41,764 bases of DNA from assembly GCA_003990765.1 (NCBI GenBank), contig RBNJ01000097.1, positions 1-41,764 on the forward strand. The letters are read 5' to 3'. Made by a program: the position numbers and the translations under genes. Positions 1 to 41,764 of the stretch are shown here, one piece after another. Source of the stretch: Jimgerdemannia flammicorona. Lineage: Eukaryota. Under the pieces are notes generated by a model, which saw only the letters and a list, made by a program, of their open reading frames with translations, was not told where the DNA came from and searched no databases. The number at the start of each line of letters is the position of its first letter. Positions within the stretch are counted from its first letter, which is position 1.

Positions 1-192
1 CCCCCTCCAGACTGCTGCACCCCCCCATTCCTTAGTCCACTCCTGTAAATCCACATCTGCATCATACCGAACATCCTGTAACAAGAAGAGGTCTGCATCC
101 AGACCCCGAAGCCAACCAAAGATGTACTTCCTCCTAGCCCCCCCCCGTAACCCATTAATGTTCAATGAGAATATCCTAGTTGTACTGTTCAT
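1..192 (-). CDS. LINE-A ORF2 N-terminus (APE-like endonuclease domain), runs off the window edge
   Basis: Manual translation from the ATG at 192: MNSTTRIFSLNINGLRGGARRKYIFGWLRGLDADLFLLQDVRYDADVDLQEWTKEWGGAAVWRG. The SLNINGL and DLFLLQD motifs are typical of LINE APE endonucleases. Confidence 0.9.
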   Translation of the reverse strand, partial: MNSTTRIFSLNINGLRGGARRKYIFGWLRGLDADLFLLQDVRYDADVDLQEWTKEWGGAAVWRG

Positions 193-223
193 ATTGAATA
201 GATATTGTAGAAGAGACCCCAAC

Positions 224-2138
224 CTATAATTCTATGCTCATCTCATCCCTCACCAAGTCCAAGAGCCGCTCAGCTTCCACTTCCCCCTCCTCAATATCCT
301 GAGCATCCAGTGCCCCCAAGATCTCCTGACACTCCACCCTGTCCACCTCCTCCATATCCGCCCTGTAATCTAAGCATACTGCGTGCCACTTCTCCAGTCC
401 CTTCCTTGAGTTCCACAAGACAAGTGCCCTCTCACTCACAATCTGTCTCAGCTCCTCCTCATGCTGATCATCAACCTGATATTCAACCGACTCCAAGAGG
501 ACCGCCAGGATCTCGTTCCTCATCTTCCTCGGCACCTCTTCCCCATGTAGAATCTCCTCCCAATGCCTCTCCTCCATCACCCTGAAGTCCTCACCCCCCA
601 GCTCTTCAGCCGCTACCCCTTCCAGGGTCTTCCACATCCACTTCTCCTCATCGACCGCCTCCGCCACCCCCTGAGCAATTTGTGCCCCATCAACCTCGGG
701 GTCTACCAGCGTTCCTCCTTACTGACTCATCCCACTCCTCATCCAGCACATCCATCAGCTCCTCCTCGCCTCCCGCCCCATTTGGCACACTATACTGAGG
801 GCACCCACCATCCCCCATTTCGGCATCCACCTCCAAGTTAACCTCCCTCTCCTCCCTGCCTCCAATTGGAGCCCCGCCCTGGGCCATCTCTCCTCCTTCC
901 GCCCAGGCACTCTCCTGCAACCCCGCAGCCCCCTCCCTGGAGCTTCCACCAGCCCTACCCCCGTCCAACTTTGCCAACAACTCCTTCTGAATCCTCCTCC
1001 CCTGCATCTTCTCCCAGGCCCCCTTCTCCATCTGAACCCTCTTCCCATCCACCTCTCCCACTACCTTCCTGGCCTCAAACTCCTCCCAGGCTAATCTCCT
1101 CCTCGCAACAGCCCCTTCCAGGTCCTCCGGAGCCTCCAGCAGGTCCTCCTCCTCCTCCTGAGTCCCCTTCACCCTAGTGACCTTACACTCTACCTGTCCC
1201 CACCTCAGCGCCGCTGGCCAGTCTCTTGACTTCTCCATATTCTCCTTTCCAGGAAGTCTCACCCTGACATCGACGTCGCCAGTTCTAAGCTCCATGCCCT
1301 CCCAGACCTTGAACCCCACGTCCACAATCTCGCCATACTCCTTTATCGCCTCTACAACCAACTCCCTGGTCCTTTCCTTCGACACCATAGGGAGGTCCAA
1401 CACTGTCAACTGCACTACCTGGGGGTCCCAGCGCATACACCAAGCCATAGGGACCACAACCCCACCAACCATCACCCCCTTCTCCATGGCTGTCAACAAG
1501 GCATCTTCCTCCTCGAACCCCACCTCAACCCCTTCCTTTTCCCTCAGGAACTTCACCGATGCTGCTCCCTTGGCCTCCTGTGCCACCAGCCCCAAAATCA
1601 TCCTCGCCATCACAGCCAAGCCCCAAAAGCACATCATGACTGCGAATTCAGACCTCGACTTCTTGAGTAACGGGGCCGACACCATGCCCGTCACCCCATC
1701 TGCCAGGTCCCTGGGCCTCATGCCCACTCCAAGTCCCGAATTGCCAACTGCCATCACATCTGGATTTTTCGCCAGATCCCCAGTCACAGCCCCATCAACC
1801 GTCACATCTCCAGCCCTTACTCTGGCCTCTCCCCTACCACCAGAAGTACCCTGGGGTGCACCTCCCTGACCCCCGGCAGTAGCCATCGATGCCTTCCCCA
1901 GGCCCAGCCAACTATCCAGCCCAGAAGCCATCTTCCCCATCCTGATCTTGTCAGCAAAGGTCGACCTCTCCCCTCCTCTCTGCCTCAGGCCTCCCCTCCC
2001 TCCACCGCTGGGGCCCCGGCTAGCCATCAAGGCCCCTGGCATCCCCAAACCATCTCCCCTCCTCCCCACCTGCTGCCAGCCAAAGGCGCCGCCACCCCCC
2101 TGGCCAGTATGCTCATCAGATCGATCATTGCCGTCCAT
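224..2138 (-). pseudogene. LINE-A ORF1 (~638 aa, RRM-like nucleic-acid-binding protein) broken by a 2-nt deletion near 707
   Basis: ORFs 690..2138 and 224..667 join if two bases are restored: copy A reads GCT G GTA GAC where copy B reads GCT TTG GTG GAC. The segment VQLTVLDLP...AIKEYGEIVDV resembles LINE ORF1 RRM regions. It lies 31 bp upstream of ORF2. Confidence 0.85.
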
Positions 2139-2220
2139 GTTGTTAGTCGTCGGACACCAAAAACGTTGAAGAAAGTGTTGTCTGAGTCTTGTGTAACCTG
2201 AATGTTACTGGAGAAAGATG

Positions 2221-2295
2221 GACTGCCCTTAGATCCCCCTCTCCACTCTCTATCTCTCTTTGCTAAAGGACAACCTAACCACCCACTACCTGAAC
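2221..2295 (-). mobile_element. Stub of the LINE-B 3' region, separated from the rest of LINE-B by Gypsy-1
   Basis: Removing Gypsy-1 at its TSD joins this pyrimidine-rich stretch to 16824 onward. The joined sequence loosely resembles the reverse complement of the LINE-C 3' region (~41540-41640). Confidence 0.6.
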
Positions 2296-2561
2296 TATAA
2301 GTGCACAATCTCCAAGGTACTGAAATCACATGCAATATCTGAACAAATCTGGAAATCACCTGTACAATCATGAAGCTGAGTCAAACCAAAGTCACAGCAC
2401 ACAAAGCTGAGTCAATACAAAGTCAGGAAATACATGATTTATACAAACAGAATCTTACCAATTAGGATCAAATATATATATACCAAGCACCAAGACATGT
2501 TGAAATACAGAACTATAACAAATCAAACAAACAACCTAAACTCCTAAACATATACACAAAC

Positions 2562-3652
2562 ATGACCACTGAGATCTACAACCACATCTGTACTGATATT
2601 TGGAATACCATTATCAACTAAGCCACACCCCCTCTGCCTCTTATGAATATCCATAGCCTAGTACCCCTCTACTTTGTGGAAGCTTGATGGAATGCCCTGA
2701 ACATGCTTAGTGAGGCCCACCAAATCAGACAAATCTCAAGCTACTACCAGATCAGCAGCCTCCTGGAAGACATGGTTGAATACTACTATGATATAGATAT
2801 TACCCAGATGTCTCAACACTAGAAGCTCATCACCTGCAAACACTGAGAACTCTTTTATAAGTATAGCACTATTATTCCCTACCTTCAAGTTACTACCAGT
2901 AAAATGATTGCCACTCTGTTCTATAGCCAAATTGATGATGTGATACAAGAACTCAACCACAAGTATATAGAGTATGTTCAGACCACAGATAGAACCTTTT
3001 CACCCCCTGATAACTATATCCTGCAAATGCCCAAAGTAGGATATATCATAAAGGATGTCTATAATATAATCTGATTCAACAATAATAAAGCAGAAGACAA
3101 TGATCCCTCTAATGCTGATATGACCTTGAGTCAAGAATCCCTATCAATTCTGATCACTCTGCCAATACTACTAATGAACTTACAATAGTTCATAACCACC
3201 TATGAGACTTATTGGAATAATGACTACTGGCATGAATACTAATCTGTATTCACCTCTAATTATTTTAACTATAATGAAGAGATAGGAGAATACAACCTAT
3301 ATCTCCAAACAACCCTAAAGATTGAATCAACCACTCCACCACCTGAGTATGAGCAACATGAACCACAACCACCAGCTTACTATAACCCATGACTCATAGT
3401 ACTGTAACTTATATATAGATGATATGCAGACAGCAAATCTGATGAAAGTGAAGATGATACACCCCTCCTTTACCCACCAACTCTATACCCAGCATATGAG
3501 ACAGATGATACTATTCTGTGAGATGGTGATGAAGTCTCAATATATTATTACCTCAGTGAACAGGGAGAATTAATCTGTTCCTAGATGACTACTTTATCAG
3601 AGATGATATTATTGATAGTGATGTCATCAAAGACTACCCAGACAGTGTCTAA
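2562..3652 (+). pseudogene. LTR (U3)-encoded protein of unknown function, 5' LTR copy
   Basis: ATG in an A-rich context (ACAAACATG). Reads MTTEIYNHICTDIWNTIIN*ATPPLPLMNIHSLVPLYFVEA*WNALN...TTPPPEYEQHEPQPPAYY...DYPDSV*. Stops are attributable to C>T/G>A changes; small indels occur only in the last quarter. Confidence 0.75.
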
Positions 3653-3841
3653 ATCTATAAATAGCTTAACAGTCATAGTATAGTTAGATTAGTCTTATAT
3701 GACATGACTGTAAACTGACTCAGCAGTCAGACAATTCCTTGATATATCAGATCACACTTGTACTACATAACTACATTCTCACTCAGCAAGACACTAAGTG
3801 CTATATCCATATTCAGTATAGTTCAGATAGCCCCTCACTAG

Positions 3842-3972
3842 TATAAATACCTCCTCTCCCAGACCTCAGAATCTCAGACTTGAACAATCTGAACACAACT
3901 TCTGAACACTTTCCCATAATATCTCTTTATACAACTACTCCTAATATAGCAATATTATAAATAGCAAATAAA
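3842..3972 (+). promoter_or_regulatory. Gypsy-1 LTR TATA box (3842-3847) and poly(A) signal (3967-3972), placing the U3/R/U5 boundaries
   Basis: TATAAA followed about 125 bp later by AATAAA; both conserved in the 3' LTR (~16333 and ~16455). Confidence 0.65.
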
Positions 3973-4322
3973 CCTATTTAATAATCCACAAACCACTTTT
4001 AAGTAAATCTGCTCCCCATTAGGTTCCACTTCTAACCCTGTTACAAAATTTCCTAATTGGGTATTGTCTGCAGCAATATGCTGATTCAACTAAGCTGGTC
4101 TTAGTTTCTTGAACTTTCTAAAATATGGAAAATTCTGAACATCCAGAACTAGTCCAAATAAGGACTTTGATTGAGATGTTAACCCAATCTTGAAATCAAT
4201 AAGCATAGAGGACATACTCTATATGAAATTGATCTTGACCTTAAGAAAATGGTCATCCAGAATATCTCAAACTTCCAGAAAGCCACATAATAGTTATCCT
4301 AACAAGTAACCCTCTTACAACT

Positions 4323-4334
4323 TGGTAGCAGCAG
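4323..4334 (+). promoter_or_regulatory. Primer-binding site, probably tRNA-iMet
   Basis: TGGTAGCAGCAG, 3 nt after the LTR end. TGGTA implies a tRNA with U72-A73-CCA, consistent with the A1:U72 pair of initiator tRNA. Confidence 0.7.
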
Positions 4335-5285
4335 TTTACAATCCAATCTTACTTCAAGATGCTTTCTTACCCTACTATAAACCTTTCTGAGAATTCCTAT
4401 AAGTTGGTATAAAGCCCAACCTCTGAACTGGAATCTATCCCAAACTATCTGAAAATCTGGAGAGAATTGAACCTAATGTACAAGGACAATTTGACTTCCA
4501 TATCTGCAACAAGTGGGACAAACTTCATTCAAAGAAAGAAGTACTCTAGTTAAATCAGCAAATAGGTAAAACTCTATATACTGATCTCCTTACTCTACAC
4601 TCAGCAAGTCAAGATGAAGAGAGTCTTATAGAAATCTTCTTTATTCTTCTCAACAAGAGTTTTGTCAGCTCTACAAATCCAAGTGACCTAGGACAACTAG
4701 CAGCAGTCTTTCTAGCCATAGTTCCTCACAAAGCCCAAGTCTCTGTAGCCAAGTAGCTCAACTCTACTAATTTTCACCACACCAGGACTAAGACCACATT
4801 ATACTACTGCTTTCAGAATAGCAAGGCCTGCCATATTCTTAAGGAAGAAGCAAGAGAAACTCTCCATCAACAGCCCAACCCTGAACCTGAAGCAGGCCTA
4901 GCTATAGCCCTACCTGAACCTGAAACTAATACTGAACCAGAACTTGACTTTGAATTAAGTCCTTCTGAAATCAGATATATAACTGATTCTATCTACTTTG
5001 ATACTGAGCAAACCCAACTATATGGGGGCCAAACTGAAGAGGAGAAGGAGTATCTCAGTAAATTCCATCCTAGATACACTACCAAAGGAGATGTACCTCC
5101 ATCAGGACAGAACACACCTATATAGCAACAGACAGCTAGATATTGAGCCCTTACTCCAGACCCACAACTACTACTCCAGCAACTTACACAGACTTAAAGA
5201 ATACCCTTACACTCTATATTAGTATCTCAAGTATGTAGTACCAGTAATACCACTAGCAATAGTCCAACTACCTCCAGTAAACAAC

Positions 5286-6271
5286 ATGGCAAACCAACAG
5301 ATTCTAGATCTTATAGCCCAGGTAGCCATAATGGTAGCAACCATTACTGCTTTAGCTGAACAGATCTGACCAACCAAAAATCTGAGCCTATCTACCTTCA
5401 ATGGTACTATACAAGAAGTCCAAAGCTTCATTAGTGTAGTTGATACCAACTTCGAAGCCAATCAATGGACAAATGAGCAAGTTACTGACTGCCTTCTGAC
5501 AAACAATCAAGACTACACTCTGGAACAACTCTTTGCTACTACTTCAGCCTATGTCTGATAAGTTGTTATATTCTTCTGAGGATCTGCCAAAGAATAGTGG
5601 TGAACCCTTTCTGAAAAACCTCTCACATGGGACACCTGACCTGCAGTAGTTGCCCAGAATGCAGCAAATAATACCCCAGGATATGGAGCCCATCCTGCAG
5701 CCCCTAGACTCAAACAACTCATGATTGCTCAATACCATAGCGAAATCATGATCACTGAATCTCAAGTTAAATCTGCAATCTCAAATTTGATGTACATGGT
5801 AAGGAGTAATTCAAAACCTTCTGTACAAAACTTGAGTCACTCCTGAACACTGTTGGTCTAAAGTATATTGCCAATGATGAAGCATGAAATAGTACAAGAG
5901 CAGATCATTTATTTGATATACTGCCTGAATGGCTTACTAGAAAAATCTGAGAGCAAGGCTGCCTAGTTGGTTGTGATCACCAACAATAGTACTTGGTAAG
6001 AATTAAGACTATGGTCAAGCAAATCCTAACAGCTGGACCAATTCTGCCCTGAAGACAATTCAACAACAAGGAAAAAACTTGGACTAAGAAAGAAGAACCC
6101 AAGCATGAAGCATCTCAAGCTCCCTCCACATCTACCTCATGGATACCCAGAAATCATGAATCTACCCAGCCAAGTATCTTCAAGAAACTCACCAAAGGAG
6201 AAAGAAATAAACTTCAAAGAAGTGGAGTATACTTTTATTGCCAAAAGACAGGACACATGGCCAGTGTCTGC
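5286..6271 (+). pseudogene. gag: Gypsy-1 gag (capsid and CCHC zinc knuckle), degenerate
   Basis: MANQQILDLIAQV...LSTFNGTIQEVQSFISVV is a Gypsy capsid-like start. YFYCQKTGHMASVC at 6230-6271 fits CX2CX4HX4C with the first Cys changed TGC>TAC. Confidence 0.8.
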
Positions 6272-6349
6272 CCTAATCAAAAACCCCAAATAGCAACATG
6301 GACTACTGTTACTACTCTGTACCACCTCAACAACCTGACTACCAGAACA

Positions 6350-6757
6350 CTGGACTTTATTAAGTTCAGGCAAACTGCCAAGGTCCCAACTAAAGGAAGT
6401 CAAAAGGCAGCTGGATATGATCTGTATGCAGCCAAAGAAGCTACAGTCTCCAACTGAGAAGTCAAGCAAGTCTATATGGGAATCAGCATCCAAATCTCTG
6501 AAGGATATGTTGGAAGAATATACTGTTACAGCAGCCTAGCATTGAGAGGACTCTCAGTAGAAGAAGAAGTCATTGATGAAGATTATATAGGCAAAATTAT
6601 TGTTCTCATCTGAAATCACAGTTGGACATCATTCAAGATCCCTATTGGTTTCTGTATTGCACAGATTCTATTTGAGAAAATTGAGTCAACTCTAATAGTC
6701 AAGGAAGTCCCTGAACTACTACTCACCATTTGAGGATCCAGAGGATTTGGCTCATTG
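6350..6757 (+). pseudogene. dut: dUTPase domain of Gypsy-1, between the zinc knuckle and the protease
   Basis: All five trimeric dUTPase motifs are in one frame: AAGYDL, C(Y)SSLA (RSGLA), EVIDEDYIG (GVIDxDYxG), CIAQI (RIAQL), *GSRGFGS (RGxxGFGS). Confidence 0.92.
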
Positions 6758-6976
6758 AACAAGGCCCCAGTCCAACCTATCATGAACAAAGAAGAACAAT
6801 TCTATAAGAAAATTGAAGATAGATATATACCTGGTGGCTGATGCCCCCATAGCATTAGAATGTACTCTTCTTGAATAATTGTCAATTGCTTCTCATATAT
6901 CAATGAACTGACTCAAAGAAGAACTAATAGAAGGAAAGCTCCTATAGCTGAAATCACTACCATTGGATCAGACAAA

Positions 6977-7193
6977 CTGCTTACACTTCAAGCTTTTGTC
7001 AACTGAGCACCTGTCAAGATTATGATAGACAGCAGTATCTCAGGCATCTTCATCAATGAAGAAACAGCCAACAGACTCAAGGTCCTGACCTCCTCAGTAT
7101 AATAAACTCAAGCAGTTGCTATAGTTGATGGAACCTCTCATATCATTAGCAAGGAAGTCCACAATCTGCTCTTCAAAATTGGTGACTACTGAG

Positions 7194-7252
<59 letters not shown>

Positions 7253-9810
7253 GTCACTTGGACTCTTTCTTAATTACACCCATCTATCCTATATAAGTAC
7301 AGTGAACCCATCCCCTATCCAAACCCCCTAGGGGGGCCCCTCTCCCCTACCCCTTCTTGACAAAACACCACTCTATCAAATATAATCCCCATCCTCCCAC
7401 CACTCTGTTCACATATCCTTGCCACCAAACCTTGCTGCCACCCCCCTGAAGGACCCCAACCTGTCCACCATCCAGTCATCAGATCCCCCAACAGCTCCTC
7501 CCACCTTAAAACCTTCTTCTGTAGTCTCATCTACTGCCCCTCCTCAAACATAAATAGCCAATGTCCCGCCAATCCCACCCAAACTTCTAATACCCACCTG
7601 ACAGTGAGCCAACTATCCCCCACCCCCCCCACCAGCCGAGATCTCAAGTCCTCCCAGCGATCCCCTTCACCCACTGGCCTGCACTCCACACCCAGTCTAT
7701 TCTCTATTTCAACCCAAAAGTCCACCAAAACCTCACACACTTCCAGCCAATGTTCTGGTGTCTGCACCAAACCCCCAGCTTGCCCTACATTGTAACACTC
7801 CTCTCAATCAAAACAGCCACCATCCACCAGATGCCTAGTGCAGAAATTCAGCATAACATTCCTCCACAGCATTCGCCACCACACCACCCAGAACTTGGGG
7901 GGAAGCCACTGCCAAACCTCAGCACTCCAAGACCAGATACCTGCCTAGTCCCACTCCTTGCTGATCCCAACTGCCTGCCAACTGCTCAGCCAAAGATCCT
8001 GGCCAAGACCCTGCTGACACTCCACTCCATCCCCAATATCAAAAGCAGTAAGTAGAGCACCCCCCAGGAGTAGTCTATCCCATTGCTACATATGAGGACC
8101 CCACAACACCTCCCCCTCATTGCCTTGCAATTCTGTGTACTCCATTGATCACTCCCTACCAAAAGCCCTTAAATCACAGCCACCAAGTTCCATTGAGCCC
8201 TTCCAAAGAGAGTAGATCTCCTGAGGACCCTCAGGGGGAGGTTCTCATCTCCCACACCTTCTGCATCAGAAGTACCCAACCCCCTCCCTGTAGTTCAGCC
8301 GCTCTCTTCAATCACCAGGCTTACAAGCAGTGTAACCTCTTAGGGAAATCCACAAGACCAAGACCTCCCCTGTCCACTGGTGTCGCAAGAGTATCCCAAC
8401 TGATCTGGGACCTCCTCCCTGCCCAAATCCAATCCCTAGCCACCTTTGTCAGCCTCTTCACCACCCAAGCTGGGAAGTCTAGGTGGTATACCACATACCA
8501 CAGCTTGGGGAATCAGTATATATTCAGAATTGATACCTGCCCTGCTAGAGAGATATGGCAGCCTCCCCAACCTCGAAGGGCCTCCCCCCAAATAGCCACC
8601 CTGCTCTCCCACCACACTCATGGCAAGACAGAACCATACATAGAGAGGAAGATGTCCAGATACCATACCACTTCACCAGTAGGGACAATTGTTCCAATGA
8701 TGTCCCCACCCACCAGCCCATTCCCTAGCACCATAGTCTCACACTTATGCCAGTTGAGCTTTGCCCCAGAGTGATCCTCATACCATTCCACCATCTCCTT
8801 AAGTGCCTCGACATCTGCCACAGACCCAAGGCCAACCACCATATCATCTGCAAAGGCTCCCACCTTCCACACTATGCCAAAGATAGAGAGCCCCACCACC
8901 TTCTGGTGAATCCTATCCATTAATGATTCCAATGAGAGAGCATAAAGAATAGGGGACAAGGGGTCCCCCTGAGGAACCCCTCTTCTCAAGGTAAATACCA
9001 GACCATGGTGATCATTACACATCAGTACCGCCCAACTGCCCTTGAGCAGATTCACCATAGAAGCCTGAAATCCTGGAGGAACACCAATATGATCCAACAC
9101 CTTGCCCAGCCAAACCCGCCAGACCTGGTCATAGGCCTTCTTCTGGTCCAAAAAGACCAACCTTCCATCCAGGCCACAAGCCTGGGCCCCTTCAATGACA
9201 CCATGCACCCAAGCAGTCCCATCTCTTATAAGTCTGCCTCCAACAAAGCCCCACTGCTCCTCCCCCAGCACATGTTGGGCAACCTTCTACAGCCTTGCAA
9301 AAACCACCTTAGTCACCATCTTCCTGTCTATGTCCAAAAGCATGATTGGTCACCAGTTCTTCTAGTCTTCTCTCCTCCCCTTGTCTTTGTACAATAAAGC
9401 CACCAGCCCAAGGTCCTGCTCTCCAACCCACTCACCACTCTGAAGAACATGATCACAGAGAGCAGCCATCTCCCCCAAAATGCTGGAGACCTTGACTATC
9501 TTCTTCCAGAAGTCCCACAGTAGTCCATCCTCCCCTGGTGCTGTTCCAGTTTTAGTTGCCACAAGGACACTCTGGACCTCCTCACCTCACACTGGCAAGG
9601 CCAAGTCATCCAGTCCAACCACTTGCAGCAGCCTCCATTCTCCTAATGCATCTTCAATAGCTACCTCCTCAGCACCCCCATTGACTACTGAGTACATGTT
9701 ACTCTCCAGATCATACCATTCCCTAATAATGAAATTATCCTTAGAACCCCATAGTTAAAACAAGAGAACCCTGTGATCGATTGGGTAAACCATTTTCTGA
9801 CCATCAAGAA
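6977..9810 (+). pseudogene. Gypsy-1 aspartic protease, split by LINE-E (coding parts ~6977-7195 and 9695-9810)
   Basis: KIMIDSSISGIFI (decayed DSGA motif) before the insertion; EIILRTP*LKQENPVIDW (ILGxPWL...P.IDW motif) after it. Confidence 0.85.
7196..9681 (-). mobile_element. LINE-E: 5'-truncated L1/Tx1-type copy (RT and C-terminal part of ORF2) inserted in the Gypsy-1 protease
   Basis: Poly(T) at 7208-7249 preceded by (TA)n; exact 13-bp TSD TGACTACTGAGTA (7183-7195 / 9682-9694); RT motifs TAPGEDGL, LVFLDQKKAYD, RGVPQGDPLSP, AFADD, SGAKLN; C-terminal QTPEHWLEVC. Confidence 0.95.
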
Positions 9811-12055
9811 GAGATGCTACAACTTCAAACTGCAAGGTGAAAAGGACCCACTCAGTTCCAGTGACCCTGGACCAAAGATCACCCACATCAATAAGCTACA
9901 ACTCAAGAAATTGGCCAAGAAATGTCCTCTCTTTGCCATCTGCATCTATCCATCCAAAGGAGAACTTGAGAACTCTGAAGAAGACTTTTTCAAAGTTGAC
10001 AGCTGTATCAGACCCCTACTCCAGAAATTCTGAGATATCTTCCCAAAGAAACTTCTAAATGGCCTACCACCTAAATGAGCAGTAGACTATATCATCAAAA
10101 CCATCACAGATGCCAAGCCAGCCTTCAAATCAATCTACCACATATCTCTGAAAGAAATAAATGTACTCAAGAAGGAAATTGATGAACTTCTAGAATAAGG
10201 ATTCATCAAACCCAGTATATTACCCTATGGTGCACTAGTCCTCTTTGTTGTCAAAAAAGGAGAAGACCTGTGAATGTGTATTGATTACTGTAACCTCAAT
10301 GGACAGATCATCAAGAACTGTTGTCTGCTATCCAGAATCAATAAAATATTCAATAGGCTTACCAACCCATAATTCATAAGCTCTTTTGACCTGTGAAATA
10401 GTTACTGGCAAATTGCAATAAAAGAAGTAGATACATATCTACAAGACAGTCTTCCAAACTTGCTATGGACACTTCAAGTTCCTGGTTATGCCTTTTGGCT
10501 TAACTAATGCTTCTGCAACCTTCCAGACTCTGATGAATACCATCCTGCACCCATATCTGAACAAATTTGTTATTGTCTATAATGATAACATTCTAGTCTT
10601 CAGCAAAACCCTGGAGGAACATCTCAAACATCTTTAACTAGTACTACTGAAACTCCAAGAAAACTGACTCTTTGTAAAACTCAGCAAATGTGAATTTCTC
10701 AATCAAAGTGGACTCCAGCAAAATCTCAGCAATCAAGGATTGGCTCAGACCAAAGAAGCTGAAAGATCTCCAGTCATTCCTGGGGTTAGCAAACTATTAC
10801 AGATGATTTGTTGCCAACTTTACCAAGATTACTACTGCCCTTACCAAAATGACCAAGCACAATAAGAAAGAAGAATAGCTGTAGACTATGAAACAAGAAA
10901 AAGACTTCAACAATCTTGTAAATTAGGGACCCAAACAAGATACAGCCTTTTAAGTACTGAAAGATATATTGATAACTACTCCAGTGCTTCAAGTGGCAAA
11001 TCCTGCTCTATCATATGAAGTTACTACTAATGCCTCTGACCTAGCTCTTGGAGCAGTGCTCATGCAAGAAAGACACCCCATGGCCTATCACTCCCACAAG
11101 TTCAATGATGTCAAAATTAACTATATAACCCACAAGAAGAAAATACTAGCTATTGTAGACACTCTGATCAAATGGCCACCATATCTAGAAGAAGCACACT
11201 TCACTATATTGACTGATTACAAATCATTAGTCAACATCAAGACCCAGGCTACTCTTTCTTAAAATTAAGCCAGATGGATGAAAGTTCTCACCAACTTTGA
11301 CTATGAAATCCAGTATCACTCTGGCAAGAAAAATATTGTTACCAATGCAATCTCCAGACTACCAATCAAAGAAGTTATCCAAACCCTCACATTGGTTACC
11401 AACTCTATCATAGAATAAATTATCACAATATGTACTGATGATAAAGAAGCTCAAGCACTCCAAGAAATTCTGAGTAGTGACAATGCTGACAAGTATACCC
11501 AGTATAACCAACACCAACTGAAGGACAATACGATCTACTACAAGAACAGATTGTATGTTCCAAACAATCAAGATCTCTGAAGAACTATCCTATTCAAATA
11601 TCATAATGTCCCTATAGCTGGACATTTAGGATTTGACAAATACTATGAAGTTATTTCCCAAAACTTCTATTGGCCCTACATGGTAGATCAGCTCAAGACC
11701 TATATCACTTCCTGTGATACCTACCAATATAACAAGTCCTCAACACTAACAAAACCTGATCTACTCTACTCTATTCCAGTACTATCTGCTAATTGGGAAC
11801 AAATCTCTATAGACTTCATTGTACAACTACCCCAAACCAAGAATGGGAAAGATACAATTATTGTCATTGTGGTCTATCTAGCAAACAAGCCCACTATGCA
11901 TACCTTGGAATGAAACTTGTACTATCTACAGCCTTTCACTCTGAAACTGATGGCCAAACTGAAAGAATGAACCGAACTCTGGAACAAATGCTAAGGAACT
12001 ATGTTTCCTACAGACAAGATAATTGGCATGAATACCTCACTGCAGTCAAGTTTGC

Positions 12056-13636
12056 TTTTGTTTTTTTTTTTTTTTTTTTTTTTTTCTATAGGCTGTAGCC
12101 TTATTTATTAACTATCTATAATATGCTATATGTCCTTATGCAACATCAGTAGTCCCATTCTACCCCAATCTCAACCCACCTTCACATTTACCCAGCCTTA
12201 TATCTTTAGGGTGTGAGTTGCAACCTTACTGTCTGAGTAACTAGATCCTCCTACTCAGCCTGCCCCACCCAGTGGGTATGGGTTATGAGCCCCAACCACC
12301 TCAAGTACTTGGCATCTAGTGCATCTGACCTACCCCTATTAGTGCCTTCTGTCTTACCCATCTAGCCCATCTTATCTGTCTTACCTGCTTATATTGCCCA
12401 TGTTATCCATATTGCCATCTTGTTATCTTACCCATCTTACCCATCTTGCCTGTCTTGCCTATCTTGCCTGTCTTGCCCACTCATATTGCCTGTATTGCCT
12501 GTATTACCCATGTTGCCCATGTTACTCATATTGCCCATTTTGCCCATTTAGTCTGTCTTGTCTATATTATTTATCTTAGCATCTGCCTGTCTTGCCTATA
12601 TCACCCATCTTGCCATCTTGTCCATCTTGCCCATCTTGCCTGTCTTGCTCACCCATGTTACCCATGTTGTCTATATTGCCCATTTTGCCCATGTTGCCTA
12701 TGTTGCCTATATTGCCTGTGTTGTCTATATTGTCTATATTGCCTGTATTGCCTGCCCATATTGCCTGTATTGCCCATGTTACCCATTTTGCCCATTTTGC
12801 CCATCTTTCTCATATTGTCTGTCTTACTGTCTACCCATCTTGCCTATGTCACCCATCTTACCATCTTGCCATCTTGTCTATCTTACTCATCTTATCTGTC
12901 TTGCCCATCTTGCCTGTCTTGCCTATGTTACCATCTTGTCATCTTGCCATCTTGTCCATCTTGTCTGTCTTACCTGTCTTATCTGTCTTGCCCATCTTGC
13001 CTACCTGTATTGCCTGTGTTGTCTGTATTGTCCATGTTGCTCATATTGCCTATATTGCCCATTTTTCCCATTTTGTCCATATCACCTATCTTGCCATCTG
13101 CCCATCTTGCCTAATGTCACTCATCTTGCCATCTTTCTGTCTTGCCCATCTTGTCTATCTTACCCATCTTGCCCATCTTGCTTGCCTGTATTGCCCATAT
13201 TGTCCATGCTGCCTGTATTGCTCATATTGCCTGTATTGTCTGTATTGCCTATATTGTCCATATTGTCTATTTTGCCCATCTTGCCCATGTTACCTATCTT
13301 GTTGTCTGCCTATCTTGTCCCTGTCACCTGTCTTACCATATTGTCTATCTTGGCCATCTTGTCCATCTTACCTCTCTTGCCCCTTTTGCCTGTCTTGTCA
13401 CTGTCTTGCCATCTTGCTGTCTTGCCATCTTGCCCAAAATTCTTGAAATCTTTGTAACTTGCTGAAACTAGAAGCTATGGTTACACTGAAAAGTCCAGAT
13501 GGGACTCCTATACCTAAGGAATGAGGTACATCTGTTGGTGCTCCTTAGAGCCTATGCTTGTGGCCTCCAAAACTTGAGATGCTCACCCTCTTGGTGGGCT
13601 TAGATGTGTGGGAGCAGTATGCTGTCTTCTGTCAAC
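12056..13636 (-). mobile_element. Non-autonomous poly(A) retroposon (1581 bp): unique head, 9-mer VNTR and unique tail
   Basis: Exact 16-bp TSD CTGCAGTCAAGTTTGC (12040-12055 / 13637-13652); poly(T) at 12056-12085; minus-strand AATAAA at 12104-12109. The integrase frame resumes after the right TSD (AVKFAYNNS). Confidence 0.93.
12349..13436. repeat. Degenerate 8-9-bp tandem repeat (~1.1 kb)
   Basis: Units CCCATCTTG, CCTGTCTTG, CCTGTATTG and CCCATGTTG are all derivable from CCCGT(C/A)TTG by CpG decay and a few other changes. Confidence 0.95.
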
Positions 13637-14169
13637 CTGCAGTCAAGTTTGCCTATAATAACAGCAAGCAAGCCTCTCTTGGAATGACCTCATTCTTTGC
13701 CAATACAGGACAAAACCCAACCACTTCTCTGACACTTATCTGGACTGCTGACAAACCCTCTACAGTTGAAGCTATTGAAGAATTCCTACTCTGAATGCAC
13801 AATATAAGCCAGATCACAATTGAGAACTTATTATGAGCCCAAGAACAACAGTTACAGTATGATAACCAATACTACCAAGAAGAAACATTCAATATCAGAG
13901 AAAAGGTCCTACTAGACATCTGAGGATACTAAGTTGACAACCTTAAACACAGACTATCTACATAGCTGAATAGCAAGTTTATTGGATTATTCAAAGTTAT
14001 CATACAAGTCTCTCCAACCTCCTACAAATTGGTGTTACCAGACACTATTAAGGTCCACCCAGTCTTTAATGTCCAACATCTCAAGCAATATAATGAAAAT
14101 GATAACAAGCTATTCCCAAACTGAACCACCAAACCACCTGCACCTATTATTATTAATGATCAAGAAGAA

Positions 14170-14331
14170 TATAAAGTTGAACAAATCCTCAATAATTGCA
14201 GCCACAAGAACCATCCAGAGTATCTTATCAAATGGAAAGATTATTCAATCCATGATGCAACATAGGAACCCAAGACTAATCTCTAGAATACCACTGACTT
14301 AGTTCAAGAATATGATTCCTTGAACAACTGA
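14170..14331 (+). other. Chromodomain at the integrase C-terminus
   Basis: YKVEQILNNCSHKNHPEYLIKWKDYSIHDAT*EPKTNL matches the chromodomain pattern Y.VE.IL...YL.KW.GY...TWEP..NL; the aromatic-cage Y, W and Y are present. Confidence 0.92.
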
Positions 14332-14734
14332 AACCTGAATACTCTTGTATCTATCAGTATATACCATATATTACTCTCCTGAATATTATAATTTTCACAA
14401 ACAAAATCAAGAACTCAGTAAGACAAGACAAAAGAATATCAACTCTCTAGAAAAATAGCAAAACTGAAAGTAAGCCTATTCTCCCCATACTACTGGTGGG
14501 AAATAAGGTATAGATATTTAAAAATTCCTTAGAGGAAATTCTCTAGCAGTGAATGATATCAGTGTATGGTATCAAACACATGACCCTTTAATATATAAAT
14601 CTAATATGTTAGGCAACTATACTACAAGCATACTACTTTCTGAGAAAAATAGACTTTACCAGACTTTTGATCTCCCAAATAGTGTAACAATACTAGAACA
14701 AAATTAGAAGGCCCCAACAAGGACATCAAAAGCT

Positions 14735-14747
14735 AAGAAGGGGAGAG
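14735..14747 (+). promoter_or_regulatory. Polypurine tract of Gypsy-1
   Basis: AAGAAGGGGAGAG, 1 nt before the TG that starts the 3' LTR. Confidence 0.9.
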
Positions 14748-14748
14748 T

Positions 14749-16818
14749 TGTAAGCACACAAACTCCAAGCCACTGAAATCACACATCACTCTCCAAACAA
14801 GCCACTGAAATCATATGTGACATCTGAACAAATCTGGAAATCACCTGCACAATCATGAAGCTAAGTCAAACCAAAGTCATAGTGCATAAAGCTGAGTCAA
14901 TACAAAGTCATGGAATAAAAGATTTATACAAACAGAATCTTATCAATCAGAACCAAATATATATACTGAGCACCAAGATGTATTGAAATACAGAACTACA
15001 ACAAACCAAACAAACAACCCCAACTCCTGAATATATACACAAATATGACCACTGAGATCTACAATCACATCCATGCTGATATTTGGAATACCATTGTCAA
15101 CTGAGCCACACCCCCTCTGCCTCTCATCAATATTCATAGTCTAGTACCCCTCTACTTCATGGAAGCCTGATGGAATACTCTGAACATACTTAGTGAGGCC
15201 CACTGAATCAGACAAATCTCAAGCTACTATCAGATTGACTGACTCCTGGAAGACATGGTTGAACATTATCATGATATAGATATTACCCAGATGTCTCAAC
15301 ACTAGAAGCTCATTGCCTGCAAATACTGAGAACTCTTTTATGAGTATAGCACTGTTATTTCCTACCTTTGAGTTACTACCAGTGAAATGATTGCCACTCT
15401 ATCCTATGGCCAAATTAATGACATGATACAAGAACTCAATCATAAGTATATTGAGTATATTCAGACCACAGACCGAACTTTCCCACAGCCTGATGACCAC
15501 ATCCTGCAAATGCTCCAAATAGAATATACTATGAAGGATATCTATGATATAATCTAATTTGATAATAATGAAGCAGAAGATAATGATCCCTTTGATACCA
15601 ATATGACCTCAAGCCAAGGATCCCTGTCAACCCTGATCACTCTGCCAATACTGCCAATAAACTTACAATAGTTCATAACCACCTACAAGACTTATTGGGA
15701 TAATGATCACTAGTACAAATACCAACCCACATTCACCCCCAATTATTTCAACTATAATGAAGAGACAGGAGAATACAACTTGTATCTCCAGACAATCCTC
15801 AAGATTGAACCAACCACTCTACCACCTGAGTATGAGTGACATGAACAACAGCCACTAGCTTATTACAACCCCATGACTTATAGTGCTGTAAATTATAGAA
15901 GATATGCAGACAGCAAATCTGATGAAAGCAAAGATAATACACCCCTCCTTTGCCCACCAACTCCATACCCAGTATATGAGATAGATGATACTATCCTGTG
16001 GGACAGTAATAAAGTCCCAATGTATTATTACCTCAGTAAATAGGGAGAATTAATCCATAAACAACTCTTCCTAGATGACTACTTCATCAGAGATGATGTC
16101 ATCAATAGTGATGTTATATAAGACTACCCAGATAGTATCTAAATCTGTAGATAGCTTAGTAGTCATAGTATAGTTGGATTAGCCTTATATGACATGACTG
16201 TGAACTGACTCAGCAGTCAGACAATTCCTTGATATATCAGATCATACTTGTACTATATAACTGCATTCCAACTCAGCAAGATACTAAGTACTATATCCAT
16301 ATTCAGCATAGTTCAGATAGTCCCTCACTAGTATAAATATCCCCTCTCCCAGACCTCAGAATCTCAGACTTGAACAATCTGAACACAACTTCGGAACACT
16401 TTCCCACAATATCCCTTCACAACTACTCTTAGTATAGCAATATCATGAATAGTGAATAAATTTATTTAATAATCCACAAACTTCTCTTAAGTAAATCTGC
16501 TCCTCATTAGGTTCTACTTCTAACCCTGTCACAAAATTTCCTAATTGGGTATTGTCTGCAGCAATATGCCAATTCAACTAAGCTGGTCTTAGTTTCTTGA
16601 ACTTCCTGAAATATGGAAAATTCTGAACATCCAGAACTAGTCCAAATAAGGACTTTGGTTGAGATGTCAATCTGATCTTGAAATCAATAAGTATAGAGGA
16701 TGTACTCTATATGAAATTGATCTTGACCTTAAGAAAATAGTTATCTAGAATATCCAGAACTTCCAGAAAACCCTTCCAGAACTATGTAACAGTTACTCTA
16801 ATAAGTAACCCTCTTATA
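14749..16818 (+). repeat. Gypsy-1 3' LTR (2070 bp)
   Basis: TGTAAG...CTCTTATA (terminal CA changed to TA); direct repeat of 2296-4319; followed by the TSD. Confidence 0.95.
15045..16142 (+). pseudogene. LTR (U3)-encoded protein of unknown function, 3' LTR copy (366 codons, no frameshift)
   Basis: ATG at 15045 to TAA at 16140-16142 in one frame. Several internal TGA stops align with CAA in the 5' LTR copy, implying ancestral CGA. Confidence 0.78.
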
Positions 16819-16823
16819 TAAAC

Positions 16824-19800
16824 CCTCTCTCTCTTGCAAATACATTTTACTAGATTCTGATAGTCCCCCTAACCCAATCTCCACTCTCTCTACAAATCAT
16901 TCAAAATGTCAAGTATTAACTATTCCCAACATGCTACCCTAGCTCCAACTGCAACCCACTGGCCCTCCTCAATGATATGAAGCCAATGACTGGCCAGCCC
17001 TATCCAAATTACCAGGGCCCATCACAAGGTCAACCATTCATTCCCAACTCTGCCCACCAACCTATGCTGGAGGTCTCCCCATTGCCCTCCTTCCCCTCCC
17101 ACCAGTGGTTGCAATCTCAGACTACTAGTGATACTGTGCCAAAACTCTTCCAAAACTTCACACTTCCCTAGCCAATGTTCAGGCATTTGTACCACTCCCC
17201 CTTCTGGTCAATGTCCATACATTCCTTACACTCAAATATGCTGTCTACCACCAAGTACTCTGACCAATAGTTCAGCATCACATTCTGCCTTAGGAATCTC
17301 CACCATATTATCCAGAACTTGGGGGGAAGCCACTGCATTACTCTCTTGCTACGAAGCCAAACACCATTCTAGTCTCACTTCTTACCAATCTCCACCCTTT
17401 GCTATGCTATAGACCACATATCCCCCACAAGTCCCCAAATATATTCTATTCTATCGCCAAGCTGAAAATCCTCCACCAATATATCTCTCAGCAGTAGCCA
17501 GTCTCATCTCCACATCTATAGTCCCCAGTCCTCCTCTCTCTCATCACTCCACTACTGAAGTCCAATTCTCCTTGCACTATCCACCACTCCTGACTAAAAA
17601 TCTTTGTATTGTATGCTCCTGCTCCCATCTATAGCCACCATCACAAGCAGATCACCGGTTGCTCCTCAAGGAGAATACTGGACTTCCCACACCCTCTGTA
17701 TGAGTGGCACCCACTCTCAGCCTCTTAACTCACTTGCCCTCTTCAGTCACCATACTCTCAGACAATATAGGTACTTGGTAAAGTCTACTAAGCCCAGCCC
17801 TCCTCTATCAACAGGTAAAGTCAGAACTTTCCAGCCTATCTAACTTTGCTGTCTGGTCCAAATCCACGATCTTGCCATCTTCAGAAGTGGCCTGACCACC
17901 CATACTGGGAAGTCTAGATGATACCCCACATACCACAGCCTTGGCAGCCAATACAAATTCAGCACCATTACCCTTCCTGCCAAGGATATATGCTGACCAC
18001 CCCACCTCAAGAGAACATTCCCCCATACTAGTAGCTACTGTTCCCACCATGCACAGGGCATAAGAGACCCATATACTGAAAAGTAGATCCCCAAGTACTG
18101 AACTGGTTCTTCTGCTAGAACTACTGTTCCAATCACCTTATTGCCAACTATTCTGCTGTCTAGTACTAGAGTCTCATATTTGTCAGTTGAGCTTAGCACC
18201 TGAGCCCCTCTCATACCATTCCACAGTCCTCCTTAATTCCTCCACATCCTCTAATGAACCCAGTCCAACCACCATATTATCCACAAAAGCCCCCACCTTC
18301 CAATTAATTCCCAAAATGTCCAAACTCCTAATTTGATACCAGATCCTGTCCAATAGGGGCTCTAAGAAAACAGTGTATAGGATGGGTGATAAAGAATCCC
18401 CTTGCAGCACCCTATGACCTTGCAGAAAAGTCACACCTCTGTGCCTATTTACTACCAATACTGCTTGACTGTTTTCCAATAGACTGATTAATAACCTCCT
18501 GAACTCTGGGGGAACTCCCACCCATTTCAGCACTCCCTTCAGCCAGACCCTCCTCACTCTGTCATATGCCTTCTCCTGATCCAGAAACACTAACTAGTCA
18601 TTAACCCCAACTGCCTGAGCCCCTTCAATTACTCTATAAACCTAAGCAGTTCCATCTCAGATCAACTGACCACCAACAAATTCCCTCTGCTCTACTCTTA
18701 GTATCTGCTGAGTGATCCCCTACAGTCTAGTCACCAAGATCTGTATCACCAGCTTGTGGTCTATATCAAGAAGCATGATCAGTCACCAGTTCTTTCAATC
18801 TTCTCTTCTCCCCTTATTCTTATTGAACAAAGAGACCAGCCCCAGGCACTGGCCCCCAATTCAAGTTCCAGATCAAAGGACCTTATTACTCATTACCATC
18901 ATCTCCTCCAATACCACCTCCACCCCAGCCATCTTCTTCCAAAAATCCCAGAGAAGCCCATCCTCTCCTGGAGCTGTCCCCTTACTTGTCAAAGCCAAGA
19001 CCTTGTATACTTCCTCCCACCACACTGGGTCTCCCAGTGTCTCCAGGCCCAGAGCTGGGTCTAGATGCCAATCCTCCAACTGCCATTCAATGTTTAGAGC
19101 ATCCTCACCCACTTCTTCATCACTCCATAAATTCCTATAGTAAGTCCTCAGCAATCCCAAAATCTTAGGAGTCTCTGCCACCATCTCCCCATCCTTATCC
19201 AAAATACCATCCCACCACTGTCTGGTTCTCTGAGCTTGAAGCAACTGTGAAAGAAATCTAGTAGGCCTCTCCCCCTCCTCCAACCCCTGCCACTACAACC
19301 ATGTCACCATCCCCTTTAGCTGAACCTCTTCCTCTATTTATAACACTTCCTTTAGCTCATCTACTTCTTTTTGTATCCTCAGAATTTACCAATTGACTGC
19401 TCCCCAATCCTCCAGCAACTCCACCCATCTCTCCAGAAGTGCTGCCAATCTCTATGAAGCCCATAGCACTTGCTGCCTCCACTGAACACTCCTTTCTTTC
19501 TCTGCCTCCCTCCAGTATCTCTGAGCACTTGATTTCAGCCACTGCTAGTGATCTCCAATCACCAATCCCTGCTCCTGCCATCTATCAATCTTCACAATAA
19601 CTTCTACCTTCTAGTCCATCTATAAGGAACCATCCTCCAACAAAGAAGCATTCAATCGCCAATGTCCAGGCCCATCCCTACTTCCCCCAAATCTCCCACT
19701 TCCTATCAGACCCCAGTGATCTGATCATGAGCACCAAACCACCTCCAGCATATCTCAGAAAATCACTCCCCAGCACCCTGCTGTCAACACCCAGTCAATC

Positions 19801-22420
19801 CTGGAGCCCAGCCCTGACACTCAGTGAGTATAAATTCAGTAATCTACCCAAAACTGTCACCCCTAGTCAACTAAGGAGCTCAACCTCTCAATCTCCATCC
19901 AATCATCCAACCCACCACTTCTGCCTCTCATTCCTCTCCTGCTATCAGTCCTGTCTATCCTAGTATTATATACTATATTGAAATAACCACCCAGACAATC
20001 AATCCCTGCCTCACCCATAACACTAGCCTTTCTCAAGCCTCTGATCCAATCTACATATTCCCCCCTCTCAGCCAGGCAATAATATGATCCAACAGTCAAA
20101 GGGTTCCACCCAGGCCTCTTCCATACTCCCCACACCAATCTACTCCCCCAATGTCCAATATCTCCAATGTCCTGTATCCCCTTTCAAACCAGAATGCCCA
20201 CCCACTCAGTCCACATAGCTGCCCCACCCTATTCTCTAGTCCAGTTCTGTAAATCTATATCTACCCCATACCACACATTCTGTAGTAAGAAGAGATCCAC
20301 ATCTAGCCCCTTCAACCAGCCAAAGATATTCCTTTACCATACCACACCCCTCAATCCATTCATATTCAAAGAAAAGATTCTAGTTATACTGTTCGTATTG
20401 AATAATATTTGATATTGAGAACCCATCCTAGTACTCCATACTCATCTCATCACTAGTCAGTTCTAAGCACTACTCCACCTCCAACTCCTCTTCCACTACA
20501 GCCTGAGCATCCAGTGCTTCTAAGATTTCCTGACACTCCACCCCATCCATCACCTCCATTTCTATCTGATAATCCATGCATAACCAATCTCCACTTCTCC
20601 AAACCCTTTCTCAATCTCTATAAGTATATTGCCTGATCATTCACAATCTCTCAAAGGGCCTCCTCCCTCTGATCATCAATCTGATACTCCTCCAACTCTA
20701 AGAGCACTGCCAAGATCTCATTTCTAATCTTTTTTGGCACCTCCTCACTATGGAGAATTTCCTCCCAGTACCTATCACTTAGAACCCAGAAGTCCTCTCT
20801 CCCTAGCTCCTCAGCCACCACCCCCTCCAGAGTCTTCTACAGCCACTTCTCTTCATTCACCACCTCAGCAACACTCTGGGCGACCCTTTCAACTCCCACC
20901 ACAGGGTCCACCAAAGCACTCCTCCTCCCTGACTCATCCCACTCCTCTTCTAGCACAACCAGGAGTTCCTCCTCACCACCCTCCCCACCCAGGACACTAT
21001 ACTGAGAGTGTACTCCCTCTACCATTTTAGCATCCTCCTCTACACTGTCTCATCTCTTCTCACTTGATCTACCCTATGCCACACCCTGAGCCAGCCTGCT
21101 CTCCCCAGCCCAGACACTCTCTCTCAATCCAGCACTATCTTTGTCTACTCCACCACCTACTATACTCTCTCTCAATTTCTCCATCAGCTCCTTCTGGATT
21201 CACCTCCCCTGTAACTTCTCCCAGACTACCTTGTCTATCCTAATTCTCTTTTTATCTACAATCTCCACCATTGTCTTAACTTCATACTCCTTCCAAGCCA
21301 ATCTTCTCCTCTCTACTGCTCCTGTCAGATCCTTGAGAGCCTCCAACAAGTCCTCTTCTTCCTCTGGTGTCCCTTTCACCCATGAGACCTTATATTCATC
21401 AGGCCCCACTTAAGAGTTGCTGGCCAGTCTCTCATCTTCCCTGTATTCTCTCTTCCAGCCAGTCTTACTCTGATATTGACATCTCTTGTTCAGAGTTCAG
21501 TACCCTCTCAGACTCTGAACCCAATATCTATAATCTCCCCATACTCCTTGACTGCCTCCACAATCAGCTCCCTGGCCCTCTCCCTCAACACCATAGAAAG
21601 ATCCAATACTGTCAACTATACCACTTGGAGGTCCCAGTACATGCACCTGGCCATAGGAACCACCACTCACCCACGATCACCCCCTTCTCCATGGCCTCCA
21701 ATATTGATGCCTCTTTCTCAAATCCAATCTCGATCTCTTCTTTCCCCTTCAAGAACTTCACTGAAGCTGCCCCTTTCACCTCCTGTACCACTAGCCCCAG
21801 AATCATCCTTACAGTCACTTCTAAGCCTCAGAAGTACAATGTGATAGCAAATTCTAACCTTGACTTTTTGAGTAATGGTGCCAACACCATACCAGTCATG
21901 CCATCTGCCAGGTCCCCAGGCATCATGCCCTCCCTATGACCAACAACTATCACATCTGGTTTTTTTTCCAGATTCTCAGTCACAGCTCCATCAGCAGTCA
22001 TATCTTTAGCCCCTACTCCCTCCCTCTCCCTACTGCCCAAACCTCCTATGAAAGCCCCTCTCTGTCCCCCAACTGAAGCTGTCAATATCTTCTCCAGTCC
22101 TAACCAACTATTCAGACCAGATGCCATTCTCCCCATCTTGACCTTGTCAGCAAAAGATGTCCTCTCCCCTCCTTGTTGCCTCAATCTGCCCCTCCCCCTA
22201 CCACTAATGCTACAGCCAGCCATAGAAGGCTCTGGTATCTCCAACTGTCTCCTCACCTCCTCTCTACATGCTACTAGTCCAAGGCACTGCTGCTCCTCTA
22301 GATGATATACTAATCAGTACATTCATTGCTGTCTATGTTAATAGTCTCCTTTCACCAAAAACATTGCAAAAAGTGTTGTCTGAGTCTTGTGTCATCTGAA
22401 CGTTACTGGTGAAAGGTATG
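16824..22420 (-). mobile_element. LINE-B: near full-length degenerate L1/Tx1-type element (ORF1 ~20428-22340; ORF2 from 20396 leftwards)
   Basis: ORF1 is homologous to that of copy A. The ORF2 start has decayed to ACG at 20396. Motifs GERPTRFL, KGTAPGEDGL, FLDQEKAYDRV, LQGDSLSP and AFVDN (AFADD); shared 5' leader. Confidence 0.93.
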
Positions 22421-24046
22421 TGTGGGCTGATGTAGCCTCTGATAGAATAACAGTGAGTGTTTGGGCTAAGGATAGTGCAGAGAAGATACTAGGGGGTAAG
22501 CAGAGAGTTAGAAGGCTAGAGACCAGCAGCTTTATGATGAAGGAGTACTGGAAGTCTGGGAGGAGGAGAAGAGATGAGCAATAAGAACTGATATCCAGAG
22601 CAAGAAGAATAAGTTGGATGTTGAAATAAGAGGCACCCATAGAGTTCAGTTTGGAGGATCTGATATAGCAAAGAGGAGACAAGTAATTGGTATAATAGAA
22701 GATAAGCTGCAGGATATCCCAGAGAAGGAGTAATATGAGTTAGGATTGGTATTGATGTCACAATATTGGGAGAGGAGAGGTCAGTGACCTCTGGGAGAAG
22801 TAGAATTGGAGATCTAATATAGATGATTAAGATAATGAATTATCTGACAGCAGAGGAGCTGGAGGAGGTGGACTTATAGGTAATAAGTGAGAGACAGTGA
22901 GAGTAAGTACTGAGAGAGGATGTACTGATAGAGAAGCTGAGGTGGAGGTACTGGCTATACTATTAGAAGAGAAGGAGTATAAGATTAATATAGCTAGAGA
23001 GGCTGAATTGGTAGTTATTACTGAGGAGAGGGCTACATTCTGGTTTAGGCAATGGCATAGGCTATAGTACTGGAAAGAGACTTATAAGGAATATAAAGAG
23101 AAGATGGAAGAGAAAGATAATGAGGTGATTACTGAGATTTTAGTTAGTTTGGAGGAAAGGGAAGCTGCAGAGATAGCTATAGTAGCAGAACATAGTCTAT
23201 ATATGACTTATGAGAAGATGAGTGTAGAACTGTAAAGAGTTAGGTCACTCTTATAACATTATCTTTATAAATAGTACAACTAATATTTGCTTACTAAATA
23301 TCAATAGCTTGGAGAGTTCTATAAGGTGTTGTAATATTTTTGCTTAGCTGAGGGGTCTGGAAGCAGATCTTTTTCTATTTCAGAATGTATACAGTGAGAA
23401 GGATCTAGAGGGGTAAGATTAGACAAAGAAATGGAATGGGGTGGCTATCTGATAGAGTAAGGTGGAAATTTTAGTATAGTGGAATAAAGGGGACCTTAGT
23501 AGAGTTAGTAGCTGAGAAGAGTAGTTGGTTTGGGAGAAGTGACAGAGACTGGGTTAGAATTTAGGAGTGGTTGACTCTTATTACCATCTGGTGATTTGAG
23601 GCAATAGGGTGGAGGGGTTGACTAAACTTCATAAGTGTGGTATCCAGGCTGAGGCTGGAGTAAATATGCTTGACAGAGACTTTAATATAGTGTGAGATAT
23701 AAAGCTGGATAGGACTGATAAAGAGAGGTATACTGGGGGTAAAAGTGGTGGTCTGGATGTCTGGGAGGAAGTAGAGCAGTTAAGGTCTTTAGTAAATACT
23801 AACAGATCAATCTGGGAAGACAAGAGGGTCTATACTCACTGGGTGAATGGGTTTGGGATATAGATTGACTGAATTTTAACTACTGATTACTGGGGTTTAG
23901 ATGTTTAGATAGAGCTTGAGATAGAGTAGTGCCTGTGGTCAGATTATTGAGGACTGTAAGAGAAGGAGAGATTTGGGAAAAGTAAAGTGGAGTCTGGATA
24001 TTGACAGATTAATTCTTCTCTATTAGTGGAGAAAGAGTTGTAGAAG
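22421..24046 (+). mobile_element. LINE-D: old divergent subfamily fragment (ORF1 C-terminus to 23235; endonuclease 23267-24046)
   Basis: The ORF1 end ...EVLAILLEEKEY...EKMSVEL* is homologous to copy A ...EILAVLLESVEY...EMSIEL*. ORF2 begins (I)NSTTNICLLNINSL and includes LEADLFLFQN and WSDY...GY*QINSSLL. Cut by LINE-B on the left and by an LTR on the right. Confidence 0.85.
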
Positions 24047-25097
24047 TATAAGTATACAACCTTCAAACCACTGAAGCCACATATTACTCTCAGAATAAAT
24101 CTGAAAATTATATGCAAGATCATAAAGCTAAGTTAAACTAAAGTTACAGAATATAAGATATATGAAAACAAACCCTTACTAATCAAGATTGAAAAGTATA
24201 TATATTGAAAATACAATGTGACAAAATGAAGAACTACAATAAACTATAAGAATAACTACAACTTTCAAATATATATCCAGATATGACCACTAAAGTCTAT
24301 AACTATATCCATGCTAACATTTGAAATACTGTGGTCAATTTAGCTATAGCACATCTATCTTTTATAAATATCCATAGTTTAGCTCTTCTTTACTTTATAG
24401 AATCATAGTGAAATACTCTAAACATACTTAGCAAGACCCACCAAAATGAACAAATCTCAAGCTACCATCAAATTAGCTATCTCCTAGAAGTTATGGTTAA
24501 TTACTACCATAATACAGATACTACTGAAATATTATAATATCAGAAATACATTACTAGCAAATACTGGAAATACTTCTACAAGTATAGTACCTTTAGTTTC
24601 TACTTCTGTGTCACTATAGCTGAAATGATTGTCACTCTGATCTATGACAAAATCAATGATATGGTATAAGAACTCAATCAGAAATACATTGAGTATGTCC
24701 AAATCACAGACAGATCATTTCTCTACTCAGATGATCAAATCCTGCAAATGTCTCAAGTTGGATATGCCATGAAGGATATCTATGATATAATCTAGTTTGA
24801 TAATAATAAAGTAGATGACAATAACCCTCTCTGACACAGAGATGACTTCTAGTTCAGAATTCCTACCAACTCTGATTACTCTGCCAATATTACTAATAAA
24901 CTTACAATAGTTCATATTTGTCTATAAGATCTACTGAGACAATAACAATTGGCATAAGTACTAATCAATATTTATGGCTGACTACTTTAACTATAATAAA
25001 TAAACAGAAGAATACAATTTATATATCCAGACAACCTATAAGATAGAATCAATAATCCTATTGCCTAAGTATAAGTAATATAAAGAATAACTACTAG

Positions 25098-25643
25098 TAG
25101 TGCTCCAAATGAGCTGATCCCAATCAGATTCGAATTCCATCTGTATCAACTTAATGGGATTTGAATCCTATCCAGATTGATTCAAATCAACCATTGTTTT
25201 GGTTTTCAAATTAAACAATTAAATGTTTACATCAATAACTCAATAAATAATCATCCAATTTTGATGATCTTGGTGTCATTTGAAAGCCCTTAATAAGGCC
25301 TTTCTAATTATACTGAGAATATTAAAATCAGATTACACATTACCGAGCTAATAAGGAAAACATTCTTTTGAAGAAATTTTCAAAATTGATAAGTCAGATG
25401 TTTTCCTTAATAACTCAGCAATGCATGATCCAATTTCAATGTTCTTGGTATCATTATAAAGACTTCATTAAGGGCTTTCTAATGACACTATGATTATTCA
25501 AAATAGATGATTATTTATGGAGTTATTGATGTTAACCTTTAATTGTCTAATTTGGAAATCAAAATAATGATTGACCTAGATGGGATTCAATTCAAATCCA
25601 ATCCAAATCCAATTCAGATTAAATTTACTCATTCAGAGTACTA
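25098..25643. mobile_element. hAT-type MITE / foldback element (546 bp)
   Basis: TIR TAGTGCTCCAAATGAG...CTCATTCAGAGTACTA; 8-bp TSD ACTACTAG / ACTACCAG; the empty site ACCACCAG is visible in the 5' LTR (3368-3375); ~180-bp internal inverted arms. Confidence 0.88.
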
Positions 25644-25909
25644 ACTACCAGCTTATTAGAACTCTACAACATAGAGCACCATAACCTACTGAAGATATAC
25701 TAATAGTGAATCTGATGAAAGTGAAGATGATACATATATATATCCCTCCTCTGTCTACTAATATTATATTTGGTATAGAAGGCAGATGATGCCATTCTGT
25801 GGGATGATAACTTTGTTCTAATATATTACTATATAAATGAATAGAGAGAAGTAATCCAAGAATTACTCTTCCTAGATAATTACTTTATCAAAGATAATAT
25901 CATTAATAG

Positions 25910-26988
25910 TGTGATGAGTAATAGAATTATACTACTGAAATCATAAATTAGCCATATACTATATCTAGTACACTAAGCAACCAAAACTGCTTTATGGCAC
26001 CAACTTGTATATTTAGCCAGAGATACCAGAAACAGTATGTTTACCTATACCCTTAAGGAATACTTATCATAGTTAGCAATCTATAGTTAGTAACATAGTA
26101 ACCAATAGCAACCCCAACTGTATAAATTACCCCAGAGACAAGAGTGAATAAACCTTAGTCCAAATTGAATCTAAAGTAAAAGTCAAGTCTGCCTACCACA
26201 CTTTGAGAAGAACTCTATAGCTACTACTAGGAGATTGTGAGTAAAGTATTCCTTTCCACTCCAGTTCACTTTCTGATATAAAGAAGAGTTTGTTATATTT
26301 TTGATTCACTTGCCAGATAAGTCTGAAGAATCTGAGTTACCCATATTCCCAGAGAGCCCACTTTAAGAAACCTTGCTATTAGCCAGTCTATTAGATATAA
26401 CTTCATTGTGATTCAATCATGCAAACAAAGCCAGTCTTTGACATAACTTACCAAGAACCTAAGATATTGAGCTATGTATGCCATCTGAGTTATTAGTTTG
26501 TTCCCAGTGAGTCTGATTCAGAGAACCCATGCCACTCTCTATTCTTAGTAAGCTGCTGACTTAGGAAGAATCTGCTATCAGTATAATTCCCAGTGAGTCA
26601 TTTCAGGAGAATCAGTATCTAAATCAAGTTATTTGCTAAATTACCAGAATATCACATATAAGGAACTCACTATACTATACAAGATTATTATGCTAGAAAT
26701 CACATACTTTTGGAAACAAGACTGTAACCCAGGAATTGCATACTTTTGGAGATTGTTATGCAGAAATCACACACTTTTGGAGATTGTCATACCATATATG
26801 TACAAATTGCCACTACACCCAGAGAACTATCTCAATATAGAAATCACTCACAGATATCTAGCTTTAACTATTATATCATTAAAAACTAAGAATATTTTAT
26901 TACTTTTAACAAAGTAACTGTGGGCTCAAGCCAAACTATATCAACCCCCAACCTTGTAATTTGCCTTCATTGAGCCAGACATGTTACA
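25910..26988 (+). repeat. Gypsy-2 5' LTR (1079 bp)
   Basis: TGTGATGAG...TGTTACA; direct repeat of 34528-35625; TATAAA at 26121, AATAAA at 26147. Confidence 0.95.
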
Positions 26989-26990
26989 TT

Positions 26991-27007
26991 TAGGAGCTCA
27001 ACTGGGA
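26991..27007 (+). promoter_or_regulatory. Degenerate primer-binding site, tRNA-Pro type
   Basis: TAGGAGCTCAACTGGGA, 2 nt after the LTR. It differs from the tRNA-Pro PBS TGGGGGCTCGTCCGGGA mostly by G>A/C>T changes. Confidence 0.7.
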
Positions 27008-27555
27008 AGATTTCAAAATTGATGTGACTTTTCAGCTCACAAGAACCCATAGTCAAACTGGATATATTTGATCAACACCAATCTCTACCACTATAGGAGA
27101 ACCAGTCATCACCAGTATTTGGACAGGAAGAGAAGTAATTATCTTAAGACTTGCCAACTACACAGTATCAAAAGGATCTCAATCAGAACCAGAAGACAGT
27201 ATAGCCTAAAATCCTCAATCAGATCAACCAGACAATACAGACAGTCCTGTTAGAGATTTTGAAGAACTTGCCCAAGAACTAAAAGACATCATCATATAAA
27301 CCTGAAATCATATAGCCAGATATCTCACAGTAGTCCTGCCAATCTCACCTATAGAATCTTTACCACCAGCCCTTGCAGAACTGGAAGCAGCTCCTTCAAG
27401 GATACCTAGGCTCATTCCACTTCAACCAAGATCTGCAACACTCTCCTTGAGATACTCAATTACTTCCACTCCCAGCAATAGTTCAAGAAGTGAATCAGAG
27501 TCAGAATCCGAATAAATCTGGACCAGAACCAGAATCAGAAAAAAGTGATAACAAA

Positions 27556-28457
27556 ATGGCCACCTCATTGCCAACCTTTGCAGGATATCTGGAGGAAGAC
27601 CCTAGAGAATTCCTTGATGGAATTGGAGGAATTGCAGCTCTGAGAAATCTCTCAGATGAAAAGAAAATTACCATCTACATGACCCAGCTCAGAGAACCAG
27701 CCAGAGGAATTTTTCACTGAATAGCAAATGATCTGAATTCAGAACTAGTAGCAGAAATAGAAGCAGCAGCATCTTTTCAGCTGGAATACGTGGCCATGGT
27801 CCACTGGCTTATTGAAAAATATGCAGGAAATGAAATCTGCTACAAGGCTCAAGAATCTATCATGAGGATAAAGAGGAATCTTAGAGAATCACCCAGAGCC
27901 TTCTTTACAAGAATCCAGAAGAGAATGCATGCAGCTGGGTTCAATGCTACCAACTAAGACATCATAGGTCCAATGACCTTCATGAATGAAATTCCCCTGA
28001 ATATTGCCCAGCATATCCACACCCTAGGCATCAGAAGGTCTGAAGAGCAAGTAGATGCAGCCCAAGGATTCTTTGATATCAGACAAGGAACCACCTGGAG
28101 TGACAATGACAAGAAGAATAATAAAGAAGACATCCAGGTCAAGGCCCTACAGGGACTCCTTCAAGGATAAGAAAGATCTGAAGAAAGAAGACCAGTTAAA
28201 GAAGGAAAGAAGGATAAGAGTGAAATCCAAGACCTTAGTTCCAAGTTGGACCAATTGGTTGAACAGATTGAAAAACTCACTATATGCAAAATCAGAGTTA
28301 TCAAGACAACAGAGGATACCCACCTCAGAGGAGCCAAGGTTATCCACTAAGAGATAATAGGAACTATCAGCAAGAAGAAAGAAGATATCCTGTCTGAGAC
28401 AGAGCCCAAGTCCAATACTTCTACTGTAGACAATTCAGATACTATGCCACTGAATGT
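27556..28457 (+). pseudogene. gag: Gypsy-2 gag (capsid and CCHC knuckle)
   Basis: MATSLPTFAGYLEEDPREFL is a Gypsy capsid motif; YFYCRQFRYYATEC at 28416-28457 is a decayed CX2CX4HX4C. Confidence 0.85.
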
Positions 28458-29069
28458 GAGAACAAAAGAAGTAACTGAAGGGACTCAGAACTACCAAACT
28501 AAAGGAATGACACTAAGTATAAGAAGGCTGAAACCCATCCTGTCAAAGATTTTGAAGAAGCAAGCAATAGTGAAGACTACAGTGACCTAGACTTGTACCC
28601 TACCAAAGTCATCACCTGAGAGACAGTCCATCTAGCAGTAAAAAGGAAGAGACCTGTAGGAAGGTCATCCGGGAATATCAGCAGAAGAATCATCCAAGAA
28701 GAATACAAAAAACATGAAGAAGAACAAGTAGAAACACTTCTCCAGACTCCTTTACCTTTTGTTCCCAAGACAAATGAGTTGCCACTAGAGAATGAAGAAA
28801 TGAAGCAAGAAGATCAGGAACCTAATGCCCCAAAGCCCAAGAAGAAGTACATCTGAAGACCATGCCCAGAGATATCTACAATAAAGCCTGACAGAAGATC
28901 CAAGAAGCCAAGATGGAAGTTCCTCTCTTGTAGTTCCTGCAACTGAGACTAGCTGGAGTCTAAAACAAATTGCTAAGAACCACTGGGTCCATTACTGGCC
29001 AAGTTCCAATCCCACAATAAGAGCCAGCTTCCATTTCTATCCAAGCTGCAGAAAGATATATCAGCACCT

Positions 29070-29420
29070 ACCTATATGGAGATATTAAAGGACAAAAGGT
29101 GAAAATCCTCATAGATATAGAAGCAGCTATCTGTATTATTGCCAAATGATTCCTGGATACCCTCTAATGGCCCATTGATGGACCATCCAATCACAGCATT
29201 ATAGTAGCAGATAGAGCCTGAACTCAACTCCTTGGAGAAGTATGAAACATCACTATTTCCCTTGGACATATTCAGTTCTCCATCCTGAAGGATGTTGTTA
29301 CCAAGGCTGTCACCTATGATGATCCTTGATACCAACTGGATGAAGGAAATGAATGCAGTTATTGATATCAGTCAACAAGTACTCAAGTTTGACTACCAAG
29401 GCAAGAAGTATAGAGTCAAG
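29070..29420 (+). pseudogene. Gypsy-2 aspartic protease
   Basis: KILIDIEAAICI (decayed DTGA motif) at ~29102 and MILDTNWMKEMNAVID (ILGxxW motif). Confidence 0.8.
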
Positions 29421-30706
29421 GTGACCAGCTATGAGCAATCAAAGAGGAAGAAGAAGGTCACAATCTAGGAAGAATATACCAATAGTGAGGAATCTACCAT
29501 AGAAGAGAAAGAATCTGAAGATAGAAATGATCCCAGACTCAATTGCCAAATTAATTTGATAGATGAGAGGCCAGAAGACAACATGTGGGTCAAAAATACT
29601 GTCCCCATCACCATTGGAGCCATTGTAGGAGAAATCAAAGGATGCCCTATCTGCCTCAAGAGACACAAGTGCCCTGAGCACTCCTCTAAGATTATTGAGT
29701 CAAGGAATTCACCTAGCACAGCTTTCCTTGAGTGCAGAAAGAGGAAAAAGAAATGCAGACATGTTCTAGAAACACCTATAGCTGAAGCTGCAATTTGGAA
29801 TTAAGAATCATCTGAGGAAAAAGAAGCTCCTGACCAAGAAGTTCCTGAACAAGAAATACCCAAAGAAGAAGAAGTCTCTGAACTCATTCTCTGGGATAAC
29901 CCTTGCTGGATACCACCTGAAGATGATGACCTCTGGAATATTGAAGAAGGATTCAGTATAATCCCCATTATTTCAAAGAAAGAAACACACCAAGAAAGAG
30001 CTTTCTGGCTAGGAAGATGTCTACATCAAATGGTCTTCCACTCTCTCTGAGACTACTGATATCAGTGCTATCTACTGGATCAATAGGATAGACAGAGGCT
30101 CAAAAGACCAGAACCCCCAACTATAGTCATACAGTCAACTACCTTTCAAGAAGTTACCACCAGATTGCAAAGCTGATTTAGAGGATAAGGTCTCTTCATC
30201 TGAACAGAAGTATATCCATTGTCCAACCTTCCCACAACTTATGACTAAGATGGGTACTGATTTCTGAAACAATAAGAAATCAATAACTGGGAATATCATT
30301 TCCAAGAAATGAGATATTGTAATCAAGGAAAACACCCAGACTACTAAGACTGCAGACATCAGATGATTCACCTCAGTCATGATATTGCAATCAATATCTT
30401 GAAGAGAGGAGATAACAGAGGCCAGATCCAAAAAAGCCAGACCAAGAGGGCAGGAAGAAGAATCCTCAAGATTTATGATTTAGGAGAAGACATTTTAGTG
30501 CTCATCAGACATACAATCCACCAAGGATAGATAGAAGATACCACCAACTCTTCATGGAAGCCCTGGACCCTATAGGAAAAAGAGGAATCAACTATCTCTG
30601 AGACCTCTCTACTGAAGCCAGATGGCCACACCTCAATCTTAGAGCCTGGAGACTCCCTGCTAGTGGAGCTTTAGCCCAAGGATAGCCCAAACTCAGTAAG
30701 GATAAT

Positions 30707-31114
30707 GCCCAGTATACCCTGCTACATCCCAAGGCCAAATCTCTGACCAAAGTCCACCCAGAAGATATAGGATATGATCTTCACAGTCAGGAGGATGAAT
30801 CCATCAAATCTGGAAAAAAATTCATAATCAGAAATGGACTAGCCATATAGCCACCTCAAGGAACCTATATACAATTGACCTCAAGGTCTGGACTTGCCAG
30901 ACAAGAGATAACTGTAGAAGGAGGAACCATTGACTCAGGATATATAGGCAAAATCTGAGTCATCCAATACAACAGTAGTACAGAATGGCACCAAATCATT
31001 AGAGGACAGAAGATTGTCCAAGCAGTCTTCAAGAAGGCCAAGACTCCACAGTTACAAGAAGTTTCTGAACTAACTGAAGAAACAAGGCAAGCCAAAGGAT
31101 TCAGAAGCTCAGAC
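30707..31114 (+). pseudogene. dut: dUTPase domain of Gypsy-2, between protease and RT
   Basis: One frame of 136 codons with DIGYDL, SRSGLA, GTIDSGYIG, KIVQAV and TRQAKGFRSS, the five dUTPase motifs. Confidence 0.92.
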
Positions 31115-31559
31115 AAGAAGGAAGTACATCTCCTTCAAGTCACCCACCTCAAAAGGAATGTCCCCCAGCAAGTGTACTATCAACTAGTCAAACTATACAA
31201 GAATCTCATCCTGGAGCCTAGAGAGCAAACCACCTTCGAAATATTTGCACCACCTGATTCCCAAAACCTCTTCTTTGAACCCAATGAAGATATCCTACAC
31301 CTGGATATTGAAGGATATACATTTCCTGACAAGATGAATCCAGTACACTCTCAAGCAATCAACCAAAGTTGGGAAACCATCATCTTGCCTAAAGGAACCA
31401 TCATAGGACATCTGGTGCCTTTTCTCAACTGAACTCATAGAGAAGTTTATGAACTAAACTTATTGGGAAATGGTAAAAAGTCTCAGAAGAAAGGAAAGGC
31501 CCCTCTGTGACCCAGGAGACAGTGAAGTCTTCCACCAATATTGGAGAAGAATTGACACT

Positions 31560-33997
31560 TCAGCAATGAAAAAAACTAGTAGAACTTCTCAATAAATATC
31601 AAGATATCTTCACTACCAATTATAGCAACCTGCCATATAATCCATCATATCACCACAGTATAAATATAAAAAATGCAACACCCATCTAGCAGAAACCCTA
31701 TAGAATACCCCATCACCTAAAGATATTTGAAAAGGAGCACATTCAAGAACTCTTAGACAATAGAGTCATCCAACCCTCAACCAGCCCCTGGGCCAGCCCT
31801 ATACTTATTGTACCAAAGAAAGGAGGATGGAGACTCTGCATAGATTACAGGAAACTCAACTCAGTTACTAAAAAGGATGCATATCCTTTGCCCAGAATCG
31901 ATGACCTCTTGGACCAGTTACAAGATGCCAGATACTTCAGCAGTTGAGACCTTTTTACAGAATTCCATGAGATTCCCATGGACCCAAAAGACATTCAAAA
32001 GACAGCCTTCCTTGTTTTAGAAAAACAGTTTGAGTACCTCTGAATACTCTTTGGTCTTTGCAATATACCCCCCCCACACCTTTCAGAGGATGATGAATTC
32101 AGTCTATGCCCCCTTGATCCACTACTGCCTGATTGTATACATGGATGATTCCAACATCTATTCAGTAAATTTCGAAGAACACCTGCACTATCTAGAGGAA
32201 TTCTTCAAGCTCACCTGTAAGAACCACCTGAGACTTAATGTAAAGAAATGCTACTTCAGAAAAAACTTGAATTCCTTAGATTTATAGTTTCAAAAGAAGG
32301 AACCCAAACAGACCCAAAGAAAACTGAGAAGATTAATAATTGGCCAGTACCCCAGACTCCAAAGAAAACCCTGTTATTTCTGATATTAGTGTCTTACTAC
32401 AGGAGGTTTATCAAGGACTTTACCCAAATTGCTGCCCCAATTTAAATTCTTCTCAAGAAAAGAGTACCTTACAAATGGACATAATCACAAGAGAAAGCTT
32501 TCAAAAAACTCAAGCACTGCATGACCACAGCACTAATTCTCATCCACTCCAATCTACAGAAGCCATTCATCTTATACATAGATGTCTCTAAAGATGGCCT
32601 AGGAGTAGTTCTAGCCTAAGAAGGATCTGACCAACAGTACTATGTGATAGCTTATATAAGCCAAGCTACCAATCAGCAGCAGATGAACTATGGTAGCACC
32701 AAACTGGAATGCCTTATAGTCATATGGGCAGTCACCCACCTCATCAGAAAAAGGTTCACTCTGATCACAGACCATGCAGCCCTCAATGGCTATTCAACCA
32801 TAAGGAACCCACTGGATCCTAGTCTGCTGAATTTGTATCCTCTAGGATTACAAAATCACCATCATCCACAAAGCAGGGACAGCCCACAACAATGTTGATG
32901 TACTTTTCCACCAGTCCTAATGAACTAGAAGAAGGGTGTCCCAAGGAACTACACCCTAAAGAAAGCTCCTCAGACCATCAAGGTACAGGAAGACCTCATC
33001 CAAAAAGAACATCAGAAAGCTCACCAAGGACAGGCAAACATAGAAGAAAAGCTATAAACAATATATCAATATTGGCCCAATCTCAGAACTCAACTTCAGG
33101 ACATACTCAATAAATATAATACCTGCCAGAAGTACCAAGGAAGGAAGAACTATCAAGCACCACTGCAACCAATCATACCACCAGACAACATCTTTCAGAG
33201 ATGAGGAGTAGATGTAATTGGACCTTTACCAGTTACACTAAGAAGAAATAAATACATCTTTGTATTTGTAGAACATCTGACCAAGTGCCCCAAGACTTTC
33301 CCAATGGAAATTACAGATGCTTTAACCATTGTGGGCCTTCTCCATGGACTTACACTCAGATATAGACCTTCAGAAGAACTTATCTCTGACTAAGGCACAG
33401 AATTCATCAATAATATAATTACAAGTTATGTCTGAATTCACAAGATCCACCTCAAATAGACCACATTATATCACCCTCAGACCAATGGTATGACAGAAAG
33501 AATGAACCAGACCATTCAGAAAGGACTTGCCTGAGTTAATCCTATCAATTGGGACCTCTGCTTATCTGAGATCCTATGGGAAATTCAGAGCACCCCTGTT
33601 GCCTCCACCAAACAAAAGCCATTTGAAATGATGTTTACCAAAAAAAACAAGAACTGCTGATCATGAGAATCTTGGAGACCTCCTCAAGAAGGCAGAACCG
33701 TTATATAATCAAGCCTGAGCTCAGATTATCAAAGCCCAATAAAGACAAAAGAAGTACTATGACCAGAAACAGAAGGATCAGAAGATCAATATTGGAGATC
33801 AAGTACTATTTTGGAGAAGCATGATTGAAATGAATTTTGCCACCAAACTGGAGCCCAAATGGAAAGGACCTTATCTTGTACACAATATCAGAGGAACCAG
33901 TATCTATTTAAGAAGCATAGATAGACAGACCCTTAGGATGCTAGTATACATCAACTGCCTCAAGATATACCTTTCCCATCATGAACCAGACAATTGA
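31560..33997 (+). pseudogene. pol: Gypsy-2 pol: RT, RNase H and integrase with GPY module
   Basis: [38 protein letters not shown] (32138-32149), FILYIDVS, LITDHAAL, GVDVIGPLP, LISD*GTEF, YHPQTNGMTERMN, KLEPKWKGPY. Confidence 0.95.
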
Positions 33998-34475
33998 CCA
34001 GTATCTCCAGACCCTTGTTCTAGGTATATTCCAATTACTCCCAGTTCCCCTTCTACAATTCCAACAAGGAAACCCCCTTCAGCAAATCCAGACCCATCAA
34101 GAGAACCTCACCTTGGCCAGATGTTTACTGCAAGTCCACCAGCTGCAGGCCTACTATACAATTGGAGAACAGTTACAGAACCTCTCAGCAGCAGACCTAA
34201 TCTACATCAGAAACTCCACTGACCTCACTCAGAAAAATACCACTATTGCAGATAAATTATACACAATCTACAAATGAAATATCCCAGCATTGATATGGGT
34301 ACAATTCCTTCTGAATGATATTCAAAATATGAACCCTGCTACTAACTGGAGCATCATCAATCATATCAAGATTCGGTTTCCAGAGGAAGAAGAAGAATCT
34401 GTCAAATGGAGTGACTCTGATCCAAATAAAGATATTGATTCAGATATTGATACTGAAGATGCTTATGTACATTAG
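33981..34475 (+). pseudogene. Gypsy-2 additional ORF3 (164 aa) between integrase and the 3' LTR
   Basis: Track ORFs 33981..34277 and 34290..34475 are in the same frame, separated by a single TGA. The ATG overlaps the last 17 nt of the integrase frame. Acidic C-terminus. Confidence 0.7.
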
Positions 34476-34527
34476 AATGATGACTAAAGGATTGTCTGAG
34501 GACAGACCATCCTTTAGTAGGGGCTGA

Positions 34528-35625
34528 TGTGATGAGCAATAGAATTGCACTACTGAAAACATAAATTAGCTATATACTATATCTAGTACACTAAGTAACC
34601 AAGACTGCTTTACCATACCAACTTGTATATTTAGCCAGAGATACCAGAAACAGTATATTTACCTATACTCTCCAGATATACCATACTCTCAAGGTACACT
34701 GTACCTTCCAGATATACTATACTCTTAAGAAATACTTACTATAGTCAGTAATCTATAGTTAGTAATATAGTAACCAGTAGCAACCCCAACTATATAAATT
34801 ACCCCAGAGATAAGAGTGAATAAACCTCAGTCCAAATTGAATCCAAAGCAAAAGTCAAGTCTGTCTACCATACTTCAAGAGAAACTCTACAGTCACTGCT
34901 AGGAGATTGTGAGCAAAGCATTCCTTTTCACTCTAGTCCACTTTCTGATATAAAGAAGAGTTTGTTATATTTTTGGTTTACTTGCCAGATAAGCCTGAAG
35001 AATCCAAGTTACCCATATTCTCAGAGAGCCCACTTTAAGAAACTTTGCCACAAGCCAGTCCATTAGACACAACTTTGCAGTAATTTATTCATGGAAATAA
35101 AGCCAGTCTTTGATGTAACTTGCTAAGAATCCAAGTTATTGAACTATCTGCACCATCTGAGTTATTAGTTTATTCTCAGTGAGCTTGATTCAGTGAACCC
35201 CACTCTCTATTCCCAGTAAGCCACTGACTTAGGAAGAATCTGCTGCTAGCATAATTCCCAGTGAGCTATTTCAGGAAAATCTGTACTTAAATTAAGTTAT
35301 CTACTAAATTGCCAGAACATCATACATAAGGAACTCACCATACTATACAAGATTATCATGCCAGAAATTGAATACTTTTGGAAACAAGACTGTCACCCAG
35401 AAATTGCATACTTTTGAAGATCACTACACCATACATGCACAAATTGCCACTATACCCAAAGAACTATCCCATTAAGGAAATTACTTGCAGATATCCAGCT
35501 TTGACTATTATACCACTAAATACTAAGAACATTTTATTGCTTTTAACAAAGTGACTAGAGACTCAAGCCAAACTACATCAACCTCTAATCTTGTAATTTA
35601 CCTCCATTGAGTCAGGCACATTACA
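34528..35625 (+). repeat. Gypsy-2 3' LTR (1098 bp)
   Basis: TGTGATGAG...CATTACA; preceded by a short purine tract AGTAGGGG; followed by the TSD ATAG. Confidence 0.95.
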
Positions 35626-37670
35626 ATAGTGATCTTATCAAAGAATATCCAGATTCATTTTCTTTCTCTGATAACATTCAGGTTACACAAACTTCAAGCA
35701 ACTCTCAAGTTATCATTTTTGGAAAAAAGATACTAGCAATATAACATCTGTTGAGTATTCTGAAGTGTGTGCTGGGCAGGATGGCCCTAGTATATTTAAC
35801 TAGCAGTATATGGAGAGAAGCCATGACTTGGGGAGAAGTATGAGGGACTGCTAATGGGAGAATATGGAAGGGGTAGGGGTAGTGCTGGAGGACAGGAGAC
35901 AGAGAGGATGAGCTTTGTAGACAAGGTGAAGAGAGGTCAACTAATGATGATAACTGGGCTAGAGGACTGGCTGAGGAAGGGCAAGAAGACAGTGAGGGTG
36001 GTAGGTTGTGAGGGAGTGGCCCATAGAGGTGAGGGCAGTAGGGCTGGAGAAGTAGCAGCTAGAGAGAGTGGGACTGCTGATGGTGGGGAGACTGATAATC
36101 TGAAAGAAAATCCAGATATAATATTTGATGGTAGATCTGGACAGAGGGTGGGCACAAGGCAAAGGGACCTGGCAGATGGTGTAATGGGACTGGTGGTGAC
36201 ATTGTTACTTAAGAAATCAAGGTCTGAATTTGTCAACATATTGTGCTTCCAAGGCTTAGCAGTCACAGCAAAAATGATTCTGGGGCTTCTGGCTCAGGAG
36301 ATGAAGGGGGCTGTTTTGGTAAAGTTTTTGAAGAGATGGGAAGGGGTGGAGGTTGGCTTTGAGCAGAAGGAGATACTGTTGGAGGTAATGGAGAAGAGAG
36401 TGGTGGTGGGGGGGGTAGTGGTTCTCATGACATAGTGCTTGTACTGAGATCCTTAAGTGGTACAGTTGATAGTGCTGGATGTGCTAACTGTATCGAAGAA
36501 AATGGCCAGGGGATTGATTGTAGAGGCCATCAAGGAGTATATAGAGAGATTGTAGATGTTAGGTTTAAAGTCTAGAAGAGTACTGGAGATGTAGACATCA
36601 GGGTATGGTTGGTGGACAAGAAGAATATAGAGAAGACAAGAGACTGATCAGTAGTTTTAAAGTGGGGCCCTGTGGAATGCAAGGTCTCATGGATGAAGGT
36701 AACACTGGAAGAAAAAGAGAATCTGCTAGAGGTATTGGAGGATCTGGCTGGAGCTGTGGAGAGGAGGAGATTGGCCTGGAAGGAGTATGAGGCCAAGACA
36801 GTTATAGAGATTATTAATGGCAAGAGGGTGTGGCTGAATAGAGCAGTCTGGAAGTGGGCACAAGAGAGGCAGATTCAGAAGGAGCTGTTGATAAAGTTGA
36901 GAGGGGGGATAGCAGGGGGGACAATAGCTGAAGATACTGGTTCATGAGCAAGTGCCTGGGCAGAGGAGAAGGGGGTGACTCTAGAGGTACCCCAGGGACA
37001 GGATGTGGCTCTTGGTTGAGTGTGGTCATGGAAAATAAGAGATGGTCAAGAGGGAGTACCCTCAGGATAGAGTGCTAGGTGGGATCACTGGTGAGAAGGA
37101 ACTATAGGATGTACTGGAGGAGGATTGGGATAAGTTGGCAAGATAGAATACTAAGAGAGAGCAGGTAGAGGGGGTGGAGGGGGTGGCTGAAAGAGTTGAG
37201 GAGGCTGTGGATGAAGAGAAGTGGCTGTGAGAAACACTAGAGAATGTGGCAGCAGAGGAGCTGGGGGGAGAGAACTTTCAGATACTAAGTAAGAGGCATT
37301 GGGGTGAAATCCTACATAGTGAGGAGGTGTCAAGAAATATCCACAATGAGATAATAGTAACACTGCTGGAGGCCAAGGTCTAACAAGTAAATGATAACAG
37401 AGAGGTAGTACTTAGAGCAATTGTGAATAATCATATGGCTTACATGTGAGGTCTGAGGAGGGGCTGGAAAAGTGGCAGATAGTGTATAAGGAGTACTGAT
37501 CAGAGATGGAGGCTGTAGATGGGGTGAACTGTTGGAAGATCCTGATGGCACTGGAGGCTCAGCAGGGAGAGGCAGATGAGATTGTAACAGAGAGAAACTT
37601 GGATCTTATGGGTGATGGGATGAGCATAGAATTATAGAGTGGACACTTATTCTCAAAAATATTATTTGAT

Positions 37671-40600
37671 ATGAACAATACAACTATAATCTCCTCTTTG
37701 AATATAAATAGACTGAGGGGTATAATGAGACAACAGAATATATTTAGCTAGTTGAAGGGGCTAGATGCAGATCATTTCATATTACAGGATGTGAGTTATG
37801 ATGTAGACTTGGACTTACTGGACTGGATGAGGGAATGGGGTCATACAGTGGTGTAGCAGGGATGGGTGAGCATTCTGGTTAGGAAGGGGGTGAGGGACAT
37901 TCAGGACATTGAGCATTGAGAGAGCTGACTAGTGTGAGAAGTGTGAAGGAGGCTGGGTTGAAGTCTCCTGACTGTGGGATCATTGTATTACTCAGTAGAA
38001 AGAGGGGAGTGAGTGGATTGAGTCTGAGGTTTATGAGAGGCTAGTGTTCTGGTAGATGCAGAGATCAACTGTCTAGGGGGTGACTTTAATATGATATATG
38101 ATAGTAAGTTGGACAGAACCAATAGAGAGAGGGATATGATAGGCAGGAGTGGAGAGATTGAGGACTGGGAGGAGATTGAGAGACTGAGTTCTTTGGTAGA
38201 TACTGAGTGACTTGGATGGACAGATCATAGGGTCTGTACTCTCTAGGTGGCTGGACTGGAATCCCAGATAGACTGGGTATTGATAGCTGATTAATGGGGT
38301 GCAGATGTCTAGAGTGAGATTGAGATAGTCTGGTGTTCTTGGTCAGACCACTGGGGGTTGCTGGGCAGAGAGAGGTTTGGGGGTAGTGGAGATGGGCCTA
38401 AATATTAGCACCTGAATATCACATTGCTGAGGGATAGTATCTTGTGGGGAGAATAGGTGGTAGATGTTGGTGCTAAGGTTGTGGCTGGAGGGCACAGAGA
38501 TTGGAGATTGGGGATCATTAGCAGTGGTTGAAATCTGATGCTCAGCAGTATTGGGGTGAGGCTGAGAGAGGGAGGGGGGCCCAGCAGAGGTAGTGTGTTA
38601 GGTGGGCTTCACAGAGGCTGGCAAACCTACTAGAGAGGTGGGTTGGATCATTAGAGGACTGCAGGATAGGAGACTGATGGATTCAGAGGATTCAGTGAGA
38701 GGTATAAGAAGTGAAGGGGCTGCTTAGACAGGAGGAGGAATTGTAGATAAAAGGGCTGGCAGCTTGGCTGAGATAGCAGGGCATAGAGGAGGGGGGGCAG
38801 CTTACTAAATTTCTGTTGAGACTGCTATAGGTAAGGAGGACAAGGCAGTAGTGGGAAGGAGTGTTGGATGAGGCAGGGGATATGGTGACTGAGATACTAG
38901 AGATCTTGGACCTATTGTGGTCTCAATAGGGGTAGCTGTAGAGTGAGAAGGAGGGGGGAGAAGATGCCCTAGGCATTGAAAGACAGCTAGAGGATTGGCA
39001 CCCAGACCCAGCTGCAGGCCTGGGTGAACTTGGAGCCTCAGTGCATAGAGAGGAGGTGTGTTGGGTCTTGGCAACAATGAGTATAGAGATAGTCTCTGAG
39101 GAGGACAGATTGCCTTGGGATTTTTGGAAGAAGATGGCTGGCATTGAGGTTGTATTAGAAGAGATAGTATTGATATATGATGAGGTCATCAGCTCAGGGT
39201 CCTGGATTGTGAGACAGCACCTGGGGCTTGTAGCTCTGTTGTTCAAGGAAAGAGGAGAAGAGAGGATTGGAAGAACTGAAGGCTGATCATGCTTCTGAAT
39301 ATAGATTACAAGTTAGTGATAAAGATTATGGTGGCCAGACTGCAAGAGGTGGCTCAGCAGGTGCTAGGGGCTGAGCAGAGGGGCTTTGTCAGAGGTTAGT
39401 TGATTTGAGATGGAATGATATGGGTCTATAGTATTATTGAGGGGACATTTGTAGCTGGGGTCAATAGTTGACTAGTCTTTCTGGATCAAGAGAAGGCATA
39501 TAATAGAGTTTGATATATATAGCTAGAAGGGGTGTTGAAGTAAATAAGGATTCCCCCAGGGTTCAGAAGTTCATTGATTTGTCTGTTGGAGGAGAGTCAG
39601 GTGGCTATTATAGTGAATGGGCACAGGAGAGAGTCCTTCCCCCTGGGCAGAGGAGTGCCACAAGGAGATCCACTATCATCAATTCTCTATGCCTTCTCAT
39701 TGGAGCCCTTGTTGGACAGGATATAGTATAGAGTTGGGGGTTTGAACATTTTGAGAGTGAACTGGAAGATTGGGGCCTTTGCTGATGATATAGTGGTCGG
39801 ACTGGGCTTTGTGGAGGATGTGACAGTACTGAAGAGTGCTATGGAATGATATGAGGGATATTCAGATGCTAGGCTCAATTAGCATCCCAGCTGGTAAAGC
39901 AGTCTACTACTTAGAGATTTATTTTTCAGTATATAGTTCCCTGCTGCCTCATGGCTGGTGAATTAGTGGCTACTTGCTTGGGGGAATGTTCACTTGGGGT
40001 GGGGAGGCCAGTATAACTCTCTGGCAGGGAGAGTGATAGTACTGAATGTGTACTGGCTGCTGAAGCTATAGTATGTTGGATATCACTTAGACTTTCCAGC
40101 ATAGGTAGTCAAGAGACTATTGAAGATGGCCAGATCATAGATTTGGGCAGGGCAGTAGAGCCAGATCAGCTGGGAGATATTGACATTACCTATAGACAGA
40201 GGTGGAGTGGGCCTGGTGGACTTCACCAAGCATCTGCACTGCTTGAGGGCATAGTGGCTGAAGCAAGCAAGCAAATTGAGAGGTTAAGAGTGGGTGCCTC
40301 TTATGTAGAGGGTGTGGGAAGTTAGGTACTCTCTCTGAGACATAACTGGTGATCTGTTCTCTCTAGTGGCTCTTGAAGAAAGTCAGAAGATATGCTATAG
40401 AGGATTCTGGTAGAGAGTGGTGAATAATGCCCACTGCATTGGTCCCTGATAGAGAGAGGATAAGAAGAGGAGGAATGGGGACTACAGATGTAAAGATGAG
40501 ACTACCTATTGTTAAGAGGTATACTGGTGAAGGATTTTCAGCTAGAAGATAGCATAAAATATCTATGGGAGTATGAGAGGGATTTGTGACTGGAGGTGTG

Positions 40601-41685
40601 GCAGGGAGTAGAGATTGGTAAGGAGTGGGTGTAACAGTTCTAGTTTCTAAATAAGGAAGTGACTAGTTCTGGTAGTCCTAAGTAGCTCGAAGAGATACTT
40701 AAGGATTCAAGTATTCTTAAAGACTTTCTGGGAGAAAATATTCTGAGGCTTTATTCATGAGAACAAAGGGGATATTTATACAAGATCTGAAAGAAGGATC
40801 AGAAGGATCTGAGAAATCAAAGGAAAATGCCAAGAGGAAAGTTCTCGGCAAGGATGACAAATGATGAAAAATAAAGTTCTACAAGTTTCCAGGACATTCA
40901 GTGACTAGCTAAATAAGTACTAGTGAATATTTGACACCAAGAAAGGATTTCTAAGTATTTGGAAAGTACTGGAAAGTTGTAGAATATTGAGGAAAGACAA
41001 AGAAAAGAAATAAACTACACTAAAATATTACAGTAGGACTGGAAAGGTGTCTGGCCTTGGTGCAAGCAGGTGGCAAGATAGCTCTCTCCCAAATTCTGGA
41101 TAGTATAGTAGCAGATACTGAGGTATAACATAATGCTGAACTGTCAGTCAGGATACTTAGTGAAAGGAAGTACTTTGGAGTATGAGGAGTGTCTGGATGT
41201 TAGGCAGATACAGACCCCAGAGCATTGACTTGGAGAGTACAAGGTTCTGGGAGATTTCTGAGGAGCCATCAAGGGCCAGCTGGGGTTATAACCTTTGAGG
41301 AGAGGAGAGGGTGGGAGGTGGGGGTGATCTCCAGCATAGGTTGGTGGGAGGAGTTAGAGATGAGTGGTTGACTTTAGGGTGGGCTCTAGCTATTTGGGTT
41401 GGGCTTGCTGGATATTGGCTCTATATATTTGAAGATGGTTAATAATTAGTGATTGGGGTGAGGGTTACATAATGAAAGTGGCTTCTACTGGACATCTTGA
41501 ATGGTTGGTGGCAGGGATGGAAACTGGGAGGGAGAATCTGTAGGAGGCTTGTGGAATATATTTGTAAGAAGAGTAGGAGAAAGGTTGAAGTCACAGGTTG
41601 ATGTCTCTCTGGAGGGGTGGAGAGGGTGGGAAGAAAGAGAGTCTATATGAGATTGAGTGAAGGGTGGGCCTGTTTCTTGCATTAA
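37671..41685 (+). pseudogene. LINE-C ORF2 (APE endonuclease, RT, Cys/His C-terminus), interrupted by a solo LTR
   Basis: EN and RT motifs as listed for LINE-C; QTPEH*LGEY near 41210; many TGA/TAG stops. The end coordinate is approximate. Confidence 0.88.
40630..41032 (-). mobile_element. Solo LTR (403 bp) of a third LTR family
   Basis: TGTAAC...ATTACA termini; 5-bp TSD GTGGG / GTAGG; absent at the homologous site of LINE-B; minus-strand TATAAA (40775-40780) followed by AATAAA (40750-40755). Confidence 0.88.
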
Positions 41686-41764
41686 TATAATATAGATTGG
41701 ATGGTAATTGGTAATAAAAGTCGAAGTCCAAGTGACTATATAAAAATAAAAAAAAATAAAAAAA

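Follow-up and report, generated by a model that had tools for sequence, protein, structure and literature searches.

Positions 12056-13636 of the window (the whole stretch of DNA that was analysed, 41,764 nucleotides long) contain a 1,581-bp insert that very probably arose by retroposition from a non-coding, polyadenylated RNA carrying a ~1.1-kb degenerate 9-nt minisatellite, and that was placed in trans by an L1-like LINE, whose endonuclease and reverse transcriptase (RT) carried out target-primed reverse transcription (TPRT). The sense strand of the insert is the minus strand, on which it reads, in this order, as a 200-bp head, the ~1.1-kb 9-nt array, a 263-bp tail and poly(A). The action of a LINE in trans by TPRT is well supported, since the insert has a target-site duplication (TSD) and poly(A), splits an integrase gene, lacks coding capacity, a Pol III head and terminal inverted repeats, and has as its neighbour a LINE copy, LINE D, with a poly(A) tail and a TSD of like length. 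The insertion event is of an ordinary kind, a well-preserved case of nested retroelement insertion; for annotation, it would show that this genome has LINE machinery able to mobilise poly(A) RNAs in trans.

Boundaries of the insert and its target site

We observed a perfect 16-bp TSD, CTGCAGTCAAGTTTGC, with 0 mismatches between its copies, which exactly flanks the insert on its poly(A) side and on its 5' side. Within the window the 16-mer has exactly two occurrences, and two or more matches were reached in 0 of 100 shuffles, even when 2 mismatches were allowed. The insert has no terminal inverted repeats. A first-pass annotation of this DNA had reported the perfect 16-bp TSD, the AATAAA and the poly(A), and all three are present at the positions listed here. 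It had also described a head of ~200 bp, a 9-mer array of ~1.1 kb and a tail of ~260 bp, and this three-part build held, with a head of 200 bp, an array at 12350-13436 and a tail of 263 bp.

2313..16816, plus strand: decayed Ty3/gypsy LTR retrotransposon, host of the insert, recognised by its LTR pair and Pfam matches
11793..12055, plus strand: integrase frame up to the break (...IEF), matching residues 1252-1302 of Ty3 Gag-Pol (PDB 7q5b) with E 3.4e-08
12040..12055, no strand: TSD copy on the 3' side of the element's sense strand, an exact 16-mer that abuts the poly(A)
12056..12085, minus strand: poly(A) tail that reads A25-C-A4 in sense orientation, seen as a 30-nt T run (93%) on the plus strand
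12086..12348, minus strand: unique 3' tail of 263 bp, non-coding, with no Pfam or Rfam match and no unusual structure
12104..12109, minus strand: AATAAA, a polyadenylation signal that precedes the poly(A) by 18 nt
12350..13436, minus strand: degenerate 9-nt minisatellite of ~123 units, sense consensus GGCAAGATG, from TRF, a unit table, self-matches and autocorrelation
13437..13636, minus strand: unique 5' head of 200 bp, without tRNA, 5S or 7SL similarity, A/B box or ORF
13637..13652, no strand: TSD copy on the 5' side, an exact 16-mer
13639..13791, plus strand: integrase frame resuming (AVKFAYNNSKQ...), in frame with the left part when the insert and a single TSD copy are taken out

The insert splits the integrase of the host Gypsy, in which Pfam identified a dUTPase remnant, RT, RNase H, integrase and SH3_Tf2-1. 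The LTRs of this element, at 2313-4317 and 14798-16816, are 86.5% identical (87.7% over aligned bases). When the two halves of the integrase were compared with homologues, the left flank matched all representatives tested (150/150), and both flanks adjoined exactly (offset 0) in 69 of the 71 homologues matched by both, these 71 having a right flank with E <=1e-3 among the 150 best of 5,199 matches. At the level of sequence, the alignments showed that the target is uninterrupted in relatives (empty site). Insertion by TPRT, which the first-pass annotation had proposed, is backed by this contiguous target in the integrase homologues together with the TSD, the poly(A) and the AATAAA. The integrase piece had no match when it was searched in the protein database at 'longer' lengths.

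The differences between the LTRs of the host Gypsy are transitions in 222 of 245 cases (~91%) and cluster at C where the next base is G, A or C. The insert contains no CpG, where 66 would be expected, and the observed/expected ratio of CpG in the host Gypsy is 0.02-0.03. We had considered the perfect TSD and the near-pure poly(A) as signs of a young insertion, and found them uninformative given such transition-biased mutation. A perfect TSD is not proof of youth where ~91% of the local changes are transitions; since almost all of these fall on C or G and CpG has been erased, neither a pure poly(A) nor perfect AT-rich TSDs are a sign of recency here.

The tandem array and the unique ends

The array was detected by TRF as a period-9 repeat at 12412-13434 with 115.6 copies, 67% matches, 7% indels and a score of 280. 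Wrap-around alignment widened it to 12350-13436 and resolved 123 units, of which 94 are exactly 9 nt and 15 are 8 nt long; the units that depart from 9 nt number 29. The units have a GC content of 44%, and the lag-9 autocorrelation of the array is 0.61. The label VNTR, used in the first-pass annotation, serves here as no more than a name. Internal self-matches at long offsets revealed alternating blocks, which form higher-order repeats of roughly 200-320 bp. Because both edges of the array grade into unit-like sequence of the flanks, expansion in situ within one sequence fits better than a fusion of modules.

One sense frame of the array reads as Gly-X-Y and gave a sub-threshold match to Pfam Collagen (21.9 bits, with a cut-off of 27.2). 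Such a reading is the chance expectation for a G-rich 9-mer, and a collagen-like coding origin of the array was rejected on account of the frame breaks at the 29 units of other lengths and of the stop codons. The 301-aa antisense ORF of the array had no relative at E <=1e-3 among 8000 scored candidates of the protein database.

The three sense frames of the insert contain 34, 34 and 32 stops, the longest open stretch being 77 aa, and Pfam found nothing above threshold, RT included, in 18 peptides from the element. These results agree with the earlier view of a non-autonomous element with no RT. The absence of a Pol III head, likewise asserted before, was confirmed in three ways: ARAGORN found 0 tRNA genes in the element; Rfam gave only 4 matches to it, all with E >=1.7 and far below the gathering score, and no 7SL/Alu; and a scan of the head with A- and B-box consensus motifs gave 0 matches with up to 2 mismatches. 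The translated sense frames of the head contain no remnant of an ORF2 C-terminus by Pfam.

The head had been called structured and the tail hairpin-rich. The head folds with z = -0.56, and 52 of 200 shuffles were at least as good, so the description of the head was not upheld. In the tail, the CTGAGTA/TACTCAG hairpin at 12234-12259 does exist; the tail as a whole, however, folds worse than its shuffles (z = +1.29, with 181 of 200 at least as good). The term 'composite' also fell away, as neither head nor tail matches any other repeat, LINE or RNA family.

The LINE copies of the window and the proposed mechanism

The first-pass annotation had named local L1/Tx1-type LINEs as the mobilising machinery. 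L1-like LINEs are indeed present, with poly(A) tails and, in LINE D, a TSD of equal length; the affinity seen was to L1 only.

7208..9681, minus strand: LINE D, a 5'-truncated L1-like LINE nested in the same Gypsy (RVT_1 2.5e-19; RT at 8621-9286), standing for the candidate machinery of mobilisation

LINE D has the same orientation as the insert and lies in the same Gypsy. Its poly(A) is seen as T42 on the plus strand (7208-7249), and its TSD (7183-7198 and 9682-9697) matches at 15 of 16 positions and has the length of the TSD of the insert. The RT of LINE D is closest to proteins with the architecture Exo_endo_phos + RVT_1 + zf-RVT, and among solved structures its best match was human L1 ORF2p (E 2.7e-11), R2 giving E 3.2e-08. 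At ~2.4 kb, LINE D is shorter than the LINE copies A and B (~5.6 kb), 5' truncation being the rule for LINEs here. No intact ORF2 was found in the window, where all four LINE copies are decayed and Pfam finds RT fragments only. The relatives of the proteins of the neighbouring LINE and of the Gypsy belong to an early-diverging fungus and to plants, and others are environmental metagenome records.

We compared the tail of the insert with the 3' ends of LINE D and LINE B, the LINE family in the window. The observed score was equalled or exceeded by 742 and 414 of 2000 shuffles when aligned locally, and by 55 and 86 of 2000 when the alignment was anchored at the ends, none of which is significant; as a positive contrast, 0 of 2000 shuffles reached the score of the LINE D and LINE B 3' ends against each other. 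A shared 3' end of the form ATAG...hairpin...CTAT, noticed by eye in the insert and a LINE, was accordingly rejected. Since the tail shares no significant LINE 3' sequence, recognition of the RNA would run through the poly(A) alone.

According to the proposed mechanism, the plus strand of the Ty3/gypsy integrase gene would have been nicked after ...AAGTTTGC, and the freed 3' OH would have primed cDNA synthesis on the poly(A) tail that the RNA carried. The second strand would then have been cut 16 bp away, and repair would have yielded the 16-bp duplication. We infer that the proteins were supplied by the L1-like LINE family to which LINE D belongs and that the source RNA was a Pol II transcript, with position 13636 probably representing its true 5' end and no truncation point. 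The nick consensus of mammalian L1 is TTTT/AA. The nick site of the insert, TTTGC/CT, is unlike it, which counts against the proposed mechanism, as do the lack of an intact ORF2 in the window and of significant similarity between the tail and the LINE 3' ends; the report on Sadhu elements describes the consensus TTTT/AA for LINEs (PMC2848041).

Origin of the source RNA

Several readings of the source RNA were weighed. It is possible, and we hold to it only tentatively, that the insert belongs to a family of non-autonomous retroposons that is dispersed and evolved independently, with a tandem array at the centre, transcribed by Pol II and moved by the local L1-like LINEs, SVA-like in architecture and of a Sadhu- or Eg-R1-like kind. 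Consistent with this are the non-coding sense strand, the insert's own AATAAA, the lack of a Pol III head, and the long hierarchical array between unique ends, an arrangement less typical of mRNAs than of RNAs derived from repeats. The depletion of CpG, at a level equal to that of the surrounding old repeats, would also fit; however, it is equally expected of any sequence inside a silenced Gypsy. The rest of the window speaks against a family, as its other 40 kb contain no second copy of the head or the tail by blastn or tblastx, despite four LINE copies and at least three related LTRs. The best matches there had E 0.011 by blastn, on a 29-nt AT-rich stretch in the Gypsy LTR, and E 0.027 by tblastx. 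Moreover, head and tail match no known repeat, which leaves a 'composite' without support.

Further collections were searched for copies. A 22-nt word of the tail had 0 matches in metagenomes, and a 25-nt degenerate word of the array was found at 47 loci, none of which had a head or tail match in a BLAST comparison of the head, tail, array and whole window with all 47. We rejected these loci as related copies and regard the matches as chance, the six loci inspected being coding repeats of collagen-like, QDG, LPI or GKM type. In viral contigs, a head word and a tail-end word had 0 matches each; one locus matched by a word from the LINE 3' end was dismissed as chance, as its CpG content is normal and what it has in common with the window is only 29 nt long. 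A collection of 15 billion proteins lacked all ten ORFs that were looked up from the element and its junctions, the six of these look-ups that began at TTG (with L as first residue) being weak. The insert was thus seen as one copy in the window and in the metagenome, viral and protein collections.

The likeness to SVA that the first-pass annotation had put forward stood in one part and failed in the other. The SVA modules are a 5' hexamer repeat, an Alu-like region and a SINE-R or other 3' module, and the units of the SVA array are tens of bp long and GC-rich. Like SVA, LAVA, PVA and FVA, the insert is non-autonomous, has a tandem array in its middle that is bounded by unique 5' and 3' parts, carries AATAAA and poly(A) with a TSD of LINE-type length, and would be mobilised in trans by L1-type machinery, as described for SVA (PMC3287187). 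In contrast, the modules of SVA-type elements derive from known repeats (Alu-like, SINE-R, L1), whereas the ends of the insert match nothing and cannot be traced to other repeats. The 9-nt units, with 44% GC, also differ from those of SVA, and the 5' hexamer run is absent, the insert beginning with GTTGACAG. The resemblance to SVA is architectural only, with no homology. VNTR composites are described as specific to hominoid primates (PMC4432496, PMC7353768). It is a still more tentative idea, and a doubtful one, that the insert belongs to an undescribed non-autonomous Pol II-type family built around a long hierarchical 9-nt minisatellite and mobilised via poly(A) by L1-like LINEs in a non-primate genome, as a convergent counterpart of the hominoid SVA/LAVA. 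If the family is real, tandem-array-centred non-autonomous retroposons would be no hominoid peculiarity, and a second system would be at hand for asking whether the array aids mobilisation.

A family is also favoured by precedent, as Pol II-type non-autonomous retroposons without a small-RNA head are documented in the accounts of Sadhu (PMC2848041) and Eg-R1 (PMC6022598). The insert has the traits of this type: it is non-coding, has its own AAUAAA, shows no small-RNA similarity and carries a LINE-type TSD. The Sadhu elements of Arabidopsis are non-coding, with a poly(A) tract, a direct TSD of 7-16 bp and no similarity to tRNA, 5S or other small RNAs, and their mobilisation by LINE TPRT was inferred from the target sites (PMC2848041). 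Compared by description, the insert is like them in being non-coding and in its poly(A), its LINE-type TSD and its lack of small-RNA similarity. Sadhu is, however, a demonstrated multi-copy family with subfamilies, unlike the single copy seen here; its TSD starts A-rich, whereas that of the insert starts with GCAAAC; and the passages of PMC2848041 drawn on here describe no central minisatellite. Eg-R1/Egh24 of Blumeria graminis is classified as a SINE, yet is reported to have no A/B boxes, a functional AAUAAA and a polyadenylated RNA, and is counted among non-autonomous Pol II retroelements, a class regarded as poorly characterised (PMC6022598). By description, the insert is like Eg-R1 in having its own AATAAA and no A/B boxes. 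More than 3000 insertions of Eg-R1, with genomic copies that lack a poly(A) stretch, are reported (PMC6022598), in contrast with the one known copy and the 30-nt poly(A) of the insert. From SINEs of the usual kind the insert differs in having no tRNA, 5S or 7SL Pol III head and no 3' end shared with the LINE family of the window.

A further reading, which is possible but on balance doubtful, is that a Pol II transcript of the host, either a long non-coding RNA or a long 3' UTR with a chance minisatellite in it, was retrocopied as a single processed event, and that there is no family of transposable elements at all. The TSD, the poly(A) and the AATAAA are hallmarks of processed pseudogenes, and only a single copy was seen across the window and the collections searched. 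LINE-made processed pseudogenes, like orphan 3' transductions, are likewise single polyadenylated inserts with a TSD and without LINE sequence. The Gly-X-Y frame with its sub-threshold Collagen match leaves a faint possibility of ancestry from a repeat-coding exon, but the 32-34 stops per sense frame and the 29 of 123 units that are not 9 nt long mean that no lasting frame exists, and neither the head nor the tail yielded a protein family. The collagen-like reading is expected by chance, and the array matches in metagenomes are unrelated coding repeats without head or tail similarity. In comparison with the processed pseudogene of a coding gene, the insert lacks a remnant of a sense-strand ORF, the longest being 77 aa.

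It is rather unlikely that the insert derives from a LINE itself, either as a severely 5'-truncated copy of another LINE family with the array in a long 3' UTR or as an orphan 3' transduction, in which a LINE transcript reads through into flanking DNA, is polyadenylated downstream and is truncated until no LINE sequence remains. Both have precedent in L1, for which orphan transductions as well as UTRs with arrays are known, and 5' truncation is usual for LINEs here, as LINE D shows. The head and the tail, however, are unlike any part of the four LINE copies of the window at the DNA or protein level, the head has no ORF2 C-terminal remnant, and the 3' end of the insert is not significantly similar to the LINE 3' ends under conditions where LINE D and LINE B were recognised as alike (0/2000). 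The insert also differs from a 5'-truncated autonomous LINE in having no RT. A DNA-level insertion, a rearrangement or an assembly artefact flanked by a chance repeat, all without retroposition, is highly improbable, as no point in its support was found, the exact 16-bp duplication sits right at the poly(A) end, 69 of 71 homologues have the two flanks directly joined, and terminal inverted repeats are lacking.

Cases of minisatellites born inside transposable elements have been reviewed for Alu, B1 and others (PMC9659126). The array of the insert resembles them in that a short motif within a retroposed sequence seems to have expanded into it, although the carriers in the reviewed cases are known families (PMC9659126), unlike the carrier of this array.

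Anatomy of the insert and its target site

The insert of 1,581 bp runs on the minus strand from 13636 to 12056, exactly as placed by the first-pass annotation, and starts at its 5' end with GTTGACAGAAG... The three-part layout described there (a head of ~200 bp, a 9-mer array of ~1.1 kb and a tail of ~260 bp) agreed with the measured parts, as did the perfect 16-bp target-site duplication (TSD), the AATAAA and the poly(A).

Parts of the insert
13636-13437, minus: unique head, 200 bp
13436-12350, minus: array of 9-nt units
12348-12086, minus: unique tail, 263 bp, 3' end ...AATAAATAAGGCTACAGCCTATAG
12109-12104, minus: AATAAA, 18 nt 5' of the poly(A)
12085-12056, minus: poly(A) tail, A25-C-A4

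The 16-mer CTGCAGTCAAGTTTGC lies exactly at both borders of the insert (12040-12055 and 13637-13652) and nowhere else in the window, even at up to two mismatches; two matches were found in 0 of 100 shuffles. Terminal inverted repeats of the insert were searched for and none were found.

The insert interrupts the internal part of a decayed Ty3/gypsy retrotransposon, the host Gypsy (Gypsy-1), in which Pfam recognised the following order of domains on the plus strand, together with a dUTPase/zinc-knuckle remnant in the upstream part:

Features of the host Gypsy
2313-4317 and 14798-16816: Gypsy-1 LTRs of 2 kb, 86.5% identity by BLAST, 1752 of 1997 aligned bases identical
10431-10637, plus: RT
10954-11262, plus: RNase H
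11581-11913, plus: integrase zinc-binding domain
13966-14124, plus: SH3_Tf2-1 domain

The frame left of the insert aligns with residues 1252-1302 of Ty3 Gag-Pol (PDB 7q5b, E 3.4e-08), and the integrase frame restarts right of the insert as AVKFAYNNSKQASLGM... For an empty-site test, the left flank was searched against a representative protein library (5,199 hits at E <= 0.001), and each flank was BLASTed separately against the best 150 of these integrase hits, no joined sequence being built. The left flank matched 150/150 and the right flank 71/150. In 69 of the 71 homologues matched by both, the last left-flank residue and the duplicated right-flank residue fell on the same position; for the remaining two, the offsets were -131 and +586. 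Thus, the insert and one copy of the 16-mer have been added to an integrase gene that is continuous without them.

A dUTPase remnant is present upstream of RT in both LTR retrotransposons of the window (6053-6454 and 30959-31429), with Pfam E-values close to threshold (6.6e-4 and 1.5e-4). The second of these elements has LTR-like repeats at 25910-26988 and 34528-35625 that are 79% identical. The segment 24121-25097, 70-72% identical to the first ~kilobase of both Gypsy-1 LTRs, is possibly a solo LTR or an LTR of a related family, and 25187-25574 (388 bp) is palindromic, with 78% identity to its own reverse complement.

Array structure, coding capacity and folding

TRF reported the array as period 9 with 115.6 copies, 67% matches, 7% indels and a score of 280. 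Aligned by wrap-around to the sense consensus GGCAAGATG, the array resolved into 123 units, of which 94 have 9 nt, 15 have 8 nt and 14 have another length. The 94 clean 9-nt units comprise 49 different sequences, and the differences from the consensus are 143 transitions and 49 transversions. The dinucleotide at unit positions 8-9 was TG 46 times, CA 25 times, TA 20 times and CG never, the pattern expected if an ancestral CpG had decayed. Blocks of units with G at position 6 alternate with blocks carrying T, C or A there, and a GGTGAY variant unit returns about every 200-270 bp, a spacing with which the long-offset self-matches inside the array agree (for example 12352-13231 against 12616-13434, at 70.6%). 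The array is therefore hierarchical, in the manner of arrays that undergo unequal exchange. A review describes the origin of arrays within mobile elements as common (PMC9659126). The borders of the array are fuzzy: unit-like sequence covers the final ~25 nt of the head (CAAAGATTTCAAGAATTTTGG) and reaches into the start of the tail, suggesting that a local motif was expanded inside one sequence rather than that modules were fused.

The three sense frames contain 34, 34 and 32 stops and stay open for 77 aa at most. Every long ORF (261-301 aa) belongs to the antisense strand, whose low purine content makes stop codons infrequent, and no relatives of the array ORFs were found in protein collections. 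Pfam gave nothing above threshold for 18 peptides of the element; the sole near-match was Collagen (21.9 bits vs a cut-off of 27.2), in the sense frame where the 9-mer reads Gly-X-Y (GNI/GNM/GKM at 12576-12809, minus strand). A collagen-like coding origin of the array was set aside as a by-product of the motif, 29 of the 123 units being out of frame. ARAGORN detected no tRNA in the window, the best Rfam matches over 11900-13800 had E-values of at least 1.7, and A/B-box consensus scans of the head yielded nothing. The fold of the head was unremarkable (z -0.56), and that of the tail was weaker than its own shuffles (z +1.29).

The element thus has no recognisable RT, and its head no Pol III A/B boxes at consensus level, in agreement with the first-pass annotation. 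Its description of a "composite" with a "structured head" was not borne out by the unit-like array borders and the head fold, nor was that of a "hairpin-rich" tail by the tail fold, although the 7-bp hairpin is real.

LINE copies and a proposed route of mobilisation

The four LINE copies in the window are decayed and belong to one broad family; RT fragments are all that Pfam recognises in them.

LINE copies in the window
6-2217, minus: copy C
about 7208-9681, minus: copy D
16827-22415: copy A
36022 to window end: copy B

The RT of copy D (8621-9286, minus) was nearest to proteins joining Exo_endo_phos, RVT_1 and zf-RVT domains, with identities of 39% to the best match, 33% to an Ambispora leptoticha protein and 27-34% to plant L1-type proteins. 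Among solved structures it was nearest to human LINE-1 ORF2p (E 2.7e-11, vs 3.2e-08 for an R2 protein). These comparisons support an L1-like family, in keeping with the L1 part of the "L1/Tx1-type" LINEs proposed earlier. Copy D, which is 5'-truncated, is nested in the host Gypsy and points the same way as the element. Its end is an unbroken run of 42 A (T on the plus strand, 7208-7249), and it has a 16-bp TSD with one mismatch (15/16; 7183-7198 and 9682-9697), with (AT)5 between tail and TSD, on the plus-strand side before the T run. The match between copy D and the element in TSD length and poly(A) end is expected if one type of machinery was responsible for the two insertions.

The last 80 nt of the element had no significant likeness to the 3' ends of LINE D or B: 742 and 414 of 2000 shuffles scored as high or higher in local alignment, and 55 and 86 of 2000 when end-anchored. 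For the 3' ends of LINE D and LINE B compared with each other, 0 of 2000 shuffles reached the score, and D shares the 3' end ...AGTCCAAGTGACTAT with B at the window end. Since no significant 3'-end similarity links the element to LINE D or B, mobilisation would rest on the poly(A) tail. L1-type "relaxed" recognition works through the poly(A) tail, and the element RNA may have been mobilised in this way.

LINE copy C has a 504-aa open frame (ORF 690-2204) with a glycine-rich N-terminus and no Pfam family, a candidate ORF1 of the active LINE lineage. The GC skew of the LINE bodies is very strong, with per-kb values between -0.59 and +0.55, and their sense strand is G-rich and C-poor throughout; the plus strand is C-rich at 1-2000, 7000-9000 and 17000-22000 and G-rich at 22000-24000 and 36000-41000.

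Age and source of the element

CpG has nearly vanished from the window, with 100 CpG in 41.8 kb (observed/expected 0.055). LINE copy C, probably the youngest repeat in the window, holds 58 of them (0.42), and the old Gypsy and LINE copies have ratios of 0.02-0.08. The 245 differences between the LTRs comprise 222 transitions and 23 transversions. Variable C/T sites were followed by A (100), variable A/G (53, the CpG-derived class), C (37) or T (16); they are concentrated ahead of G, A and C and rare ahead of T. This looks like strong cytosine deamination or repeat-directed hypermutation and differs from classical RIP, as TpG and CpA are enriched, not depleted. The faultless TSD and the clean poly(A) would suggest a young insertion, a reading that is undermined by the local transition-dominated pattern: such a spectrum hardly touches A/T runs or a 16-mer that is AT-rich and free of CpG. 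Since the element has 0 CpG vs 66 expected, equal to the host Gypsy level (0.02-0.03) and below LINE D (0.075), its insertion dates back almost to the age of the host Gypsy, or else the source RNA was CpG-free beforehand.

We regard the insertion as genuine: a non-coding RNA bearing a minisatellite was retroposed by a LINE-type mechanism, an event of an ordinary kind that is well preserved here. The SVA-like reading of the first-pass annotation, a dedicated non-autonomous retroposon family, is possible but unproven, and we rate it as less likely than not. SVA and LAVA have the same architecture (a tandem array between unique 5' and 3' parts) and likewise combine AATAAA, poly(A) and TSD with a lack of coding capacity, whereas none of their modules occur in the element, whose units are 9 nt with 44% GC, and VNTR composites are described as hominoid-specific (PMC4432496, PMC7353768). 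The element is closer in kind to poorly characterised non-autonomous retroposons without a small-RNA head. Like Sadhu of Arabidopsis, described as non-coding with poly(A), LINE-type target sites and TSDs of 7-16 bp (PMC2848041), it is non-coding and has poly(A) and a 16-bp TSD. Like Eg-R1 of Blumeria, reported to have a functional AAUAAA, polyadenylated Pol II transcripts and no A/B boxes, it has AATAAA and lacks these boxes; unlike the >3000 copies of Eg-R1, which are reported to lack poly(A) in the genome, it has genomic poly(A) (PMC6022598). We take these as likenesses in architecture or kind and claim no membership.

Single-event retrocopying of a non-coding or UTR transcript is almost as likely as a family. 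In the search for further family members, neither the DNA nor the protein-level comparison revealed another head or tail elsewhere in the window, no relative came from exact-word scans of metagenome and viral collections, and neither part matched by BLAST any of the 47 loci of an array-word metagenome scan; the lack of another copy across ~40 kb of such repeat-rich sequence speaks solely against a very high copy number. A LINE-derived origin, as a truncated member of another LINE family with the array in its 3' UTR or as an orphan 3' transduction, is improbable even when both forms are taken jointly.

The array-word loci were rejected as relatives, six inspected ones being unrelated coding repeats at the match. 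The array word catches collagen-like genes because one sense frame of the 9-mer is Gly-X-Y; unrelated collagen-like and QDG-repeat genes were present at loci L010, L011, L012 and L045, and L011, on a 94.8-kb contig, has a 2007-aa open frame across the 6,025 bases examined.

Follow-up and report, generated by a model that had tools for sequence, protein, structure and literature searches.

Genes borne by the U3 region of a long terminal repeat (LTR) characterise a few complex retroviruses. In mouse mammary tumor virus (MMTV), a vertebrate betaretrovirus, the superantigen gene sag is located in the U3 of the LTR and encodes Sag, a type II membrane glycoprotein. The genes nef of primate lentiviruses and bel/tas of foamy viruses begin 5' of the LTR and merely overlap U3. 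Among the additional ORFs (aORFs) of LTR retrotransposons, Env-like ones are those that encode a signal peptide or transmembrane segments.

Extra genes of LTR retrotransposons are already known, but in the available portions of the sources they are described between the LTRs. Elements of plants and rotifers carry such aORFs (PMC7264820, PMC5408684), and the accessible text of PMC7264820 uses internal region for the stretch between the LTRs and makes no mention of an ORF in, within or inside an LTR. Fungal chromoviruses that bear a dUTPase include PosPlaTy3 of Postia placenta, elements of Phanerochaete chrysosporium and Tmt1 of Tuber (PMC2864245); a figure legend in the accessible part of that article marks an "add. 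ORF", function not given, in some elements. Our literature search, which lay outside subscription journals and supplements and does not imply absence from print, returned no LTR retrotransposon with an ORF reported to sit in its LTR or U3. Two further articles (PMC6673714 and PMC10787394) were, in the parts available, irrelevant to the question of LTR-internal ORFs.

Here we describe a decayed chromovirus in a stretch of 41,764 nucleotides from Jimgerdemannia flammicorona (contig RBNJ01000097.1; hereafter the window), whose LTR appears to hold a gene of its own. As with MMTV sag, the whole gene would be located in U3, so in both LTRs, and would follow pol on the genomic RNA. It differs from sag in belonging to a Ty3/gypsy chromovirus and in a product without hydrophobic segment or Pfam match. 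With nef and bel/tas it shares the position of an accessory gene at the 3' end that reaches into U3, but its frame begins 286 bp inside the LTR and no sequence likeness to them was found in Pfam or PDB searches. The aORFs, as the available parts of those articles present them, resemble it as extra ORFs beside gag-pol that are lineage-specific, often domain-less and of unassigned role, whereas the gene described here sits wholly inside the LTR. Compared with Env-like aORFs, its protein has no hydrophobic segment and a pI of about 4. The dUTPase-bearing fungal chromoviruses share the chromodomain Ty3/gypsy backbone and the polyprotein dUTPase with our element, but PMC2864245, in its accessible part, places no ORF in the LTR.

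A decayed chromovirus with 2-kb LTRs

Direct repeats of about 2 kb bracket a gag-pol interior, with 2313-4317 and 14798-16816 aligned by self-BLAST at 86.5% identity over 2027 columns, and a candidate 4-bp target duplication (TAAG / TAAA) can be read by eye around the element (Table 1). The LTR pair, the PBS-like site and the polypurine tract place it among Ty3/gypsy elements, while the order PR-RT-RNase H-INT followed by a C-terminal chromodomain on the + strand is that of a chromovirus. Stop-read-through translations matched the Pfam families dUTPase (PF00692, 2e-25), RVT_1 (1.5e-15), RT_RNaseH (7e-24), Integrase_H2C2 (1.5e-14), SH3_Tf2-1 (9e-11) and Chromo (4.7e-10). The dUTPase domain, at about 6377-6754, lies 5' of the protease, which makes the element a dUTPase-bearing one. 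A second dUTPase was observed at 30761-31117, in a nested element.

The interior is broken by insertions at about 7189-9704 and 12038-13576, and by tblastn it is collinear with residues 211-1962 of the polyprotein P0003, which is encoded on a public contig of 28.7 kb. This was the nearest polyprotein, at only 42% identity, in the RNase H-integrase part; the nearest named polyproteins, from pine, orchid, basidiomycete and moth, displayed 29-36% identity. Known RNA families gave no matches across the whole window. One public contig runs on from the LTR end (at 16816) into CAACTTGGTAG, as at the PBS-like site, and the polypurine tract together with the LTR start recurs at loose ends of public contigs from two runs. 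The DNA family of the 3' LTR was also found in soil metagenome runs and in an entry coded "organism A"; no RNA data set was among the matches listed for this LTR.

Table 1. Features of the chromovirus and of its LTR gene in the window
Feature	Position	Strand	Basis or remark
5' LTR (LTR5; TG...CA)	2302..4319	+	self-BLAST; edges set by eye
LTR-gene copy in LTR5	2562..3652	+	translation, tblastn; pseudogene with stops and indels
PBS-like TGGTAGCAGCAG	4323..4334	+	TGGTAG..., begins 3 bases past the 5' LTR
gag-dUTPase-protease-RT-RNase H-integrase-chromodomain region	5292..14316	+	Pfam and tblastn; decayed
Polypurine tract AGAAGGGGAGAG	14746..14757	+	ends 1 base ahead of the 3' LTR
3' LTR (LTR3)	14759..16817	+	self-BLAST; edges set by eye
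Putative division of the 3' LTR	U3 14759 to about 16360; R about 16360-16475; U5 to 16817	+	TATAAATA and AATAAA positions
TATATATA, candidate LTR-internal promoter	14958..14965	+	A/C-rich leader follows
LTR-gene copy in LTR3	15045..16142	+	best copy; 13 internal stops
Codons 1-114 of the proposed gene	15045..15386	+	7 stops; coding status plausible, weakly supported
Codons 115-366 (251 codons + TAA)	15387..16142	+	well-supported coding part (homology, stop depletion, dN/dS); 6 internal stops
TATAAATA, putative main LTR promoter	16332..16339	+	kept at 3842 in the 5' LTR
AATAAA, putative poly(A) signal closing R	16455..16460	+	313 bp 3' of the gene; kept at 3967 in the 5' LTR
Third, older LTR copy, diverged subfamily	24121..25911	+	about 70% identity, as 24121-25097 and 25647-25911
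Gene pieces in the third copy	24283-24828, 24857-25087, 25779-25907	+	tblastn

The gene would lie wholly within the U3 of this chromovirus LTR. We base the U3 assignment on motif positions: TATAAATA and, at a spacing of 123 bp, AATAAA are both found 3' of the gene in both LTRs. An initial annotation of the window had put the gene in U3 and upstream of the LTR TATA box, and both placements agree with what we found, the former for a putative U3 delimited by the PBS, the polypurine tract, TATAAATA and AATAAA, and the latter with TATAAATA 190 bp past the stop codon. It had also pointed to an upstream element with an A/C-rich leader about 80 bp before the gene; this is TATATATA, which both LTRs contain (at 2473 and 14958), 87 bp ahead of the ATG.

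Three broken copies of the gene and its coding evidence

The frame occurs in three LTR copies, with an ATG at 2562, 15045 and 24283 and a TAA at 16140-16142, exactly where the initial annotation had placed them. The frame of about 365 codons that it described is not open in any of the three copies: the best has 13 internal stops (7 TGA, 4 TAG and 2 TAA), and the nine ORFs of at least 150 aa in the window all lie outside the LTR-gene copies. It had called the 3' copy free of frameshifts over 366 codons, and LTR3 does keep a single frame relative to the intact relative P0002 across 251 codons. Relative to LTR3, LTR5 displays indels of 1, 4 and 10 bases in the region of the frame, and tblastn with P0002 follows it in two frames (2904-3575 and 3575-3649). 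The third copy differs from LTR3 by indels of 1 and 8 bases and by an insertion of about 550 bp (25098-25646), and a nested element cuts it at 25910. The stretch 14971-15589 is indel-free in all three window copies.

Six of the 13 LTR3 stops are common to LTR5, suggesting that the gene was probably dead by the time the element inserted; codons 42, 171 and 209 are stops in the third copy too. Insertion with a broken gene argues against a requirement for the gene in cis, and the progenitors of the window insertions were probably already without a working gene.

LTR5 and LTR3 differ by 225 transitions and 25 transversions. Compared with the public contigs, the window has T facing C at 132-140 places and A facing G at 64-65. 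The CpG observed/expected ratio of the window is 0.06, and the two LTRs contain 0 and 2 CpG. Judged by these counts, the window copies are shown to have eroded mainly through C>T and G>A changes, in a region that is nearly CpG-free. The LTR alignment bears out the TGA codons at 15204 and 15369 that face CAA at 2721 and 2886. The use of such decay as an argument for coding does not carry over, since every stop codon is one transition away from a sense codon and the argument alone is non-discriminating.

Public contigs of this LTR family were collected from four runs (2081, 301, 427 and 351 pieces, at a likeness of at least 80%). At 15303, where the window has the T that turns codon 87 into a stop, almost every one of them has C (1814.7/1816.7, 19/19, 68.5/68.5 and 133.7/142 by depth). 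Loose ends of contigs, read in frame by eye, have sense codons at 66 and 109 and a P0002-like peptide near codon 338. Among the 12 rows of indels listed for these contigs, nine fall at 16417-16515, just 3' of the gene; the only case within the gene comes from a single contig and is a -1/+1 pair separated by five bases. Indels that ignore the reading frame, which the initial annotation regarded as evidence against a gene, are thus nearly absent from the frame in the public contigs, but LTR5 and the third copy do carry frame-breaking ones.

The coding evidence is concentrated in codons 115-366. P0002 is an intact protein of 247 aa from an unrelated public contig, and it was the sole scorer among 176 candidates drawn from 5.8 billion proteins (E = 4.7e-96). 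It aligns with codons 115-365 in a single frame with two in-frame gaps, with 158 of 251 positions identical (63%) and 199 positives, and both proteins finish at the same C-terminus, ...YPDSI. Opposite the six LTR3 stops of this part, P0002 has Q, Q, W, Q, N and A. Its source is a contig of 998 bp, and the window together with public contigs suggests that it too is located in an LTR. Arg makes up only 1.2% of P0002, which may itself be partly CpG-decayed.

Stop codons are depleted in this part in two copies. LTR3 has 7 stops where 500 dinucleotide shuffles gave 20.2 +/- 4.2, and LTR5 has 7 where they gave 19.5 +/- 4.1; in neither case was any of the 500 shuffles as low. Transversions between the third copy and LTR3 in codons 115-355 number 14, 5 and 24 at codon positions 1, 2 and 3 (n = 43), an avoidance of position 2 (binomial p = 0.001) that is confined to the gene frame. 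The 43 comprise 15 synonymous and 22 non-synonymous changes, with 6 skipped, and the synonymous share is 0.405 against an expected 0.140 (p = 7e-5); control frames gave 8/29 and 3/26. A dN/dS between subfamilies on transversion sites had been proposed in the initial annotation as a check; it came to 0.24 in codons 115-355 (p = 7e-5), a value drawn from the 43 transversions that separate two decayed copies. These counts show that purifying selection kept the gene during diversification of the LTR family. Since dN/dS was measured between two LTR subfamilies, the constraint acted once the sequence was part of the LTR. Collectively, and independently of the CpG argument of the initial annotation, the data support the view that the LTR holds a former real coding sequence.

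Codons 1-114 displayed a different picture. They contain 7 stops against 8.2 +/- 2.6 in shuffles, 39.6% of which were as low, so there is no depletion, and their transversion dN/dS is 0.41 (p = 0.066). Their composition has a period of 3, with A at 0.36, 0.37 and 0.18 by codon position. For six of the seven stops, one or more of the other window copies or public contigs have a sense codon; at codon 42 the three window copies all have a stop. P0002, the sole intact relative, begins at a Met aligned to codon 115. It is plausible that these codons belong to the gene, whose length is no less than 251 codons (from the ATG at 15387) and probably some 365 (from the ATG at 15045).

An acidic orphan protein

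The LTR-gene protein is acidic (pI 4.05, with 46 D+E against 10 K+R), rich in Tyr (9.3%) and Pro (9.7%) and free of Cys. P0001 and P0002 have no membrane segment, the maximum 19-residue hydropathy being 0.97-1.22. The initial annotation recognised no domain, and indeed no Pfam family matched P0001 or P0002 and no PDB profile matched, both at E <= 1. A structure prediction had been suggested for a consensus protein; AlphaFold2 was run on P0002 alone and gave no confident fold (mean pLDDT 35.9, pTM 0.21), single-sequence low confidence being no proof of disorder. The ESM Atlas contains the exact P0002, with a model pLDDT of 0.39, no feature matches and a best TM of 0.30.

Wider searches led back to the same relative. 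HMMER on 1.84 billion representatives, with a profile of 247 C-terminal positions, returned P0002 alone, and among shorter proteins of 30-134 aa none of 76 candidates scored (lengths of 135-199 aa were outside this search). In JGI metagenomes, none of 592 candidates from peptide patterns was confirmed and a 25-letter pattern for the PPT/LTR junction had no matches. IMG/VR likewise had no confirmed match, either to the gene alignment A3 (0 of 106 candidates) or to the polyprotein P0003 (0 of 5). No relative among host genes was found in 5.8 billion proteins. Across billions of sequences, this orphan protein has a single relative. An origin from gag was rejected (best BLASTP E of P0002 against P0003 0.06, in the gag part; no PF03732 match; hhalign of A3 against eight polyproteins at a probability of 0.12).

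A probable gene in U3 and its rival explanations

We consider it fairly probable that the 2-kb LTR of this chromovirus carries a family-specific protein-coding gene located wholly in the putative U3, of which the window copies are dead. During replication, both ends of the DNA would receive the U3 from the 3' end of the RNA, so that the gene would be duplicated at each transposition. On the genomic RNA the gene would lie 3' of pol. Its translation might use a subgenomic transcript of the 3' end, or one begun at TATATATA in U3. The predicted product is an acidic (pI about 4), largely disordered and soluble protein rich in Tyr, Pro, Asp and Glu. It may bind a protein of the host or of the element and in this way act in trans, and its composition alone suggests something adaptor- or activator-like and not an enzyme or an envelope. 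The gene would be dispensable in cis, since the element seems to have inserted with a broken one. A more far-reaching proposal, which we regard as doubtful, is that each LTR, solo LTRs included, is a self-contained cassette with the promoter TATATATA, a leader, the gene of about 365 codons and the LTR poly(A) signal, and that its acidic, aromatic-rich product is a trans-acting factor that raises transcription of the family or blunts host silencing.

The orphan status of the protein, which has no relative in Pfam, PDB or the Atlas, no likeness to the polyprotein of its own element (at the hhalign probability given above) and a single intact relative, would also suit a captured passenger, meaning a piece of a host gene or mobile element that was transduced into U3, was open at that time, was never useful to the retrotransposon and is now decaying. 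The apparent movement of the element with 6 stops already in the gene fits this too. We nevertheless hold it unlikely, because the dN/dS of 0.24 between LTR subfamilies indicates constraint while the sequence was part of the LTR, public contigs avoid indels in the frame but have them immediately 3' of it, and 5.8 billion proteins include no host-gene relative. If transcription instead began at TATATATA (14958), the frame would be a real gene outside U3, in a very long R or leader, as an "ORF0" ahead of gag. The presence of TATATATA and the A/C-rich leader 87 bp 5' of the ATG in both LTRs is consistent with this arrangement, to which we give little credence: the conserved TATAAATA and the AATAAA that follows it 123 bp on, 3' of the gene in both LTRs, form the usual U3-R layout, and an R of about 1.5 kb would be needed, which is unusual for LTR elements.

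It is also conceivable that no gene ever existed, the frame being a by-product of an A/C-rich LTR with a period of 3 and P0002 an artefact of gene calling on a short contig. Over the full 366 codons the gene frame has 14 stops and antisense frame -1 only 10, so the former is not the stop-poorest; codons 1-114 lack stop depletion, and a single transition can "explain" any stop. Such a by-product is very improbable in the light of codons 115-366, which none of 500 shuffles matched for scarcity of stops in either of two copies. An open frame of 247 codons with 63% protein identity and only in-frame gaps would not be expected from non-coding drift, and transversions in the gene frame gather at third codon positions and avoid second ones, a pattern that control frames do not display.

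Any function of this orphan protein would be new biology; the window copies are dead. If a selected gene does lie wholly in the U3 of a chromovirus, this layout would have arisen outside retroviruses, annotation pipelines that treat LTRs as non-coding can miss genes, and solo LTRs are possibly not inert. Were the cassette proposal true, a Ty3/gypsy element would possess a regulatory gene in the style of retroviruses, whose product thousands of solo LTRs could supply.

Structure of the element and state of its LTR gene

The window contains a 14.5-kb LTR retrotransposon whose ~2-kb direct repeats, detected by self-comparison of the window, share 86.5% identity over 2027 aligned columns. The LTR termini are TG...CA, with the CA decayed to TA at the 3′ end, and the flanks of the element (TAAG and TAAA) are a possible 4-bp target duplication. 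A tandem duplication of ~28-39 bp (14759-14800) opens the 3′ LTR and is absent from the 5′ LTR; 32 bases at 14797-14830 are skipped in one public contig. The closest polyprotein is P0003, a 1964-aa protein from a 28.7-kb contig that carries both a dUTPase and a chromodomain, with 42% identity across the RNase H-integrase part. The next named relatives (29-36%) come from pine, orchid, a basidiomycete and a moth. Residues 211-1962 of P0003 are collinear with 5292-14316, and the breaks at ~7189-9704 and 12038-13576 are insertions of other repeats. The insertion that breaks the integrase region begins with a 30-base T run, followed by ~115 copies of a 9-bp unit (TTGCCTATC, 67% matching). Since pol stops ~430 bp short of the polypurine tract, the LTR frame is not its continuation. 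Postia, Phanerochaete and Tuber are among the sources from which dUTPase-bearing chromoviruses are described (PMC2864245).

Features of the element and of neighbouring repeats, with protein domains in their + strand order from stop-read-through translations
Feature	Coordinates	Strand	E-value or remark
5′ LTR	2302-4319		ends refined by eye; 2313-4317 in self-comparison
PBS-like TGGTAGCAGCAG	3 bases past 5′ LTR		by eye
dUTPase		+	2e-25
Aspartic protease		+	weak match
RVT_1		+	1.5e-15
RT_RNaseH		+	7e-24
Integrase_H2C2		+	1.5e-14
SH3_Tf2-1		+	9e-11
Chromo		+	5e-10
Insertion in integrase region	12056-13434
Polypurine tract AGAAGGGGAGAG	immediately before 3′ LTR		by eye
3′ LTR	14759-16817		ends refined by eye; 14798-16816 in self-comparison
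LTR gene, 3′ LTR copy	15045-16142	+
TATAAATA	3842 / 16332		in both LTRs
AATAAA	3967 / 16455		in both LTRs, 123 bp on from TATAAATA
Third LTR copy	24121-25097 and 25647-25911		more diverged, ~70% identity
Insertion in third LTR copy	25098-25646		~550 bp
Second chromovirus-like element	25910-35625		LTRs ~25910-26988 and 34528-35625, 79% identity
dUTPase of second element	30761-31117
482-aa frame	690-2138	-	in GC-rich (57%) repeat
Other copies of this repeat	20210-22415; 36064-37840		the latter inverted

The initial annotation had described a frame of ~365 codons in three LTR copies. The frame and its conserved ATG are indeed found in all three, but none is open: the 3′ LTR copy holds 13 internal stops (7 TGA, 4 TAG and 2 TAA), and none of the 9 ORFs of at least 150 aa found in the window lies at this gene. 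Compared with the 3′ LTR, indels of 1, 4 and 10 bases lie within the frame of the 5′ LTR copy; the third copy differs by indels of 1 and 8 bases plus the insertion that splits it. This insertion, AT-rich and with internal inverted repeats, resembles a short non-autonomous element of the MITE type.

Substitutions between the 5′ and 3′ LTRs comprise 225 transitions and 25 transversions. Only 0 and 2 CpG remain in them, and CpG observed/expected is 0.06 across the whole window, where TpG is in excess (1.30). The LTR alignment bears out the reported pairing of TGA at 15204 and 15369 with CAA at 2721 and 2886. Six of the 13 stops recur in the 5′ LTR (codons 20, 42, 87, 95, 171 and 209), and three of these (42, 171 and 209) are common to all three copies. 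Because the LTR pair of an element is identical when it integrates, stops shared by the pair outside CpG sites (codons 87 and 209, for example) are best accounted for by a progenitor in which they were already present.

Evidence for coding and selection

That every stop can arise from a sense codon by a single C>T or G>A change does not discriminate, because this is true of every stop codon. Over the whole 366 codons, 14 stops occur in frame versus 10 in antisense frame -1. We divided the frame at codon 115, where its sole intact relative begins, and compared stop counts with 500 dinucleotide-preserving shuffles. Codons 115-366 of the 3′ LTR hold 7 stops versus 20.2 ± 4.2 in shuffles, and the corresponding stretch of the 5′ LTR 7 versus 19.5 ± 4.1, with 0/500 shuffles as low in either case. 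Meanwhile, codons 1-114 hold 7 versus 8.2 ± 2.6, and 39.6% of shuffles were as low. By this test, the depletion of stops stands out clearly in the C-terminal two thirds and not in the N-terminal third.

When the stop-read-through translation was searched against 5.8 billion proteins, one of 176 candidates scored: P0002, an intact 247-aa protein encoded on a 998-bp contig (E = 4.7e-96). It aligns with codons 115-365 in a single frame (158/251 identities, 199 positives, two in-frame 2-residue gaps), and ends in the same ...YPDSI; the residues that face the window's six stops are Q, Q, W, Q, N and A.

Selection was assessed on a small scale by comparing the third copy with the 3′ LTR at transversions only, on which C>T decay has no effect. 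The 43 transversions in codons 115-355 are distributed 14/5/24 over codon positions 1/2/3 (binomial p for position 2 = 0.001). Leaving out six that touch stops, 15 are synonymous and 22 non-synonymous, a synonymous share of 0.405 versus 0.140 under random placement (p = 7e-5); the other two + frames, used as controls, gave 8/29 and 3/26. The initial annotation had named transversion-site dN/dS between subfamilies as a check, and the value of 0.24 obtained here speaks for the gene. True constraint was stronger than this, because both copies also decayed neutrally after insertion.

The N-terminal part is less clear. Transversions in codons 1-114 fall 5/8/10 by position, with 6 synonymous versus 14 non-synonymous (dN/dS 0.41, p = 0.066), which is no more than suggestive. 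The absence of indels among the three window copies over 14971-15589 counts in its favour. Composition there shows a period of three (A 0.36/0.37/0.18 by codon position) that is absent from the LTR flanks, and six of its seven stops read as sense codons in some other copy of the window or in a public contig. Against it stand the codon 42 stop, present in 3/3 window copies, and the start of P0002 at a Met aligned with codon 115.

The family in public data and its surroundings in the window

Between 5 and 11% of sampled words of the 3′ LTR occur in four soil-metagenome runs and two 'organism A' runs (four studies). Contigs of four runs aligned at ≥80% likeness (2081, 301, 427 and 351 pieces) differ from the window mainly in having C where it has T (132-140 places per run) and G where it has A (64-65), with at most 12 places in each transversion class, and CpG is kept in their loose ends. 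This excess and the kept CpG mark the window copy as one member, decayed by transitions, of a larger family that is better preserved. In a per-stop check that drew on 40 of 492 substitution rows, the codon 87 stop (T at 15303) was C in contig depths of 1814.7/1816.7, 19/19, 68.5/68.5 and 133.7/142. Loose ends read in frame by eye have sense codons at 66 and 109 and, near codon 338, a peptide closely resembling P0002. Among the 12 indel rows listed, only one −1/+1 pair, five bases apart in a single contig, lies inside the gene, and nine fall downstream of it, within the 100 bases 16417-16515. Further loose ends carry the window element's polypurine tract joined to the LTR start, or its PBS joined to the LTR end, so the family is laid out alike elsewhere.

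The window itself consists of nested mobile elements, with no ordinary gene seen, and has a strong GC skew whose sign switches at ~22 kb and ~36 kb, tracking repeat orientation. The second chromovirus-like element, which also has RT-integrase matches, has inserted into the third LTR copy, at about codon 354 of the gene; its LTRs gave no relative of this gene with P0002 as query. The intact 482-aa ATG frame, without a Pfam match, lies in a repeat adjoining a stretch whose translation looks like a LINE endonuclease start, and may be ORF1 of a non-LTR retrotransposon.

Probable position in U3, the protein and its possible role

Judging from the motifs, U3 would extend from the LTR start to ~16360, R to ~16475 and U5 to the LTR end, placing the gene wholly within U3. 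As first proposed, the gene lies upstream of TATAAATA, by 190 bp from its stop, and is preceded by TATATATA, 87 bp ahead of the ATG, with an A/C-rich leader. For translation, either a subgenomic RNA or a promoter within U3 would be required, and TATATATA with its leader is a candidate for the latter. The same motif might instead mark the transcription start, making the gene a leader ORF; the TATAAATA and AATAAA pair lies past the gene in both LTRs, and we consider this reading very improbable. LTR elements replicate through a genomic RNA with a single U3, located 3′ of pol, from which both ends of the DNA receive a copy. A gene within U3 would thus be duplicated in each cycle, as the initial annotation held.

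P0002 is acidic (pI 4.05; 46 acidic versus 10 basic residues), with 9.3% Tyr, 9.7% Pro, 1.2% Arg and no Cys, and its peak 19-residue hydropathy of 0.97 means that a membrane segment is not expected. The LTR protein has no Pfam family at E ≤ 1, and no relative in a PDB profile search, and it does not resemble the polyprotein of the element itself. Single-sequence AlphaFold2 gave a mean pLDDT of 35.9, and the ESM Atlas model (pLDDT 0.39) had no usable neighbours. Sag-like, env-like and gag-like identities were rejected. The C-terminal 50 residues mix acidic with bulky aromatic or aliphatic ones, a pattern typical of protein-binding or activation segments. Composition thus leads us to read the protein, quite tentatively, as a soluble, largely disordered trans-acting adaptor.

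Retroviral genes in or overlapping U3 include MMTV sag, nef and the foamy-virus bel genes. Additional ORFs have been reviewed for plant LTR retrotransposons (PMC7264820), a review in which the wordings "in", "within" and "inside the LTR" do not occur, and described in rotifers (PMC5408684). As open-access main text yielded no case of an ORF in the LTR or U3 of an LTR retrotransposon, the gene is filed as an additional ORF of a Ty3/gypsy element, sited in U3.

Collectively, the initial observation is partly confirmed and its interpretation partly supported. We think it likely that the LTR carries a real, once-selected gene, and, with somewhat less confidence, favour the full explanation of a U3-located gene for a trans-acting protein. 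If the progenitor was already broken, the element could do without the gene in cis, either because it was supplied in trans or because transposition does not require it.
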